Shown piece after piece: positions 1 to 64,000 of a stretch of DNA of 64,000 bases; within the stretch, counting starts at the first letter, position 1; every line of letters starts with the position of its first letter. The translations under genes and the position numbers were made by a program. This DNA is from Anaerolineae bacterium (GTDB lineage: Bacteria > Chloroflexota > Anaerolineae > S140-20), in assembly GCA_027021705.1 (NCBI GenBank), contig JALUTT010000005.1, positions 10,838 through 74,837 on the forward strand, read 5' to 3'. Under the pieces are notes generated by a model. The model did no database searches and was not told where the DNA came from. It saw only the letters and a list, made by a program, of their open reading frames with translations.

Positions 1-2573
1 TCCAGCGTGGTCGCCCGGGCCCGCACGAAGAAGGGTTGGCCGGGGGCCTTGAAGCGGCCCCCCGTCTCCAGGGTGAGCTTCTCGGCCGCGTTGAAGACCC
101 GAACGACGGTGAAACCGCTCACCGTCTGGTGACTGCCATCGTCGGCGGTCACCTCGATGCCCCAGATGGTCCGCTTCAGGCTACTGCCCCACAAAGGGCG
201 GTAGTCCGAGAAAGAAGATCGGGCCTCCAGAGTGAAGGTGTAGACACCGTTGGCGTCGGTGGTGGCCTTGATCTCCCGCCGACCGCTGGCGTACCAGGCG
301 TAGCCTTCCTCACCGCGCTCGTCCCACCAGTAGTAGGGCCGCAGGGTGTACTGCCGGACGACCAGTTGGGCGTTGGCTACCGGTTCGCCGAAGAAGTAGC
401 GGGCCTCGACGCGCACCTGGATGGGCTGGCCGGCGACGTAGTGCTCGGCGTCGGTCGTGACGGTGACCTGGTAGTCGGGCTTGCGGTAGTCCTGCACCTT
501 GAAGGGCTGTCGGTGGACGTCGTCGTCCAGGGCCACCTCGATGGCATAGTCGCCGAGCATCGCGCCCTCGGCCAGCGAGAACTGCCCGTGGACGGTGCCG
601 AAGGCGTTCGTCGTCATCGTCACCGTCCGCACCACGTTGTTGCGGGCGTCGCGGAGGCGAACGGTGACGGGCGTCCCTTCGGGGGGAAGGCTGAGCTGGG
701 CGTCGTCGTCGCGGCGCAGGATGGCCTTGAAGAAGACGGTCTGGCCCGGACGGTAGATGGGGCGGTCGGTGTAGATGTAGACGGCATAGTCGGGAGCCTG
801 GGGTGCAGGACGCCACCACCACCACCAGGGGTGGCCTCGGCTGAGCCACTCGTTGCTGAGGCCGGTGGCCGTCAGGTCGTCCCCGACGCGGGCGACGACG
901 ATGAGGGGCTGGGGGTCTCGGCTGACCTGGGTCCGGTAGAGGCCGTTGGCGTCGGTCCGCCCCCGGCTGATCAGCGTGCCGTCCCGGGCGTAGACGCTGA
1001 CCTCGGCGTTGGGGACGCTGCCGCCGTTGATGTCGGTCACCCAGGCCACGATCTGGCCCTCCGACTGCTTGAGGGCGACGACGTGGCGGGTCAGGATCAG
1101 GAGGAGTTGGTCGTTGAGGCGGCCGGCCTTCAGGTTGAGGACGTAGAGGCCCGGCGGCACGTCCTGGGGGATCTGGGCCTCCCGGAAGAGCCCTCCCTGC
1201 CGGGGCCGCGCCAGGCCGGTCCCCCGTTCTTTCCAGCCTACCCCTCCGCCGCCGGCCCTGACCTCCCAGCGCCGGACCAGGACGGCCCCCTGGGTGCTGA
1301 TGGGACGGTCCTCGAAGCCCGCCACCCCCCGGAAGCCGGAGGCGTAGCGGTCCAGGAACTGGTCCACGTCGAGGCGGTAGAGCTCGAAGACGAGGAGGGT
1401 CGGCTCGCCCTGGAAGAGCTGAAACTGAACGGCCCGCCGCCCGTCGGCGTCCACCACTTGGGCGTTGGGGCCGTAGCCGAAGCTGGCCACCTCCCGCAAC
1501 GGTCCGGTGCGGAAGGACCAGGTGTGAGGCCGACGCAGGATCGGGTCGCCTTGGGCATCGGCAGCTTCCGTTGTGATGGTGACGGTGTACTCCGTCTCTC
1601 CCTCCAGGTAGCCCTCCTCGGGCAGGAAGCGGAGGGTCGTCTCCTGCCACTCAAAGCGCCCCGCCACCGCAGGGCGGATCTGGAAGGCGGCCTCCGTCCG
1701 GGCCGGGTCCATCGGGCGGTCGAAGGTGACCTCGATGATGGAGGCCGGATGGACCTGATCCCCCGCGCGGGGGCTGACGGCGAGGATGGGCGATGGGGTG
1801 GAGAAGGTGAGCGGCTCTAGGGGGGGGAACTCGTCCCCCTCGGCACTGCAGAGGGGATCGGTGAAGCGCAGGGTGTAGTCGGCATCCTCCAGCAGGGGGA
1901 CCGTGGGCGTGATGACGACCTGGGTGTACTCTGCATCCCAAGCCATCTCCCCCTCGATGGCCGGCTCGATGGTGAGGGCCTGCTCGACGCAGGTCGGGTC
2001 CATCGAGTAGTTGAAGCGCAGGATGAGGGGAGCGCTGAGCTCGCCGCGCTTGCCCCTCCAGTCGAGGTCGGCCTGAAGGGGCTGCACCCAGTAGCTCCAG
2101 CGGTAGCTCCGCTCCAGGGGAACGCCCTGCTGGTCGGTGGCCGTGGCCTCCAGGGTGAAGCGGTAGAGGACGCCGGGCTCCAGAGGCTGACGGGGCTCGG
2201 CGATCAGGACCTCTCCCTGCTGGCGCAGGCGAAAGGAGAGGGAGGGTTCCACGTGGAGGGCGGCTGCGACGCTCGTCAGATCCATCGGGCGGTCGAAGGT
2301 GAGGCGGATGGCCGGACGGCGCTCTGCCAGACGCCCTTCAGACGGATCGCGGGCCAGCAGCCGGGGAGGGGCCTCCGCCGATAGCGACGCCGTTGCCTCG
2401 GGCAACGGCGAGGCGAGGGGGAGCGGGCTGAGGGCGGCCGGCTCTGGGGACGGTTCGCGGGGCGAGGCCGAGACCAGGTCTGGGATCGGTTCGGGGATCC
2501 CCTCGTGAGCAGCGACGGCAACACCGAGGAGGATCAAAAGGGTCAGGGCGAGACGGGCGATCAGGCGGGACAT
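1..2573 (-). CDS. Ig-like domain-containing alpha-2-macroglobulin family protein, 5' part (continues beyond the left edge)
   Basis: Absent from the ORF track because no stop falls in the window. ATG at 2573 with GGAGG RBS (2581-2585); signal-like N-terminus MSRLIARLALTLLILLGVAVAA; Big_5-like repeats (FDRPMD, FNYSMD); MG2 motif YIYTDRPIYRPGQTVFFKAI and FKVQDYRKPDY. Confidence 0.85.
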   Translation of the reverse strand, partial: MSRLIARLALTLLILLGVAVAAHEGIPEPIPDLVSASPREPSPEPAALSPLPLASPLPEATASLSAEAPPRLLARDPSEGRLAERRPAIRLTFDRPMDLTSVAAALHVEPSLSFRLRQQGEVLIAEPRQPLEPGVLYRFTLEATATDQQGVPLERSYRWSYWVQPLQADLDWRGKRGELSAPLILRFNYSMDPTCVEQALTIEPAIEGEMAWDAEYTQVVITPTVPLLEDADYTLRFTDPLCSAEGDEFPPLEPLTFSTPSPILAVSPRAGDQVHPASIIEVTFDRPMDPARTEAAFQIRPAVAGRFEWQETTLRFLPEEGYLEGETEYTVTITTEAADAQGDPILRRPHTWSFRTGPLREVASFGYGPNAQVVDADGRRAVQFQLFQGEPTLLVFELYRLDVDQFLDRYASGFRGVAGFEDRPISTQGAVLVRRWEVRAGGGGVGWKERGTGLARPRQGGLFREAQIPQDVPPGLYVLNLKAGRLNDQLLLILTRHVVALKQSEGQIVAWVTDINGGSVPNAEVSVYARDGTLISRGRTDANGLYRTQVSRDPQPLIVVARVGDDLTATGLSNEWLSRGHPWWWWWRPAPQAPDYAVYIYTDRPIYRPGQTVFFKAILRRDDDAQLSLPPEGTPVTVRLRDARNNVVRTVTMTTNAFGTVHGQFSLAEGAMLGDYAIEVALDDDVHRQPFKVQDYRKPDYQVTVTTDAEHYVAGQPIQVRVEARYFFGEPVANAQLVVRQYTLRPYYWWDERGEEGYAWYASGRREIKATTDANGVYTFTLEARSSFSDYRPLWGSSLKRTIWGIEVTADDGSHQTVSGFTVVRVFNAAEKLTLETGGRFKAPGQPFFVRARATTL

Positions 2574-2749
2574 TGGGCCACCTCCGTTCAGAGCTCGACA
2601 GGCACAGACACTTCCCTTCATCGCCTCCAAGGATAGCACAGATGCAGCGGGAAGAATGGACGGGAATGGGGTGATGAAGGGATGACTGCCCGTCGTTTTC
2701 CCGACGGCGGTGGTCAAAGGGCCTTCTTGGGGATCGGCGTCGGTGCCAG

Positions 2750-3286
2750 CTATGGCCGTCGGCGGAGGAGTGCCTTCATTCCCTCCAGGAACTGGGGCAA
2801 CGTCTGGTGGGGGAAGCGGGGCCAGGTGGCGATCAGGACGAAGCCGATGTAGGCCAGCGCCAGAGCGCCCTGGAGCGGTGTGTGGCGCAGGGCCAGGTAG
2901 AGGATCGCCCCATAGGGCGGGGCCTGCACCGCCCATCCCAACTCCGCCGAGCGGGTGCGCTCCATCGCCAGGGTGGTGAGGAGGAGGTAGAGCAGGGCCA
3001 GGGAGAGGGGAAAGTAGCCGCTCAACCCCATGTAGGCGGTCAGGGCGAAGGCAACGGCCACATCGGCGGCCAGGTCGTTGTCTCCCAGCCAGGTCTGGAG
3101 TGCATGAGGGTCTCGGCGGGCCAGAGGACCATCCAGCAGGTCGGTCAGCCAGCCGAAGACGAGGGCGGTGACGACGCTCCCCAGGGCAGCAGGACCACCG
3201 ACGACTCCCATCCAGAGGATCAGGCCGGCGATGAGGAGCCGCGTGGCCGTCAGTAGATCGGCCAGACGTTTCGCTTGGATTCCCAT
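2750..3286 (-). CDS. CDP-alcohol phosphatidyltransferase family membrane protein
   Basis: Motif DLLDGPLARR..LGDNDLAAD, multiple hydrophobic helices; start placed at ATG 3286 after AGGAGG. Confidence 0.75.
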   Translation of the reverse strand: MGIQAKRLADLLTATRLLIAGLILWMGVVGGPAALGSVVTALVFGWLTDLLDGPLARRDPHALQTWLGDNDLAADVAVAFALTAYMGLSGYFPLSLALLYLLLTTLAMERTRSAELGWAVQAPPYGAILYLALRHTPLQGALALAYIGFVLIATWPRFPHQTLPQFLEGMKALLRRRP

Positions 3287-3330
3287 CTCGTCCCTCCTGT
3301 CAACGTGCACCGGAGCCGGCCCGTATCCTG

Positions 3331-3359
3331 ATTATACATTCCCCAGCAGGGAGCGTCAA
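3331..3359 (-). promoter_or_regulatory. sigma70-type promoter for the 2750-3286 gene
   Basis: Minus strand TTGACG-N17-TATAAT. Confidence 0.7.
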
Positions 3360-3407
3360 TTCTTTGCTTAAGTTTGCAACGGACCAAGCATCCAGGAGGG
3401 GGCTCTG

Positions 3408-4016
3408 CTACGCCTTGCCTCGGCTCAAGTAACCTGCCACCATCTCGGTGAGCTCCCGCCACCAAGCGCGGGTGTTGCGAAAGAAGCGGTGCCAGTGGAG
3501 CAGAAGCTGGAGCAACAGGAAGGCCAGGACGCCCCCCCCCCACCGAGGGGCGTGCCAGAGCACCGTCAGGACACAAGTGATGTCCACGGGGCGGAGCAGG
3601 GCGATGGTCACCGCCTTGCGCCGGGCCCGCACGATGGCGAGGAGGGCTAGGGTCAGGTAGACCAGGATGGGGACGAGGGGGAGGAAGCCGGCCAGTCCCA
3701 GGTAGAGCAGGGTCGCCCAGGCCAGCGTCACGTCGAAGGTGAAGTCGTGCCGACCCAGGCGGGTGGTCAGCGCGGGGCCGGCCCAGCGAGCCAACGGCCC
3801 ATCCAGCGCATCGCAGGTCCAGCCCAGCAGCGTGACGACGATGGCCAGGGGGAGGGCGGGGGCCCCGACGGTCAGCCCCAACCCGATCAGGGTGAGGGCG
3901 GCGCTAAGGCGGCCCAGCGTGCACAGGTCGGCGAGGAGGACCAGCAGCCGCCGGCCCCAGGCAGCGGGCGACCTGGAAACCGGCCTCTCTTCGGCAGGGG
4001 GAGGCGATGGGGTCAT
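3408..4016 (-). CDS. CDP-alcohol phosphatidyltransferase family membrane protein
   Basis: Motif DALDGPLAR..LGRHDFTFD; start overlaps the stop of the upstream kinase (ATGA). Confidence 0.75.
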   Translation of the reverse strand: MTPSPPPAEERPVSRSPAAWGRRLLVLLADLCTLGRLSAALTLIGLGLTVGAPALPLAIVVTLLGWTCDALDGPLARWAGPALTTRLGRHDFTFDVTLAWATLLYLGLAGFLPLVPILVYLTLALLAIVRARRKAVTIALLRPVDITCVLTVLWHAPRWGGGVLAFLLLQLLLHWHRFFRNTRAWWRELTEMVAGYLSRGKA

Positions 4017-7000
4017 TCGTCGTCGAGGGGCGGCAGATCGGCAGTGGGGAGGGTGAAGTAGAAGATGCTGCCTGGACCGTTGGCGGGCGTTTCGACCCAG
4101 ATGCGACCGCCGTGGGCCTCAACGGCCAGCTTGCAGAAGGCTAGCCCCAGACCGCTCCCGTGGCGACCCATAGAGGCACGGTTGGGCACTTGGAAGAAGC
4201 GATCGAAGACCCGATCCTGAAACTCCTCAGGGATGCCGGGACCGGTGTCGCGCACCGCGCAGCGGATGAAGTGGTTGTCCAGCGGTTCCACCCGGATCAC
4301 CACCTCGCCTCCCATCGGGGTGAACTTTAGGGCGTTGTCCAACAGGTTAAGCAGGACCCGCTCGATCTGTTCCCGGTCCACGTTCACCATCGGCAGGCCG
4401 TCGGAGATCTCCTCCCGGACCAAGACACCCCGGTCTACGGCCAGCGGGCGCAGTTGAGAGGTGGCCGTGCGGATCAGTGGGGGGAGGGGCTCTGGCCGCT
4501 GCTCTATAGGCATCTCGCCGGCCTCCAGACGGCTGATGGTGAGCAGGAGTTCCACCAGGTTCAGCATGTGCTGACAACTCCGCTCGGCGACCTCCAGGGC
4601 CTGAACGTTGGTCTCATCGTCCGTCACCCCATCCTTGACCAGACGCAATCCCCCCATAATGGCGGTCAAGGGGCTGCGCAGGTCGTGGATGATCATATCG
4701 GTGAGTTCCTCCCGCATCCGCTCCAACTCCTTCTCCTCGGTGATGTCGCGGAAGACGAGGAGTTGGCCGATGACCTGGCCGGCATCGTTGAGCACAGGGG
4801 TGCTGAAGTGCTGGAGGAAGCGGGTTTGAGGACCCGGCACCTCGATGACCTGAGGGCGTTGAGAGGGGGCAGCGAGCAGGTGGGAGGCACCATCCTCGAT
4901 CTGATAGCCCAGCAGCACCGCCAGATCCTCTGCTCCATCGCCAGCGGCCCTGGAGATCACCTTGCCCAGCAGGCTCTCGGCCGAGACACCAAAGAGGGCC
5001 TCAATCTGGCTGTTGGCCATCAGGATGCGACCGCTGTTGTCCAGCATGAGGATCCCCTCGCGCGTGGAGTTGAGGATCGCCTCCAGCCGGTCCCGCCCCT
5101 GGCGTACCTGTTCGAAGAGGCGGGCTGTGGCGATGGCCGCAGCAGCCTGGCTGGCCAGGGCGGAGACAAGCCTCACCTCGTTGGCACTGTAAGCGTGGGG
5201 ACGGTGGCTGTTAACGTAGAGCACCCCCAGCACCTCCCCCCGGCTCACCAGGGGCACACCGATCAGCGAACGGATACCGTGCTGTAGGACGTAGGGGCTG
5301 ATGTCGGGATAGGTCAGGGTATCTTGGATCAGCACCGGTTCCTGGCTGGCGACGATCTGGCGGGTGATCCCGTGGGGGCGGATGGGCAGGTCGGCCCCCT
5401 CGTCGGAGGCAGAACCGGCGACGCTGGCCCGGATGAACTCGTCCTGCTCCTTGTCGTAGAGATAGAGGGTCACCCCATCCGAGCGGGTCAACTGCTGGGC
5501 AATACGGCCAATCTCGGCCAGGAGGTCGGGCAGATCCAGGCTGGAGGCCAAGGCCAGGCTGGCCTGGTAGAGCTGCGAGAGTTCCAGAACCCGCTGGTTG
5601 CTCTCCTGAAAAAGTTGAGCGTTCTCCAGAGCTACGGCCGCCTGGGTCGCCAGATGCTGGACGAAGCGGAGGTCCTGGTGGTCGAAGGCGTCGAGCTTAT
5701 GGCTTTCCAGGTTGATCACGCCTAGAACCTCACCGCTGCGGACGATGGGCACGGTGAGTTGAGAGCGGACCTGGGGGTCTAGGGCCACGTGATCGGGGTC
5801 CTGACGCACATCCGACACCATCGCAACCTGGCCGGTGCGGATGACACGCCCGACGATCCCCTCGGTCAGCGGACGGGCCTGGCTTTGCGGTGTATCCGAT
5901 CGGAAGCCCCGGTGGACCACTACCTGCACCTGCTCTAGGGCGGTATCCACCATAGCGATGCTTCCCTGGGTTGCCCCTGTGGCGATCATCGCGTGTTCTA
6001 GGACCATCTCGATGACCCGCTCTGGGGCCAAGGTGGAAGCCAGCTGTCGTCCGATGGCCTCGATGGCGGCCAACTCCTCAACACGCCGGGCCAGGGCCTG
6101 GTCGGTGCGAGCGTAGAGGCGGGCGTTGGCGATAGCGGCCGCTGCCTGGTTGGCGAAGGTGGTCAGCAGGTCTCGCTCGGCCAGGGTGAAGCGGTGGGGA
6201 TGGATGTAGTAGATGGACAGGACGCCGATAAGTTGGTCCCGGCTGATCAGCGGGATGTCGGCGAAGGCGCGGAATCCCTCCTTGCGAGCCAGTTCCTGCA
6301 GGTCGGCGAAGCGGGAATCGGCTTCGATGTCGGGTACGATGACGGGCTTTCCCTCCATCGCGGCGAGGACACGGCTCCCCCCGCCCAAGGGGATTGTCTG
6401 GGAGACCCTGATGTAAGCTTCTTGAAGCTCGTGGGAGGCGGCCAGCCGCATCGCGCCCGCGTCGGTGTCCAACAGGAAGATGGCCGACTTCTGACAACCC
6501 ATCACCGGGATGACGGAGGTAGTCACGATCTCCAGTACCCGATCCAGGTCCAGGGTGGAGCCGACGGCGGTGGAAACCGTGTTGAGGAGGGCCAATTCGG
6601 CGGCCCGGCGCCGCATCTGGCCGTAGAGCCGGGCGTTCTCGATGGCGACGGCCGCCTGGGCAGCCAGCAGAGAGAGGATCTCCCGGTCCGAAGGACCGTA
6701 GGCGTCGGACTGGTGGTGGTTCTGGACCACAATGGCTCCCAGCACCTGATCGCGGGCGATGAGGGGGACGCCCAACCAGGCGCGGGGCGAAGGGGTGGTC
6801 CCTTCCAACCCATGGGCTTCGAGGAAGTCGGGCACGTTGCCCTGCAGGAGCAAGGGCTCCCGGGTGCGGATCAGGTAGTCAATCAGCCGGTTGCCCAGAG
6901 GACGCGCTCCCTGGTGTTGGCGCTGGCCCTCTTCAACGATGAGGGGAAAGGTGATCTCATCGGTCGTGACATCGTAGAGGGCCAGGACAAATCGGTCCAC

Positions 7001-7861
7001 CTCCATCAACTGGACAGTGTGCTGGTAAAGGGTCTCCAGGAGGATGTCCAGGTCTAGGCTATCCCCCAGCATCTGGCCGATGCGCCCCAGCGTCTGAAGC
7101 TCCTGGACCCGCTTCTCCAGCCGGCGTCGCGTCTCCTGCAACCGGCCACTCAGGGCGGAGAAGAGGGCCAACCCCAGACCGGTCAGGAGGAGCAAGGAGA
7201 AGGCTGCCTTCAGGTAGAGGTAGGCGAAGAGAAGGGCGAAAGGGAGCGGGAGGAGGTAGGCGAGGGGCAGGGTGATCCAAGGTGAGTAGTGGAAGAAGGG
7301 GGCTTCTACCGTCCGATGGGCCGGCGTCAACCCCTGCTCCCAGGAGACCAGCAGGCGGACGAAAGTGCTGTGAGCCAGGAAGTAAGCGAAGAAGAGCACG
7401 AGCAGGGGGAGAGGGGGCGGCGGGAACCGCCAGGGTAGTTCTCCTCCGGCGACCAGGAAGAGGCCAGCAGCGACGAGGGTGCTCAGGGCGTGGAGGCCGA
7501 TGCGGCTCAGCGCCGTGGAAAAGCGCTGCCTCCAGGGATGAGGTGGCTGTCCCAGGAACCAGGCAAAAGCCGGCTGGAGAATCTCTGCCAGAAGAAAGCC
7601 CACCACCGCTACCCAGAGCGCCAGGGCTGCCCCTGACGCCAGCAAGGCGGCCAGGATGATGATATGGGCCATGCTGACGTATCCCGAGTCCAGGGGGAAT
7701 CCCAGCCGGGCTGCCAGGACCACCAACAGAGTGAAGAGGGCCAGGGCGATCAGGTCTCCTTCTCTCAGCCCTGGGGAGACGAGGCTGACGAGGATAGCAG
7801 AGAGCAAGCCGAGGATGCCAAGGAAGAAGTGGACCTTTCCCTGCTGGCCTGGGTTGGACAT
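4013..7861 (-). CDS. Membrane sensor histidine kinase (multi-TM, 4 GAF, PAS, HisKA, HATPase)
   Basis: H-box IHDLRSPLT, N-box NLLDNALKF, G boxes DTGPGI and GSGLGL; four repeated AAxAIxNARL-type GAF ends; ATG 7861 after GAGGAG. Confidence 0.9.
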   Translation of the reverse strand: MSNPGQQGKVHFFLGILGLLSAILVSLVSPGLREGDLIALALFTLLVVLAARLGFPLDSGYVSMAHIIILAALLASGAALALWVAVVGFLLAEILQPAFAWFLGQPPHPWRQRFSTALSRIGLHALSTLVAAGLFLVAGGELPWRFPPPPLPLLVLFFAYFLAHSTFVRLLVSWEQGLTPAHRTVEAPFFHYSPWITLPLAYLLPLPFALLFAYLYLKAAFSLLLLTGLGLALFSALSGRLQETRRRLEKRVQELQTLGRIGQMLGDSLDLDILLETLYQHTVQLMEVDRFVLALYDVTTDEITFPLIVEEGQRQHQGARPLGNRLIDYLIRTREPLLLQGNVPDFLEAHGLEGTTPSPRAWLGVPLIARDQVLGAIVVQNHHQSDAYGPSDREILSLLAAQAAVAIENARLYGQMRRRAAELALLNTVSTAVGSTLDLDRVLEIVTTSVIPVMGCQKSAIFLLDTDAGAMRLAASHELQEAYIRVSQTIPLGGGSRVLAAMEGKPVIVPDIEADSRFADLQELARKEGFRAFADIPLISRDQLIGVLSIYYIHPHRFTLAERDLLTTFANQAAAAIANARLYARTDQALARRVEELAAIEAIGRQLASTLAPERVIEMVLEHAMIATGATQGSIAMVDTALEQVQVVVHRGFRSDTPQSQARPLTEGIVGRVIRTGQVAMVSDVRQDPDHVALDPQVRSQLTVPIVRSGEVLGVINLESHKLDAFDHQDLRFVQHLATQAAVALENAQLFQESNQRVLELSQLYQASLALASSLDLPDLLAEIGRIAQQLTRSDGVTLYLYDKEQDEFIRASVAGSASDEGADLPIRPHGITRQIVASQEPVLIQDTLTYPDISPYVLQHGIRSLIGVPLVSRGEVLGVLYVNSHRPHAYSANEVRLVSALASQAAAAIATARLFEQVRQGRDRLEAILNSTREGILMLDNSGRILMANSQIEALFGVSAESLLGKVISRAAGDGAEDLAVLLGYQIEDGASHLLAAPSQRPQVIEVPGPQTRFLQHFSTPVLNDAGQVIGQLLVFRDITEEKELERMREELTDMIIHDLRSPLTAIMGGLRLVKDGVTDDETNVQALEVAERSCQHMLNLVELLLTISRLEAGEMPIEQRPEPLPPLIRTATSQLRPLAVDRGVLVREEISDGLPMVNVDREQIERVLLNLLDNALKFTPMGGEVVIRVEPLDNHFIRCAVRDTGPGIPEEFQDRVFDRFFQVPNRASMGRHGSGLGLAFCKLAVEAHGGRIWVETPANGPGSIFYFTLPTADLPPLDDE

Positions 7862-7899
7862 TGGACTCCACTCCTCGCACAACCAACTCACCCATCCCT

Positions 7900-8049
7900 G
7901 GTGATTACCCCCCAGTGAGCAAGGGAGTGGGCCATAGCGGGCTGTCCACGAATCCTCACGAATGCACGAATGGGGCGGCTCCTCATTCGTGTGTTCGTGC
8001 CCATTCGTGGACGGCTCACTTCCCCACCCCCAAGATACAGGTGATCACC
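7900..8049. mobile_element. ~150 bp MITE-like element, copy 1
   Basis: Terminal inverted repeats GGTGATTACC...GGTGATCACC, internal CACGAA/TTCGTG palindromic array; diverged inverted copy at 61090-61242. Confidence 0.7.
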
Positions 8050-8095
8050 AAACCCATCAGGACGGTAGGGCGCGCCTTTGGTGGGCCATCCAGCA

Positions 8096-11000
8096 TTAGG
8101 GTGGGTCGGCGATGGGCAGGGTAAAGCGGAAGATGCTACCCTCGGGGACGGCAGGCTCAACCCAGATCTGCCCTCCGTGGGCCTCGACGACCAGCTTGCA
8201 GAAGGTCAGACCTAGACCGGCTCCCCGACGCTGCCCATCCACCTGGATGAACCGCTCGAAGATCTTCTCTCGGTACTCAGGGGGGATACCCGGTCCGGTG
8301 TCGGCCACCGAGAGGCAGATCACCTCCCCCTCCCTCCGGTCGGTCATCAGCTCTGCCGAGAGCGTGACACGCCCTTTGGGGTTGGAGTACTTGATGGCGT
8401 TGTCCATCAAGTTGATCAGCACGCGGTGGATCAACTCCTGATCCGCGTGAGCCGGGGGGAGGTCGGGGGGGAGTTCCGTTCGGAGCGTGATCTCGTTCCG
8501 CTCGGCCAGGGGCCACATCTGCTCCAGCGCCGTCTGGGCCAGATCGGCGATGGAACAGGGGGCCAGGTGCAGGGGCATCTGCCCAGCCTCCAGCCGGCTG
8601 ATGTCCAGCAGGGAGTTCACCAGGTGCAGGATCTGGTTGGAGGACTCCGTGGCCATAGCCAGAGCGTTCAAGGCGATCTCTATCTCTCCCCCGTCCTGCA
8701 GCACGTCGGCCGCCAACTCGATACCGCCGACCACAGCGGTCAGAGGGCTGCGGATGTCGTGGATGATCATGTTGGTCAGGTCCTGGCGCATCCGGGCCAG
8801 GTGGCGCTCCTCCGTTACATCGCGCAGGAGCATGATGCGACCGATCACTTCCCCCTGCCGGTTGCGCACCGGGGTGGCCGTGCGCTCGATCTCCCGGGGG
8901 ATGGGGCCGGCCAGTTCGAAGGAGCGCTTCTCCACCTCCTCGCTACGGCTCTGCAACTGCGCGGAGAAGCGGTCCAGATCCTCAGGAGCGTAGCCTAGCA
9001 TCTCCAGAATCCGGGGACCGTGTTGGGCCACGACCTCCTCGATGGTGTGACCCAGCAGTTGCTCCGGCGGAATGCCGCTGAGGGCTTCGATGGTCGGGTT
9101 GACCAGGACAATCCGCCCCTCCCGGTCGAAGACCAGGATGCCCTCGTGGATGGAATCCACAATCGCCTGGAGGTTATCCCGACCCTCGCGCACCTGCTGG
9201 AAGAGGCGGGCGTTCTCGATGGCGATGGCGGCCATCTCCGCCAGGTGGGAGACGAAATGCAGGTCGTCCTTGCTGAAGCCCTGAGAACGGTTGCTCTCCA
9301 GGCAGACAACGCCCAGGACCCGTTTCTCCTTGACAATGGGCACGGCGATTTGGGCCACGGTGTCGGGGCGACGGCTCCCGTGGGCCGGATCTTCCTGCAC
9401 GTTGGGGACCAGGGCCGGCTCCCCTGTGCGGACCACCCGACCGATGAGCCCGTGGGTGAGGGGCCAGAGATCACCCCGATACGGAGAAAGGACCTCCTCC
9501 GGGTAGCCCTGATGGGCGATCAGCCGTAGTCCCTGCTCCTTCTCCTCGTAGAGGGCGAGGAGGCCGGCCGTAGCCCCCGTCGTTCCCATGGCCCGCTGCA
9601 GAAGCAGGTTGAAAACGCGCTCTAGGTCTAGGGTGGAGGTCAGTTCCCGCCCGATCTCCTCGATGGCCGAGAGTTGCTCCACCCGTCGGGTCAGGGCCCG
9701 GTCGGTCAGATCGTAGAGTAGGGCGTTCTCCAGCGCGATCGCCACTTGGTTGGCGAAGGTGGTCAACAGTTCCACCTCAGCAGGAGGGAAGACGTGGGGC
9801 TGGCTGTAGTAGACGGTAAGCGAGCCCAGAACCCGCTCCCGGCCCCGCATCGGAGCATCGGCAAAAGCAACAAAGCCCTCTTGCTCGGCCAGCGGGAGGA
9901 GATAGGCCAGAGAGGGCTCCTTGCGGATGTCGGGGACGATGAGGGGGTAGCGGTCCAAGATCACCTGCCCCCGTCCTTCAGGCTCGATGGGAATGTGCTG
10001 AGATTGGGCGACGAAGTTCTCGCTCAGCCCCCACGAGGTGTGCAGAGACAACTCTCTCCGCTCCTCATCTAACAGGAAGATGGCCGCTTTCTGGCAGTTG
10101 AGGGCCTGGACCAGGGAGTAGACGACGACCTGCAGGATCTCATCTGGGTCTAGTGAGGAACTGGCGACGGCTGCCAGGGTGTTCAGGGTGGCCAGTTCGT
10201 CTGCCCGCATCATCGCTTCGGCGTAGAGTTGGGCGTTCTCGATGGCCACACTGGCCATATTGGCGACCACCTCGAGCGTGGAGAGGGTCTCCTGGGTGAA
10301 GGCCCCAGGCCGATCGGAGACCATCTCCAGCGTGCCGATGAGACGATCGCCGCTCAGAAGGGGCACCCCCACGTAGGCGCGGATGAAGAGCGCCGCCTTT
10401 CCCGTTGGGGGCTGCAGTTCCGAAAGCCGGGAGGTATCGGGGACCAACAGGGGGGTCCGGTGCTGGACAATCCAGTCGCTGTACGTCTGGTTCGCCCAAT
10501 GACCGCTGTTCTCCTCGCCCGAGGGGAGGTCCTCGTTCGCTTCCCGGCGCACGATCAGGCTGTTCGACGCCTCGTCCCAGAGGCAGACCCTGGCCGCTCG
10601 GTAATCCCCTAGGGTCCGCAGGTTGTCCAGGATCGCCTTGAGCACGGTGTCCAGGTCCAGGGAGGCGTTGATGGCCTGGGCGATCTGGTTGAGGGTGGAA
10701 AGCTCGTGGGCTCGACGCTTCTCCTCGGCCAGAAGAGCCTCGGTGGTGGTCACGTCCCGGAGCAGCAGGGTGACGACCAAGGAGCCATCCAAGGGGATCC
10801 GCTGGCACAGAGCCTTCATCGAGCGATCGCCCACCTGGAGATGGCACTCCCCTCCGGCCTCCAGGAGGGAGAGGAAGGCACCCTGGGGGACGATGGTGGA
10901 GGTCAAGTCGCGGAGCTCACCACCACCGGGCTGGACGCCCAGCCACTCCTGCGCCACGACGTTGGCGAACAGGATCTGTCCCTGCGGGTCGGCGACCAGT

Positions 11001-11137
11001 ATAGCATCTTGGAGGTTATTCAGGATCCGCTGGAATTCGTCGAAGGACCGGCGGGCAGTGATGGAACGGCGTCGTAGGCCCCAGCCCAACCCCAGCAGTG
11101 TGATGACGATCAACAGCAGTAGCCAGTACCCATTCAT
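8096..11137 (-). CDS. Sensor histidine kinase (1 TM, PAS, 3 GAF, PAS, HisKA, HATPase)
   Basis: H-box IHDIRSPLT, NLMDNAIKY, DTGPGI, GAGLGL; paralogous to the 4013-7861 kinase. Confidence 0.9.
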   Translation of the reverse strand: MNGYWLLLLIVITLLGLGWGLRRRSITARRSFDEFQRILNNLQDAILVADPQGQILFANVVAQEWLGVQPGGGELRDLTSTIVPQGAFLSLLEAGGECHLQVGDRSMKALCQRIPLDGSLVVTLLLRDVTTTEALLAEEKRRAHELSTLNQIAQAINASLDLDTVLKAILDNLRTLGDYRAARVCLWDEASNSLIVRREANEDLPSGEENSGHWANQTYSDWIVQHRTPLLVPDTSRLSELQPPTGKAALFIRAYVGVPLLSGDRLIGTLEMVSDRPGAFTQETLSTLEVVANMASVAIENAQLYAEAMMRADELATLNTLAAVASSSLDPDEILQVVVYSLVQALNCQKAAIFLLDEERRELSLHTSWGLSENFVAQSQHIPIEPEGRGQVILDRYPLIVPDIRKEPSLAYLLPLAEQEGFVAFADAPMRGRERVLGSLTVYYSQPHVFPPAEVELLTTFANQVAIALENALLYDLTDRALTRRVEQLSAIEEIGRELTSTLDLERVFNLLLQRAMGTTGATAGLLALYEEKEQGLRLIAHQGYPEEVLSPYRGDLWPLTHGLIGRVVRTGEPALVPNVQEDPAHGSRRPDTVAQIAVPIVKEKRVLGVVCLESNRSQGFSKDDLHFVSHLAEMAAIAIENARLFQQVREGRDNLQAIVDSIHEGILVFDREGRIVLVNPTIEALSGIPPEQLLGHTIEEVVAQHGPRILEMLGYAPEDLDRFSAQLQSRSEEVEKRSFELAGPIPREIERTATPVRNRQGEVIGRIMLLRDVTEERHLARMRQDLTNMIIHDIRSPLTAVVGGIELAADVLQDGGEIEIALNALAMATESSNQILHLVNSLLDISRLEAGQMPLHLAPCSIADLAQTALEQMWPLAERNEITLRTELPPDLPPAHADQELIHRVLINLMDNAIKYSNPKGRVTLSAELMTDRREGEVICLSVADTGPGIPPEYREKIFERFIQVDGQRRGAGLGLTFCKLVVEAHGGQIWVEPAVPEGSIFRFTLPIADPP

Positions 11138-11141
11138 CGGC

Positions 11142-11852
11142 TCAGTGTTGGCTCTCGAATCGGTATCCGACGCCGTGCTCGGTGAGAATGTAGCGGGGGT
11201 TCTTAGGATCGGGTTCCAGTTTCCGACGCAGGTGCCAGATGTAGACCCGTAGGTAGTCTACATCGTCAATGTACTCCCAACCCCACACCTGCTCGAGCAT
11301 CTCCCGATAGGTCAGAACGCGCCCGGCATTCCGGATGAGCAGGGCCAGCAGATTGTACTCGGTGGGTGTCAGTTTGACAGGTTGACCGTTGACCGTGACC
11401 CGCCTTTTGGCTGCGTTAAAGCTCAGCCAACTGTCCGCGTACAGCGGCTCCTCCGATGAGGCCATCTCCACAGGGCCCATCGCTGCCCGGCGTAGGTTGG
11501 CCCGGATACGAGCGACCAGGACCGGCAGTTCAAAGGGTTTGACGATGTAATCGTCCGCCCCATCCTCCAGCCCCCGCACGATGTCCTCTTGCCGTCCTTG
11601 GGCAGTCAGCATAATGATGGGCACGTTGGAGACCTCGCGGATCCGCTGACAAACTGTCCAGCCATCCATCTGGGGCATCATAATGTCCAGCAGCACCAGG
11701 TCTGGATGGTGAAGGTAGACCTGGCGCAGCCCCTCGCGCCCATCGTGGGCCACCAGGACCTCGAACCCCTCTTGGGTGAGATGGCGGCGGACCAGCTCGG
11801 TGATCAACCGGTCATCGTCAATGATCAGGATGGTGGCCTGTTGTTGGGTCAT
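11142..11852 (-). CDS. OmpR/KdpE-family response regulator
   Basis: IIDDD, LLDIMMP, GADDYIVKPF, winged helix YLRVYIWHLRRKLEPDPKNPRYILTEHGVGYRF. Confidence 0.93.
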   Translation of the reverse strand: MTQQQATILIIDDDRLITELVRRHLTQEGFEVLVAHDGREGLRQVYLHHPDLVLLDIMMPQMDGWTVCQRIREVSNVPIIMLTAQGRQEDIVRGLEDGADDYIVKPFELPVLVARIRANLRRAAMGPVEMASSEEPLYADSWLSFNAAKRRVTVNGQPVKLTPTEYNLLALLIRNAGRVLTYREMLEQVWGWEYIDDVDYLRVYIWHLRRKLEPDPKNPRYILTEHGVGYRFESQH

Positions 11853-11919
11853 ACCGGCATTCCTCCTGCGGGGACATTATACCACATATTGTCCAATCTT
11901 GCACTGGGGGTAGGGGGCG

Positions 11920-12300
11920 ACCGTCACGAGTGCAGTGCCGGTCAAACCGCCTGATGACCAATTCCACCGCATTGTTGGTCTTGGGAATCACCCGGCTCTC
12001 GATGCCATTGACCAGGGTAGGCCAATGCCGCTCTAGAAACTCAAAGATGACCACGGCCCCAGGCCTCTCTTTTTTTCACACAAGGGGTTGCGGCAGTAGT
12101 AGCGGTACACCTCCACCGTCTGCAGGTTCCCCTCGGCGTCATAGTACTTCTTGAGACGGGGCTTCCGGCTCTTGCGCACCACCTGGGTCGAGCCGCAGTA
12201 GATGCAACGCACCGTCCCATCGGTCACCTCTTCCTAGCGGCCAAAGAGCACCCTCTCCACCCGCATCAGCCAGGGCAGGGCTTTGAAGGGATGGTCTCCC
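11920..12300 (-). pseudogene. Degenerate DDE transposase remnant
   Basis: Zn-ribbon fragment RCIYCGS...YYCRNPLC with an in-frame TAG (12234-12236), joined out of frame to a C-terminal IPKTNNAVELVIRRFDRH fragment. Confidence 0.65.
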
Positions 12301-12407
12301 CTCACCGAGAGGTGAAGTGGCCGCAGATGGTGGCCCTGTAGCTCCCGTCCTCTTCCTGCACCACCTCAACCCAGGGCTCTTCCCGACCACAGAGTTTGAA
12401 CCAACCC

Positions 12408-12436
12408 TTGACGGAGGCTCCCTCTTGTGCTATACA
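12408..12436 (+). promoter_or_regulatory. sigma70-type promoter
   Basis: TTGACG-N17-TATACA with extended -10 TG. Confidence 0.5.
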
Positions 12437-12550
12437 ACGGGTGGAACCGGTCACGGGTTACCGGGACAGCCCGGCGCGGTTTGGGCGGACCCACCGGCGA
12501 CCAACCGTCGGGGAGAGAGCGGCGAACCGAGAACCTATAGGAAGGAGATG

Positions 12551-13123
12551 ATGGGAAAGCGAGCACGCCACCCCCTGGCCCTCCAAGCGGTCGTCCTGGT
12601 CCGGGCCGGCCTGCTTCTGGGATTCCTCACGCTGACGCTGATCCTCCCGCCATCGGTGCAAGCCCATGGCAGTGCCCCCTACCCGATCTTGCTGGAGTCG
12701 CCAGTGGGCCCCTACGTGGTCACCCTGCTGGCCGACCCCGACGTGGGCGGGGGGACCTTCACCGTGGAACTCGCCTTGGCCAACGGACGGGCCGTGCCCG
12801 GGGGAACCACCGTCACCCTCTGGGTTCGGCCTCAGGACGGCCACCGGGAGGAGGCGGGCTACGAAGGCCGGCGTCAGACCGAGGGAACGGATACCTTCGT
12901 CGTCGAAATCCCCTTCGACACCGAGGGGATGTGGCAGGCTCGGCTGGTGGTCAACGGCCCGGCCGGGCAGGGCGAGCGGGCCTTCTCGGTCCGGGTGACC
13001 CCGCCCGGCACCAACAGGCTGGGGTCCCTGCTCTGCCTGCTGCCCTTCCTGGCCCTGGGCCTTCTCTGGTTGATCGGTGCCCGGCGTCATCGCCGGGAGG
13101 CCGAACCCGGGGCGGAGCGGTGA
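12551..13123 (+). CDS. Exported/membrane-anchored Ig-fold (YtkA/FixH-like) protein
   Basis: Signal peptide ending VQA-H (mature N-terminal His), beta-rich domain ending GMWQARLVVNGPAGQG, C-terminal TM; AGGAAGGAG RBS. Confidence 0.55.
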   Translation: MGKRARHPLALQAVVLVRAGLLLGFLTLTLILPPSVQAHGSAPYPILLESPVGPYVVTLLADPDVGGGTFTVELALANGRAVPGGTTVTLWVRPQDGHREEAGYEGRRQTEGTDTFVVEIPFDTEGMWQARLVVNGPAGQGERAFSVRVTPPGTNRLGSLLCLLPFLALGLLWLIGARRHRREAEPGAER

Positions 13124-13184
13124 GCCGGCCCCTGGGCATTGCCAAGCCCGAGAGCCGCCTCCACGTCTTCCATAAAACTCCTCC

Positions 13185-13212
13185 TTGCCCCTCCGCCACT
13201 TTGCGGTACAAT
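13185..13212 (+). promoter_or_regulatory. Putative sigma70 promoter of hisIE
   Basis: TTGCCC-N16-TACAAT. Confidence 0.4.
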
Positions 13213-13251
13213 CCCTGACACGGTGATGCATAGGACGCTCCCCACGAGACG

Positions 13252-13962
13252 ATGAGCAACACAGCCAGCCTACGCCATTTGCGATGGGATGATCGGGGCC
13301 TGCTCCCGGCCGTCGTCCAGGACGCCGAAACCCGCCAGATCCTGATGGTGGCCTGGATGAACGAAGAAGCCCTGCAGCGAACCCTGGAGACGGGCGAGAC
13401 CTGGTTCTGGAGCCGTAGCCGACAGGCCCTCTGGCACAAAGGAGCCACCAGCGGCAATATCCAGCGGGTGCGCGAGGTTCGGGTGGACTGCGACGGGGAC
13501 ACGCTGTTGGTCCTGGTGGACCCGGCCGGCCCGGCCTGCCACACGGGCCACCGGAGCTGCTTCTACCGCTCCTGGGAGGCGTTCGTGGAAGAGGCCGGAG
13601 AACCCCAGGAGGGCGCGGCAGCACAGCGGGAGGCGGTGACACCAGGGCGACGGCGGGTGCTGGACCGGCTCTTCGCCGTCATCGAGAGCCGGCGGGAGAA
13701 CCCGCCGCCGGGCTCCTACACCGCCCGCCTCTTCGCCGCCGGCGAGGACGAGATCGTCAAGAAGGTCGGTGAGGAAGCCGTCGAGGTGATCCTGGCCGCC
13801 AAAAGCCAGGGAGACCGGCGGCTCATCGAGGAGATGGCCGACCTGGTCTACCACAGCCTGGTCCTCCTGGCCGCCCGGGGGCTCACCCTGGAGGACCTGG
13901 AGGCCGAGCTCCGGCGCCGGTTCCGCCCATCGAGCCAACCCCCTTCCCCTACCCAAGAATGA
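13252..13962 (+). CDS. hisIE: Bifunctional phosphoribosyl-AMP cyclohydrolase / phosphoribosyl-ATP pyrophosphatase
   Basis: [54 protein letters not shown]. Confidence 0.95.
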
Positions 13963-13980
13963 TGAAAGGAATGAGTTGCG

Positions 13981-16900
13981 ATGACCACGACTCCTCCAGA
14001 GGATCCGACAGGCACTTGGAAGAGGCTCTTGGAGAACATCCTGGAGAGGTTGACTCCTGAAACCTTTAGGCAGGAACTGCCCGACCTGCGTGCCCGCTAC
14101 GGAGACGACCCCGAGGAACTCGGCATTGCCTACCTGGCGCTACTGACCCAGATCGGGCTGGGGAGCTTACTGTCGCTCGCCGCTGCCCTCCCCTTGGAGG
14201 AGGCCGAGGCAGCCTTGGACACCCTGGCCAAGGCCGTGGGAGGGTTCGACTTCTCTTCGGCGGCCGAGACCCTCTCGGACGACGATGAGCTAACCCCTTA
14301 CTACCGCGCCCTGGCCACCCTCGCCGGCGAGATGATCCCCCGGATTGTCTCGGCCCTCACGGCCATCTTTCGAGCTTATGTGCGGGGCACTTATGCGGGC
14401 ACCGATCCCAACGAACTCATCGAGCAGGCCCTGGCCCTGGCCGAGACGGACCCCGAGCGGGGGCGGGAACTGATCGCCCAAGCCGGCGCCCTCTACCTGG
14501 AGGGCAAGCCCCTCTGGTGGCGCTGGCCGCGAGAGGTCGGGGGAAGTCCTCTGGCCCAGTGGCTCTCCGACGTCTTGTTCTACGGGCAAACCGTCCAAGA
14601 AGGTTGGCCTCCGATGGGGCCGGTAGACCAATGGCGGGCCGAGTTCCAAGCTTACCTCGCCGAGCCTCCCGAGCGCCGGGCAGCCGAGGAGGAACGGTTG
14701 CGAGCTTGGAAGAGGCTAGAGGCCAAGTACGAACAGGCCGAGCAGGAGGCCGAAGAGCTGGCCGAGACGTTGAAACAGCGCCTGATCGAGATCGGGGAGG
14801 GAGATCTCCCTCGGGAGATCTACACCCTCTGCGAGAAGAACCGAGAGGCGGTGATTCCCATCCTGATCGAGCTGGCCGCCGATGAAGAACTTGCCCTGAT
14901 GGATGCGCCCGGTGAAGGCTTCGTCCCCATCCACGCGGTCCACCTCCTGGGCCACCTGAAGGCCGCCGAGGCCGTGCCCACCCTGATTGACCTGGTGGCC
15001 GAATGCGAGCCCGACGAGTACCTGTTCAACGAAGCCTTGAGCGCCCTGAAGGAGATCGGAGAGCCGGCGGCGGAGCCCCTCTTCCAGTTTATGCGCTACT
15101 CCCGCCTCCCAGAGGCCAAGGCCGACCTCGCCCCCACTCTGGTCGAGGTGGCGGGTGAGGACGAGCGCACCTTCCCCACCTTAGCCCGGCTGTTGGAGGA
15201 GCTCTCCTGGGAAGAGGGGAAGGGCCTGGTGATCATAGCCCTGGCCGATCTGGGGGACCAACGGGCCGTCCCCCTGCTCTGGGATCAACTGGAAAGCGTC
15301 GAGGAGGCCATAGACCGCCAGGAGGTCTTGGCTGCGCTGGAAGAACTGGGCATTCCCAAAGGCGATGAGCGGTTGCTCACTTTGGAACGCCGTTGGGTCC
15401 GCGAGGAGATTCTATCCCGGTGGGACAGAATGATCGCCGAGGTAACCGATCCCCAGGAACTGGCGGAGTTTATCGAGGGGAATGAAGAGATAGGGGAATC
15501 CGAGGCCGCCCACCTGGCCCACGCGGTTGCCGATTTCTACTTCCTCCAACTGACCTGGGCGGTCTCGATGACCCTCCTGAGCGGAGACGAGAGGACAATG
15601 ACGAAGGTCCTGAGCCGGGCTCGGGAAGCCAGCGAAGTCCTCGATTTCGAGGACGACCTCTCCGGCTACGAGCCTTGGTTGCGCCGGGTCTACGAGCACA
15701 TCGCCTCCTGCGCCGGCCGTGAACTCCAAGACCGATTGCACGGCCTCTGGCTGACCCTCGACCACTACTGGCGTGGTGCCTACGACGAAGAGGCCGACCC
15801 CAACGCGCTCATCTTGGAAGCCCGTCGCCTCGTGGGAGAGGACTTCGCCCAGGCCGAGGCGCTGGTGGGCCAGGCCGGTGCCCTCGTCCTGCAAGGACGT
15901 CCCTTCTGGAGGCGCTGGCCTAAGGAAGCGCCATCTCCCCTCAACCGATGGCTCTATGCTATCGCCACCCTGCGTCGTGCCCTGGACGATAGCCAGGCTT
16001 ACCCCCTGGAAGCTTGGGGGGAGAGATCGCTTCAGGCCGCGCCGAATTTGATCCTTCGGGTCTCGTTGCCCTACTACCCCGATGCCAAGCGGGTGCTCGA
16101 TAGCCTCGCCCGCGAGCAGGAGTCGAAGGTCGGTTCCGAGTTGATCGAGGCCCTGTACGAGATTCCTCCCCTCCCGGCCAAACCCGACACCCGTCTGCTT
16201 CGCCGCTTCCGCCGCCACCGCCAGGAGGTGATCCCCCTTCTCATTGACTTGGTGGAGGATCGAAGCACCTGGTCCCTAGAGGCACGGGGCGAAGGATGGA
16301 CTCCCGCCTTGGCCATCCGCCTGTTGGGCTACCTTCGGGCAAGCGAGGCGGCGGAGACGCTGGTCGAGGTGGTGGCCGAGACCGAGTGGGATGCGGCCCT
16401 CTTCGAGTCGGCCATCCTGGCCCTGCTGGCCCTGGAGCGTGCCGCTTTTCCGGCCGTCGCCGACTACTTCCGCTATGGCCAGGACGTGGAGACCAAGGTC
16501 GCCCTGGCCGAGGTGCTGGTCAATGCCGGCCAACGCGAGCCCGAGACCTACCCCTGGCTGGCCACCCTCTGGCGGGAAGCTGCCTGGGACCAGCAGCGCC
16601 GATTGGTGGCCGTCGCCTTCGGTGACCTGAAGGACCGCCGGGCCGTCCCCCTCCTCCGACAGGCTCTGGAGGACCCCCAGGCCGACGATGTGGACCGGGA
16701 TTACGTCCGCTGGGCGTTGCAGCAGCTGGGCGAACCCGCCCCTCCCGCCCCGGAGCAAAAGGGTTTCCTTGCCAACCTTTTCCGAGGGCAGAAGGTGAAG
16801 ACCCCCTTGCCCGCCCGCGAGCGACTGCTCTTCGACGAGGAACAAGGCATCTACCAACGGGCCCGCTTCACCGTTTGGGGAGAGCCCCTTTGCCCCCACT

Positions 16901-17040
16901 GCGGCCGGCCCATGGCGTGGGACGAACGAGAAGGAACTTGGGTCCATCCCCCCTCCACGACGCCCTCGGCCCCCGCCAAGCCCAAGCGAAAGAAGAAGAA
17001 AGCCCGCAAGCGGGCCAAGAAGCGCAAGCGCCGCCGGTAG
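13981..17040 (+). CDS. HEAT-repeat protein with internal duplication, C-terminal CxxC and polybasic tail
   Basis: 1019-aa ORF; HEAT/PBS-lyase-like ALADLGDQRAVPLL and AFGDLKDRRAVPLL; two homologous halves; ends CPHC...KPKRKKKKARKRAKKRKRRR. Confidence 0.7.
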   Translation: MTTTPPEDPTGTWKRLLENILERLTPETFRQELPDLRARYGDDPEELGIAYLALLTQIGLGSLLSLAAALPLEEAEAALDTLAKAVGGFDFSSAAETLSDDDELTPYYRALATLAGEMIPRIVSALTAIFRAYVRGTYAGTDPNELIEQALALAETDPERGRELIAQAGALYLEGKPLWWRWPREVGGSPLAQWLSDVLFYGQTVQEGWPPMGPVDQWRAEFQAYLAEPPERRAAEEERLRAWKRLEAKYEQAEQEAEELAETLKQRLIEIGEGDLPREIYTLCEKNREAVIPILIELAADEELALMDAPGEGFVPIHAVHLLGHLKAAEAVPTLIDLVAECEPDEYLFNEALSALKEIGEPAAEPLFQFMRYSRLPEAKADLAPTLVEVAGEDERTFPTLARLLEELSWEEGKGLVIIALADLGDQRAVPLLWDQLESVEEAIDRQEVLAALEELGIPKGDERLLTLERRWVREEILSRWDRMIAEVTDPQELAEFIEGNEEIGESEAAHLAHAVADFYFLQLTWAVSMTLLSGDERTMTKVLSRAREASEVLDFEDDLSGYEPWLRRVYEHIASCAGRELQDRLHGLWLTLDHYWRGAYDEEADPNALILEARRLVGEDFAQAEALVGQAGALVLQGRPFWRRWPKEAPSPLNRWLYAIATLRRALDDSQAYPLEAWGERSLQAAPNLILRVSLPYYPDAKRVLDSLAREQESKVGSELIEALYEIPPLPAKPDTRLLRRFRRHRQEVIPLLIDLVEDRSTWSLEARGEGWTPALAIRLLGYLRASEAAETLVEVVAETEWDAALFESAILALLALERAAFPAVADYFRYGQDVETKVALAEVLVNAGQREPETYPWLATLWREAAWDQQRRLVAVAFGDLKDRRAVPLLRQALEDPQADDVDRDYVRWALQQLGEPAPPAPEQKGFLANLFRGQKVKTPLPARERLLFDEEQGIYQRARFTVWGEPLCPHCGRPMAWDEREGTWVHPPSTTPSAPAKPKRKKKKARKRAKKRKRRR

Positions 17041-17250
17041 CCTCTGGGGAGGCACCGAGGAGTGAGAAACGAGGCACCACGGCACCCAACACCCGACCAT
17101 CGGACCACCGGACCATTCGACCAATAGGCCAAATGGCCTGCCCAGAGCCCGTAAAACGGCGGTTGTGCGCCGACCACCAGCGGGGTATAATGACTCCACA
17201 GCCAAAGGCTCAAAGATCGGAGAGATTGGCTGATCAGAAAGGAGTCTTCA

Positions 17251-19716
17251 ATGGCAACACGACAGGTTACCCTGCCCGTCCAGGGCATGACGTGCGCCTC
17301 CTGCGTCAGCCACGTCGCCCATGCTCTGGAAAAGGTGCCGGGAGTGGCCCAGGTCCAGGTCAACCTGGCGACCGAGAAGGCCACCGTCACGTTTGATAAC
17401 GGCCCGGTCCCCCTGACCGATCTGATCCAGGCGGTTCGGGAGACGGGCTACGATGTTCCCACCGAGACCGTCACCCTGCCCATCGGCGGGATGACGTGTG
17501 CCTCCTGCGTCAGCCACGTTGAGCATGCGCTGAAAGGGGTTCCTGGCGTCCTCGACGCCGTCGTCAACCTGGCCACCGAGAAGGCCACCGTCACCTTCAT
17601 CCCCGGCGTCGCCGGCCTGGCCGACTTCAAGCGGGCCGTGGCCGAGACAGGCTACGAGGTGCTGGAGGTCCCGGAAGCCGGCGCGGTGGGTGAGGAGGAG
17701 GAAGACGAGGCCGAGCGGAAGATGCGGGAGGCCCGCTTCCGCATGCGGGTCGCCTGGATCTTCACCGTGCCCATCATCCTCTGGATGTTCGCCGAGATGT
17801 TCTTCGGCATCCTCTGGCCCAGTGCGACTCTCTACAACCTGGGGGTGATCCTCCTGGCCCTGCCCGTGCTCTTCTGGGTGGGTTGGCGCACCTACCGGAG
17901 CGGCTTGGTGGCGGTACGTCACGGCTACGCCAATATGGACACCCTCATCGCTCTGGGCACCGGCGTCTCGTTGCTCACCGGGCCGGCATCCTTCTTCTTC
18001 CCCGTCGCTAACTACGCCGGTGTCGCCGCGATGATCATGGCCTTCCACCTGACCGGGCGTTACGTGGAGGAGTCGGCCAAGGGACGGGCCTCCCAAGCCA
18101 TCCGCAAGCTGCTGGAACTGGGGGCCAAGACCGCCCGCGTCATCCGGGATGGTCAGGAGGTTGAGGTCCCCATCGAGGATGTCCAGGTAGGCGATGTGAT
18201 GGTCGTCCGCCCCGGCGAGAAGGTCCCCACCGACGGCGTTGTCCTCGAGGGAGAGAGCGCCGTGGACGAGTCTATGGCCACCGGCGAGTCCATGCCGGTC
18301 AACAAGCGACCTGGCGACGAGGTGATCGGGGCTACCGTCAACCAGGAAGGGTTGTTGAAAGTGCGGGCCACCCGCGTGGGCAAGGACACCTTCCTGGCCC
18401 AGGTGATTAAGCTGGTCGAGGAGTGCCAGGGTTCCAAAGTCCCCATCCAGGAGTTCGCCGACCGCGTCACCGGTGTCTTCGTCCCCGTGGTCATCGGTAT
18501 CGCCGTCCTCACCTTGCTGGCCTGGATCGTCGCGCCGAGCGCGATGCAGCCCCTGGTCCGGGCAGGTACCTTCCTACCCTGGGTGAACCCAGACCTGGGG
18601 GTCGTCACCCTGGCCATCGTCTCGATGGTTGCCGTGCTGGTCATCGCCTGCCCCTGCGCCCTGGGGCTGGCCACCCCCACAGCGCTGATGGTGGGCAGCG
18701 GAATGGGCGCCGAACACGGTATCCTCATCCGCAGCGGTGAGGCCATCCAAACCCTGAAGGATGTCCGCGTCATCATCTTCGACAAGACCGGGACCATCAC
18801 CAAGGGGAAGCCCGAGGTGACGGATGTGGTGGCGGTCAACGGCTTCGACCAAGCCGTCGTGCTGGAGACGGCGGCGGCGGCGGAGCGGGGCAGCGAGCAC
18901 CCGCTGGGCCGAGCCATCGTCGAGCGGGCCCAGGCCGAGGGGCTGGCCCTGGCCGAGCCCCGAGAGTTCCAGGCTATCCGGGGCAAGGGGATCGTGGCCT
19001 CGGTCAACGGGAACCGGGTGCTGGTTGGCTCCCGCCGCTTGATGGAAGAGCACGGCCTAGATCCGACGCCGCTGGAGGAGACGCTGCGCCAACTGGAAGA
19101 AGAAGCCAAGACGGCTATGCTGGTGGCCCTGGATGGCCAACTGGCCGGCGTCATCGCCGTGGCCGACACGCTGAAGGAGGATTCAGTGGCCGCCATCCAG
19201 GAACTGCGACAGATGGGGCTGGAGACGGCGATGATCACCGGCGACAACCGGCGCACCGCCCAGGCCATCGCCCGCCGGGTGGGCATTGACCACGTGCTGG
19301 CCGAGGTCCTGCCCGATGGCAAGGTCACCGAGGTGCAGAAGCTCCAGGAGCGGTTCGGCCTGGTCGCCTTCGTGGGTGACGGCATCAACGACGCCCCTGC
19401 TCTGACCCAGGCCAACGTGGGCATCGCCATCGGCACCGGCACCGACATCGCCATCGAGGCCAGCGATGTGACCCTGGTGCGGGGGGAGCTGACCGGCGTC
19501 GTCGAGGCCATCAACCTGAGCCGGGCCACCTTCCGCAAGATCAAGCAGAACCTCTTCTGGGCTTTCTTCTACAACGTCGTGATGATCCCGCTGGCGGTCA
19601 TCGGCTGGATGCACCCGGTGCTGGCAGAGGTTGCGATGGCTACGTCCTCCATCACCGTCGTCACCAACGCCAACACCCTGCGCCGCGTGGACATTCGGCC
19701 CAGCTATCTCAAGTAG
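17251..19716 (+). CDS. copA: Cu(I)-translocating P1B-1 ATPase
   Basis: Two GMTCASC domains, [31 protein letters not shown] and MATSS helices. Confidence 0.95.
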
Positions 19717-19767
19717 CCTGCCCACACGCTACGCCATCCGCAACAGGCCACACAGGGGAGAATCTCT

Positions 19768-20529
19768 ATGCGCCTTCTGGCCATCATCTCGGGGGAGTAC
19801 GGTCGGCGTCACGTTGAGAACATTCGCACCCACGGGCCCTCCGACTGGACCGTGGAGGTCTGGCAGGCCCCGGCCATCCTGCCCCCCATCGTGGACTACC
19901 CGGAGGAGTTCGTCCCGGAGACGCTGCCGCCGACCGATCTCGTCCTCTCCTTTGGGGAGAAGCCGGGCATCGCGGAGCTGCTCCCCGAGGTGGCCCGGGT
20001 CACCGGTGCCCGGGCCGTCATCGCCCCGGTGGACAGCGAAGCCTGGCTCCCCCGGGGGCTGGCTCGCCAACTGCGTCGCTGGCTTCAAGAGATGGGGGTG
20101 GCCTGCGTGACCCCCAAGCCTCTCTGCTCGCTGACCGAACGCGACTACCAGATCGCTCGTCGGCAGCGGATCGAGTACGACGATCCGCTCATCGCCGCCT
20201 TCGCCCGCCACTTCGGCCGGCCAGACCTGCGTATCACGGTGGACCCGGAGACCCGGCGGATCACTGCCGTCGAGGTGCAACGGGATGCCGTCTGTGGGTG
20301 CGCTCGCTACGCAGCCCAGGGATTGATCGGCGTGGATGTGGATGAGGCGGAACAGAAGGCCGGGATGCTGCACCACCACTACCCCTGCCTGGCCAGTATG
20401 GGGGTGGACAGTGACTACGACGACACGCTGATGCACATCTCGGGCAACCTGCTCCGGGACAACGTCGCTGCCCAGGTCAAGCCCTTCACCCGCGTCCGCT
20501 ACATCCAGCCAGGGGTGCGGAGCGAGTAA
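19768..20529 (+). CDS. DUF166 family protein
   Basis: PKPLCSL, FGRP, RDAVCGCA, HHYPCLASM motifs recalled for DUF166. Confidence 0.7.
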   Translation: MRLLAIISGEYGRRHVENIRTHGPSDWTVEVWQAPAILPPIVDYPEEFVPETLPPTDLVLSFGEKPGIAELLPEVARVTGARAVIAPVDSEAWLPRGLARQLRRWLQEMGVACVTPKPLCSLTERDYQIARRQRIEYDDPLIAAFARHFGRPDLRITVDPETRRITAVEVQRDAVCGCARYAAQGLIGVDVDEAEQKAGMLHHHYPCLASMGVDSDYDDTLMHISGNLLRDNVAAQVKPFTRVRYIQPGVRSE

Positions 20530-20531
20530 GG

Positions 20532-21515
20532 ATGGCCACCGAGCGTCAGATCAGCGTATTCGACCGGGCGCTCAAGATCATTGCCCGTCACTATGCCGAC
20601 ACCTTGCTAGACCTGGCCTTTCCCGATCTGCCGGTCCGGCTGGTGGGCACGGAGGAGAACGTGGAACTTGCCCTCCCTGCGCGGAGGGTGGACTTCGCCC
20701 ACCGGGTTGAGCACGAGGGGGAGGAGTACCTGCTGCACATCGAGTTCCAGTTGAAGCACGAGGCCGGCCTGCCCCGGCGGATGCACCTCTACCACGCCCT
20801 GCTGGGTGAGCAGTTCGGCCTGCCGGTCCTCTCGCTGGTGCTCTACCTGCAGCCGCGTCAGGGGCCGCTGCCCCAGGCCTATGAGGTGCGGCTGGGGGGG
20901 CAGGTGGTCAACCGGTTTCGCTATCCGGTGCTGCGGCTGTGGGACCACGTGGAGGAGATACGGCGGGGGCGGTATCGGGAGTTGGCGCCGCTGCTGACGA
21001 TGCTGGTGGGGGAGCCGGACGAGGGGGTGCTGGAGGTGGAGCGGGCGCTGATCTTGGAGGAGCCGGACCCTCGGAAGCGGGGCGATCTGCTGGCGTTGGC
21101 GGTGGCGATTGCGGCCCGCTACTTTGACAAGGGGTTTCTGTGGCGATTCTTTCGCGAGGAGGTGGCGATGATGCGCGAGGCGTCGTTCATCGAAGATTGG
21201 ATCGAGGAAGGGATTCAGGAAGGGTTCCAGAAGGGAGTCCAGCAGGGGCTCCAGCAGGGGCTCCAGCAGGGGCTCCAGCAGGGGCTCCAGCAGGGGCTGC
21301 GGGAGGGGCTGCTGGCCGGCATCGAGCTGGGGCTGGAGCTCAAGTTCGGTGCCGAGGGGTTGAAGCTGATGCCGGAGATCGCCCGCATTGAGGACCCGGC
21401 CATCCTGCGGACGGTGCACGAGGGGCTGAAGGTCGTGACCTCGCCGGAGGAACTGCGCGGCCTCTACGAGCACCTGCTGCCTGCCTCGACCCCAGAAGAG
21501 AGCGGGCACCCGTGA
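20532..21515 (+). CDS. Rpn-like PD-(D/E)XK putative nuclease/transposase
   Basis: RRVDF, LHIEFQ, RMHLY, C-terminal (QQGL)n repeat then LELKFG. Confidence 0.75.
   Translation: MATERQISVFDRALKIIARHYADTLLDLAFPDLPVRLVGTEENVELALPARRVDFAHRVEHEGEEYLLHIEFQLKHEAGLPRRMHLYHALLGEQFGLPVLSLVLYLQPRQGPLPQAYEVRLGGQVVNRFRYPVLRLWDHVEEIRRGRYRELAPLLTMLVGEPDEGVLEVERALILEEPDPRKRGDLLALAVAIAARYFDKGFLWRFFREEVAMMREASFIEDWIEEGIQEGFQKGVQQGLQQGLQQGLQQGLQQGLREGLLAGIELGLELKFGAEGLKLMPEIARIEDPAILRTVHEGLKVVTSPEELRGLYEHLLPASTPEESGHP
21240..21299 (+). repeat. 12-bp tandem repeat (CAGCAGGGGCTC)x5 encoding QQGL
   Basis: Read directly; last unit ends CTG. Confidence 0.9.
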
Positions 21516-21652
21516 CGCTGGCGACCTGCTCCTCTCCTCCCAGGGCCAGGTAGATGGCGAGCCTGTCCGGAGTCGTGGCCACGGCGACCCAATGCGTTGT
21601 GCTCAGGTCTATCCACACAGCATGAGGACCAGATACACGGAAGGAGGTACAG

Positions 21653-21850
21653 ATGGCACAGGTCAAGGATGTCGTTTGCGGGATGATGGTGAACCCGGAG
21701 ACAGCTCCGGCGAAGACGGAGTACAAGGGGGAAACCTACTACTTCTGTGCGCCGGGCTGTAAGGTGGCCTTCGAGAAGGACCCGGAGAAGTACCTGAAGG
21801 GTGAGGGCGGCGGGATGCACGCCGGCCACCACGGCCACCACGGCCACTAA
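21653..21850 (+). CDS. YHS domain protein with His-rich tail
   Basis: KDVVCGMMV, YYFCAPGCKVAFEKDPEKY, tail MHAGHHGHHGH; AAGGAGG RBS. Confidence 0.9.
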   Translation: MAQVKDVVCGMMVNPETAPAKTEYKGETYYFCAPGCKVAFEKDPEKYLKGEGGGMHAGHHGHHGH

Positions 21851-21888
21851 AGGCCGACCTGGGGAATCCGTGTTCAGATCCGAGGGAT

Positions 21889-21924
21889 GGGGTAGGGGGC
21901 AGGTCTATGGCCTGCCCCCTACCC
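21889..21924. repeat. GTAG-type REP-like hairpin, possibly acting as a terminator
   Basis: GGGTAGGGGGCAGG-tctatgg-CCTGCCCCCTACCC inverted repeat. Confidence 0.55.
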
Positions 21925-21947
21925 ATACTTCTAGCCCCGATCCGCCC

Positions 21948-21997
21948 TTGACAAACCGGACAGGCTGTGGTAACATATGAGCCAACGTTCAAATGTT
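21948..21997 (+). promoter_or_regulatory. Promoter of arsR overlapping an SmtB/CzrA-like operator
   Basis: TTGACA-N17-TAACAT; imperfect palindrome AACATATGAGCCAACGTTCAAATGTT (21972-21997). Confidence 0.7.
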
Positions 21998-22023
21998 AGC
22001 CTGGTCACGAAGGGAGCACCGCA

Positions 22024-22392
22024 ATGGAAACCCGGAGGCGGGTTGGCGACCGATGCGAGGAGATCAATGTGGACGAGGGGCGGGTCCGAGGAGCTCAGGA
22101 GAACCTGATTGATGGCCTGACCGCCACCCAACTGGCTCGAACCTTCAAGGCGCTCAGCGACCCCACCCGGGTGCGCATCATCTCCGCCCTCTCCCACAGT
22201 GAGCTCTGCGTCCACGAACTGGCGGCCTGCCTGGGAATGAGCCAGTCCGCTGTCTCCCACCAGTTACGGACCCTGCGGGAGATGCGCCTGGTCCGCTTCC
22301 GCAAGGAAGGCCGCCACGTCTACTACACCCTGGACGATGAGCACATCCACGACCTCTTCCACCGAGGTCTGGAGCACATCGAGCACAGTTGA
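22024..22392 (+). CDS. ArsR/SmtB family metalloregulator
   Basis: FKALSDPTRVRI, ELCVHEL, SQSAVSHQLRTL, alpha5 site LDDEH...LEHIEH. Confidence 0.93.
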   Translation: METRRRVGDRCEEINVDEGRVRGAQENLIDGLTATQLARTFKALSDPTRVRIISALSHSELCVHELAACLGMSQSAVSHQLRTLREMRLVRFRKEGRHVYYTLDDEHIHDLFHRGLEHIEHS

Positions 22393-22433
22393 CGCAAAAG
22401 TATGGGTTGAGCAGGCTTTCTCTTTTTTGAGCC

Positions 22434-22458
22434 AATATTTGAATATTCGTTCATATAT
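22434..22458. promoter_or_regulatory. Second SmtB/CzrA-like operator upstream of the P1B-4 ATPase
   Basis: AATATTTGAATATTCGTTCATATAT, an AT-rich palindrome resembling 21972-21997. Confidence 0.65.
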
Positions 22459-22464
22459 CAGGAG

Positions 22465-24852
22465 ATGCTTATGGATGAGTCTACCCTTCGCCTTGAGATC
22501 CCCCTGCTCCTGCCCGGTGTTGCCGACGAACGGGACCAGTGCGTCGCCCGCCTGCAGGAGCAGCTTGGACAGCGCAAGGAGATCAGCCAGGTCCACGTGA
22601 GACGGGAGGACGGTCGGGCCTGGCTCTGCATCCACTACGACCCTAATCGGGTCTCCCTCGCCCAAGTGAAGCGTTGGGCCCAGCAGGCCGGCGCCCAGGT
22701 GAGCGACCGCTACCGCCATGAGACGGTCCGCATCGTGGGGATGGACTGCCCGGACTGCGCTCTGAGCATCGAGCATGTCCTGGGCCGCCTAGATGGCGTG
22801 CTCAACGTCTCGGTCAACTACGCTGCCGAGAAGATGCGCCTGGAGTACGACAGCCAGCGCATCGCCCGTCAGGAGATCTTCAAGCGGGTGGCCTACTTGG
22901 GCTACGAGATTATCGAGGAGAAGCGGGAGGAAAGTTGGCTGCAGAGGCATCGGGAGCTGGTCCTGGCGATCCTGTCGGGCCTCTTCCTGCTCACGGGGTG
23001 GGCTGGCGAGCGCTTCCTGGGATTGCCGGCGCCTGGGGCCATCGTCCTCTACGGGCTGGCCTACCTGACCGGCGGCTACGACGCCACCCGCCACGGCCTG
23101 AAAGCGGCCCTCAACCTGCGCTTCGACATAGACTTCCTGATGGTGGTGGCGGCCATCGGCGCCGCCGTGCTGGGCGACTGGGCCGAGGGAGCCCTGCTGC
23201 TCTTCCTCTTCAGTTTGGGCCATGCTCTGGAGCACTACGCCACCGACCGCGCCCGGGCGGCCATCCGGGCGCTGGGCGAACTGACGCCCAAGACGGCTCT
23301 GGTGCAGCGGGATGGCCGTGAGGTCGAAATCCCTGTGGAGGAGGTATTGCGGGGCGACTTGGTCATCGTCCGTCCGGGCGACCGCATCCCGGTGGATGGA
23401 CAGGTGGTGCGCGGTCGGTCGGCCGTGGATCAATCGCCCATCACCGGAGAGAGCGTGCCCGTGGAGAAGCAAGCGGGCGATGAAGTCTTCGCCGGCACCG
23501 TCAACGGCGAAGGCACCCTGGAGATCCAGGTCACCCGCCTGGCCCAGGAGACCACTCTCGCCCGCGTCATCCAGTTGGTGGAAGAGGCCCAGACCCAGAA
23601 ATCCCCCTCCCAGCGGTTCACCGAACGGTTCGAGCGTATCTTCGTGCCCGCCGTGCTGATCGGCGTGGTCCTCGTCCTCACGCTCCCCCCCCTGACGGGC
23701 TGGCTGTCCTTCAAGGACGCCTTCCTGCGGGGGATGACCATCCTGGTCGCTGCCAGCCCCTGTGCCCTCGCCATCGCCACCCCTTCCGCCGTCCTTTCGG
23801 GCATCGCCCAGGCGGCCCGCAACGGCGTGCTGATCAAGGGGGGAGTGCACCTGGAGAACCTGGGCGCGGTGCGAGCCATCGCCTTCGACAAGACCGGGAC
23901 CATCACCCAAGGCCGGCCGGAGGTCACCGACGTTGTGGCCAACCACCTGCCGGAGGAGGTGGTGCTGAAGGTGGCAGCCGCCGTGGAGATCCGCTCCAAC
24001 CACCCCCTGGCCCAGGCCGTGGTCCGGGAGGCTCAGCGACAGGGATTGGAGCTGCCTCCCGCCGACAGCCTGGAGATCGTCACCGGACGGGGTGTCCGCT
24101 CATCGCTGGACGGTCGTCCGGTCCTCATCGGCAACCTGAAGCTGTTCGAGGCGGAGGGGCTCGCCGTCCCTGACAGCATCCGCACCCAGGTCGAGCGGCT
24201 GGAGGCGGAGGGGAAGACGACGATGGTCATCTACGGACCGGAACCGGCGGCAGACGGAGGGTGGGAGCGTTCTGATTTCCTGGGCCTCATCGCCTTGGCC
24301 GACGTCCCGCGGCCGGAGGCCCGGGAGACCCTGGCCCGCCTGAAGGCGCTGGGCATCCGGGAGATGGTGATGCTCACCGGAGACAACGAGCGGGTGGCGG
24401 CAGCCATCGCCCAGACGGTGGGGTTGACCGAGGTTAGGGCCAACCTGCTGCCGGAGCAGAAAGTGGACGCCATCAAAGCCCTGCTGGCCCAGCACGGTCG
24501 TGTGGCGATGGTGGGCGACGGTGTGAACGACGCACCCGCGCTGGCCCAGGCCACCGTGGGGGTGGCGATGGGGGGAGCAGGCACCGATGTGGCCCTGGAG
24601 ACGGCCGATGTCGCCCTGATGGCCGACGACCTGACAAAGCTCCCCTTCGCCGTGGGGCTCAGCCGTCAGGCCCGGTGGGTCATCCGCCAGAACCTGATCG
24701 CCTCGCTGGGGGTGGTCGCCCTGCTGATCCCGGCGGCCCTCTTCGGCTTGGTGGGCATTGGTCTGGCCATCCTCGCCCATGAGGGCAGTACGCTGGTGGT
24801 CGTGGCCAACGCGCTGCGGTTGCTGGGCTATCGAGACCGAGCAAGGAAGTAA
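22465..24852 (+). CDS. Heavy-metal P-type ATPase with P1B-4 signature and N-terminal HMA domain
   Basis: SPC motif (AASPCALAIATP), HEGST in the last TM, DKTGT, GMDCPDC. Confidence 0.88.
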   Translation: MLMDESTLRLEIPLLLPGVADERDQCVARLQEQLGQRKEISQVHVRREDGRAWLCIHYDPNRVSLAQVKRWAQQAGAQVSDRYRHETVRIVGMDCPDCALSIEHVLGRLDGVLNVSVNYAAEKMRLEYDSQRIARQEIFKRVAYLGYEIIEEKREESWLQRHRELVLAILSGLFLLTGWAGERFLGLPAPGAIVLYGLAYLTGGYDATRHGLKAALNLRFDIDFLMVVAAIGAAVLGDWAEGALLLFLFSLGHALEHYATDRARAAIRALGELTPKTALVQRDGREVEIPVEEVLRGDLVIVRPGDRIPVDGQVVRGRSAVDQSPITGESVPVEKQAGDEVFAGTVNGEGTLEIQVTRLAQETTLARVIQLVEEAQTQKSPSQRFTERFERIFVPAVLIGVVLVLTLPPLTGWLSFKDAFLRGMTILVAASPCALAIATPSAVLSGIAQAARNGVLIKGGVHLENLGAVRAIAFDKTGTITQGRPEVTDVVANHLPEEVVLKVAAAVEIRSNHPLAQAVVREAQRQGLELPPADSLEIVTGRGVRSSLDGRPVLIGNLKLFEAEGLAVPDSIRTQVERLEAEGKTTMVIYGPEPAADGGWERSDFLGLIALADVPRPEARETLARLKALGIREMVMLTGDNERVAAAIAQTVGLTEVRANLLPEQKVDAIKALLAQHGRVAMVGDGVNDAPALAQATVGVAMGGAGTDVALETADVALMADDLTKLPFAVGLSRQARWVIRQNLIASLGVVALLIPAALFGLVGIGLAILAHEGSTLVVVANALRLLGYRDRARK

Positions 24853-24856
24853 GCCT

Positions 24857-25156
24857 ATGAACCTGAACGCCTGGAGAGAACGGCTGACCCACCTGCGGGT
24901 GTGGGTCACGGAATTCATGTTCGGGGCCGCGATGTCGTGGGTGATGATGCCCCATATGCTGAAGCGGCGAGAGGAGCTGGAGCGCATCTTTATGCTGATG
25001 ACCCTGGGAGAACTCACCGGGGTCTCCATCTCGCCTCCTTCCGGCGGTCTGCGGCTGCTCCCCTTCCTGGTCCCTCAGATCCTCTACTGGCGACGCCGAC
25101 TGGCCCTGTGGGACGATGAGATGGAAGAGGTGGACTTAAAGCATATCGGCCACTGA
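24857..25156 (+). CDS. Small hypothetical protein
   Basis: 99-aa ORF 4 nt after the ATPase stop; FMLMTLGELTGVSISPP..LRLLP. Confidence 0.55.
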   Translation: MNLNAWRERLTHLRVWVTEFMFGAAMSWVMMPHMLKRREELERIFMLMTLGELTGVSISPPSGGLRLLPFLVPQILYWRRRLALWDDEMEEVDLKHIGH

Positions 25157-25219
25157 GGGTGGGGAACGCGCCACAAGGGCTGAGGCCAGGGGGGAGGAAC
25201 GAACGAGGAGCAGAGAACG

Positions 25220-27436
25220 ATGATCTTCAAGAACCTGTGGCGGCGGAAGATGCGCACCATCCTGACCCTGACCGGCATCGCTATAGGCGTCGCGGCCATT
25301 GTGGCGCTGGGGGCCATCGCCAACGGACTGGCGGAGCGGTTCGACGAGATGATCACCGCCGGCGGGGCGGAATTGACGGCGATGCAGGCAGGGGCGTCAG
25401 AAGCCTTCTTCAGCGCCGTGGACGCCGAGTTGGCCGACGCCATCGCCGCCGTGCCCGGCGTAGCCCGGGTGGAAGGCGTCCTGTTGGGAATCGTCACCAC
25501 CCCCAGCACCCCCTACTTCCTGCTCTACGGCTACGACCCGACCGGTCAGGAGGTGGATCGCTTTCGGGTGGTCGAAGGGAGCGGGCTGAGTGCGCCCGGT
25601 GAGGTCCTGCTGGGTCGGGTGGCCGCCGACGACCTGGGGGTCGGACCCGGCGACAGCATTGCCCTAGGTGGCAAAACCTTCCACGTGGCCGGCCTCTACG
25701 AGACGGGGCGGATCTGGGAGGACGGTGGCGGCGTCCTGACGCTGGCCGAGGCTCAGGCGCTCCTCAGGAAGCCCGACCAGGTCAGCATCTTCCAGGTTTG
25801 GCTGGAGCCGGAGGCCGACATCGAGACCGTCCGGCAGCAGATCGAAGCCCAGGTCCCGGACGTCAGCGTCCTCCGGTCCAGCGAAGTGGCCGAGAAGACC
25901 GAGGACATCCAGGTGATCGGAGCGCTGGCCTGGGCCATCGCCTTCATCGCCGTCGTGGTGGGGGGCCTGGGGATGATGAACGCCATGCTGATGAGCGTCC
26001 TCGAGCGGACGCGGGAGATCGGTGCCCTGCGTGCCCTGGGCTGGCCCCGGTGGCGCGTCCTGGCGACGATCCTGGGCGAGGCCCTGACCCTGAGCCTGCT
26101 GAGCGGTGTGGTCGGCCTCCTGCTGGCCTGGGGGCTGCTGGCCTACCTGGGGAGCGTCCCCTCGGGCAAGCTGCTGCGTGGCGAGATCACGCCGGCCCTC
26201 CTCCTCCGGTCCCTGGGGGTGACGCTGGTCCTGGCAGGGGTGGGTGGCCTCTACCCCGCCTGGCGGGCAGCCAGCCTGACGCCGGCCGAAGCGCTGCGGG
26301 CCGAAGGGGGAAGCCTCCGTCCGGTCCCCCGCTGGATCCCCATCGCCGCCCTGCGCGATGCCCTCCGCAGCCGGACCCGGGGCCTGCTGACCCTGGGCGG
26401 GATCACGCTGGGGGTGGCCGTCGTCGTCGCCCTGGTCGGCCTCAGCGAGGGCTTCGTCAACCAGTACACCCGGTTGAGCACGGCCGACGATACCGACCTG
26501 GTGCTGCGCCAGGCGGCGGCGGCCGACCTCTCCCTCAGTGCTTTGGACGAAGAGGTAGGGGCCTGGCTGGCTGACCACCCTCAGGTGGCCGACGTGGCCG
26601 GGCAGATCATCGGCTTCACCAACACGCCCGCATCCCCCTACTTTCTCTTCTTCGGCGTCGAGCCTGACGCCTACATCACCGGGCGCTATCGGATCGTCGA
26701 AGGCCGGATGCTGCGCGGCGGCCGGGAGATCATCCTGGGCCGACAGGCATCCCGGGTGACGGGACTGGGGGTGGGCGACACCCTCTCCCTCTTCGGCGAA
26801 CCCTTCCCCATCGTTGGCATCTTCGAGACGGGGGTGCCCCTGCAGGATGGCGCAGCGGTGATGCCCCTCACCGAAGCCCAACGGATGATGCGCCGACCCG
26901 ACCAGGTCAGCCTCTACTTCGTCCGGCTGCGAGACCGGGACCAGGCCGACCAGGTCATCACCGACATCCAAGCCCGCTTCCCCCAGGTGCTCGCCTCCCG
27001 GGCCGCCGACTTCTTCGAGAACACCCAGGACATCGAGGTCCTGCGGGGCCTGGTCTGGGGGCTGGGGATCATCGCCCTGCTGGTGGGGGGCGTGGTGATG
27101 TTGAACACGATGGTGATGAGCGTCTATGAGCGCACGCGCGAGATCGGCACGCTGCGGGCCTTGGGCTGGAGCCGCTGGGCAGTGCTGCGCAAGATCGCCG
27201 GCGAAGCCCTGGCCCTCAGCATCGGCGGTGGGCTGGTGGGGCTGCCCCTGGGGCTGGGATTGGTCGAACTGGCGCGGCTGGCCCCGGCCGGCCGGCTGCT
27301 CATCGGAGGGGCCTTCACGCCGGCCCTGCTGGCTCAGACGCTGGCGCTGGCCATCGGGCTGGGGCTGGTCGGCGGGCTCTACCCTGCCTGGCGGGCAGCC
27401 AGCCTGACGCCGGCCGAAGCGCTGCGATACGAATAG
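25220..27436 (+). CDS. ABC transporter permease, duplicated MacB-PCD/FtsX halves
   Basis: Two ERTREIGxLRALGW and two YPAWRAASLTPAEALR motifs. Confidence 0.9.
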   Translation: MIFKNLWRRKMRTILTLTGIAIGVAAIVALGAIANGLAERFDEMITAGGAELTAMQAGASEAFFSAVDAELADAIAAVPGVARVEGVLLGIVTTPSTPYFLLYGYDPTGQEVDRFRVVEGSGLSAPGEVLLGRVAADDLGVGPGDSIALGGKTFHVAGLYETGRIWEDGGGVLTLAEAQALLRKPDQVSIFQVWLEPEADIETVRQQIEAQVPDVSVLRSSEVAEKTEDIQVIGALAWAIAFIAVVVGGLGMMNAMLMSVLERTREIGALRALGWPRWRVLATILGEALTLSLLSGVVGLLLAWGLLAYLGSVPSGKLLRGEITPALLLRSLGVTLVLAGVGGLYPAWRAASLTPAEALRAEGGSLRPVPRWIPIAALRDALRSRTRGLLTLGGITLGVAVVVALVGLSEGFVNQYTRLSTADDTDLVLRQAAAADLSLSALDEEVGAWLADHPQVADVAGQIIGFTNTPASPYFLFFGVEPDAYITGRYRIVEGRMLRGGREIILGRQASRVTGLGVGDTLSLFGEPFPIVGIFETGVPLQDGAAVMPLTEAQRMMRRPDQVSLYFVRLRDRDQADQVITDIQARFPQVLASRAADFFENTQDIEVLRGLVWGLGIIALLVGGVVMLNTMVMSVYERTREIGTLRALGWSRWAVLRKIAGEALALSIGGGLVGLPLGLGLVELARLAPAGRLLIGGAFTPALLAQTLALAIGLGLVGGLYPAWRAASLTPAEALRYE

Positions 27437-27446
27437 GAGGCAAACG

Positions 27447-28259
27447 ATGCACGATCCCAACGCGGTGGTGGAGGCCCACGACCTGACCAAGGTGTACGGC
27501 AACGGCACCGGCGTGCGTGCCCTGGACCGCGTGAACCTCACGGTGATGCGAGGCGACCTGGTGGCGATTATGGGACCGTCGGGCAGCGGCAAGTCCACCC
27601 TGCTGAACCTGATCGGAGCCCTCGACCGGCCTACGTCGGGCACGGTCTGCGTCAACGGTCGGGACCTGGCGACGGTGCGCAACCTGGACCGGTTCCGAGC
27701 CCAGGAGGTAGGCTTCGTTTTCCAGCTCCACAACCTGATCCCCACGCTGACGGCCGCCGAGAATGTGGCCATCCCGATGCGGGGGCAAGGGCTGGGACGC
27801 CGGGAGCAGGCGGAGCGGGCGCGGGAACTGCTGGCCCTGGTCGGGCTGGCGGAGCGGGCCGACGCCTTCCCGGCCCAGCTCTCCGGCGGCGAGCGACAGC
27901 GGGTGGCCATCGCCCGGGCTTTGGCCAACCGACCCTCCCTCATCCTAGCCGACGAACCGACGGGCAACCTGGACAGCGAGAGCGGTCGGGGGATCGTCGA
28001 GCTCTTCCAGCGTCTGAACGCCGAGGAAGGCGTGACCGTGATCATCGTCACCCACGACCCGATGGTCGCCCTCTCCTGCCGGCGCATCGTCACCCTGCGC
28101 GATGGTCGGGTGGACCTGGACGAGGTGGTGGACCAGACCTACCGGACCGAGATCGAGCACATCCGCGAGACCCCTCTAGGCCGGCTGTTGCTGGGTCGGG
28201 CCGCGCCCGCCCGCGCGTCCGGTCGCGTCGGCCAACGAGCTGTGCCCGTTGCCAGGTAA
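27447..28259 (+). CDS. ABC transporter ATP-binding protein (LolD/MacB type)
   Basis: GPSGSGKST, LSGGERQR, LADEPTGNLD, VTHD. Confidence 0.93.
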   Translation: MHDPNAVVEAHDLTKVYGNGTGVRALDRVNLTVMRGDLVAIMGPSGSGKSTLLNLIGALDRPTSGTVCVNGRDLATVRNLDRFRAQEVGFVFQLHNLIPTLTAAENVAIPMRGQGLGRREQAERARELLALVGLAERADAFPAQLSGGERQRVAIARALANRPSLILADEPTGNLDSESGRGIVELFQRLNAEEGVTVIIVTHDPMVALSCRRIVTLRDGRVDLDEVVDQTYRTEIEHIRETPLGRLLLGRAAPARASGRVGQRAVPVAR

Positions 28260-28275
28260 AGGGAAGGCGTGGAGA

Positions 28276-30333
28276 ATGCGGATTCCACTCATCAGGCGTG
28301 AGCAGAACAGGAGAACAGAGGGGGCAAGCTGTCATAGTGGCCCTCAGGCTGACACCACCGGCCTGCCGCTGGTAGCCATCGTCGGCTGTCCCAACGTGGG
28401 CAAGAGCGTGCTGTTCAACGTTCTGACCGGCGCTTACGTCACCGTCTCCAACTATCCCGGCACCACCGTAGAAGTCTCGCGGGGCAAGGGCCGCCTCGAT
28501 GGCGTGGAGGTTGGCGTGGTGGACACGCCGGGTATGTATCGGCTGTTGCCCATCACCGAGGAAGAACGTGTGGCCCGCCGTATTCTGCTGGAGGAGCAGC
28601 CTGCCGTCGTCGTCCACGTGGTGGACACCAAGAACCTGGAGCGCATGCTGCCCATGACTTTACAGCTCATCGAGGCCGGTCTGCCCGTCATCCTGGACCT
28701 GAACCTGATGGACGAGGCCGAACGGCTGGGGGTGCAAGTGGACGCGGCTGCCTTGGAACGTGCCCTGGGAGTTCCCGTCGTGGCGACGGCGCTGGCCCTG
28801 GGTCGGGGGATAGCACCGCTCAAGGAGCGGATTGCCGCCTATGTCAGCGGCCCCTCCACCTCCAATCCATCCTCCACGCTCCAGACGGCGGTGCAGTACC
28901 ATCCCCTCATCGAAGAAGCCTTGGGGGAGATAGAGGAGCGGTTGCAAGGAACCTATCATCTGACGCGCCGGGCCGTGGCTTTGCTACTGCTACAGAACGA
29001 TGAGGAAGTCGTGTCGCTGGTGCAAAAGCAGGAAGGCCGGCACGCCGATGACATCTTGCACATCGCCGAGGCCGTGCGGGCACGCTTTAGCCGTCCCCTA
29101 TCCTACGTGATCGCTCGCAAGCATCAAGAAGTCGCCCGGAGCATCCTGGAACAGGTGATGATCCTGCCGGATCGTGCCCGCCAGGGTGAGCAGCGCCCCT
29201 CCAGCCTTGCCGAACGGCTGAGCGAGGCGATGATGAACCCGTTGACCGGCATCCCCATCTTGGTGCTTGCCCTCTTCCTGCTGTACGAGTTCGTCGGCGT
29301 GCTCGGGGCGCAGACGCTGGTGGACTTCCTGGAGGAGACGGTTTTCGGCACCTACATCAACCCGTGGGTGGACCAGATGCTGGCGGCGTTCATCCCCTGG
29401 CCGGCGGTGCGCGATCTCTTCGGCGGTCAGTACGGGATCATCACCCTAGGGGTTCGCTATGCCGTGGCCATCATCCTGCCCATCGTGGGGACCTTCTTCA
29501 TCGCCTTCTCCATCATCGAAGATAGCGGCTACCTGCCCCGCCTGGCTATGTTGATTGACCGGGTCTTCAAGCGGATCGGACTCAACGGGCGGGCGGTCAT
29601 CCCTATGGTGTTGGGCTTCGGTTGCGACACTATGGCCACCATCGTCACCCGCACGCTGGAGACGCGGCGCGAGCGGGTGCTCAGCACCCTGCTCCTGGCC
29701 CTGGCCATCCCCTGCTCGGCTCAGTTGGGGGTGATGCTGGGCCTGCTGGCCGGTCGGCCGGACTTGCTGGCGCTGTGGGCGAGCATCGTCGCCGGCGTGT
29801 TCCTGCTGGTAGGGTTCCTGGCCGCCCAGGTTATGCCGGGAGAGGGGCCTACGTTCTACATGGAACTGCCCCCGCTCCGTCGGCCTATGTTGGGCAACGT
29901 CCTGATCAAGACTTACACCAGGATGGAGTGGTACTTCCGCGAGGTCTTCCCTCTCTTCATCCTGGCCAGCGTGCTCATCTGGCTGGGCCGGTTGACCGGC
30001 CTCTTCGATCTGGCGGTGAGCGCGTTGGTGCCCCTGGTGCGATGGATCGGCCTGCCGGACAAGACGGCCGTCGCCTTCCTCTTTGGCTTCTTCCGGCGCG
30101 ACTACGGTGCGGCCGGCCTGTACGACCTGCGCGGGGTGATGAACGGCATGCAACTGCTGGTCGCCACGACGACCATGACCCTCTTCGTGCCCTGCATCGC
30201 CCAGTTCTCAGTGACCCTCAAAGAGCGAGGATGGAAGACAGCCCTGGCCATTGATGCCTTCATCTTCCCCTTTGCCTTCCTGGTGGGCGGCCTGCTCTAC
30301 CGGCTATTGATCGCGTTGGGCGTGACGCTATGA
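28276..30333 (+). CDS. feoB: Ferrous iron transporter B
   Basis: GCPNVGKS, NYPGTTVE, DTPG, NLMD, EDSGYLPR, GFGC, IPCSAQ, MELPP, FVPCIA. Confidence 0.93.
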   Translation: MRIPLIRREQNRRTEGASCHSGPQADTTGLPLVAIVGCPNVGKSVLFNVLTGAYVTVSNYPGTTVEVSRGKGRLDGVEVGVVDTPGMYRLLPITEEERVARRILLEEQPAVVVHVVDTKNLERMLPMTLQLIEAGLPVILDLNLMDEAERLGVQVDAAALERALGVPVVATALALGRGIAPLKERIAAYVSGPSTSNPSSTLQTAVQYHPLIEEALGEIEERLQGTYHLTRRAVALLLLQNDEEVVSLVQKQEGRHADDILHIAEAVRARFSRPLSYVIARKHQEVARSILEQVMILPDRARQGEQRPSSLAERLSEAMMNPLTGIPILVLALFLLYEFVGVLGAQTLVDFLEETVFGTYINPWVDQMLAAFIPWPAVRDLFGGQYGIITLGVRYAVAIILPIVGTFFIAFSIIEDSGYLPRLAMLIDRVFKRIGLNGRAVIPMVLGFGCDTMATIVTRTLETRRERVLSTLLLALAIPCSAQLGVMLGLLAGRPDLLALWASIVAGVFLLVGFLAAQVMPGEGPTFYMELPPLRRPMLGNVLIKTYTRMEWYFREVFPLFILASVLIWLGRLTGLFDLAVSALVPLVRWIGLPDKTAVAFLFGFFRRDYGAAGLYDLRGVMNGMQLLVATTTMTLFVPCIAQFSVTLKERGWKTALAIDAFIFPFAFLVGGLLYRLLIALGVTL

Positions 30334-30545
30334 GATGTGGATTCTGCGGTTACGAGTTCGACCCGGCCAATGCCGAGGCCGCCTGCAGCGGCTGTCCGCT
30401 GCTCGGTGACTGCCACCTGGTTCGCTGTCCGCGCTGTGGTTACGAGATGCCGCCGGAGGCAAAACTTGTGGGCTGGCTGCGTCGGCTGCGCCAGCGTAAA
30501 CGGGCCAAGAAAGCATCTTCACAAGGAGAGACTTCATGCAGTTGA
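30330..30545 (+). CDS. Small Cys-rich protein associated with feoB
   Basis: 7 Cys (CGFC, CSGC, C, CPRC); overlaps both neighbours. Confidence 0.7.
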   Translation: MRCGFCGYEFDPANAEAACSGCPLLGDCHLVRCPRCGYEMPPEAKLVGWLRRLRQRKRAKKASSQGETSCS

Positions 30546-31816
30546 GCGAGAGCGCTCAGGAGTTGCTGGAACTGTTATGGACCGCCATAGAGGAGGAGGC
30601 GAGGCCCGGCTTAGCCATCAAGAACCCGCCACCGGAGGGCCTCGATGAACTGATACAGGCACGCCTGGTTGAGCAAAATGGTGAATGGCTGGTCTTGACC
30701 CCGGCCGGTCGGCCCGAAGCGGCCCAGGCCGTGCGACGGCACCGGCTGGCCGAGCGGCTGTTGGCCGACGTGCTGACCACGGAGGAGGCCCGGTTGGACG
30801 AACACGCCTGTCGCCTCGAGCACGTCCTGGTTGACGGCGTGGACGAGAGCATTTGCACCCTGTTGGGACACCCGCGCTTCTGTCCCCATGGCAAGCCCAT
30901 CCCCCGAGGCAAGTGTTGCCAGCAGATGCGGGAATCGACGGAACGGCTGATCGCGCCGCTGTGCGACCTCCAGCCCGGCCAACGGGGGCAGATCGCCTAC
31001 ATCCAGATGAACAACCCCCGTCGTCTCCAGAAGCTCATGGCGATGGGTGTGCTGCCCGGGGTATCGGTCGAACTGCTACGGCGCTTCCCTTCATACGTAT
31101 TTGAAGCCGGCTACAGCCAATTCGCCGTGGACGAGGAGATCGCTTCCGCCATCTACGTTCGATTAGCCCACGAAGAGAAAGAGAAGGTGACCGAGATCAA
31201 GACCATCCCCAAAACGCTGGAGGCCAACATGAGCTCCGACCGTCTTGCCCGATGGACTTCCGTTCTCTTCGATAGCTCCGTGCTCTCCCTGTTCATCTTT
31301 CCGGCCATCGGATGGAAAGCGGCGGGGTGGAGCGGGGTTGGCTGGGCCGTCGTTGCCCTGCTCATCCTGACCGGGCTCCCCCTGGCCTACATCCTGATCG
31401 GGCTGCGCCGGGGCTGGGTGAGCGACCTGGAACTCAGTCGGCGCGAGGACCGCCCGCGCTTCATCCTGGTCAGCTTGAGCTGTGACCTGCTCGCCCTGGC
31501 GGTCCTGGGCTGGGGAGGTGCCCCGCGCCTGCTGTGGCTGCTGGCCCTGACCTACGCCTGCCTGGGCCTGACCATGTTCACCATCTCCAGCTTCTGGAAG
31601 ATCAGCCTGCATATGGTCAGCGTGGGCGGCTTCGCCACCGTGCTGGTCTACATCTTCGGCCTCGGCGCTCTGTGGACCTACCTGAGCCTGCCCCTGGTGG
31701 CCTGGGCACGCCTGTATCGCAAGAAGCACACGCCGGCCCAGCTCGTGGCCGGGGCCGTGGGGGGCATTCTCATCACCGCCGCCGTCTTCACCTGGGCGGG
31801 GGTAGGCGTCCGGTAG
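30536..31816 (+). CDS. DtxR-family dimerisation domain + FeoA domain, in frame with a multi-TM PAP2-like membrane domain
   Basis: RRHRLAERLL, ACRLEH, CPHGKPIP; FeoA-like KLMAMGVLPG; then WKISLH and HTPAQLVAG membrane domain from an internal ATG at 31229. Confidence 0.75.
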   Translation: MQLSESAQELLELLWTAIEEEARPGLAIKNPPPEGLDELIQARLVEQNGEWLVLTPAGRPEAAQAVRRHRLAERLLADVLTTEEARLDEHACRLEHVLVDGVDESICTLLGHPRFCPHGKPIPRGKCCQQMRESTERLIAPLCDLQPGQRGQIAYIQMNNPRRLQKLMAMGVLPGVSVELLRRFPSYVFEAGYSQFAVDEEIASAIYVRLAHEEKEKVTEIKTIPKTLEANMSSDRLARWTSVLFDSSVLSLFIFPAIGWKAAGWSGVGWAVVALLILTGLPLAYILIGLRRGWVSDLELSRREDRPRFILVSLSCDLLALAVLGWGGAPRLLWLLALTYACLGLTMFTISSFWKISLHMVSVGGFATVLVYIFGLGALWTYLSLPLVAWARLYRKKHTPAQLVAGAVGGILITAAVFTWAGVGVR

Positions 31817-31888
31817 TCCGATTCCGCAGAGCCTCTGCGCTCTCCCCGCCTCGGCGGTGGGGAAAGTGCGAAATGGAGGGTAGAAGGT

Positions 31889-32641
31889 GTGGTGATGGAC
31901 GCTTCGGACACTTCGAGAAAGAACATTCTCCTACAGATGGCCGGACTGGCGGGGGGCGTCGCCGCCCTCTGGCTGCCGCTCTTCGTCCTGCTCTTCTTCG
32001 GCCTGATGCCTGCGTTGGGACTGGACGTCAACCGGTTTGGTGACCCCGGCCACGTCCTGCCCTTCTTCGCCGACCATCCGGTCCTCATCCGGCTGGCCGG
32101 CCTGGTGAACGTCGTCGGGTTGACGGCGGCTGGCTTCTTCGGGCTCGTCCTGGCCCGGCAACTCTATCCGGCCGCGCCCGGCCCGGCGACGCTGGGCGGT
32201 TTCCTGACCCTCGTCGCCTGGCTCCTGATCCTGGTCGCCGAGGCGCTGGACCTGGCCGCCTACGTCAGCCTGCCCGCAACCTACGCCCGCGATCCGTCCG
32301 CCGCCGGGCTGGCCTTCGTCGCCTTGCAGACCGCCGGCCGCATGACCCGCACCTGGGGCTACCTGCTGGTCGGGCTGGGGGTCGGAGCTCTGGGCTGGGG
32401 CATGTCCCGCCAGGCCGGCTGGCCCCGTGGCCTCAGCCTCCTGGGAGTGCTCGGGGCGGCCGTCGGAGTGGTGATGTTCACCCTGGAGTACCTCTTTGTC
32501 ACCCAGACAGGGGATGCGGGGGGCGGCATGGCCCAGGTATTCACGGTGCTCTTCATCGCCACAGGGCTGATCGTCACCCTCTGGCACGCCTGGGGCGGAA
32601 TGCGGCTGGCGAGAGGCCACAACGAAACCTCGGAGGTCTGA
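31889..32641 (+). CDS. Multi-pass membrane protein (DUF4386-like)
   Basis: About six hydrophobic helices, WPRGLSLLG motif. Confidence 0.55.
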   Translation: MVMDASDTSRKNILLQMAGLAGGVAALWLPLFVLLFFGLMPALGLDVNRFGDPGHVLPFFADHPVLIRLAGLVNVVGLTAAGFFGLVLARQLYPAAPGPATLGGFLTLVAWLLILVAEALDLAAYVSLPATYARDPSAAGLAFVALQTAGRMTRTWGYLLVGLGVGALGWGMSRQAGWPRGLSLLGVLGAAVGVVMFTLEYLFVTQTGDAGGGMAQVFTVLFIATGLIVTLWHAWGGMRLARGHNETSEV

Positions 32642-32671
32642 CTGGTTATCGCACAGATTCAGGAGAGGCTA

Positions 32672-35206
<2,535 letters not shown>

Positions 35207-35238
35207 TCCGAGATACCCGAAACCAAGGAGCGGAGCGT

Positions 35239-35856
35239 ATGGCTACTCAGGTCTGTGGGCAGTGTGGAGCCCAACTGATACCAGGAGCCCGTTTTTGTCG
35301 GGTCTGCGGTGCGAAGACTAACCCATCGTCGTCCCGTTCGTCGAAGCGGCCCCGGAGCCGACGGCGCTCCCAGGCTCCGCGACGTCGGATCCTCACGCCC
35401 TTCACGCTGGTCGCGGCGGGCAGCCTCCTGCTCCTCGCGGTCGGCCTGCTCTTCTTGCTCGACCAGGAGCGTCCGGCGCCGGCGGCCAGCACCCTGCCCG
35501 ACACCCACGACGAGGAGGGCATCCCCTACCCGGAGGTGCCTCGCATCCCCTTGGCCGAGGCCAAGGCCCGCTTCGACAGCGGCACGGCGATCTTCGTGGA
35601 TGTGCGCACCCAGGGGGAGTACGAGACAGCTCACATCCCCAACGCCATCTCCCTCCCTCTGGCCGATCTGGAGGTCCGCTACCAGGAACTGCCCAGAGAT
35701 GCGGAGATCATCACCTACTGCACCTGACCGAACGAGGAGTCGAGCGCCCGTGCGGCGCGCATCCTGATGAGCAAAGGGTACACCAACGTCAAGGCGATCC
35801 TGGGCGGCTTCCGCGCCTGGCGAGAGGCGGGATACCCGGTCGCCAGCGGACCGTGA
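35239..35856 (+). CDS. Zinc-ribbon/TM/rhodanese selenoprotein (Sec at TGA 35725-35727)
   Basis: CGQC..CRVC ribbon, TM, DVRT..HIPNA, IITYCT-TGA-PNEESSARAA...ILGGFRAWREAGYP continues in frame and completes the rhodanese fold; SECIS-like hairpin 35744-35758. Confidence 0.8.
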
Positions 35857-35898
35857 GAAGACCGTCCATTCGTCCACCCATTCGCGAGGAGGAACGGT

Positions 35899-36324
35899 AT
35901 GAACCCTGCAGGACGCCTCTCAGCAGGGAGGTGGAGCCTGGGCCTCCTGGCCCTCGTGCTGGTCGTCGGCCTCCTGCTGACGGCCTGTGGCGGCTCTTCG
36001 CCGCGCATCGTCGTGGAGCCCCCGTCCCAGAACTTGGGGGAGGTGCCCCAAGAACCGCTGGAACTGACCTACACCGTCCGCAACGAGGGGGGCAGCCCCC
36101 TGCGGATCGAGAAGGTCAGCACCTCCTGTGACTGCACCCGGGCGACCGTGGACCGGGAGGTGATCCCCCCCGGCGAGTCGGCTCAGTTGCGCGTAGTGCT
36201 CGACCCGACTGAGGAGAACCTGTACGGGAACCTGCTGCGGGTCATCTACATCCGCAGCAACGATCCCGACAACCCGGAGGTCGAAGTGGAGTTCCGGGTC
36301 ACCATCCTCAAGCCGGAGGAGTAG
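35899..36324 (+). CDS. DUF1573-like Ig-fold lipoprotein
   Basis: Lipobox LTAC, NEGGSPLRI, TSCDCT, IPPGES, SNDP. Confidence 0.8.
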   Translation: MNPAGRLSAGRWSLGLLALVLVVGLLLTACGGSSPRIVVEPPSQNLGEVPQEPLELTYTVRNEGGSPLRIEKVSTSCDCTRATVDREVIPPGESAQLRVVLDPTEENLYGNLLRVIYIRSNDPDNPEVEVEFRVTILKPEE

Positions 36325-36329
36325 GGGCG

Positions 36330-37046
36330 ATGATCTTCCGACGCTGGCTGGAGAAGCTGGCCGGGAGCAACACCCTCTACTACCCCGGCTGCGTGACCCA
36401 CTACGCCCTGCCGGAGATCGAAGGCCGCTATGAGGCACTGCTGCGCCAGGCCGGCGTGGACTTCATCATGCTGCCCGGCGAGACCCTCTGCTGCGGCAGC
36501 CCGGTCAAGCGGGCGGGCTACCTGGCCGACTTCGAGACGCTGAAGGCGAAGAACCTGGAGGTCTTCGCCCGCTTCAGCGTGCGCAGGATCATCACCAACT
36601 GCCCGGGATGCTACCACACGCTGAAGCACGATTACGGGTTGGAGACCTACCACGTGACCCAGGTGCTGGCCGACCGCCTCCCCGGTGGTGAGCAAGCCAC
36701 TTCTTCCCCGTCCATCACCTACCACGATCCCTGCCACCTGGGGCGCTGGTCCGGGGTATACGACGAGCCCCGCCGGCTGTTGGCCGAGGCGGGATGGACG
36801 GTGACCGAACTGCCCGACAACCGGGAGCAGAGCCTCTGTTGCGGTGCAGGCGGCGGGGTCAAGGCCAACTTCCCCGAACTGGCGAATGCCATCGCCCGCC
36901 AGCGGCTGGCCCTGGTGGAGAACGGCCGGCTATGTACCGCCTGTCCCCTCTGCTATGCCCACTTCAAGGAAAACGCCGACGGCGTCGAGGTGCTGGAGCT
37001 GAGCCAGGCCCTCGCCCTGGGGCCGGGAGGGGAGGGAACGCGATGA
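36330..37046 (+). CDS. CCG-domain Fe-S protein (GlcF/HdrD C-terminal-like)
   Basis: YYPGC, LCCGSP, TNCPGC, YHDPCHLGR, LCCGAGGG, TACPLC. Confidence 0.88.
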   Translation: MIFRRWLEKLAGSNTLYYPGCVTHYALPEIEGRYEALLRQAGVDFIMLPGETLCCGSPVKRAGYLADFETLKAKNLEVFARFSVRRIITNCPGCYHTLKHDYGLETYHVTQVLADRLPGGEQATSSPSITYHDPCHLGRWSGVYDEPRRLLAEAGWTVTELPDNREQSLCCGAGGGVKANFPELANAIARQRLALVENGRLCTACPLCYAHFKENADGVEVLELSQALALGPGGEGTR

Positions 37047-38218
37047 ACCTGGCAAGCCTGTCGGCCCTCGTCGGCGAAGCGAACATCTCCACGACGGTCG
37101 AGGACCGGATCGTCTACAGCCGGGACGCCTCCCGGCTGGAGGGGGAGTGCCTGGCCGTCGTCTGGCCATCCCACCCCGAGCAGGTGGCCGGCCTGGTCGC
37201 GTGGGCGGAAGCGGAGGACGTGGACCTGGTGCCCCGGGGAGCGGGCACCGGCCTCTGCGGCGGGGCCACCCCCCAGCGTTCGGTGGTGGTGGACCTGTCG
37301 CGGCTGACCCGGATCGGCCCTGTGGACGCGGAGCAGCGCCGGGTGCAGGTGGAGGCAGGCGTCGTCTTGGGGAGCCTCAACCGCCGTCTGGCCCCTCACG
37401 GCCTCTTCCTCCCCGTCATCCCCGGCAGCCACCGGGCCTCCAGCGTCGGCGGGATGATCGCAACCGACGCGGCGGGGCTGCGGGCCGTCCGCTACGGCAC
37501 GATGGCCGACTGGGTGGAGGAGGTCACCTTGGTGGACGGCCTGGGGCGCTGGCACCACCTCACCGGCGAGGCCCTGCGCGACGCGGTGGGCCGGGAGGGG
37601 GTGACAGGCTTCGTCGTCGAAGCGGTCCTGCGGCTGGCCCCCCGACCGGCGCAGCGCACCCTCTCCCTGGTGGCTTTTGACGATCTGGCGGCGCTGCTGG
37701 CCCAGCGGGACCGCTGGCTGGCCGACCCCCGGCTCACCGCCCTGGAGTACCTCAACCGTCACGCGGCCGAGGCCATCGGTTGGGAGGCCCGGCCCCACCT
37801 CCTGGCCGAGTTCGACTCCGACGGCGGGGAGATCGGCGACCCCGATCGCATCGCCGCCCTGTGGCAAGCCCGCGACGGCCTCTACCCGGTGCTGGCCCGC
37901 CGGGGCTACCCCGTCATCGAGGACCCCCAGATCGAGGGGGAGGGGATGGCCGCCCTGCTGGCCTGGCTGGAGGCCGAGGGCATCCCCACCTTCGGGCACC
38001 TGGGCGTGGGGATCGTGCACCCCTGCTTCAGCGCCGACGACGAGCGGGTCGCCGCCTTGTACGAGCGAGTGGCAGCGGAGGGTGGTCGGGTGAGCGGGGA
38101 GCACGGCATCGGCCTGAAGAAGAAAGCCTGGACCGATGCCGCCTTCCGGGCCGAGGTGCAGCGGCTCAAGGCACAGTACGACCCCCACCACCGTATCAAC
38201 CGAGGGAAGCTATGCTGA
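37043..38218 (+). CDS. FAD-linked oxidoreductase (GlcD-like)
   Basis: PRGAGTGLCGG, SVGGMIAT, GHLGVGIVH, SGEHGIG, YDPHHRINRGK. Confidence 0.88.
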   Translation: MNLASLSALVGEANISTTVEDRIVYSRDASRLEGECLAVVWPSHPEQVAGLVAWAEAEDVDLVPRGAGTGLCGGATPQRSVVVDLSRLTRIGPVDAEQRRVQVEAGVVLGSLNRRLAPHGLFLPVIPGSHRASSVGGMIATDAAGLRAVRYGTMADWVEEVTLVDGLGRWHHLTGEALRDAVGREGVTGFVVEAVLRLAPRPAQRTLSLVAFDDLAALLAQRDRWLADPRLTALEYLNRHAAEAIGWEARPHLLAEFDSDGGEIGDPDRIAALWQARDGLYPVLARRGYPVIEDPQIEGEGMAALLAWLEAEGIPTFGHLGVGIVHPCFSADDERVAALYERVAAEGGRVSGEHGIGLKKKAWTDAAFRAEVQRLKAQYDPHHRINRGKLC

Positions 38219-38565
38219 GGGAACTGGCCGAGAACCCACCCTGCATCGAATGCGGTCTCTGTCGGGAAGTCTGCCCCGTCTTCACCATCCTGCGCCAGGA
38301 GCGGATCAGCCCCCGGGGGCTGGCCATCCTGGCCGACCGGGGCATCGCCTCGGTGGTCTTCTATCAGTGCACGCTGTGCCGGGCCTGCCGGGTGGTCTGC
38401 CCCGTGGGCCACGACCCGGCCGGGGAGCAGGTACGCGCCCAGGTGGTCGCCCAGGGGGTGGAGACGGAGGCCAACCGGACGATGATCGAGAACATCCGCA
38501 AGTACGGCAACCCCTTCGGGCCGCTGGAGGAAGGGGAGATCCCGAAGACGCTCACCTGCTGCTAA
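38212..38565 (+). CDS. 4Fe-4S dicluster protein (GlcF/HdrC N-terminal-like)
   Basis: CIECGLCREVCP, SPRG, CTLCRACRVVCP, GNPFG, C-terminal TCC. Confidence 0.85.
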   Translation: MLRELAENPPCIECGLCREVCPVFTILRQERISPRGLAILADRGIASVVFYQCTLCRACRVVCPVGHDPAGEQVRAQVVAQGVETEANRTMIENIRKYGNPFGPLEEGEIPKTLTCC

Positions 38566-38576
38566 GAAGACCTACG

Positions 38577-38699
38577 ATGGATACACGCTATGGAGAGTAT
38601 CTACCGGGCCTCTTGAATGCCCTGGCCGGCTTGGCCGTTCTGCTCGTTGGGTCCCTGGTGGATACACCCTTCCCTTCGCCAAAGGAGATGCGGAGATGA
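38577..38699 (+). CDS. Possible 40-aa single-TM peptide
   Basis: Fills the gap, overlaps the cupin start (ATGA), hydrophobic core LLNALAGLAVLLVGSLV; weak RBS. Confidence 0.3.
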   Translation: MDTRYGEYLPGLLNALAGLAVLLVGSLVDTPFPSPKEMRR

Positions 38700-39085
38700 C
38701 CCAGGAGACGAACCCTTTCTTCGTTAACCCGGCCAATGCCCCCAGAATCACCCAGATGCCGGGGCTCGAGACGACCATCCTTACCGGCCTTCACGGCGAA
38801 AAGATGATGATGGTCCTCAGCGCGACACTGCCCGGCCACACCGTGCCGATGCACTCCCACCCTCACGAACAGATCGGGATGGTGTATGCGGGCAAAGCTG
38901 TGTTGCGCATTGGGGACGAAGAGCGAATCGTGCAAAAGGGGGATTTCTACTGCATCCCCGCCAATGTTCCCCACGGGGATACCTGCATAGGTGATGAGCC
39001 TTTTGTGATGCTGGACATCTTCTACCCCGTGCGCGAGGATTTCATCGAAAAACTCGAACAGGCATCAGGAACACACAAAGGGTAA
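38696..39085 (+). CDS. Cupin domain protein
   Basis: PMHSHPHEQ, IPANVPHG, DIFYPVREDF. Confidence 0.9.
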   Translation: MTQETNPFFVNPANAPRITQMPGLETTILTGLHGEKMMMVLSATLPGHTVPMHSHPHEQIGMVYAGKAVLRIGDEERIVQKGDFYCIPANVPHGDTCIGDEPFVMLDIFYPVREDFIEKLEQASGTHKG

Positions 39086-39092
39086 GAAGCAT

Positions 39093-40292
39093 ATGAAAGC
39101 GCTGCTGCGACTGGTTCTGGCACTGATCACGCTGTGGGCATTGTCCACGGTGACCCAGGCCCAGGAGCCCGAACGCCAAGCCGTCGTCTACTACAACGAA
39201 GCCTGCGACGAGTGTGCCACCTACGTCGAGGGCGAGCTGGCGGAGATCATGGCCGCCTACCAGATCCGCCTGGTGAAGAAGGACTACATCAACCGGCGGG
39301 AGCACCGGCGGGAACTGAACGAGCTGAACGACCGGCTGGGCGTGCCCCTGGACCTGCAGAGCCACCTGGCCACCTACATTGACGACGGGCGCATCATCCT
39401 GCAGGGCGAGCCGCCCCGGCACGTGGTGGAGGCCCTCCTGGCACCGACGGCCAAATTGCCGGAGCGGATCCTGGTCTACGCCGAGGAGGGGAAACAGGAG
39501 AGCTATCGGGTGTGGGCCTTCGCCGGCCCCGTGAAAGACTACCCCGCCGACACACCCATCGAGACCTACCTGACCTGGTTCGAGGCCAATCGCGACACCT
39601 TCGCGGAGAGCAAGGAGCCGGCCCCCCTGCTGCTCCCGGTGGTCCTGCTCACCGGCCTGGTGGATGGGATCAACCCCTGCGCCCTCGCCATCCTGCTCTT
39701 CTTCGTCTCCTTCCTGTTCACCATCCGCAAGACGCGGGTCTCGGTGGCTCAGATGGGAGCCGTCTACATCGGCGCAGTCTACGTGGTCTACTTCCTCATC
39801 GGGCTGGGGCTGCTGCGGGCTTCGACCCTGCTGCGGGGACACTGGCTGGGCCAGGCCGGGGCAGCCCTGCTCGTCCTGTTGGGCCTGACCAACCTGCTGG
39901 GCGCCCTCTTCCCCAACTTCCCCATCCGCCTGGAGGTGCCCGAGGGGAGCAAGGAATCGCTGCAGAAGTGGATGTACCGGGCCACCCTCCCCACCACCCT
40001 GATCCTGGGCACCCTGGTGGGGCTGCACACCTTCCCCTGCTCCGGCGGCCCCTACGTGGCGGTGCTGGGGCTGCTGGCCAGCCAGACCGGCTTCTGGGAG
40101 GGGATCGCCTACCTGGTGCTCTACAACCTGATGTTCGTCCTCCCCCTCGTCGTTGTGCTCATCCTCTCGCTGGACCCGGTGCTGGGCGGCAAGATCCGGG
40201 CCTGGGAGCGCTCCTCGTCGCGCACGGTGCGGGGGGTGACCGGCGGGGTAATGGCCGCTCTCGGCCTTGGCCTGCTGATCTGGGTGCTGTAA
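39093..40292 (+). CDS. Thioredoxin-like (CxxC) domain fused to a CcdA/DsbD-beta-like membrane domain
   Basis: Signal peptide, ACDEC, then DGINPCALA and FPCSGGPY transmembrane cysteines. Confidence 0.8.
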   Translation: MKALLRLVLALITLWALSTVTQAQEPERQAVVYYNEACDECATYVEGELAEIMAAYQIRLVKKDYINRREHRRELNELNDRLGVPLDLQSHLATYIDDGRIILQGEPPRHVVEALLAPTAKLPERILVYAEEGKQESYRVWAFAGPVKDYPADTPIETYLTWFEANRDTFAESKEPAPLLLPVVLLTGLVDGINPCALAILLFFVSFLFTIRKTRVSVAQMGAVYIGAVYVVYFLIGLGLLRASTLLRGHWLGQAGAALLVLLGLTNLLGALFPNFPIRLEVPEGSKESLQKWMYRATLPTTLILGTLVGLHTFPCSGGPYVAVLGLLASQTGFWEGIAYLVLYNLMFVLPLVVVLILSLDPVLGGKIRAWERSSSRTVRGVTGGVMAALGLGLLIWVL

Positions 40293-40340
40293 AAGCGAAG
40301 TGCTGGAAGTCACCGTAAGTCAAGTCAAGGAGGAAACGAA

Positions 40341-41060
40341 GTGGCAGCACGGAAGAAGCGACGGAAGCGAGCCCGAAGGCTCCAATCCCGGGCGCGTCCC
40401 CGGCCCACGCGGGGCCGCACCTGGCTGCGGGGGCACGGATGGCTCATCGGCCTGATCGCCCTGCTGCTGGTGGGCGGCATCGGTGCAGTCTTCCTGATCC
40501 AGCGGGGAACCGAGGACACCCCGCCGAGTGAGGAAGTGAGCCTGGACAAGAGCAAGGGGGCCGCCGATGCCCCGGTGGTGGTGGTGGAGTACGGGGATTT
40601 CCAGTGACCTTACTGCCGGCTTTTCGCCACCGGCGCGGAGCGTCGGCTCGAGGAGGAGTTCGTCAGCCAGGGTAAAGTGCGCTTCGTCTTCCGCCATTTC
40701 GCCTTCATCGGCGACGAATCCCGTTGGGCGGCAGAAGCTTCGGAGTGCGCCAACGAACAGGGCCGTTTCTGGGACTACTACGACAAGCTTTTTGAAGAGC
40801 AATCTGGTGAGAACGTCGGCACCTTCGGCAAGGAGAACCTGAAGCGCTTTGCCGCCGAGTTGGGCCTGGATACCGAGCGGTTCAACCAATGCCTCGATTC
40901 AGGCCGCTATCAGACGAAGGTGCAACAGGAGCTGATCGAGGGCCGCCAGAAGGGTGTTCGCGGCACCCCGACCCTCTTCGTCAACGGACAGCTCATCGAG
41001 CGTGGCGGGGACTACCAGGTGCTCCGGGCAGCTATTCTGGCTGCGCTGGGCGATCGGTAG
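40341..41060 (+). CDS. Membrane-anchored DsbA/BdbD-like selenoprotein (UxxC; Sec at TGA 40605-40607)
   Basis: ORFs 40341-40607 and 40677-41060 share a frame: EYGDFQ-TGA-PYC...GKVRFVFRHF...AAEASECA..QGRFW...GTPTLFVNG; SECIS-like stem 40630-40646. Confidence 0.88.
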
Positions 41061-41272
41061 GTTCCTGCAGGAGGCTGCGGGAACCCTTTCCTCCCTTCCA
41101 GCGTCTAGGGAACAGACGCCCAAGTCTGCTCCGGGTGACGCCTATTCGTGCCCCATTCGCGGAGGGCCCATCTTCCTACCTTGTTGGCGCAGCCGGCGAA
41201 ACAGGGGTACCATCGGGTCGTCACCCGCAGATGGATCACCCGGATGCTGGATGTGCAAGGAGGGAAGTCCCG

Positions 41273-44200
41273 ATGACGACGCAACGGTCTCGCCGCTGGA
41301 TCGCTCTGGGAGGCCTGGTCACCATCGCCCTGATCGCGATGGTCGCCGGCCTGGCTCGGCGGGGGCAACCGTCTGCCTCCCCTACCCCCTCTTCGGTTCC
41401 CATCGTCCTCCAGACGGCCACGCCTCGTCCATCACCCACGCCGCTGCCCACGCCCCCGCCGGTGGGCTACACCCCTGTCCCGCCGGACACGGTGCCGGCC
41501 CTCGTCATCCAGCGCAGCCCCGAGGCGGGCCGAGAACTCCCCCTCGACGGCACCATTGAGCTGGTCTTCGACCGCCCGATGGATCCGCAGACCGTCGAGG
41601 CGGCCCTCCGGTTCTACCCGCCTGTGGAGGGCACCCTCCGGTGGGTGGATCGGCGCACCCTCCGCTTCCGGCCCAGCACCCCCCTGCAGCGGGGAGCGGT
41701 CTACGATCTGGTGCTGACCCAGGCCGCCCGCGCCGCCGACGGCGCTCCCCTCAACCAGGCCTATCGCTTCCGCTTCCAGACTGTGGGCTTCTTGGAGGTC
41801 GCCCAGGTGGTCCCCGCCGACGGCACCCAGGAGGTGGACCCCGCCAGCGCCACCATCACCGTCCTCTTCAACCGGCCCGTCGTGCCCCTGAAGGCGCTGG
41901 AGGAGCAGGGGGACCTCCCCCAGCCCCTCACCCTTTGCACCGGCGACCCCTGCACCCCCGTCCCCGGCCACGGGGAGTGGGTGAACACGTCCATCTACCG
42001 CTTCGTGCCCGAGGGACCGCTGGCCGGCGGCACCGTCTACACCGCCCGCATCGCCGCCGGCCTGACCGACACCACCGGCGGCCTCCTGGCCGAGGACTTT
42101 GTCTGGCACTTCGCCACGGCCGCCCCCCAGGTCGTCCAGGTCTCCCCCGCCGACGAGTCCGCCCTGGTCCCGGTGGACCGCCCCATCATCGTCCGCTTCA
42201 ACCAGCCGGTGGACCCGGCCTCGGCCCAGGCCGCCTTCCGCATCAGCCCGGCCGTCGTCGGCACCTTCCAGGTGCTGACCGACACGCTGACCTTCACGCC
42301 CACCCAGCCGATGGCCTTCGACACCACCTACCAGGTGACGGTCGAGGCCGGCGTCACCAGCGCGGCCGGCGGCCGGGGGATGGCTGCGCCCTACCGCTGG
42401 CGCTTCAGGACGGTCCCCTTGCCGCGCATCCTCGACACCAAGCCCCGCGACGGCGAGGAGGCTGCCGACCCCTACGCCCCCTTCCAGATCCGCTTCAACG
42501 CGCCCATTGACCCGGCCACCGTGATGCCCAACCTCACGGTGACACCTCCTCTCTCGCCCACCCAGGTCTACACCTACTTCAACCCCTCGGACAACACCTT
42601 CGTCCTCTACTTCGGGGCGGAGCCCTCCACCGACTACGAGGTGCGCATCGGCCCCCACATCGCCGACCCTTACGGCAACGAGACGGGCCAGTCCCTCACC
42701 GTCCGCTTCCGCACCGCCCCCCTGGAGCCCGAGGTCCGCCTCTTCACCCCCGGCGTGGGCACCTACAGCGCCTACCGACCGGCCCGCCTCTACATCCAGG
42801 CGCTCAACGTCTCCCGCCTGGAGGCCCGTCTCTACCGCCTGGACCTCGACCGGATGATCCCTTCCCTGTCGAAGGGGTGGTACGACTTCACCCCGCCCGA
42901 TTCCGCCCTCCTGCGCCGGTGGTCCCAGCCCGTCGAGGCCCCCCAGAACAAGGCGGTCTTCCAGCGGCTGGACCTGAGCGAGGATGGGGGGCCGCTGCCT
43001 GCCGGCCTCTACTGGTTGGAGGTGTCGGCGCCGGAACTCCCGCCCGACCGCTGGCGACGGGTGCGGCTCCTGCTCGTCGTCACGCCCGTCAATCTGACCC
43101 TCAAGGCGAGCCCCCGTGAGGTCCTCGTCTGGGCCACGGACCTGGCCACCGGCGAGCCCGTCGCCGGGCTTCCCCTCACCCTCTACGGACGCGAAGGGGA
43201 GGTCATCGCCCAGGCCACGACCGACGGGCAGGGGCTGGCCACCATCGCCCGGCCTGCCCGGACGGAGGGCTACGGCCTGTGGGTGGTGAGCCGCGAGCCC
43301 TTCAGCGCCGCCAGCACCGACTGGGGCATGGGCATCAGCCCCTGGGACTTCGGGCTGGAGCCGGGGTACGGGATGGCGGCCTACCGCGTCTACGTCTACA
43401 CCGACCGTCCCATCTACCGACCCGACCAGACTGTCCACTTCCGGGGCATCGTCCGGGCCGAGGAGGACGTCCGCTACAGCCTCCCCGCCGGCCTGCGGCA
43501 GGTCCACGTGACCGTGCGAGATGCCGCCTACGAGGTGGTCTACGAGGAGACGCTTCCCCTCAGCGAATTCGGCACCTTCCACGGTGAGGTGGCGCTCTCC
43601 CCCACGGCCGCCCTAGGCCAGTACATCATCGAGGTCACCTTCCAGGACCAGGGGTACAGCACCAGCTTCCTGGTGGCCGCCTACCGCCCACCCCAGTTCG
43701 AGGTGACGGTCACGCCCGATGCCCCGGAGATCGTCCAAGGTCAGGGAACTTCGGTGACGGTGGAGGCCCGCTACTTCTTCGGCGCTCCCCTGACCAACGC
43801 CCCTGTGGAGTGGAACCTGCTGGCCGAGACCTACCGCTTCCAGCCCCCTTGGGGCGGACGCTACCGCTTCAGCGACCCCGACGATCCGTGGGTCTGCTTC
43901 GACTGCTGGTGGTGGCGGGAGCCCCCGGTGCCGGAACCGATCCTCAGCGGTCAGGGCCGGACCGACGCCCAGGGCCGGCTGGTCATCACCCTGCCGGAGG
44001 CGCTCCAGTGGCCCGACGGCCGGCCCATCACCACCAGCGTCCGCCTCACCCTGGAGGCCACCGTCACCGGCCCCGACAACCAGGTGATCGCCGGCCGGGG
44101 GGAGATCATCCGTCACCAGGGCCGCTTCTACATCGGCCTGGCCCCCCGCCGGTACGTGGGCGAGGCCGGCCGGGAGATGAGCGTGGACCTGGTGGCGGTG

Positions 44201-47200
44201 GACTGGGAGGGGAACCGACTGCCCGGCCAGGAGATCGTCGTCCAGGTCTCCCGGTGCGAGTGGATCAACACCTTTGTCGAGGAGCCGGGAGGTGGGCACT
44301 GGGAGTGGGAGACCCGGGAGACGCCCATCACCACGGTCACCGTCACCACCGACGGACGGGGGGAGGCCGTCGTCAACTTCACGCCCCCGGAGGGAGGCTC
44401 CTACCACGTCGTGGCCCTGGGGAAGGACGAGGGAGGGCGCACCGTCCGATCCGGCCTCTTCCTCTGGGTCAGCGGACCGGGCTACGTCTCCTGGCGGCGG
44501 GAGAACCACGACCGCATCACGCTGATCACGGACAAGAGCAGCTACCGGCCCGGCGAGACGGCCGAGATCCTGATCCCCTCCCCCTTCCAGGGGCCGCACT
44601 GGGCGCTGGTGACGGTTGAGCGGGGCACCCTCCGCCGCTACGAACTGGTCCGTATGGAGAGCAACAGCCAGGTCTACCGGCTGCCCCTCACCGCCGAGGA
44701 CGTGCCCAACGTCTACGTCTCCGTCGTGCTGGTCCAGGGGGAGGAGGCCACCGGACGGGCGGCCGACTACAAGGTGGGCTACGTGCCCTTGACCGTGGAG
44801 CCGGTGCCTCAGACCCTGCGGATCACGCTGACCCCCGACCGGGAACAGGCCGGGCCGGGGGAGGCGGTGCGCTACCGGGTTCGGGTGACGGACGCCGAGG
44901 GGGAGCCGGTCCGGGCGGAGCTCTCGCTGGACCTGGTGGACAAGGCGGTGCTGAGCCTCCAGCCCCGCGAGCCGGAGGCCATCGTTCAAGCCTTCTACGG
45001 CCGGCGTCCCCTGGCGGTGCAGACGGCCAGCGGCCTGGCCCTCGCCCTCAACCGGATGGTGCCCCAGGAGGTCGAGGAGCAGGTACGAGAGGTCAAGACG
45101 GTCGCCCAGGAGGAGGTCCTCCCGGCGGCCCCGGCTCCTACCGAAGGGCCGATGGAGAGGCCGGGGGCGGTCGAGAAGATGGCGGAAGCCGAGACCTTGG
45201 CCGCTGCACCACCGCCGGAGGTGAACGTCCGCCAGGAGTTCGCCGACACCGCCTTCTGGCAGCCCGACCTGGTGACCGACGAGCGGGGAGAGGCGGAGGT
45301 GACGGTGACGCTGCCCGACAACCTGACCACCTGGGTGATGCGGGGTGTTGGCCTGACGGCGGAGACCCAGGTGGGCGAGGCGACGGTGGAAGTGGTGGCG
45401 ACGAAGCCGCTCCTGATCCAGCCGATCACGCCCCGCTTCTTCGTCGTCGGCGACCGGGTGGCCCTGGCCGCCACCGTTCACAACAACACGGACCAGACCC
45501 AGGAGGCGACGGTCACCCTCTACGGCAGCGGCGTCACGCTGGACACGGAGCGCACCCCCGGCCCGGAGCAGCGGGTGACGCTGCCGGCCGGCGGCGAGGC
45601 CAAGGTGACCTGGTGGGTGACGGTGGAAGATGCCCTCTACGCCGACCTCACCTTCGTCGTCCGGGGGGATGGCTACGAGGATGCCAGCAAGCCCCGGCTG
45701 GCGACCGGCCCCGACCAGACGCTGCCCATCTACCGCTACAGCGTGCCCGAGGTGGTGGCGACGGGTGGGCAACTGGAGGCGGCCGGCTCCCGCACCGAGG
45801 TGATCGCCCTCCCCCCACGATACAACGACCGCCAGGGGGAGCTGACGATCCGCCTGGACCCCTCACTGGCGGCGGCGACACGGGAGGGGCTGCGCTACCT
45901 GGAGCGCTTCCCCTACGAGTGCACCGAGCAGATCGTCTCCCGCTTCCTGCCCAACGTCCTGACCTACCGGACGCTGCGGAAGCTGGGGATCGCCGATCCT
46001 GAGCTGGAGGCCCGGCTGCCCGCCCTGGTCGAGGAGGGGCTGGAGAAGCTCTATCGGCGGCAGAACGAGGATGGGGGCTGGGGCTGGTGGCCCGACGACG
46101 AAAGCAACCCCACCCTCTCCGCCTACGTCCTCTTCGGGCTGCTCCAGGCCCAGGAGGCCGGCTTCCCCGTCCGGGACGACGTGCTGGAGCGGGGGCTCAC
46201 CTACTTGGAGGCGCAGGTGGAGCCGGCCCGCCGGCTGGAGGCGAGCGCCCAGGCCAACCGGCAGGCTTTCTTCCTCTTCGTCCTGGCCGAGGCGGGCCGG
46301 CCCGACGAGGCGGCGATGGATGCCCTCTTCCGGCGGCGGGAGATGCTGGGCCTCTACGCCCGCGCCTACCTGGCGATGGGGCTGGGCCGGGCGGCGGGGG
46401 CCGAGGACCCGCGCGTCACCACCCTCCTCTCCGACCTGAACAACGCCGTCATCCTCAGCGCCACGGGAGCCCACTGGGAGGAGCGGGAGGTGGACTGGTG
46501 GGCGATGAACACCGACACCCGCTCGACGGCGATCATCCTGGAGGCGCTGGTGCGGCTGGACCCGGAGAACGGGCTGCTGCCCAACGTCGTCCGCTGGCTG
46601 ATGGTGGCCCGGCGGGATGGGCACTGGGAGACGACCCAGGAGACGGCCTGGGCGCTCATCGCGCTGACCGACTGGATGGCGCGGACAGGAGAGTTGGAAG
46701 GGGCTTACGACTATGCCCTCTGGCTGAACGATGAGGAGCTGGCGACAGGGACGGTGACCCCGGCAACGGTGGACGAGCCGGTGACGTTGCAGGTGGCGGT
46801 GGCCGATCTGCTGCGGGATGTGGGGAACCGGCTGACGGTGGCCCGGAGCGAGGGGCCGGGCCGGCTCTACTACACGGCGCACCTGCGGGTCTTCCTCCCC
46901 GTCGAGGAGGTGGAGCCACTGGACCGGGGGATCATCGTCCGTCGGCGCTACACCCTGGCCGACTGCGAGGAAGGCCCCGCCTGTCCCGACGTGCGGGAGG
47001 TGCGGGTGGGCGATGTGATCCGGGTGGACCTGACCATTATCGCGCCCAACGACCTCTACTACGTCGTCGTCGAGGACCCGCTGCCGGCGGGGGCGGAGGC
47101 GATTGACACGGGGCTGGCGACGACGAGCCTGCTGGAGGGCGGGCCGGCCCTGCGCCGTCGGACGGAGCGGGGGGCGTGGTGGGAGTCCTTCTACGCCTGG

Positions 47201-47422
47201 TGGTGGCGCTGGTACAGCCGGAGCGAGCTGCGGGACGAGAAGGTGGTGCTCTTCGCCGACTACCTGCCCCGGGGCACCTACGAGTACAGCTACACGATGC
47301 GGGCGGTGCAGCCGGGCGAGTACCGGGTCATCCCACCCACGGCGAGGGAATTCTACTTCCCGGAGGTGCAGGGGCGGGGAGCGGGCCGGTTGTTGACGGT
47401 GACCGAACCCTTGAATCACTGA
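41273..47422 (+). CDS. Alpha-2-macroglobulin family protein with N-terminal Ig-like domains
   Basis: TM anchor, Big_5-like domains, YTDRPIYRP, LPDNLTTW, thioester PYECTEQ, DGGWGWW, TTQETAW, EDPLPAG; ATG 41273 after AAGGAGG. Confidence 0.92.
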   Translation: MTTQRSRRWIALGGLVTIALIAMVAGLARRGQPSASPTPSSVPIVLQTATPRPSPTPLPTPPPVGYTPVPPDTVPALVIQRSPEAGRELPLDGTIELVFDRPMDPQTVEAALRFYPPVEGTLRWVDRRTLRFRPSTPLQRGAVYDLVLTQAARAADGAPLNQAYRFRFQTVGFLEVAQVVPADGTQEVDPASATITVLFNRPVVPLKALEEQGDLPQPLTLCTGDPCTPVPGHGEWVNTSIYRFVPEGPLAGGTVYTARIAAGLTDTTGGLLAEDFVWHFATAAPQVVQVSPADESALVPVDRPIIVRFNQPVDPASAQAAFRISPAVVGTFQVLTDTLTFTPTQPMAFDTTYQVTVEAGVTSAAGGRGMAAPYRWRFRTVPLPRILDTKPRDGEEAADPYAPFQIRFNAPIDPATVMPNLTVTPPLSPTQVYTYFNPSDNTFVLYFGAEPSTDYEVRIGPHIADPYGNETGQSLTVRFRTAPLEPEVRLFTPGVGTYSAYRPARLYIQALNVSRLEARLYRLDLDRMIPSLSKGWYDFTPPDSALLRRWSQPVEAPQNKAVFQRLDLSEDGGPLPAGLYWLEVSAPELPPDRWRRVRLLLVVTPVNLTLKASPREVLVWATDLATGEPVAGLPLTLYGREGEVIAQATTDGQGLATIARPARTEGYGLWVVSREPFSAASTDWGMGISPWDFGLEPGYGMAAYRVYVYTDRPIYRPDQTVHFRGIVRAEEDVRYSLPAGLRQVHVTVRDAAYEVVYEETLPLSEFGTFHGEVALSPTAALGQYIIEVTFQDQGYSTSFLVAAYRPPQFEVTVTPDAPEIVQGQGTSVTVEARYFFGAPLTNAPVEWNLLAETYRFQPPWGGRYRFSDPDDPWVCFDCWWWREPPVPEPILSGQGRTDAQGRLVITLPEALQWPDGRPITTSVRLTLEATVTGPDNQVIAGRGEIIRHQGRFYIGLAPRRYVGEAGREMSVDLVAVDWEGNRLPGQEIVVQVSRCEWINTFVEEPGGGHWEWETRETPITTVTVTTDGRGEAVVNFTPPEGGSYHVVALGKDEGGRTVRSGLFLWVSGPGYVSWRRENHDRITLITDKSSYRPGETAEILIPSPFQGPHWALVTVERGTLRRYELVRMESNSQVYRLPLTAEDVPNVYVSVVLVQGEEATGRAADYKVGYVPLTVEPVPQTLRITLTPDREQAGPGEAVRYRVRVTDAEGEPVRAELSLDLVDKAVLSLQPREPEAIVQAFYGRRPLAVQTASGLALALNRMVPQEVEEQVREVKTVAQEEVLPAAPAPTEGPMERPGAVEKMAEAETLAAAPPPEVNVRQEFADTAFWQPDLVTDERGEAEVTVTLPDNLTTWVMRGVGLTAETQVGEATVEVVATKPLLIQPITPRFFVVGDRVALAATVHNNTDQTQEATVTLYGSGVTLDTERTPGPEQRVTLPAGGEAKVTWWVTVEDALYADLTFVVRGDGYEDASKPRLATGPDQTLPIYRYSVPEVVATGGQLEAAGSRTEVIALPPRYNDRQGELTIRLDPSLAAATREGLRYLERFPYECTEQIVSRFLPNVLTYRTLRKLGIADPELEARLPALVEEGLEKLYRRQNEDGGWGWWPDDESNPTLSAYVLFGLLQAQEAGFPVRDDVLERGLTYLEAQVEPARRLEASAQANRQAFFLFVLAEAGRPDEAAMDALFRRREMLGLYARAYLAMGLGRAAGAEDPRVTTLLSDLNNAVILSATGAHWEEREVDWWAMNTDTRSTAIILEALVRLDPENGLLPNVVRWLMVARRDGHWETTQETAWALIALTDWMARTGELEGAYDYALWLNDEELATGTVTPATVDEPVTLQVAVADLLRDVGNRLTVARSEGPGRLYYTAHLRVFLPVEEVEPLDRGIIVRRRYTLADCEEGPACPDVREVRVGDVIRVDLTIIAPNDLYYVVVEDPLPAGAEAIDTGLATTSLLEGGPALRRRTERGAWWESFYAWWWRWYSRSELRDEKVVLFADYLPRGTYEYSYTMRAVQPGEYRVIPPTAREFYFPEVQGRGAGRLLTVTEPLNH

Positions 47423-47455
47423 ATCACTGAGGATGATGAAGCCACTGAGTTGCGA

Positions 47456-47763
47456 GAGGCCGGGCCGCCAATCCGTTGATAGCCGTCCGCGCCGGTGAAG
47501 GTAGCCCGGGAGTATCACGAAGGGCACGACGGACACAAAGGGGAATCCGTTCAATCCGCTCCCCTAATCCGTTGACAGCCGTCCGCTTTGGAACGGATGG
47601 CTGTCAACGGATTTGAGAACGGATTGAGCGGATGGGAGGCACAGTCCTCGGTCCTCAGTCCTCAGTCCGCCGCCAAGCCGCCAGCCGCTATGCCGCTAGG
47701 CCGCTAAGCCGCCCTGGAACGGATCGCTGTCAACGGATTTGAGAACGGATTGAGCGGATGGGA
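47456..47763. repeat. Composite intergenic repeat cluster
   Basis: AATCCGTT..GACAG units in both orientations forming a long hairpin (~47544-47633); (CAGTCCT)n/(GCCGCTA)n block at 47641-47712. Confidence 0.75.
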
Positions 47764-47912
47764 GATGGGCACTCCCCCTCGCCTCGCCGAACCTCGCGCC
47801 GCGCATTGGGCCGGCGGTGGTTCCGCCGGCGGGTTTGGCTCCATCTCGCACCGCCCGAGGCTGAGGCCGTCGGGCTGAGAAGGGGAAAGCCCTGCGGGCT
47901 GACCGCACCAGG

Positions 47913-48072
47913 GTGACTGTTCCAAGTTCGGTGACATTCCCTAGATCACCCCACTGGGGTAGCGAAAACGGGGTCGGAAGGCGGTGCTCGCCCCACATAC
48001 GGGCTGTGGAGGGGGAGAACATCAGGTCTGTGCCCCACCACTTGGGATTTTCACCAGTTGTGGAACAGTCAC
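47913..48072. mobile_element. 160-bp MITE-like element
   Basis: Perfect 12-bp terminal IR GTGACTGTTCCA/TGGAACAGTCAC extending imperfectly to ~32 bp. Confidence 0.55.
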
Positions 48073-48087
48073 GGGCGTTAGGAGGAG

Positions 48088-48115
48088 TTGACACGGGCGG
48101 CAAAACCGCTAAACT
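48088..48115 (+). promoter_or_regulatory. sigma70-type promoter upstream of SCP2
   Basis: TTGACA-N16-TAAACT. Confidence 0.55.
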
Positions 48116-48221
48116 ATCTGTGGCGAGGCGACGAGGGGCCAAGGCGACGAGGTCTGCATTTCTGCTCCCCGCCTCGCGATCACCCGTTCCCGTCCACAGG
48201 CACAAGCAAAAGGAGGAAACG

Positions 48222-48542
48222 ATGGCTCCCACAACCGTCCAGGAAGCGTTGAACCGCCTCACCGAGCTGGACCCGGCGAAGATCAAGGAGATCAACGGCG
48301 TCATCCTCTTCGACCTGACCGGGGAGGGCGGCGGCCAGTGGACGTTGACGCTGGCCGAGGGGAAGGCGACGCTGGAGCCCGGCAGCCCTTCCTCGCCCAC
48401 CGTGACCCTCTCAATGAGCGCTCAGGACTTCCTTGCCTTGTCCCGAGGGGAGCTGAACCCGGTCGGTGCCTTTATGCAGGGCAAGCTCAAGGTCACCGGC
48501 GATATGGGGCTGGCGATGAAGCTCCAGAATATCCTCGGGTAG
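48222..48542 (+). CDS. SCP2 sterol/lipid-binding domain protein
   Basis: FDLTGEGGGQW, LNPVGAFMQGKLKVTGDMGLAMKL; AGGAGG RBS. Confidence 0.9.
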   Translation: MAPTTVQEALNRLTELDPAKIKEINGVILFDLTGEGGGQWTLTLAEGKATLEPGSPSSPTVTLSMSAQDFLALSRGELNPVGAFMQGKLKVTGDMGLAMKLQNILG

Positions 48543-48744
48543 CGCTCCTGCGCCGGCACCCTGATGACCTACCAGGTCATCATCCTCCAGCCCGTGCGGG
48601 AGCAGCTTGATCAATTACCCCAACACGTTCGTGGCAGGACCCTCAGGGGCATCGCCGCCCTAAAGGGGAATCCACGCCTCCGTGGCCATAGACCGAAAGG
48701 CCACGAGAACGCAGATCGTATCCGAGGCAGAAAAGGGGGCTGAG

Positions 48745-49227
48745 ATGAGCCGTGGGAATGGTGCCATTGACCTCTCCCCGATGGAGGAGGTTTTCGCCCG
48801 ATATGCCGATCAACCCAACGCCCTGATCCCTATCTTGCAGCAGACTCAGGCGCTCTACGGCTACCTGCCGAGGGAGGCCCTGGAACGGATCGCGGAGAGG
48901 CTGCGAATCTCCCTGGCCAAGGTCTACGGCGTGGCCACCTTCTACGCCCAGTTCTACCTGGAGCGCCGGGGAAGACACGTGCTCAAGCTGTGCGATGGGA
49001 CGGCCTGCCACGTGAAAGGGACACCCACCCTGCTGGTGGCCGTCGAGGAGGAGTTCAACATTGGTCCCGGTGAGACGACGGAGGACGGTCAACTGACCGT
49101 GGAGATCGTCTATTGTCTGGGCTCCTGCGCGCTGGCCCCCGTCGCCGTCCTTGACGAGCGCGTGATGGGTCGGATGCGACCGGAGATGCTGGTACGCCGG
49201 GTGAAACGGCAGATCGGGGCCCGATAG
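48745..49227 (+). CDS. NuoE/HydC-like 2Fe-2S subunit of the formate dehydrogenase complex
   Basis: YGVATFYAQF, CDGTACHVKG, CLGSCALAP. Confidence 0.9.
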   Translation: MSRGNGAIDLSPMEEVFARYADQPNALIPILQQTQALYGYLPREALERIAERLRISLAKVYGVATFYAQFYLERRGRHVLKLCDGTACHVKGTPTLLVAVEEEFNIGPGETTEDGQLTVEIVYCLGSCALAPVAVLDERVMGRMRPEMLVRRVKRQIGAR

Positions 49228-49351
49228 TCTCCCCCGGGCAGTGAAGCCCTCGGGCGTTCTACAAGGGATGCCCGCCGGGCCTGTGGCTGCGCGAAGGGGG
49301 AGGCCGCCGGAGCGACCCGGTCGCCCTTCGACCTCGCGAAAGGAGAGCCAG

Positions 49352-51256
49352 ATGGTAGCAGCGGAAAGGGAAGCTCTTTCGACCAGGCGGGAACAGGCGA
49401 AGCGGCACTGGCAGGAGAAGGTGAACGCCGATCTCTACATCACCATCGGCATGGGAACCTGTGGCTTGGCCGCCGGTGCCGGAGAAACGCTGACCGCGGT
49501 CGAAGCAGAGCTCAAGAGGCGAAACCTGCAAGCCAGGATCAGTCAGGTCGGTTGCGTGGGGATGTGCTCCTACGAGCCGATGATCGAGATCCAGGCGCGG
49601 GGCCGGCCCCGGATCAACTACGGAAATGCGGTGGCGGGCAACGTGCCGGAGGTCTTTGCGGCCTACTTCGAGGGAGCCCCCCTGCGCAAGAGCGTCGTCG
49701 TCGGCGAGGCCGTCTCCATCCTCATCCGGGGGAATGGCCACGCCTTGCACTCGCTGAGCTTCGTTGACCCCGATACCCACGAGAAGATCCCCTTCCACCG
49801 CAAACAGTTGCGCATTGTACTGAGCAACTGCGGGCTGATCAACCCCGAGTCCATTGACGACTACCTGGCCGTCGGAGGCTACGAGGCGCTGGAGAAGGTG
49901 CTCACCTCGATGACCCCCGAGGAGGTGATCGAAGAGGTGAGGCAGTCGGGGCTGCGGGGCCGGGGCGGCGGTGGGTTCCCCACCGGCCTGAAGTGGAAGT
50001 TTGCCCGCCAGACCCAGAAGTGGCCCAAGTACGTCATCTGCAACGCCGACGAGGGCGACCCAGGGGCCTTTATGGACCGCTCTGTGCTCGAAGGGGACCC
50101 CCACTCGGTGATCGAGGGGATGATCATCGCCGGGTACGCCATCGGTGCCAGCCAGGGCTACATCTATTGCCGGGCCGAGTATCCCCTGGCCATCAAACGG
50201 CTGAAGATCGCCCTGGCCCAGGCTCGGGAGCTGGGCCTGCTGGGCGAGCGGATCCTGGGCTCCGACTTCAGCTTCGACATCACCATCGCGGAGGGGGCTG
50301 GGGCCTTCGTCTGCGGAGAGGAGACCGCCCTGATGGCCTCGATCCAGGGAGAGCGGGGGCAACCCCGGCCTCGCCCGCCCTATCCCGCCGTCTCCGGGCT
50401 ATGGGGACAGCCCAGCAACGTCAACAACGTGAAGAGCTACGCTTACGTGCCGCGCATCATCCGCTTGGGGGCCGACTGGTTCCGTGGCCTGGGCACGGAG
50501 CGCAGCCCCGGCACCGCCGTCTTCACCCTCACCGGTATGGTCAACCGCACCGGGTTGATCGAGGTGCCGATGGGGATCACGTTGCGCGAGATCATCTACG
50601 ACGTGGGCGGAGGCATCCCCCAAGGGAAGCAGTTCAAAGCAGTGCAGACGGGAGGCCCCCTAGGGGGATGTCTGCCGGAGGCTCACCTGGACACGCCGGT
50701 GGATTTCGACTCGCTCCAGGCAGTAGGGGCGGTGATGGGCTCTGGGGGTATGATCATCGCCGACGAGACGACCTGCATGGTGGAGTTCGCCCAGTTCTTC
50801 ACCAAGTTCGTCTGCGACGAGAGCTGTGGCAAGTGCCCCCCGTGCCGCATCGGGAGCACCCGGATGCAGGAAGTCCTGGAGCGCATCACGGCGGGGGAGG
50901 GGAAGCCCGAGGACCTGGACGAGATCCGATGGCTGGCCCAAGGGATGCAGAAGGCTTCCCTGTGCGCCTTGGGGCAGTTGGCTCCCTCGCCGGTCATTTC
51001 GACGCTGCGCCACTTCGAGGAGGAGTACCGGGCACACATCGAGGAGAAGCGCTGCCCGGCCGGGAAGTGTCGCGCCCTGATCACCTACGAGATCGTGGCA
51101 GAGCTTTGCACGGGCTGCATGGTGTGCGCCCGCTACTGCCCGGCCGGGGCCATCCAGGGGAAGAAACGCCAGCCCCACGTCATAGACCCGGACCTCTGCG
51201 AGCGCTGCGGCCTGTGCAAGGAAGTCTGCAACTTCAACGCAGTCATCGTCATCTGA
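49352..51256 (+). CDS. NuoF/HydB-like FMN/NADH-binding subunit with N-terminal Trx-like 2Fe-2S and C-terminal 2x4Fe-4S
   Basis: GTCG, GCVGMC, LRGRGGGGF, NADEGDPGAFMDR, GAFVCGEETAL, ESCGKCPPCR, CTGCMVC..CP, CERCGLC. Confidence 0.92.
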   Translation: MVAAEREALSTRREQAKRHWQEKVNADLYITIGMGTCGLAAGAGETLTAVEAELKRRNLQARISQVGCVGMCSYEPMIEIQARGRPRINYGNAVAGNVPEVFAAYFEGAPLRKSVVVGEAVSILIRGNGHALHSLSFVDPDTHEKIPFHRKQLRIVLSNCGLINPESIDDYLAVGGYEALEKVLTSMTPEEVIEEVRQSGLRGRGGGGFPTGLKWKFARQTQKWPKYVICNADEGDPGAFMDRSVLEGDPHSVIEGMIIAGYAIGASQGYIYCRAEYPLAIKRLKIALAQARELGLLGERILGSDFSFDITIAEGAGAFVCGEETALMASIQGERGQPRPRPPYPAVSGLWGQPSNVNNVKSYAYVPRIIRLGADWFRGLGTERSPGTAVFTLTGMVNRTGLIEVPMGITLREIIYDVGGGIPQGKQFKAVQTGGPLGGCLPEAHLDTPVDFDSLQAVGAVMGSGGMIIADETTCMVEFAQFFTKFVCDESCGKCPPCRIGSTRMQEVLERITAGEGKPEDLDEIRWLAQGMQKASLCALGQLAPSPVISTLRHFEEEYRAHIEEKRCPAGKCRALITYEIVAELCTGCMVCARYCPAGAIQGKKRQPHVIDPDLCERCGLCKEVCNFNAVIVI

Positions 51257-51275
51257 CCGCGGGAGGGTGAACGCG

Positions 51276-54119
51276 ATGAGCGTAACGATAACCATCAATG
51301 GCCGACGGGTGGTCGCCCACGAGGGGCAAACGATCCTAGAGGCTGCCCGCTCGGCAGGCATCCCCATTCCAACCCTGTGCCACCACCCTGATCTGAGCAA
51401 CGTGGGGGCCTGCCGGATGTGCGTCGTGTCGGTCAAGGGGACCCGAGGGCTACAGACGGCGTGCACCACACCGGTCTCCGAAGGTATGGTCGTGGAGACG
51501 GAGAGCGAAGAGGCACGCGAGGCCCGCATCTTCACGCTGACCATGCTCCTTACCGATCACCCCAACGACTGCATGACCTGCGAGGTGAACGGGGAGTGCG
51601 AGCTGCAGGACCTGGTGTACGATTACGGCGTGGCCTGGCCCGAGCACAGCGGGGAGCGCCATACCTACCAGGTGGACCCGGACCCCAATCCCTTCCTCTT
51701 CATTGACCGCAACAAGTGCATCCTCTGTGGCCGCTGCATCCGCGCCTGCCGGGAGATTCAGAACCGAGATGTGTGGGACTTCGCCTACCGAGGTTTCAAG
51801 ACCAAGCTCGTGGCCGGCGCGGACCAGTTCCTGCTGGATGCGGGCTGTGAGAGCTGCGGCCAGTGTGTGGCCTACTGCCCTGTCGGTGCACTGTACGACA
51901 AGATGAGCGTCGGATTGGGGCGGGTGAGCCAGGTGACCCGGGTGCGCACCACCTGCTCCTACTGCGGCGTCGGCTGCAACTTTGACCTCAACGTGCGCGA
52001 TGGGCGCATCGTGCGTGTCACCAGTGCCCCCGACGCTCCGGTGAACGGTATGGCCCTGTGCGTGAAGGGCCGCTATGGCTACGACTACGTACACCACCCC
52101 GACCGATTGACCCGCCCGCTGGTCCGCGCCCGGTGGCTGGACCCGGCTCAGGTCGAAGAGCGGGTGGCCAGCGGCGAGTGGCGCGTGGCGGGAGACGAAT
52201 CCGCCACACCCGACGCCCCCCGAGAGGCGCCCGACCCGGATACCTTCATCGAGACCGACTGGGACACGGCGCTGGACGTGGTGGCCCGTCACTTCACCGA
52301 GACCAAGGCACGCTACGGCAGCGACGCCTTCGCCGTCCTCGCCTCGGCCAAGTGCACCAACGAGGAGAACTACCTCTTCAACAAGTTCACGCGGCAAGTG
52401 CTGGGCACGAACAGCATAGACCACTGCGCTCGGTTATGACACAGCGCCACCGTCGCCGGTCTGGCGACAAGCTTCGGCAGTGGCGCGATGACCAACTCCA
52501 TCCGGGACATTACCGAGGAGAGCCGGTGCATCTTTATCATCGGCAGCAATACGACCGAGCAGCACCCGGTCATCGGGATCAAGGTCCGCCGGGCCAAACG
52601 GTTCCGAGGGGCCAAGCTCATCGTGGCCGACCCGAGGCGCATTGACATCGCCGACTACGCTGACCTCCACCTGCGCCACAAGCCAGGGACGGACATCGCC
52701 CTGCTCAACGGCCTGATGCACGTCATCCTCCGCGAAGGGTGGCACGACCGGGACTTCATCGCCGAGCGGACGGAGGGGTTCGAAGAGCTGGAGACGGTGG
52801 TGAAGAAGTACACGCCGGAGGTGGTGAGCCAGATCACCGGCGTCCCGGCGGAGCAGATCGAGGAAGCGGCCCGGATGCTGGCAGAGAACCGGCCCGCTAC
52901 AGTCCTGTACGCTATGGGGATCACCCAGCACACCGTCGGGGTGGCCAACGTGATGAGCATCGCCAACCTGCAGATGCTGCTGGGCAACATGGGGGTGCCG
53001 GGAGGCGGCGTCAACCCGCTGCGGGGCCAGAACAATGTGCAGGGAGCCTGCGACATGGGCGGCCTGCCCAACGTCTACCCCGGCTACCAGCGGGTGACCG
53101 ATCCCGCCGCGCGGAAGAAGTTCGAGCGAGCCTGGGGGGTTCCCCTCCCGGATCAGGTGGGGCTGACCGTCACGGAGATGCTGAAGGCGGCAGAGACCGG
53201 GCGGGTGCGCTGCTTCTACATCATCGGCGAGGACCCGATGGTCAGCGACCCGGACCTGAACCACGTGCGCCGCGCCCTTCAACGGACAGAGTTCATCGTG
53301 GTGCAGGACCTCTTCTTCACCGAGACCGGTCGCTTCGCCCAAGTGATCCTCCCGGCGGCCAGCTTCGCCGAGAAGGAGGGCACCTTCACCAACACCGAGC
53401 GGCGCGTCCAGCGGGTGCGCAAGGCCATCGAGCCGCCGGGGGAGGCGAAGCCGGACTCCTGGATCATCGCCGAGCTGGCCAAGCGGATGATCGCCCTGGG
53501 GGCGGTCACCCCCCGCGAGGATGCCCCCTACGCGGGCTGGGACTACGCGACGGCGGCTGAGGTGATGGATGAGATCAACCGGCTCACCCCCATCTACGCG
53601 GGCATCACCTACCGGCGGTTGGAGGCGGGAGAGCAACTTCAGTGGCCTGTCCCCAGCGAGGACCATCCGGGCACGCCCATCCTCCACGTGGGCCGGTTCA
53701 GCCGGGGGTTGGGCCGCTTCGCGGCGGTAGAGCACGTGCCGCCCGACGAACTGCCGGACGAGGAGTACCCGCTGGTGCTGACCACAGGCCGTGTCCTCTA
53801 CCACTGGCACGGGGGAGAGATGACCCTGCGGGCTCGCGGTCTGGTGGCCGTCTACCCCGAAGCACTCATCGAGATCAGTCCTCAGGATGCCCGAAGGGCT
53901 CAGATCGAGGACGGTAGCCTGATGAAGGTGGTCTCACGCCGGGGGGAGATTGTCGCCAAGGCCCAGGTGACCGACCGCGTCGCGCCGGGGCTGGTCTTTG
54001 CCACCTTCCACTTCCCGGACTCTGCGGCCAACTTCCTCACCAACCCGGCCCTGGACCCTGTAGCCAAGATCCCCGAGTACAAGGTGTGCGCGGTGCGCGT
54101 GGAACCGCACGGACGTTAA
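51276..54119 (+). CDS. fdhA: Selenocysteine-containing formate dehydrogenase alpha subunit (Sec at TGA 52437-52439)
   Basis: NuoG-like N-terminal Fe-S clusters, [25 protein letters not shown] in frame with 52488-54119 ([16 protein letters not shown]). Confidence 0.93.
52452..52468 (+). promoter_or_regulatory. Bacterial SECIS element of fdhA
   Basis: GTCGCC-GGTCT-GGCGAC stem-loop 12 nt after the TGA, with the GGUCU apex of enterobacterial fdh SECIS. Confidence 0.8.
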
Positions 54120-54147
54120 CGCTTGCCGAAGAACAAGGAGGAGAGCT

Positions 54148-54552
54148 ATGGCAAAGCTCACGACGGTTGAAGGCATCGGAGAGGTCTACGCCCAGAAGCT
54201 GAAGGAGGCGGGCATCGAGACGACGGAGGCCCTGCTGGAGAAGGGGGCAACCCCCCAGGGCCGCCAGGAGATCGCCGAGCAGACGGGCATCAGCAAGACC
54301 CTGATCCTCAAGTGGGTCAACCGTGTAGACCTCTTTCGCGTCAAGGGGATCGGCGAGGAGTACGCCGACCTGCTGGAGGCAGCCGGGGTGGACACGGTGC
54401 CGGAACTGGCCCAGCGGAATCCCGAGAACCTCTACCGGAAGCTGGTGGAGGTGAACGAGGCCAAGAGGCTGGTGCGCCAACTCCCTTCCCAAGCTCAGGT
54501 GGAGGACTGGGTCGAACAGGCGAAGCAACTGCCCCGGGTGATTACCTACTGA
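54148..54552 (+). CDS. DUF4332 helix-hairpin-helix protein
   Basis: VEGIGEVY, WVNRVDLFRVKGIGEEYADLLEAAGVDTVPELAQRNP. Confidence 0.88.
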   Translation: MAKLTTVEGIGEVYAQKLKEAGIETTEALLEKGATPQGRQEIAEQTGISKTLILKWVNRVDLFRVKGIGEEYADLLEAAGVDTVPELAQRNPENLYRKLVEVNEAKRLVRQLPSQAQVEDWVEQAKQLPRVITY

Positions 54553-54558
54553 GGGCGC

Positions 54559-54586
54559 TTGACCTTCCGGCGGAGCGTGGTATAAT
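54559..54586 (+). promoter_or_regulatory. sigma70 promoter of the aspS leader
   Basis: TTGACC-N16-TATAAT with extended -10 TG. Confidence 0.75.
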
Positions 54587-54627
54587 CTTCAACACGGAGC
54601 CGTTGTGAAGCCGGTTGGAGCCTGCAG

Positions 54628-54717
54628 ATGATCGAGAGGGCCTACAGCGCTGGCCGCAAGAACAACGATAATGACGGGGACCGCTCCGGGCGGCCGCCCG
54701 TTCTTGGCCTGCGCTGA
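54628..54717 (+). CDS. Putative Asp/Asn-rich leader peptide (MIERAYSAGRKNNDNDGDRSGRPPVLGLR)
   Basis: GGAG RBS 7 nt before ATG; AAC AAC GAT AAT GAC GGG GAC at 54661-54681; lies between the promoter and aspS. Confidence 0.75.
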   Translation: MIERAYSAGRKNNDNDGDRSGRPPVLGLR

Positions 54718-54745
54718 CGGCCTGAGTCTTGCTCACGACGACACC

Positions 54746-54790
54746 GACGGGGACCGCCCACTGGAACCGAGGGGCGGTCCTCTTCGTTTT
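54746..54790 (+). terminator. Attenuator terminator hairpin upstream of aspS
   Basis: GGGGACCGCCC / GGGCGGTCCTC stem followed by TTCGTTTT. Confidence 0.7.
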
Positions 54791-54981
54791 GACCGCTCGT
54801 CTGGCTACCGGACCGTTGTCACCCTCCCGCAGGTCGCGCGGTGCCCGGCTACAGCAAGGTCCACCGGAGACTGCCTACGACACGCTTCAGGCCGTGGGAA
54901 GGACCTGCGGGAGGGTCTTCGGGCAATAGGTCAGGTAGCAAGACTGCTCGTCACCCTTCAACCCACCGGGGGAGGACAACG

Positions 54982-56745
54982 ATGATGAAGAGCCATACGT
55001 GTGGAGAGCTCCGTCCAGAGCACGCGGGCCAGGCGGTCACCCTGGCCGGCTGGGTCAACCGTCGCCGTGACCACGGCGGGCTGATCTTCATTGACCTGCG
55101 CGACCGCTGGGGGATCACCCAGGTGGTGGCCAACCCCGCCATCGCCCCCCAGGCCCACGCCGTAGCCGAGCAGGTCCGCAACGAGTACGTCATCCAGGTG
55201 CGGGGCACCGTCCAGGTTCGACCCGCCGGCCTGGAGAACCCCGACCTGGAGACGGGAGAGATCGAGGTGGTTGCCCAGGAGATCACCATCCTCAATCCCT
55301 CCAAGACCCCGCCCTTCTACATCAACGAGGACTCGCCGGTCGAGGAGGCGCTGCGCCTCAAGTACCGCTACCTGGACCTGCGCCGGCGGCGGATGCAGCG
55401 CAACCTGATCCTGCGCCACCGGGTGGTCAAGTTCATCCGCGATTTCCTGGATGAGCGGGGCTTCGTCGAGATCGAGACGCCCATCCTCTTCAAGAGCACG
55501 CCCGAGGGGGCGCGGGACTACCTGGTGCCCAGCCGGATCCATCCGGGCAAGTTCTACGCCCTGCCCCAGTCCCCCCAGCAGTTGAAGCAGCTCCTGATGG
55601 TCGCCGGCTACGAGCGCTACTTCCAGATCGCCCGCTGCTTCCGCGACGAAGACCTGCGGGGTGACCGCCAGCCGGAGCACACCCAGTTGGACCTGGAGAT
55701 GAGCTTCGTCGAGCAGGAGGACATCCTGAACCTGATGGAGGAGCTCTTCACCGCCCTGGTGGCCGCCGTGACCCCCCACAAGCGGGTCCTCTCCCCCTTC
55801 CCCCGCCTCACCTACGACGAGGCGATGGCCCGCTTCGGCACCGACAAGCCCGACCTGCGCTACGGGATGGAGCTCTCGGACCTCTCCGACCTGGTGGCGG
55901 AGAGCGGCTTCCGCGTCTTTGCCCAGGCGGTGGCCGGGGGCGGCCAGGTGAAGGCCATCGTCGCGCCGGGCTGCGCGGGCTACAGCCGGCGTCAGATTGA
56001 GGAGCTGACCCACCTGGTCCAGGAGCAGGGAGCGAAGGGGCTGGCCACCATAGCCTTGCTGGAAGGGGGGAAGGTCCGCTCCCCCATCGCCAAGTTCCTG
56101 GGCGAGGGGACGGTGCAGGCCATCGTGGAGCGGACGGAGGCGGGGGAGGGGGACCTGATCCTGATGGTCGCCGACGAGCCCAAGGTCGTTGCTCGGGCGC
56201 TGGACACGCTGCGCCGGGAGATGGCCCGCCGTCTCTCCCTGGCCGACCCCGACCTGCTGGCCTTCGCCTTCATCGTGGACTTTCCCCTCTTCAAGTGGGA
56301 CGAGGAGGCGGGGCGGTGGGACGCCGAACATCACCCCTTCACGATGCCCAAAGAGGAGGACCTGCCCTTGCTGGAGACGGACCCGGGGGCGGTGCGGGCC
56401 AACTGCTACGATATGGTCTGCAACGGCTACGAACTGGCCTCCGGCTCCATCCGAATCCACCGCCGCGACATCCAGGAGAAGATCTTCCGGCTGCTCAACT
56501 ACACGCCGGAGGAGGCCCAGGCTCGTTTCGGTCACCTGCTGACCGCCTTTGAGTACGGGGCGCCGCCCCACGGCGGCATCGCCCCCGGCATTGACCGGCT
56601 GGTGATGCTCCTGGCCGACGAGCCCAACATCCGGGAGGTGATGGCCTTCCCCAAGACCCAGCAGGCGATGGACCTGATGGCCGGTGCCCCCTCGCCGGTG
56701 ACGCCGGAGCAATTGGCGGAGCTGCACCTGCAAGTTGTGCTCTGA
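54982..56745 (+). CDS. aspS: Aspartate--tRNA(Asp/Asn) ligase, likely non-discriminating
   Basis: [15 protein letters not shown] (His as in non-discriminating enzymes), [34 protein letters not shown]. Confidence 0.96.
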
Positions 56746-57554
56746 GGGGGTAGGGGGTAGGGCAATCGCCCTGACATAGCGGTAGGAGCGCCCCCCCCTG
56801 CATCCTCACCCCAATAGTCACCGGCCACGCTCGGTTCAAAAGCCCTGCCGGCGCGAACAGCCCTTGGGTCGAGACACCCAAAGCCTGCCAGACTCCGGGA
56901 GTCCGAGGCAGTCAGCCCAACGCTTCTTCCCGTTAACCGGAGTCCCCATCCGCCCAACCCGCCTCAGAGCAATTCCACTTGTCTATTCGTTCACCAGAAA
57001 CCGGTCGAGGAGGCCCGCCCGGGCGCCGATAGGGCGCCCGGGCGGGCGTCCATACCCTCGCCCCCCCTCCCGCCTGGTTGGGGAATCGGACAACGAATGG
57101 GAAACGAATGAACGAATCGGCAGGCCGGCAAGTCACGAGGGCATTCGCTCATTCGCCCCCATTCGTCGCTTGGCCCGTTGCCCGGCCCGCTGACCAGGGG
57201 GAACCACCCATAGTGGCCGCTCGGTCGCTTGGTCGTTTGGTCAGGCGGTCACGTGGTTGGGTGGTCGAGTGGCCGCCCGGCCCCTAGTCTTCGTCCCTTG
57301 CCCCTCACTGTCCCGGCCCTCGGTGCCTTCTTCGGTCGGCGGTTGGATGAAGCCCTCATCCGCCCCATCCGTCCTGGAGCAAACCCATTCGTTGACCGGA
57401 AACCGGTCGAGGGAACCCACCCAGACGCCGATGCCCCTCACCCACCCAACCCGCCGGTCGCTCGGCGATTCAACAACTTTTGGTCACGCTCGGATCGTTT
57501 CGAACGGATACTGGGCAACCGAGGTGGCAAACGCGGGTTTAGCTTCTCTGGCTC

Positions 57555-57775
57555 TTGGCCCAGATTGACCACGGCACCGTGGCGCCGGTGTTCATCCTCA
57601 ACCGCCTCTCGGCCTCCCGCCCCCTCTACCGACCGGCCGACCGACTGGCTCAGGCAGTGCCGATCTACATGCTGGGCCTCCCGGCCGAAAAGTTCAACGA
57701 CAACCGGTTGGCGCGGACTCTGGAGGCCATCGCCCCCCACGCCGAGGCCGTCGGGCAGGAGGTGGTCCAGGGAAT
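57555..57775 (+). pseudogene. IS1634-family transposase N-terminal fragment
   Basis: ILNRLSASRPLY...LGLPAEKFNDNRLARTLEAI resembles the DUF4277 region; truncated. Confidence 0.65.
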
Positions 57776-57798
57776 GCGGACTATGGACCACCCGACCA

Positions 57799-60456
57799 CT
57801 AGACCAGGTGGATCGGCAGGGTGAAGGCGAAGGTGGCTCCGCCGCCTGGGCTTTCTTCGACCCAGATGCGCCCTCCATGGGCCTCGACGAACCCCTTGCA
57901 GATGGCCAGTCCCAAGCCCGCGCCGGAGGCCCGCACCCCGGGAGCCCGGTAGAAGCGGTCGAAGATGCGCTTCCGATGCTCCGGCCGCACCCCCGGCCCC
58001 CGGTCGGCCACCCGCACCAGGACCTGACCGTCGGCGATGCCGGCGGTCACCTGGATGGGCGTGCCCGGCGGTGTGTGCTTGACGGCGTTCTCCAGCAGGT
58101 TGTGCAACACCACCTCGATGCGGGCCGCGTCCACGTTCACCGGCGGCAGGTGGGGCGGCACCTCCACCCGCACCGGATGGTCGTCAAAGTCCACATCCCG
58201 CACGGCCCGCTCCAGGAGGTCGCTCAGGAGGATGGCGTCCTGGCGCAGGGTCAACGTGCCGGCCTCCAGCCGGGAGAGGTCCAGCAGGTTGGTCACCAGC
58301 CGCTGCAGCCGGTCCGCCTCCTGGTTGACGATCTCCAGGAACTCCCGCTGGGTGGCCGGATCCCACTCCACGTCGTCGGCCAGCAGCGAGGTGACGTAGC
58401 CTTTGATGGCGGCCAGAGGGGTGCGCAGCTCGTGGGAGACGGCGGAGAGGAGGGCCGACTTGGCCCGGTCCAGCCGCTTCTCCGCCGTGATGTCTCGCAG
58501 GATGTGGACCCGCCCCACCGGCGTTCCGTCCTCCTCCCGCACGACGACGCTGAGGAGGCGCAGGTCGCGCTTCTCGCCGCCCACCTCGACGACGACCTCC
58601 AGGGGCTCGTAGGGCGAGGCGCCCGTGGGGACGTGGGAGGCCCCCAGGCAGCGGCGGAGCAGGAGGTCGGCCGGCTGCCCAACGGCCCGGCGCACGTCGC
58701 AGCTCAAGAAGCGCCCGGCCTGCCGGTTGATGTAGAGGATCTTCCCCTCCAGGCTCTCCAGGATGAGCCCGTCGTGGACGCTCTGGATGACGGCCTCCAG
58801 CCGCAGCGTCTGGAGGTAGCGCAGGTGGTCGCTCTGGGCGTAGAGGACAGCGTGCTCCAGGGCCATAGCCGCGTGGTGGGCGAAGTGGAGGGCCAGTTCG
58901 ATCTCCTCCTCGCTGAAGCGGTGGGGGCGGGTGTGGTAGAGGACGAGGGCGGCCGGCGGCGCTTCCCGGGTGAGGAGGGGGATGGCCAGGAGGGCGCGAT
59001 ACCCTTCCTGCCGGGCCCGCCGGCGCAGGGCGGCGGAGACGGGGGCCTTCTCCACGTCGGCGACCTGGACAGGACGCCGCTCCCGCAGGGCCTGCATCGT
59101 CGGGGAGCGTTCGTCGTCGGGCTGGAGCTGCACGCGGGCGGCGTAGCCGGGGCTCAGCCCCCGGGTCGCCTGCACCCGGTAAATCCGCGCCTGGGGGTCG
59201 TAGACGAAGAGGGAGCAGATGCGCACGTCCAGCAGGCGCTGCACCTGCTCCAAGATGGTGTCAATCACCTGCCGGGCCTCCAGGGTGGAGAGGACGGCCC
59301 GGCTCGTCTCCAGCAGCGTCGCCAGCTCCTGGAAGCGGCGCTCCAGGTCGGCCTGCATCAGGCGCATCGAGCGGGTCAGGTGGCCGATCTGGTCGGCGCG
59401 GCGGGCCAGCAGCTTCACCTCGTCGGGAGGGGCACCGATGTAGCGGCGTCGCCCCAGCCCCCGGCTGTAGGTGGCCAACTGCTCCAAGGGGGTGAGGACC
59501 GAGCGGGAGAGGAAGGTCCAGAAGGCGGCTCCGCCCAGGGGGAAGAGGAGCATGGCCAGCAGCCAGCCCTGGCGAAAGGCCTGCAGGGTGGCCATCGCCT
59601 GGTCGGCCGGCCGGCGCACCATCACCACCCATCCCGACTCGGGCAGCCGGGCGTAGGTGTAGAGCCAGGCCCGCTGGCCGGGGGCGTCGCTGAAGACGGC
59701 CCAGAAGGGCTCGCCGGAGGGGGCCTCGCTCCCCGGCCAGGTCGGCAGGCTGTAGGTCTTGTCCAGCAGCCGATCCGTGTCGGCATCGGCGATGAGCTGG
59801 CCGGTGTGGTCGAAGATGGAGAGGCTGACGTTGTGGCCCCGGGTGGCCTGGTCGCGGACGATGGCCTGCAGGGCTTCGCTCAGCCGCTCCAGGGCCAGGT
59901 TCATCGCCACCAGGCCCCGGAAGCGGCCGGCCTCATCCCGCAGGGGCATGGCCGCCGTGACGACGGGCTTGCCGGTGGTGGGGGAGATGCGCCCCTTGGA
60001 GAGGACCGGCCGGTCGGTCCGCAGGGCCGCTTGGAAGTAGTCTCGGAAGCTGAAGTTCCAGCCCAGGGTGCTGCCCGGCCCCTCGGGGTAGTGGTAGAGC
60101 ATCGTGCCGTCGGCGTCCAGGAGGTAGACCAGCACCAGGTCCTGGCGGGCTTCCATAGCCGTGCGGAAGAGGGCCCGCATGCCCGCCGGGTCTCGCGCTT
60201 GCACGGCCGGGGCCTCCGCCAGCGCAGCGATGGCCTGCCGGGCCAGGTGGAGGGAGGTTTCCGTCTCCAGGGCCAGGGATTGGACCAGCGCTTTGTCGGC
60301 CGCCCCCACGTCGGCCACCAGGCGGACCTCAGCCCGCCGGATGAAGACCCACGCCACCACCAGCACCAGCCCCACCACCAGCAGGTAGATGGAGAGCAGG
60401 GGGATGCGCAGATCCCGCCGCCAGTGGGCGGTGAGGCGATCCAGTCGTGAAGCCAT
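57799..60456 (-). CDS. Sensor histidine kinase (Cache, HAMP, GAF, PAS, HisKA, HATPase)
   Basis: Two TMs, FSFRDYFQ..ISPTTGKPVVTAAMP Cache motif, SHELRTPL, NLLENAVKH, GAGLGL. Confidence 0.9.
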   Translation of the reverse strand: MASRLDRLTAHWRRDLRIPLLSIYLLVVGLVLVVAWVFIRRAEVRLVADVGAADKALVQSLALETETSLHLARQAIAALAEAPAVQARDPAGMRALFRTAMEARQDLVLVYLLDADGTMLYHYPEGPGSTLGWNFSFRDYFQAALRTDRPVLSKGRISPTTGKPVVTAAMPLRDEAGRFRGLVAMNLALERLSEALQAIVRDQATRGHNVSLSIFDHTGQLIADADTDRLLDKTYSLPTWPGSEAPSGEPFWAVFSDAPGQRAWLYTYARLPESGWVVMVRRPADQAMATLQAFRQGWLLAMLLFPLGGAAFWTFLSRSVLTPLEQLATYSRGLGRRRYIGAPPDEVKLLARRADQIGHLTRSMRLMQADLERRFQELATLLETSRAVLSTLEARQVIDTILEQVQRLLDVRICSLFVYDPQARIYRVQATRGLSPGYAARVQLQPDDERSPTMQALRERRPVQVADVEKAPVSAALRRRARQEGYRALLAIPLLTREAPPAALVLYHTRPHRFSEEEIELALHFAHHAAMALEHAVLYAQSDHLRYLQTLRLEAVIQSVHDGLILESLEGKILYINRQAGRFLSCDVRRAVGQPADLLLRRCLGASHVPTGASPYEPLEVVVEVGGEKRDLRLLSVVVREEDGTPVGRVHILRDITAEKRLDRAKSALLSAVSHELRTPLAAIKGYVTSLLADDVEWDPATQREFLEIVNQEADRLQRLVTNLLDLSRLEAGTLTLRQDAILLSDLLERAVRDVDFDDHPVRVEVPPHLPPVNVDAARIEVVLHNLLENAVKHTPPGTPIQVTAGIADGQVLVRVADRGPGVRPEHRKRIFDRFYRAPGVRASGAGLGLAICKGFVEAHGGRIWVEESPGGGATFAFTLPIHLV

Positions 60457-60526
60457 AGGAGTCTCCCATCCCCGGTCAACGAATGCTGAACGAATAAACG
60501 AATGGGGTTACGCGGCACGGTTCTAG

Positions 60527-61074
60527 GGCGAGAGACACGAAGGACACCAAGAGCTCAAAGGACACAAAGCGGTACGGAAGTCTGGACAAATCCTCTTGGG
60601 AGCACCAGCCCCCCATCCGTTCCAAATCCGTTCAATCCGTTCCCCAATCCGCTGACAGCTATCCGTTCCAAATCCGCTCAATCCGTTCCCAATCCGTTGA
60701 CAGCTTGTCCGCTCCGGCCACGGCGAGAGACACGAAGGACACCAAGAGCTCAAAGAGCACAAAGCGGTACGAAAATCTGGACAAGCCCTCTTGGGGGCAC
60801 CAGCCCCCCATCCGTTCCAAATCCGTTCAATCCGTTCCTCAAATCCGTTGACAGCTTGTCCGCTCCGGCCACGGCGAGAGACACGAAGGGCACCAAGAGC
60901 TCAAAGGACACAAAGCGGTACGAAAGTCTGGACAAGCCCTCTTGGGAGCACCAGCCCCCCATCCGTTCCAAATCCGTTCAATCCGTTCCTCAAATCCGTT
61001 GACAGCTATCCGCTCCGGCCACGGCGAGAGACACGAAGGACACCAAGAGCTCAAAGGACACGAAGCGGTACGAA
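60527..61074. repeat. Tandem array of ~150-bp units (three full, one partial)
   Basis: Units start GGCGAGAGACACGAAGG at 60527, 60722, 60873 and 61023; the first carries a ~44-bp internal duplication. Confidence 0.9.
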
Positions 61075-61089
61075 GAGAAGCGCTCCGGC

Positions 61090-61242
61090 GGTGATTACCC
61101 ATATCTTTGGAGATAGGGAGACTGGCCGTCCACGAATGGGGCACGAATACACGAATTGAGGACCGCCTCATTCGTGCATTTGTGAGAAATTCGTGGACGG
61201 CCTGCTACGGACCACTCTCCCGCCCACTTATGGGTCATCACC
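61090..61242. mobile_element. ~150 bp MITE-like element, copy 2 (inverted relative to 7900-8049)
   Basis: GGTGATTACC...GGTCATCACC ends; aligns end to end with the reverse complement of 7900-8049. Confidence 0.7.
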
Positions 61243-61256
61243 GCAGCTATCCGCCC

Positions 61257-61285
61257 TTGAATCCCACACCCGTTAATGGTACAAT
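61257..61285 (+). promoter_or_regulatory. sigma70-type promoter
   Basis: TTGAAT-N17-TACAAT with extended -10 TG. Confidence 0.55.
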
Positions 61286-61356
61286 GTTAAGCCCTATCGG
61301 TCAATGGGGAAAGCGCGTTGTGCGCCCGGAGTTGGCTTGAGCGAGGACGGCATCCG

Positions 61357-61761
61357 ATGAACCACCGTACCCCCGAACCGGGAATCCCCCTCTGGCCGGT
61401 CCTGATCCTGGGGCTCCTGCTGGCTTTTTCCCTGGGACGGGCGCCGGCCCGGATGGCGGCGACAGGCCAGTCGCCCCTGCTCCTGCCGGGGACGTCGCCC
61501 CAGCGTTCGCCGCTGGCCTCGCCGCTCCTGACGCCGTCGCCCCCCGCGCCTCCTCCCACGCCGCTGCCCACCATCGCACCGGCCACGCTGGAGGCGCTCC
61601 GCCGGATTCGCCCCACGGCCACGCTGCCCGCCCCGCCGGCGCTCCCCTGGCTGCCCGGCAGCGCCCGCCGGTGGCGCACCCTCTCACTGCTCTTCCTGGC
61701 CGCCGGCGTCGGGCTGGGAGCGCTGAGCTGGGGGATGAGGCACCGAGGGGAGGGGCGATGA
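61357..61761 (+). CDS. Pro-rich protein with N- and C-terminal hydrophobic helices
   Basis: LWPVLILGLLLAFSL, SPLASPLLTP/PTP linker, LSLLFLAAGVGLGAL; downstream of a promoter. Confidence 0.55.
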   Translation: MNHRTPEPGIPLWPVLILGLLLAFSLGRAPARMAATGQSPLLLPGTSPQRSPLASPLLTPSPPAPPPTPLPTIAPATLEALRRIRPTATLPAPPALPWLPGSARRWRTLSLLFLAAGVGLGALSWGMRHRGEGR

Positions 61762-61900
61762 GGCACCGAGGGATGGGGGATGAGGCACCGAGGGGGAGGG
61801 GTGAGAGGCACCGAGGGATGGGGGATGAGGCACCGAGGGGCGGCTTAGCGACTGGCGGCTTAGCGGCGGACTGAGGACTGAGGACTAAGGACTGAGGACC
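61731..61900. repeat. Composite short-repeat element (GAGGCACCGAGGG x5, GCGGCTTA units, (GGACTGA)n)
   Basis: Same modules at 62895-63090 and 63944-64000, and reversed at 47641-47712. Confidence 0.8.
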
Positions 61901-61920
61901 ACCCAACCAAAGGACCGGCT

Positions 61921-62895
61921 ATGGAGGAGATCATCTACTGCCCGCGCTGCGGGCACCGGCTGGAAGCTCGAGAGCGAGGGGGCCGGACCCGGCTGGTCTG
62001 CCCCCGCTGCGACTACGTCCTCTACCAGAACCCGGTGCCGGGCGTGGGCATCCTGGTGGAGATGGAAGGAGGGATCGTCCTGGTTCGGCGAGGCCACCCG
62101 CCCCACCCGGGGCGGTGGGCGCTGCCCTCCGGCTTCATCGAGGCCGACGAGAGCGTGGAGCAGGCGGCGATCCGGGAGTGCCGGGAGGAGACGGGGCTGG
62201 AGGTGGAGCTGGTCGAGCTCTTCGGGGTGGACTCCTTCCCCGAGGGACCGCCCCGCAGCGGCCTGATCATCTTCTACCGGGCCCACCCCGTCGGGGGGGA
62301 ACTGCGGGCCGGCGACGACGCCGCCGAGGTGCGCGTCTTCCCCCCCGATGGGCTGCCGCCCGACGTGGCCTTCCGCACCCACCGGACGGTGCTGGCCCGC
62401 TGGGCCGGCTTGCAAGGGGCGACGGCCCCCTTCGCCGTGCCCTCCAACGAGTTCTACCCCCTGGCCCCCGACATCCTCATCCGCCGGGCCCGCCCCGAGG
62501 ACGAGGGCCGGGTGCTGGAGCTCCTGCGCCTCATCCCGGCCAACATCCGCCTGAGCGAGGAAGAGTTGCGGGCCGCCGGCTTGCGCTTCCGGGAGAGCAC
62601 CGCCCTGGAGGTCCTGGTCGCCGAGGTGGCCGGCCGGGTCGTGGGGTTCCTGGTCCTCTCCTTCGTTCCGACCCTGACGGGCCTGCGGGCCTGGATTGAC
62701 GACGTGGCAGTGGATCCCGACTACCGACGGCAGGGGATCGGGCGGGCGCTGGTGGAGGCGGCGATCCAGCGGGCCAGCCGGCGGGGTGCTACCGACCTCT
62801 TCGTCTACACGGACCGGGGCAACCCCCTGGCCCGCGACTTCTACCGGGCCTGCGGCTTCGAGGAAGGCGGCGTCGCCCCCCTGCGGTTGCGGTGA
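61921..62895 (+). CDS. Zinc-ribbon Nudix hydrolase fused to a GNAT acetyltransferase
   Basis: YCPRCG..CPRC, YQNP, Nudix box GFIEADESVEQAAIRECREETGL; GNAT VDPDYRRQGIGRAL, FYRACGF. Confidence 0.88.
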   Translation: MEEIIYCPRCGHRLEARERGGRTRLVCPRCDYVLYQNPVPGVGILVEMEGGIVLVRRGHPPHPGRWALPSGFIEADESVEQAAIRECREETGLEVELVELFGVDSFPEGPPRSGLIIFYRAHPVGGELRAGDDAAEVRVFPPDGLPPDVAFRTHRTVLARWAGLQGATAPFAVPSNEFYPLAPDILIRRARPEDEGRVLELLRLIPANIRLSEEELRAAGLRFRESTALEVLVAEVAGRVVGFLVLSFVPTLTGLRAWIDDVAVDPDYRRQGIGRALVEAAIQRASRRGATDLFVYTDRGNPLARDFYRACGFEEGGVAPLRLR

Positions 62896-63090
62896 GGGGG
62901 GAGGCACCGAGGGGGGAGGCGATGAGGTAATGAGGGATGAGGCGATGAGGCGACGAGGAGGGAGGCACCGAGGACCGAGGACCGTACACGACCGCCGACG
63001 GCGGACCGCCGACCGCCGACCTAGCGGCCTAGCGGCTTAGCGCCCGGCGGCTTAGCGGCGGACTGCGGACTGAGGACTGAGGACCGTGGA
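62895..63090. repeat. Composite short-repeat element, second copy
   Basis: GAGGCACCGAGG, CTAGCGG/CTTAGCG and GGACTGA modules. Confidence 0.75.
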
Positions 63091-63112
63091 CTTCAAACCA
63101 TAGGAGGAGAAG

Positions 63113-63940
63113 ATGCTACGCGAAGAGACGATGGCCTTCATCGGCAGTGGCACGATGGCCGAGGCGATGATCCGGGGCCTGCTGCGCCAGGAGATGATCC
63201 CACCAGAGCAGATCATCGCCAGCGGCCCCCGACCGGAGCGGGGCGAAGAACTCCGACAGCGCTACGGCATCCGTGTCACGACCCACAACGTGGACGCGGC
63301 CCGGGAAGCCAACATCCTGGTCCTCTCGGTCAAACCCCAGGTCCTGCCCATCGTCCTGCGCGAACTGGCCGGCCACGTGAACCCGGAGACCCTGGTCCTC
63401 TCCATCGTCGCCGGGGCACGGATGGCGCGGATCGGCAAAGCCCTGGGGACACCGGCCGTCGTCCGGGTGATGCCCAACACGCCGGCCCAGATCGGCCTGG
63501 GGATGTCGGTCTGGACGGCGACGCCGGAGACGACGGCCCGCCAGCGGGAGCAGGCCCGCCTCATCCTGGAAGCGCTGGGCGAGGAGGAGTACGTCAACGA
63601 CGAACGGTACCTGGACGCCGCCACCGCCCTCAGCGGCACCGGTCCGGCCTACGTCTTCCTGTTTATGGAAGCGATGGTGGACGCCGGCGTCCACCTGGGC
63701 TTCTCCCGGCGGGTGGCGAAGAAGCTGGTCCTGCAGACGGTGCTGGGCTCGGTGGAGTACGCCCGGCGCTCGCCCAAGCACCTGGCCCGCCTGCGCAACC
63801 AGGTCACCTCGCCGGGAGGGACCTCGGCCGAGGCCCTCTACCACCTGGAGAAGGGGGGCTTGCGCACCGTCATCTCGCGGGCCATCTGGGCCGCCTACCA
63901 GCGCTCCCGTCAGTTGGGTCGAGAGGCGGGGGAGGAATAG
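63113..63940 (+). CDS. proC: Pyrroline-5-carboxylate reductase
   Basis: FIGSGTMA, SVKPQ, RVMPNTP, TALSGTGPAY, VTSPGGTS. Confidence 0.95.
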   Translation: MLREETMAFIGSGTMAEAMIRGLLRQEMIPPEQIIASGPRPERGEELRQRYGIRVTTHNVDAAREANILVLSVKPQVLPIVLRELAGHVNPETLVLSIVAGARMARIGKALGTPAVVRVMPNTPAQIGLGMSVWTATPETTARQREQARLILEALGEEEYVNDERYLDAATALSGTGPAYVFLFMEAMVDAGVHLGFSRRVAKKLVLQTVLGSVEYARRSPKHLARLRNQVTSPGGTSAEALYHLEKGGLRTVISRAIWAAYQRSRQLGREAGEE

Positions 63941-64000
63941 AAGGTACTGAGGGATGAGGCGGCGGAGGGGGGAGGCACCGAGGGATGAGGCAATGGGGGG

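What the first reader, a model, noticed from the sequence alone, without database searches (positions are those of the whole stretch)
35239..41060. Candidate undescribed selenoprotein-based transmembrane redox/sulfur-transfer operon
Seen, contiguous and co-oriented: Sec-rhodanese, CxC lipoprotein, CCG protein, FAD oxidoreductase, 2x4Fe-4S protein, cupin, CxxC-CcdA fusion, Sec-DsbA-like protein. Known: CcdA/DsbD-beta moves electrons from the cytoplasm to external thioredoxin folds, and CCG domains perform (hetero)disulfide chemistry. Inference: a cytoplasmic flavin/Fe-S module reduces a CcdA relay that feeds two exported selenoproteins, perhaps for metal, metalloid or persulfide handling under ArsR control. 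I know of no described system with this composition.
Basis: partly seen in the sequence, partly recalled or inferred. Interest (0 to 1): 0.8.

Follow-up and report, generated by a model that had tools for sequence, protein, structure and literature searches.

The report
Selenoprotein thiol-relay operon in Chloroflexota
A gene cluster conserved in uncultured Chloroflexota joins two selenocysteine proteins, a membrane thiol carrier and an iron-sulfur flavoenzyme next to metal pumps, probably to keep metal-handling sulfur and selenium groups on the cell surface in working order.

Summary
All eight genes lie at 35239-41060, co-oriented, with gaps from -7 to 130 nt. Both in-frame TGAs are real selenocysteine codons. 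The rhodanese TGA recurs in 28 related loci. The DsbA-like TGA alternates with Cys codons and is followed by a hairpin seen only in the TGA forms. A Sec-type FdhA lies in the same window.

The order rhodanese, DUF1573, CCG, FAD, Fer4, CcdA-fusion, DsbA recurs across Chloroflexota loci. The universal core is smaller: DUF1573 plus a CopG-like/CcdA-like fusion. This pair occurs in archaea, Patescibacteria and other phyla, is sometimes fused into one protein, and often sits near P1B metal ATPases.

The CCG/FAD/Fer4 trio is a Chloroflexota addition. Its ferredoxin ends in a near-invariant Cys-Cys-COOH. The cupin is not conserved, and ArsR is not adjacent in the window.

Best reading (about 0.5): a D-2-hydroxyacid-dehydrogenase/HdrBC-like module feeds electrons through the CcdA-like membrane domain. 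These keep exofacial CxxC, CxC, CxU and UxxC proteins reduced during metal stress, as in Scs/DsbD systems.

Electron direction and substrate are inferred. The single selenoprotein families are already catalogued; I found the assembly in no accessible paper, and two key papers could not be read.

The parts
32672..35206 (+). P1B heavy-metal ATPase (2 HMA domains, CPC motif, C-terminal DxG). It ends 32 nt before the rhodanese gene and may share its transcription unit.
   Evidence: Pfam E1-E2_ATPase/Hydrolase/HMA. NCBIfam ATPase-IB_hvy 627 bits, above its cut-off, with ZntA-like best hits. Motif read; the metal class follows a recalled classification.
35239..35856 (+). Membrane-anchored selenoprotein: cytoplasmic zinc ribbon, one TM helix and an external rhodanese domain with a C-T-U active-site loop. 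It ends at TGA 35854-35856.
   Evidence: TGA sits at the aligned codon in 28 of the 30 tblastn hits that cover it. Cys homologues carry YCTCPNE. NF041203 rhodanese_LYCAU scores 85.9 bits, below its cut-off of 115.
35725..35727 (+). Sec codon (TGA) of the rhodanese, U163.
35736..35765 (+). SECIS-like hairpin. The upper stem-loop GCGCC-CGUGC-GGCGC lies at 35744-35758, above a weaker lower stem.
   Evidence: The upper stem is invariant in 17 distinct sequences and paired in 98.8% of cells. Codons AGC GCC CGT GCG GCG are frozen while neighbouring four-fold codons vary. There is no covariation, and the fold energy is no better than shuffles.
35899..36324 (+). DUF1573 Ig-like lipoprotein (lipobox LTAC, mature from C30) with an invariant S-C-x-C-T motif.
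   Evidence: Pfam DUF1573 E 3.6e-17. S76, C77, C79 and T80 are invariant in 56 sequences. AF2 pLDDT 88.4. Foldseek best hit 2qsv, E 8e-8.
36330..37046 (+). HdrB/GlcF-type protein with two CCG domains; no signal peptide.
   Evidence: Pfam CCG, 2 stretches, E 2e-31. PDB sequence hits: 9ojn at 4e-24 and HdrB chains. NCBIfam TfrB, LdhH and diclust_near_Sec, all below cut-off.
37043..38218 (+). GlcD/D-lactate-dehydrogenase-like flavoprotein.
   Evidence: Pfam FAD_binding_4 5e-38 and FAD-oxidase_C 4e-16. PDB: D-LDH 8jdc 2e-29, plus LctD and glycolate oxidase.
38212..38565 (+). HdrC-like 2x[4Fe-4S] ferredoxin ending in Cys-Cys-COOH.
   Evidence: Pfam Fer4_8 and others. The tail ...PK.L[TY]CC* is present in all 41 tblastn hits. 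94 of 100 database homologues end in CC.
38696..39085 (+). Cupin_2 protein, a non-conserved guest gene in the Fer4-CcdA gap.
   Evidence: Pfam. tblastn at E <= 1e-5 finds it in none of the 80 loci. L002 has a different 195-aa ORF at this spot that looks DJ-1/PfpI-like by eye; L003 has nothing recognisable.
39093..40292 (+). Fusion protein: signal peptide, external CopG/DUF411-like thioredoxin-fold domain (C38-x-x-C41, H91), then a six-helix CcdA-like membrane domain (C196, C316).
   Evidence: AF2 model. Foldseek: CopG 6wis TMt 0.61 and CcdA 5vkv. hmmsearch against 5vkv aligns both P-C motifs at E 0.17. DUF411 is hit by 24 of 56 members.
40341..41060 (+). Membrane-anchored DsbA/DsbG-like selenoprotein with a UPYC motif.
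   Evidence: The aligned codon is TGA in 6 hits and TGC/TGT in 36 hits. NF041057 scores 132.8 bits, below its cut-off of 190.
40605..40607 (+). Sec codon (TGA) of the DsbA-like protein, U89.
40630..40646 (+). SECIS-like hairpin: 7-bp stem with a GGA loop.
   Evidence: 49 of 49 cells are paired in 7 TGA-type genes, with one compensatory C-G/U-A pair. At the same columns in 18 distinct Cys-type orthologues, 45 of 126 cells pair.

Best explanation
The cluster encodes a transmembrane thiol/selenol redox relay attached to heavy-metal efflux.

**Shown**
- Four exofacial modules carry a close pair of redox- or metal-active chalcogens:
  - the CopG-like CxxC domain of the CcdA fusion;
  - the DUF1573 lipoprotein (CxC);
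  - the rhodanese (CxU);
  - the DsbA/DsbG-like protein (UxxC, or CxxC in relatives).
- The membrane domain keeps the two P-C motifs of CcdA/DsbD.
- On the cytoplasmic side lie a GlcD/D-LDH-like flavoprotein, an HdrC-like dicluster ferredoxin with a near-invariant Cys-Cys-COOH end, and an HdrB-like 2xCCG protein.

**Inferred mechanism**
1. The flavoprotein oxidises a D-2-hydroxyacid.
2. Electrons pass FAD -> 2x[4Fe-4S] -> CCG clusters.
3. The CCG clusters reduce the ferredoxin's Cys-Cys arm, as DsrK reduces the C-terminal arm of DsrC.
4. The arm reduces the C196/C316 pair of the membrane domain, taking the role of thioredoxin.
5. The pair reduces the external CxxC domain.
6. That domain keeps DUF1573, the DsbG-like protein and the rhodanese reduced.
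7. These can then bind, pass on or repair damage from thiophilic metals expelled by the neighbouring P1B ATPases.

The ancestral core is DUF1573 plus the fusion protein. It presumably runs on thioredoxin in archaea and Patescibacteria. The Fe-S/flavin trio and the selenoproteins are Chloroflexota additions.
For: **Sec**
- The rhodanese codon is TGA in 28 of the 30 hits that cover it. The other two are unrelated YCRSGG rhodaneses.
- The DsbA-like codon is TGA in 6 hits and TGC/TGT in 36.
- The hairpin behind the DsbA TGA pairs in 49 of 49 cells in TGA forms against 45 of 126 in Cys forms.
- Synonymous sites are frozen in the rhodanese hairpin.
- An FdhA with HCARLUHSAT lies in the same window.

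**Linkage**
- Counts.
- The intergenic gaps run from -7 to 48 nt, apart from 130 nt before the cupin.
- The Fer4-CC family has 100 hits of 55-89% identity (96 of them at 65-89%); those with a source name are all Chloroflexota, and several share a longest-contig length with listed CcdA-fusion hits.

**DUF1573 and the fusion protein**
- DUF1573 lies upstream in 34 of 34 A-type loci (within about 4.5 kb) and within 2.6 kb in 32 of 33 other loci.
- Single-chain fusions DUF1573-CopG-like-CcdA-like occur in L075, L076 and L078. Five library proteins of 527-556 aa carry DUF1573 ahead of the CopG-like domain; four of them also hit the SfLAP membrane model weakly.
- Co-fold of CcdA-fusion residues 27-172 with DUF1573 residues 31-141 gave weak support:
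  - Score 0.44; best of 3 controls 0.01.
  - The mark was reached by 116 of 157 solved complexes and by 2 of 215 mismatched pairs.
  - At a score of 0.60 or under, only 18 of those 157 solved complexes and both mismatches reached it.
  - Runs agree in at least 94% of contacts; partner pLDDT is at least 88.
  - My own alignments were used, so these counts hold only roughly.

**CcdA likeness:** one search aligns C196 and C316 with the two CcdA cysteines; Foldseek finds 5vkv.

**Reducing direction:** NCBIfam's nearest named relatives of the DsbA-like protein are the DsbG-like NF041057 and DsbG. The xPYC motif is that of DsbG/ScsC (recalled). D-LDH/GlcD relatives are substrate-oxidising enzymes.

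**Metal context**
- P1B ATPases lie in 22 of 44 A-type and 15 of 36 other loci.
- They are Cu-type in archaea and Patescibacteria, and Zn/Cd-, SPC- and APC-type in Chloroflexota.
- ArsR, CopY-like and LspA genes are neighbours.
- CopG is the best structural match of the external domain.
- DUF411 is hit by 24 of 56 family members.
Against: - No call tests electron flow, its direction, or contact between the Fe-S module and the membrane protein.
- The match to CcdA is weak: Pfam DsbD_TM scores 18.9 bits against a cut-off of 27.1, SfLAP scores as well, and PDB 5vkv reaches only E 0.17. The AF2 membrane part is of low confidence, pLDDT 40-70.
- An ArsG efflux-permease model also hits the membrane domain at E 8e-5. 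A transporter role is therefore open.
- A canonical CcdA gene sits beside the DUF1573/fusion pair in 12 loci: L006, L032, L038, L041, L042, L063-L068 and L079. That argues the fusion protein is not simply 'the' CcdA.
- A Cys-Cys-COOH end is also the mercury-acquiring arm of MerA (passage in PMC12874090).
- The loci are not independent. L020/L024, L034/L036 and L015/L018 are 99.96-100% identical, and L007-L011 and L025 are 93-95% identical over 16 kb.
- The promoter/terminator scan is uninformative.
- ATPase linkage is only about half of loci.
- The FAD protein scores far below the GlcD cut-off (145.8 against 567.9). Its C-terminal domain matches only partly.
Confidence: 0.5

Rival explanations
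1. Inward metal relay and reduction, Mer-like. External Cys/Sec pairs capture a soft metal such as Hg(II) or Cu. The two membrane cysteines pass it inward as MerT does. The ferredoxin's Cys-Cys-COOH arm takes it over as the MerA tail does. The Fe-S/CCG/FAD module then reduces it.
For: - Every component carries a close Cys/Sec pair.
- A C-terminal vicinal Cys pair is a defining MerA feature (PMC12874090, passage). It is also an HgcB feature (recalled).
- The membrane domain also hits the ArsG permease model.
- The setting is a metal-ATPase island.
- Canonical CcdA co-occurs in 12 loci, so the fusion protein may do something else.
Against: - No MerA, MerT or MerP homologue scored in the operon.
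- CCG clusters are known for disulfide chemistry, not metal reduction.
- The core occurs without any reductase in archaea and Patescibacteria.
- The neighbouring pumps export metals, which sits oddly with import.
Confidence: 0.14
2. Oxidative pathway run in reverse. The DsbA-like protein makes disulfides outside the cell. It is re-oxidised through the fusion protein, and the electrons leave via the CC arm, CCG clusters, Fe-S clusters and FAD to a cytoplasmic acceptor. This would be a DsbB/VKOR substitute for anaerobes.
For: - DsbA-family fold.
- Thiol-disulfide relays are reversible in principle.
- No DsbB or VKOR gene was seen in the fetched loci. This was not searched for systematically.
Against: - All characterised CcdA/DsbD proteins carry electrons outward (established knowledge).
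- The nearest curated relatives are DsbG-like.
- The rhodanese and the CxC lipoprotein need reduced thiols.
- GlcD/D-LDH relatives oxidise substrates.
Confidence: 0.12
3. Chalcogen trafficking. The Sec-rhodanese carries persulfide or perselenide. The relay reduces polysulfide, thiosulfate, selenite or tellurite at the cell surface, perhaps releasing sulfide or selenide that precipitates exported metals.
For: - Rhodanese fold with the catalytic Cys kept.
- CcdA-type SoxV with thioredoxins serves sulfur oxidation (recalled).
Against: - The rhodanese is absent from 7 of 32 A-type loci and from all 24 other loci with enough sequence.
- Its active-site loop is acidic (PNEESS), not the basic anion cradle of sulfurtransferases (sequence; loop chemistry recalled).
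- No Sox, Psr or Phs genes were seen.
Confidence: 0.1
4. No single system. A GlcDF-like hydroxyacid dehydrogenase merely sits between unrelated envelope genes.
For: - The core pair works without the trio in other phyla.
- The slot between Fer4 and the fusion gene accepts foreign genes: the cupin here and a different 195-aa ORF, DJ-1/PfpI-like by eye, in L002.
Against: - Fer4 lies directly upstream of the fusion gene in 40 of 40 A-type loci.
- Start and stop codons overlap within the trio.
- The Fer4-CC family was found only in this lineage, and several hits share a longest-contig length with listed CcdA-fusion hits.
- The trio-linked fusion proteins form one clade, SH-aLRT 100, on a stem of 1.4 changes per site.
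Confidence: 0.1
5. The two TGAs are plain stops, so the genes are pseudogenes or truncated.
For: - Gene callers truncate these proteins. Most close database hits cover only 59-61% of the rhodanese region.
- Fold energies behind the TGAs are no better than shuffles.
- No Rfam hit.
Against: - TGA is conserved in 28 loci, with protein conservation continuing downstream.
- Cys aligns at the same codon in homologues.
- The hairpin is specific to the TGA forms.
- A Sec-FdhA lies in the window.
Confidence: 0.02

Closest known systems
DsbD/CcdA thiol-disulfide transporters and the ScsB-ScsC copper-tolerance pair (function recalled; CcdA structure 5vkv)
   Same: - A membrane domain with one cysteine in each of two P-C motifs.
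- An external redox domain fused N-terminally, as in DsbD and ScsB.
- A DsbA/DsbG-fold client.
- Association with metal stress.
   Different: - The external domain is CopG/DUF411-like, not the DsbD-alpha or ScsB type.
- Pfam DsbD_TM scores below its cut-off.
- A dedicated flavin/Fe-S/CCG module sits where thioredoxin would act.
- The clients include selenoproteins and DUF1573.
CopG (DUF411), PDB 6wis/6wje
   Same: - Best structural match of residues ~28-170: TMt 0.56-0.61, probability 1.00.
- DUF411 is hit by 24 of 56 family members.
- Copper-ATPase neighbourhood in archaea and Patescibacteria.
   Different: - Foldseek E is only 1e-2.
- No Pfam DUF411 hit for the window protein itself.
- CxxC instead of CopG's CxCC cluster motif (the latter recalled).
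- Fused to a membrane domain.
HdrBC, GlcD/GlcF, and DsrK with the C-terminal Cys arm of DsrC
   Same: - Two CCG domains, a dicluster ferredoxin and a GlcD-like flavoprotein.
- A flexible C-terminal Cys arm as a possible substrate of a CCG site (DsrC analogy, recalled).
   Different: - The subunits are split and ordered CCG-FAD-Fer4.
- The arm is on the ferredoxin itself and ends in Cys-Cys-COOH.
- All NCBIfam matches are far below their cut-offs.
- The partner is a CcdA-like protein, not a cytochrome b.
Catalogued predicted selenoprotein families: rhodanese form 3 (NF041203, CxU), DsbG-like (NF041057, UxxC) and DUF1573 (UGC)
   Same: - Same folds and the same Sec positions or motifs.
   Different: - The window proteins score below the curated cut-offs: 85.9 against 115, 132.8 against 190 and 50.5 against 100.
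- DUF1573 here is a Cys form.
- The DsbA-like protein has a TM anchor, not a lipobox.
[quoted passage not shown]
   Same: - In concept, a rhodanese and a DsbD-like membrane domain combined with selenoproteins.
- A CCG/dicluster flavoprotein model whose name says it lies near selenoprotein genes.
   Different: - Homology is only remote: TsoB scores 34.7 bits against a cut-off of 805, and NF045663 89.7 against 530.
- The motifs differ (UxxxxU against CxU).
- The source paper (Haft & Tolstoy 2025) is not held, so the comparison rests on model names and one review table.
Mer system (MerP, MerT, MerA with C-terminal Cys pair)
   Same: - A chain of Cys pairs from outside to a cytoplasmic redox enzyme.
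- A vicinal C-terminal Cys pair.
   Different: - No homology to the Mer proteins was detected.
- The enzyme is Fe-S/CCG/FAD of the PCMH type, not a pyridine-nucleotide disulfide oxidoreductase.

Membership tests
Bacterial selenoprotein genes | In-frame TGA aligned with Cys, or with conserved TGA, in homologues, and conserved coding sequence downstream | tested here: met
   - Rhodanese: TGA in 28 of the 30 hits that cover the codon. Cys forms carry YCTCPNE.
- DsbA-like: TGA in 6 hits against Cys codons in 36.
- Pfam domains span both TGAs.
Bacterial selenoprotein genes | SECIS stem-loop just downstream of the TGA | tested here: met
   - DsbA-like: 7-bp hairpin starting 25 nt after the U of the TGA, GGA loop, 49 of 49 cells paired, one compensatory pair. 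Cys-type genes pair in 45 of 126 cells.
- Rhodanese: invariant 5-bp hairpin starting 19 nt after the U, with frozen synonymous sites but no covariation.
- Energies are no better than shuffles. No Rfam hit.
Bacterial selenoprotein genes | Genome encodes selA, selB, selC and selD | not testable with these tools
   Only the 64-kb window is available. It holds no tRNA. Indirect support comes from a Sec-type FdhA (HCARLUHSAT) at 51267-54119.
CcdA/DsbD membrane electron transporters | Two conserved cysteines, one each in TM1 and TM4, in P-C motifs of a six-helix domain | tested here: met
   - C196 (NPC) and C316 (FPCSGG) are invariant in 56 sequences.
- They align with the two CcdA cysteines of 5vkv.
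- The AF2 model has six long helices, kinked at both P-C sites.
CcdA/DsbD membrane electron transporters | Significant match to the family model | tested here: not met
   - Pfam DsbD_TM 18.9 bits against a cut-off of 27.1; SfLAP scores similarly.
- 31 of 56 members hit DsbD_TM at E <= 1.
- PDB 5vkv E 0.17.
CcdA/DsbD membrane electron transporters | Transfers electrons from a cytoplasmic donor to an external thioredoxin fold | not testable with these tools
   Needs biochemistry.
CopG / DUF411 | Thioredoxin-like CopG fold | tested here: inconclusive
   The top four Foldseek hits are CopG chains: TMt 0.56-0.61, probability 1.00, but E 1e-2 to 3e-2. DUF411 is hit by 24 of 56 members, best E 3.4e-4, but not by the window protein.
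CopG / DUF411 | CxCC motif with His/Met copper-cluster ligands (recalled from the CopG structure paper, not read here) | tested here: not met
   The family has CxxC (C38, C41) and an invariant H91.
HdrB/GlcF-type CCG proteins with HdrC-type ferredoxin | Two CCG domains, and a 2x[4Fe-4S] partner | tested here: met
   Pfam CCG in 2 stretches, E 2e-31, and Fer4_8 E 7e-13. HdrB chains are hit in the PDB.
GlcD / D-2-hydroxyacid dehydrogenases | FAD_binding_4 plus FAD-oxidase_C domains, and the equivalog score | tested here: inconclusive
   Both domains are present, and D-LDH, LctD and glycolate oxidase are the best PDB relatives. The TIGR00387 score is 145.8 against a cut-off of 567.9. The H-x6-H...GEHG motif was read in the sequence, but its meaning is recalled.
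NF041203 rhodanese_LYCAU (seleno)protein | CxU active-site motif, and a score above the cut-off | tested here: not met
   The CxU motif is present. The score is 85.9 against a cut-off of 115. The protein is a relative, not a member.
NF041057 Rcas_1661 thioredoxin-like (seleno)lipoprotein | UxxC motif, lipoprotein signal, and a score above the cut-off | tested here: not met
   UPYC is present. The N-terminus is a basic stretch plus a TM helix, not a lipobox. The score is 132.8 against a cut-off of 190.
Mer mercury resistance system | A MerA pyridine-nucleotide disulfide oxidoreductase with MerT/MerP | tested here: not met
   No such domains occur in the operon proteins.

The most novel reading that the evidence does not exclude
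This would be a thioredoxin-independent, substrate-driven transmembrane disulfide reductase. A D-2-hydroxyacid dehydrogenase/HdrBC-like complex uses a Cys-Cys-COOH arm on its ferredoxin subunit to reduce a CopG-CcdA fusion protein directly. Central carbon oxidation would thereby be wired to selenocysteine-based metal defence on the outer face of the membrane. DUF1573 would be the long-sought client or partner of this widespread archaeal and bacterial core.
Probability: 0.3. Interest if true: 0.85.

Novelty: new variant of a known kind. Interest (0 to 1): 0.7.

Why it matters
- It would give the first functional context to three poorly understood families: DUF1573, the CopG/DUF411-like domain, and CxU/CxC rhodaneses.
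- It would show a new way of powering an envelope thiol relay, with a dedicated Fe-S flavoenzyme in place of thioredoxin.
- It would explain why selenocysteine is kept in exported proteins of anaerobic Chloroflexota.
- The DUF1573 plus fusion core reaches Thermoplasmatota, Hydrothermarchaeota, Woesearchaeota, Patescibacteria, Bipolaricaulota and Fraserbacteria, next to copper pumps. A function found here would therefore annotate many uncultured lineages.
- In practice, the two genes are routinely truncated by gene callers.

Tried and rejected
**Checks that gave nothing**
- Single-sequence folding of 66 nt behind each TGA was no better than shuffles (z 0.95 and 0.03). It is therefore not used as evidence; the comparative hairpins are used instead.
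- Rfam over 30000-42000 gave no hit at E <= 1.
- ARAGORN found no tRNA in the window.
- The promoter/terminator scan found 0 promoters and 5 terminator-like sites against 4.4 expected. It is uninformative for co-transcription.
- The composition profile shows no island signature; GC runs 0.64-0.74 throughout.

**Ideas dropped**
- Recent horizontal transfer, suggested by near-identical loci. The identity extends over the whole 16-21 kb, flanks included, so these are close relatives or duplicate or mis-binned contigs.
- The cupin as a component.
- ArsR as the local regulator.

**Structure searches:** the Foldseek search with the DUF1573 model gave only generic PapD/HYDIN Ig-like folds and one protein of unknown function, 2qsv.

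**Literature:** searches for DUF1573+CcdA and for at least 3 of CcdA / CCG domain / HdrD / glycolate oxidase / DsbD returned 0 papers. The search for DUF411/CopG/CcdA/thioredoxin-like/copper returned one unrelated genomic-island paper, seen as a listing only.

**Papers not held:** three look-ups of the Haft papers failed.

Full report
**Observation**

| Coordinates | Product |
|---|---|
| 35239-35856 | Zinc ribbon, one TM helix, rhodanese domain |
| 35899-36324 | DUF1573 lipoprotein with SCDCT |
| 36330-37046 | Protein with two CCG domains |
| 37043-38218 | FAD_binding_4/FAD-oxidase_C protein |
| 38212-38565 | 2x[4Fe-4S] protein |
| 38696-39085 | Cupin_2 protein |
| 39093-40292 | 399-aa CxxC domain plus CcdA-like protein |
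| 40341-41060 | DsbA-like Thioredoxin_4 protein |

The gaps are -4, -7, 5, 7, 42 and 48 nt, and 130 nt before the cupin. A ZntA-like P1B ATPase (32672-35206) ends 32 nt before the first gene.

The rhodanese and DsbA-like frames each hold one in-frame TGA, at 35725-35727 and 40605-40607. The Pfam domain matches run across both.

**Selenocysteine**

I fetched 80 related loci with an alignment of the CcdA-like fusion protein. Of 220 pattern matches, 86 were confirmed and 80 kept. I then mapped the window's proteins onto them with tblastn.

- *Rhodanese.* At the rhodanese Sec position, 28 of the 30 covering hits carry TGA inside YCT*P[NSAQ]EESSA. The other two are 30-34% identical ordinary rhodaneses (YCRSGG) elsewhere in their loci.
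- *DsbA-like protein.* At its Sec position, 6 hits carry TGA (UP[YWG]C) and 36 carry TGC or TGT.
- *Cys relatives of the rhodanese.* Full-length relatives exist with YCTCPNEESS, and so do DedA-rhodanese fusions with YCTCPNE[AV]SAA. Most close database entries stop at the TGA and cover 59-61% of the queried region.
- *Hairpin behind the DsbA TGA.* A 7-bp hairpin with a GGA loop is paired in 49 of 49 cells of 7 TGA-type genes, with one compensatory C-G/U-A pair. At the same columns in 18 distinct Cys-type orthologues, only 45 of 126 cells pair.
- *Hairpin behind the rhodanese TGA.* GCGCC-CGUGC-GGCGC is invariant in 17 distinct sequences. Its codons (AGC GCC CGT GCG GCG) are frozen while neighbouring four-fold codons vary. 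There is no covariation here.
- *Sec use by the organism.* The window also holds an FdhA-type gene with HCARLUHSAT, so the organism decodes Sec.
- *Negative results.* Single-sequence fold energies and Rfam gave nothing.

I regard both Sec calls as settled short of protein chemistry.

**Conservation of the neighbourhood**

I split the loci by identity of the fusion protein: 44 'A-type' loci at 59% or more, all in Chloroflexota-type contigs, and 36 others. Each count below uses only loci with enough flanking sequence.

| Gene | A-type loci | Other loci |
|---|---|---|
| Fer4, directly upstream | 40 of 40 | 1 of 33 (L054, really A-type) |
| FAD | 36 of 37 (the miss is L060, where only fragments of CCG and Fer4 remain) | 0 of 29 |
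| CCG | 36 of 36 | 0 of 25 |
| DUF1573 | 34 of 34 | 32 of 33 (within 2.6 kb upstream) |
| Rhodanese | 25 of 32 | 0 of 24 |
| DsbA-like, downstream | 35 of 38 | 0 of 30 |

tblastn at E <= 1e-5 found the cupin in none of the 80 loci. At the same spot L002 has a different 195-aa ORF that looks DJ-1/PfpI-like by eye, and L003 has nothing recognisable.

The loci are not independent samples.
- L020/L024, L034/L036 and L015/L018 are 99.96-100% identical.
- L007-L011 and L025 are 93-95% identical over 16 kb, flanks included.
- 63 of the 74 fusion-protein rows are distinct.

On the tree, the trio-linked proteins form one clade (39 rows, SH-aLRT 100) on a stem of 1.4 changes per site.

**Anatomy of the core**

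*The fusion protein.*
- It has a signal peptide.
- Its external domain is modelled at pLDDT 85-92.
- Its membrane domain has six long helices kinked at N-P-C196 and F-P-C316, modelled at pLDDT 40-70.
- C38, C41, H91, C196 and C316 are invariant in 56 sequences.
- The best PDB fold matches are CopG (6wis/6wje, TMt 0.56-0.61, E 1e-2) for the external domain and CcdA (5vkv) for the membrane domain.
- A profile search aligns both P-C motifs with CcdA's cysteines, but only at E 0.17.
- Pfam DUF411 is hit by 24 of 56 members, DsbD_TM by 31 and SfLAP by 36.
- The external domain alone finds just 138 representative clusters among 1.84 billion proteins.

*DUF1573.*
- It is a confident Ig-like fold (pLDDT 88.4) with invariant S-C-x-C-T.
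- Its best PDB neighbour is a P. gingivalis protein of unknown function.
- Three loci (L075, L076, L078) encode DUF1573 fused in one chain to the CopG-like/CcdA-like protein. Five library proteins of 527-556 aa carry DUF1573 ahead of the CopG-like domain; four of them also hit the SfLAP membrane model weakly.
- The co-fold of the two external domains gave weak support:
  - Score 0.44; best control 0.01.
  - The mark was reached by 116 of 157 solved complexes and by 2 of 215 mismatched pairs.
  - At a score of 0.60 or under, only 18 of those 157 solved complexes and both mismatches reached it.
  - Runs agree in at least 94% of contacts; partner pLDDT is at least 88.
  - My own alignments were used.

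**The cytoplasmic trio**

- The CCG protein resembles HdrB, TfrB and LdhH.
- The ferredoxin resembles HdrC and the N-terminus of GlcF.
- The flavoprotein resembles D-lactate dehydrogenase, LctD and glycolate oxidase. All of these score far below the equivalog cut-offs.
- The ferredoxin ends in ...PK.L[TY]CC-stop in all 41 tblastn hits.
- 94 of its 100 database homologues end in CC. Of the six exceptions, one is a 187-aa fusion, four are 78-111 aa, and one ends in TFC.
- That family spans 55-89% identity (96 of the 100 hits at 65-89%). It is named only from Chloroflexota. Several hits share a longest-contig length with listed CcdA-fusion hits.

**Context**

The window is a metal-homeostasis stretch. 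It holds a CopA-like ATPase with DUF166, ArsR with a second ATPase, MacB/FtsX, FeoB, a DtxR/MntR-like regulator, DUF4386, and then the ZntA-like ATPase and the operon.

In the related loci:
- P1B ATPases occur in 22 of 44 A-type and 15 of 36 other loci.
- By motif they are copper-type (CPC, YN, MxxSS) in the archaeal and Patescibacteria loci. In Chloroflexota they are CPC+DxG, SPC or APC types. The metal classes follow a recalled classification.
- Other recurrent neighbours are ArsR pairs, signal peptidase II, a SAM methyltransferase, DUF302, a CopY/BlaI-like repressor, a membrane protein with three thioredoxin-like CxxC repeats, and a canonical CcdA.

**Mechanism**

What is shown: a chain of paired Cys/Sec sites running from four exofacial modules, through a CcdA-like membrane domain, to a cytoplasmic Fe-S/flavin enzyme with a Cys-Cys end.

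What I infer, at about 0.5: electrons from a D-2-hydroxyacid pass FAD, two [4Fe-4S] clusters and the CCG clusters to the Cys-Cys arm. They then cross the membrane through C196/C316 to the external CxxC. That domain keeps DUF1573, the DsbG-like (seleno)protein and the CxU rhodanese reduced for metal binding, hand-over or repair.

Two points favour the reducing direction. The DsbA-like protein's nearest curated relatives are DsbG-like. GlcD/D-LDH relatives oxidise their substrates.

The main rivals:
- A Mer-like inward metal relay. Support comes from the CC arm as in MerA, the ArsG-like hit and the co-occurring canonical CcdA.
- An oxidative DsbA pathway run in reverse.
- Chalcogen trafficking by the rhodanese.
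- Mere juxtaposition of unrelated genes.

**Known versus new**

The single selenoprotein families are catalogued:
- rhodanese form 3 (NF041203, CxU);
- DsbG-like (NF041057, UxxC);
- DsbA-like (UxxC);
- DUF1573 (UGC).

These come from passages of PMC13188914 and PMC9312934. The window's proteins score below the curated cut-offs.

[quoted passage not shown] That system is conceptually close but only remotely similar: 34.7 bits against a cut-off of 805.

I found no paper joining DUF1573 with CcdA (0 papers) or CcdA with CCG/HdrD/GlcD modules (0 papers). DUF1573 itself occurs in 4 papers.

The two papers most likely to describe such neighbourhoods are not held. 'New variant of a known kind' is therefore my rating, with that caveat.

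Noticed in passing
window 51267-54119 (+), TGA at 52437-52439: An NAD-type formate dehydrogenase alpha subunit (Fer2_4, NADH-G, Molybdopterin) is split by gene calling at an in-frame TGA inside HCARLUHSAT. This is a third selenoprotein gene in the window. A strong hairpin follows the TGA. NuoE- and NuoF-like genes lie upstream at 48682-51256.
   Followed up: partly
window 17251-20529 (+): A CopA-like ATPase with two HMA domains is followed by a DUF166 protein. A review table lists DUF166 among predicted selenoprotein families (PMC9312934). Here it has no in-frame stop.
   Followed up: no
window 22024-24852 (+): The only ArsR-family gene of the window directly precedes a second P1B ATPase with an SPC motif, 13 kb upstream of the operon.
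   Followed up: partly
window 30536-31816 (+): A DtxR/MntR-like repressor (Fe_dep_repr_C plus FeoA domains) carries a long C-terminal extension with a weak PAP2 match. DtxR-like genes also flank the operon in L002, L004, L005, L017, L026 and L035.
   Followed up: no
L007-L028 and L033, directly upstream of the rhodanese gene (e.g. L018:6397-6678): A conserved ORF of about 93 aa encodes a small membrane protein with CC and CxxC motifs. It has no Pfam match and occurs in 21 Chloroflexota-type loci. It is absent from the window, where the ATPase takes that place.
   Followed up: partly
L075:1123-2757, L076:9548-11173, L078:9509-11155: Single-chain fusions of DUF1573 with the CopG-like/CcdA-like protein occur in Bipolaricaulota and Fraserbacteria bins.
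   Followed up: yes
L034 vs L036; L035; L069, L070: Identical or near-identical Chloroflexota-type or Patescibacteria-type contigs appear in bins labelled Verrucomicrobiota, Methylomonas or Gammaproteobacteria. This is probably mis-binning, so taxon labels of single contigs should be read with care.
   Followed up: partly
L060:844-2493: The operon is degenerate here. Only fragments of the CCG and Fer4 genes remain between DUF1573 and the fusion gene, and no FAD gene is present. This is either a natural deletion or an assembly artefact.
   Followed up: no
L038:15423-19672 (-): A second cluster in the same locus holds a DsbA-like gene, a canonical CcdA and a TGA-containing rhodanese of the same family, away from the main operon.
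   Followed up: no
window 3-2936 (-) and 41264-47422 (+): Two very large bacterial alpha-2-macroglobulin-like proteins. The second starts about 200 nt after the DsbA-like gene.
   Followed up: no
L068:3111-4205, and cluster c33 (e.g. L072:8899-9396): In the Patescibacteria and Woesearchaeota loci the core pair is accompanied by two further proteins. One is a membrane protein with three thioredoxin-like CxxC repeats. The other is a small membrane protein with a CCAHH motif and no Pfam match.
   Followed up: partly

Follow-up and report, generated by a model that had tools for sequence, protein, structure and literature searches.

The logic of classical leader-peptide attenuation is that of the trp, his and pheST leaders. 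Among aminoacyl-tRNA synthetase genes, to our knowledge, this type of control is established by experiment essentially for pheST only, and we are aware of barely any documented case beyond Proteobacteria and Actinobacteria. As far as we know, aspS is usually viewed either as T-box controlled or as unregulated; in Firmicutes, aspS and hisS-aspS have T-box leaders (RF00230). Leaders with mixed regulatory codons are represented by the enterobacterial thr leader (Thr and Ile) and ilv leader (Ile, Val and Leu). An earlier note on the DNA studied here knew of no described aspS attenuator of the leader-peptide kind, and we found none in the full-text literature that we searched, nor any Asp/Asn leader peptide of aspS; Lopatovskaya et al. 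2010, reportedly a survey of attenuators of synthetase operons, might include such predictions. The excerpts of PMC1262725 predict classical attenuators for two Streptomyces genes, trpS2 and leuS, and name pheST as the precedent. In the excerpts of PMC2659441, a motif in the Shewanella aspS 5' UTR is tabulated as a 'tRNA synthetase leader' with a terminator, and no mechanism is given.

Our subject is the leader of aspS in a single sequence, a 64-kb window (the whole stretch of DNA analyzed) of contig JALUTT010000005.1 from an Anaerolineae bacterium, with a G+C content of 67%. The leader has a promoter-like site on the same strand as the gene, an upstream open reading frame (uORF) with a Shine-Dalgarno (SD) sequence and an ATG, a cluster of Asp and Asn (D/N) codons, and an intervening putative terminator. 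We consider it reasonably probable, at roughly 60%, that it is a classical ribosome-mediated (leader-peptide) transcription attenuator, a claim to which we give moderate weight because the prediction rests on a single sequence.

Layout of the aspS leader and its Asn/Asp codon run

All elements of the leader lie inside a gap of 429 nt between a gene for a DUF4332 protein (54148-54552) and aspS (54982-56745), on the + strand. The earlier note had claimed a promoter, a ribosome-binding site, a uORF and four complementary segments in this gap, and each was located by direct reading of the sequence where that note had placed it; these elements, their geometry and their rarity are what the present analysis establishes. 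The promoter-like site (54559-54586) is of the sigma-70 type and consists of TTGACC (54559-54564), a 16-nt spacer and an extended -10 element, TG-n-TATAAT (54578-54586), matching the consensus at 11 of 12 positions. A promoter scan of 54000-55500 returned two sites, compared with 0.1 expected from shuffled sequences, and no other + strand site was among them. It lies 395 nt upstream of aspS, and the transcript start that it predicts is near 54593-54594.

The uORF (54628-54717) has 29 codons (MIERAYSAGRKNNDNDGDRSGRPPVLGLR) and ends at a TGA (54715-54717). It is a predicted reading frame with an SD core, GGAG (54617-54620), located 7 nt ahead of the ATG at 54628, and this core begins at -11, the commonest position for such cores among the ATG-started genes of the window. 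The GC3 of the frame is 0.83, compared with 0.66 and 0.55 in the other two frames, and the predicted genes here range from 0.73 to 0.92. The encoded peptide had no match in a family search, and a natural ORF of 104 aa overlapping the leader had no homologue among the proteins of 57-182 aa that were searched.

The candidate regulatory codons are AAC AAC GAT AAT GAC GGG GAC (N-N-D-N-D-G-D; 54661-54681). Asn and Asp account for 1.97 and 4.72% of the codons in 32 predicted genes, respectively, and N-N-D-N-D-G-D is the sole seven-codon stretch with at least six D/N codons among the 127,960 read from the whole window in six frames; among small ORFs of 10-60 aa (n = 549), the second-best run scores 4. 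Besides common codons, the run contains AAT and GAT, which are rarer and supply 10% of Asn codons and 26% of Asp codons, respectively. It stands directly upstream of aspS, the one gene whose product handles the corresponding tRNAs. No further leader-peptide candidates emerged from the intergenic regions of the window, including those before hisIE and proC, when small ORFs were screened for at least 4 of one residue in 7 and for a position suggesting regulation of these genes.

The gene downstream encodes a bacterial-type aspartyl-tRNA synthetase (AspRS) of 587 aa that scores 869 bits with NF001750, for which the cut-off is 443. Its Pfam domains are tRNA_anti-codon, tRNA-synt_2 and GAD, and NCBIfam classifies it with the aspS_bact equivalog. 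The earlier note had taken this enzyme to be non-discriminating from its DHGG signature. The N-terminal anticodon-binding domain scores best against the solved Asp/Asn ligases 4wj3 and 4rmf, and all three proteins have RRRDHGG and RPxG..NP (here RPAGLENP), whereas E. coli AspRS (1c0a) has RRRDLGS and RDEK (RDEKNINRD) at the same places. The His and Gly at these two positions of the anticodon domain are those reported to permit recognition of tRNA(Asn). The full-length protein, by contrast, scores best against the Asp-only AspRS of T. thermophilus. Judged by its sequence, then, it is the N-terminal domain that resembles the non-discriminating form. Neither asnS nor gatCAB was found among the 34 proteins scanned in the 64-kb window.

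Competing helices and models of ribosome stalling

The leader contains four segments that can pair in alternative ways, and the competing pairings 1:2, 2:3 and 3:4 put forward in the earlier note are borne out by the complementarity of these segments. Segment 1 (GACGGGGACCGCT; 54673-54685) overlaps codons D16-R19 of the uORF and has segments 2 and 4 as alternative partners. Segment 2 (GGGCGGCCGCCCGTT; 54688-54702), in which GGGCGGCCGCCC is a self-palindrome, is the partner of segment 1 or, as the antiterminator, of segment 3 (GACGGGGACCGCCC; 54746-54759). Segment 3, which provides the terminator's 5' arm, has two possible partners, segment 2 and segment 4 (GGGCGGTCCTC; 54772-54782), the latter being followed by TTCGTTTT at 54783-54790. 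The 1:2 pairing has an energy of -16.8 kcal/mol, and segment 1 is part of an inverted repeat with 18-nt arms that are 78% complementary. Read on the minus strand, the 1:2 hairpin (54674-54701) is followed by TTATCGTTGTTCTT and resembles an intrinsic terminator facing aspS, which might serve to end antisense transcription or might follow from the A-richness of the Asn/Asp codons.

Of 1000 dinucleotide shuffles of the upstream part, 10 gave a duplex as strong as 2:3 (-24.2 kcal/mol), and no other stretch of the upstream leader is a better partner for segment 3 than segment 2. Segments 1 and 3 are indeed near-identical: they have an exact 12-mer in common, within a longer match of 23 nt that is 83% identical. 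A 12-mer repeat with one mismatch allowed is not significant in itself, with 2 found compared with 1.94 expected.

The putative intrinsic terminator (54749-54790) consists of an 11-bp G+C-rich stem (GGGGACCGCCC at 54749-54759 paired with GGGCGGTCCTC), a 12-nt loop and then TTCGTTTT. Folding gives this 11-bp stem -25 to -26 kcal/mol. Of the 12 terminator candidates on the + strand of the window, it is one of the strongest. The U-tract, TTCGTTTT, is interrupted, and a terminator consensus scan reported only a version with a 5-bp stem, with 1 match compared with 0.9 in shuffled sequences. The nested fold in which 1:4 encloses 2:3 has an energy of -54.2 kcal/mol.

From these elements, we infer where transcription starts, that the uORF is translated, and that ribosomes stall and polymerase terminates or reads through, events that would be connected in the following manner. 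Transcription would begin near 54593 from the promoter at 54559-54586, and a ribosome would translate the 29-codon uORF while RNA polymerase advances. Under a shortage of Asp-tRNA(Asp) or Asn-tRNA(Asn), the ribosome would stall on the N-N-D-N-D codons (54661-54675) and cover segment 1. Segment 2, left free, would then pair with segment 3, and segment 4 would be partnerless for the duration of the stall, because segment 3 would be held in the 2:3 duplex and its near-copy, segment 1, would be inside the ribosome. With 2:3 formed and segment 4 partnerless, the polymerase would therefore continue into aspS. If no ribosome loads, or if one translates as far as the TGA at 54715, the RNA would adopt either 1:2 together with 3:4 or 2:3 together with 1:4, and both of these folds would place a stem right before TTCGTTTT, leading to termination. 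If this is true, it is the duplicated arm (segments 1 and 3) that makes either of the non-stalled folds terminate. Since segments 1 and 3 are near-copies, read-through requires both that segment 1 is in the ribosome and that segment 3 is bound by segment 2, and in the models described below a stall on the D/N run would supply exactly these two needs. A non-discriminating enzyme acylates both tRNAs, so that a run with codons for Asn as well as Asp would signal a shortage of both of its products.

The ribosome was modelled with a footprint whose leading edge lies 14 nt beyond the first base of the A-site codon. With the A site on N12-D16, the footprint ends at 54675-54687, covering segment 1 and reaching no further than the base before segment 2 (54688), while stalling at G17 or D18 would cover segment 2 in part. 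In stepwise folding of the ribosome-free RNA, three structures appear one after another: a 1:2 hairpin, which we regard as a candidate pause site, a long hairpin spanning the uORF almost from end to end and beyond its stop (54633-54731), and the 3:4 terminator. The untranslated leader folds as one large domain that incorporates the 5' UTR, and in the full-length RNA at equilibrium the terminator is always favoured, a dominance that is also seen for known attenuators.

When the 5' part is masked up to a ribosome on N12-D16, 2:3 belongs to the minimum-energy fold of the nascent RNA, and with the ribosome on the stop codon and the 5' part masked, the minimum-energy fold is without 2:3. The outcome depends on what else is occupied. 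With a single ribosome as the mask and a free 5' UTR, the fold with 2:3 forced lies 2.6-9.3 kcal/mol above the minimum, and the probability of 2:3 is at most 0.21 at 37 °C. Adding a queued ribosome raises this probability to 0.57 (N12), 0.98 (N13) and 0.63 (D14), and from N15 onward it is about 0, all at 37 °C. The notion that a stalled ribosome frees segment 2 is compatible with the geometry and with the minimum-energy folds, where 2:3 is favoured during a stall on N12-D16 with the 5' part masked and is lost on the stop codon, but at equilibrium 2:3 is populated only at N12-D14 and only when the 5' region is occupied as well. Because 2:3 is favoured only under some of the masking conditions, the thermodynamics are compatible with the mechanism and are no proof of it.

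Conservation, surrounding sequence and rival explanations

The leader was compared with 80 related aspS loci retrieved by a genome scan, all with at most 70% AspRS protein identity; the best relatives are Chloroflexota MAGs (Anaerolineae and Dehalococcoidia) with 52-70% identity. The earlier note had proposed to look for conserved D/N-rich uORFs in relatives, and this expectation failed at every locus examined: a comparable uORF, D/N run or leader was found in 0 of the 80, none of which exceeds 70% AspRS identity. Such a comparison is a weak test of conservation because all of the loci share at most 70% AspRS identity, and leaders are rarely retained at such evolutionary distances. Across the 80 loci, blastn returned just chance matches of 13-41 nt (best E 0.054) and nhmmer nothing. 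The nearest relative (L001, 70% identity) has a short and plain leader, and none of the terminators upstream of aspS in 32 loci was stronger than -17.5 kcal/mol. Upstream neighbours differ among the related loci, so that there is no synteny, and a tblastn search of the 80 loci with the upstream DUF4332 gene gave no match. Rfam found no T-box in 20 of the 80 loci (L001-L020), where it reported 3 tRNAs and a tmRNA.

A few candidates in these loci were inspected and dismissed. Four D/N-rich windows came from two loci, in one case inside the upstream gene in another frame (L049) and in the other in an AT-rich spacer (L022), and two weak D/N-uORF hits among 33 loci were both AT-rich and had no terminator; none of the weak matches in L009, L022 and L049 was retained.

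Between the terminator and aspS lie 191 further nucleotides, which with their 150-nt hairpin are outside the classical attenuator design. This long and near-continuous hairpin of about 150 nt (54795-54946) has a core of 15 nt (54821-54835/54902-54916) that is 100% complementary, and direct repeats of 11 nt, GACCGCTCGTC and GACTGCTCGTC (54791-54801 and 54942-54952), border it on either side. The second half of the leader is more stably folded than its shuffled versions (z = -3.55), with 0 of 200 shuffles folding equally well. The SD of aspS, GGGAGGA (54970-54976), is mostly paired in a predicted small local hairpin, with pairing probabilities of 0.74-0.99 for 54970-54975. This second half may constitute a second, translational layer of control, or it may be a hairpin-forming insertion with a target duplication. 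The leader was also considered as a repeat or mobile element, and this was rejected: it has no second copy in the window and is outside the family of dispersed intergenic repeats found there. The members of that family are partly palindromic and lie at 7900-8049, 47544-47764, 60527-61242, 61838-61900 and 63022-63088, with units of about 45 nt at 88-95% identity and a tandem array of units of about 150-200 nt at 60527-61074.

Several other features of the window were recorded. Upstream of the DUF4332 gene, two adjacent ORFs at 51267-54119 (+ strand) make up one molybdopterin oxidoreductase of the formate dehydrogenase type, with an in-frame TGA (52437-52439) in the motif HCARL-U-HSATV that is most likely a selenocysteine codon; NuoE/NuoF-like genes precede it (48682-51256). 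Downstream of aspS, the stretch of about 1 kb at 56746-57798, up to the end of a minus-strand histidine kinase gene, contains no tRNA, Rfam family or Pfam-matching ORF; a 90-nt repeat occurs twice within it (56941-57030 and 57351-57432), along with a 43-nt palindrome (57009-57051). Positions 1-2749 of the window, where a simple gene filter gave no genes, are 66-88% similar at the DNA level, on the opposite strand, to 41566-44072, which falls within an alpha-2-macroglobulin-like gene of 2177 aa (40889-47422); this similarity suggests that the window starts in a second, minus-strand paralogue running off its edge. A metal-handling cluster at 17251-35206 includes three P-type ATPases with HMA domains, an ArsR-type regulator, FeoB and a DtxR/FeoA-type protein.

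Other explanations of the leader have to be weighed against attenuation by translation of the uORF. It is conceivable, although we regard it as unlikely, that the terminator is real and that its control does not depend on the uORF, being exerted instead by a protein (e.g., AspRS acting on its own leader), by uncharged tRNA or by a small molecule, with the D/N run as an incidental feature. Such control would agree with the folding of the leader, both halves of which are far more structured than shuffled sequences (z = -3.17 for the first half, and the value given above for the second), with the single large domain in which the untranslated leader engages its 5' UTR, and with the low occupancy of 2:3 under a single ribosome mask. 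However, an Rfam search of 54000-55500 at E-values up to 10 gave no T-box (RF00230), its only match being a spurious one to a lncRNA (E 0.044), and at the gathering score Rfam found neither a T-box nor any other family in the whole window. Two GUCAC motifs that might mimic the anticodon of tRNA(Asp) are located in stems or at their edges, not in hairpin loops, and we rejected them as tRNA mimics. Control of this kind would also leave the unique D/N run, its SD and its in-frame ATG as a coincidence. It is similarly improbable that the promoter and the terminator delimit a separate small gene, for an RNA of about 200 nt or an mRNA for the 29-aa peptide, with aspS expressed through leakage or from an unrecognized downstream promoter. 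The two do bound a compact unit of about 197 nt that is 191 nt away from aspS, and its absence from the related aspS loci examined is what would be expected of a lineage-specific small gene; yet there are no promoter-like sites on the + strand between 54587 and aspS, the peptide is without a family match, the amino acids in which it is enriched are exactly those handled by the product of the next gene, and segments 1-4 overlap in the fashion of an attenuator.

That the elements are due to chance or are a relic with no regulatory role, the A-rich run possibly being the T-tract of a minus-strand terminator, we regard as the least probable of these explanations and as quite improbable. On the minus strand, the hairpin at 54674-54701 is followed by TTATCGTT, as such a terminator would be, but no minus-strand gene would end there: going upstream along that strand, the first gene ends at 57799, beyond aspS. 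Chance complementarity is abundant in G+C-rich DNA, as illustrated by segment 3, for which 37 of 1262 other 147-nt stretches of the window offer a partner as strong as segment 2, and conservation is absent in the loci compared. Against this, it is very unlikely that a promoter, an SD, an ATG, a unique D/N run, overlapping helices and a terminator would occur jointly by chance before aspS. Ribosome-mediated attenuation is the reading that we prefer.

Comparison with known attenuators

If the aspS leader is an attenuator of this kind, a shortfall in the supply of aspartate, in AspRS or in amidation by GatCAB in the indirect Asn-tRNA pathway would feed back on aspS, offering a simple handle on the balance of AspRS supply in cells with indirect synthesis of Asn-tRNA. 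With a leader that senses Asp and Asn, leader-peptide attenuation would gain a new amino acid specificity, and the mechanism would be extended to a deep-branching and poorly studied phylum. We suggest tentatively, and with rather more doubt than we attach to the mechanism itself, that this would be the first leader peptide to read Asn and Asp codons jointly and the first classical attenuator in a Chloroflexota-like lineage, and that it would couple a non-discriminating AspRS to the charging of both tRNAs.

In its anatomy, the leader fits the trp, his and pheST logic. One described system that it resembles in its parts is pheST of E. coli, where a uORF rich in codons for the synthetase's own amino acid is likewise followed by overlapping hairpins, a terminator and the synthetase gene. 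The two differ in the amino acids, which are Phe in pheST and Asn plus Asp here, and in the phylum, the relatives of the present locus being Chloroflexota MAGs. In addition, the leader described here continues past the terminator with 191 structured nucleotides, and it is a prediction from a single sequence without conservation in the loci compared. The attenuators of trpS2 and leuS in Streptomyces are, according to the excerpts of PMC1262725, also predicted leader-peptide attenuators of synthetase genes outside Proteobacteria, but they were derived from alignments of multiple genomes, whereas ours comes from one sequence.

In using codons for more than one amino acid, so that several charged tRNAs would be sensed together, the aspS leader resembles those of thr and ilv; in these, however, the mixture reflects shared biosynthetic pathways, whereas here it would reflect one enzyme that charges two tRNAs. 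The T-box leaders of Firmicutes involve the same gene and the same output, namely read-through of a leader terminator in response to uncharged tRNA, but they bind the tRNA directly, whereas we propose that the tRNA is sensed by a translating ribosome. For the Shewanella aspS motif, as for ours, a structured leader and a terminator are predicted ahead of aspS, and we liken the two by description only; the organism is unrelated, and the excerpts of PMC2659441 describe neither a leader peptide nor Asp/Asn codons for it.
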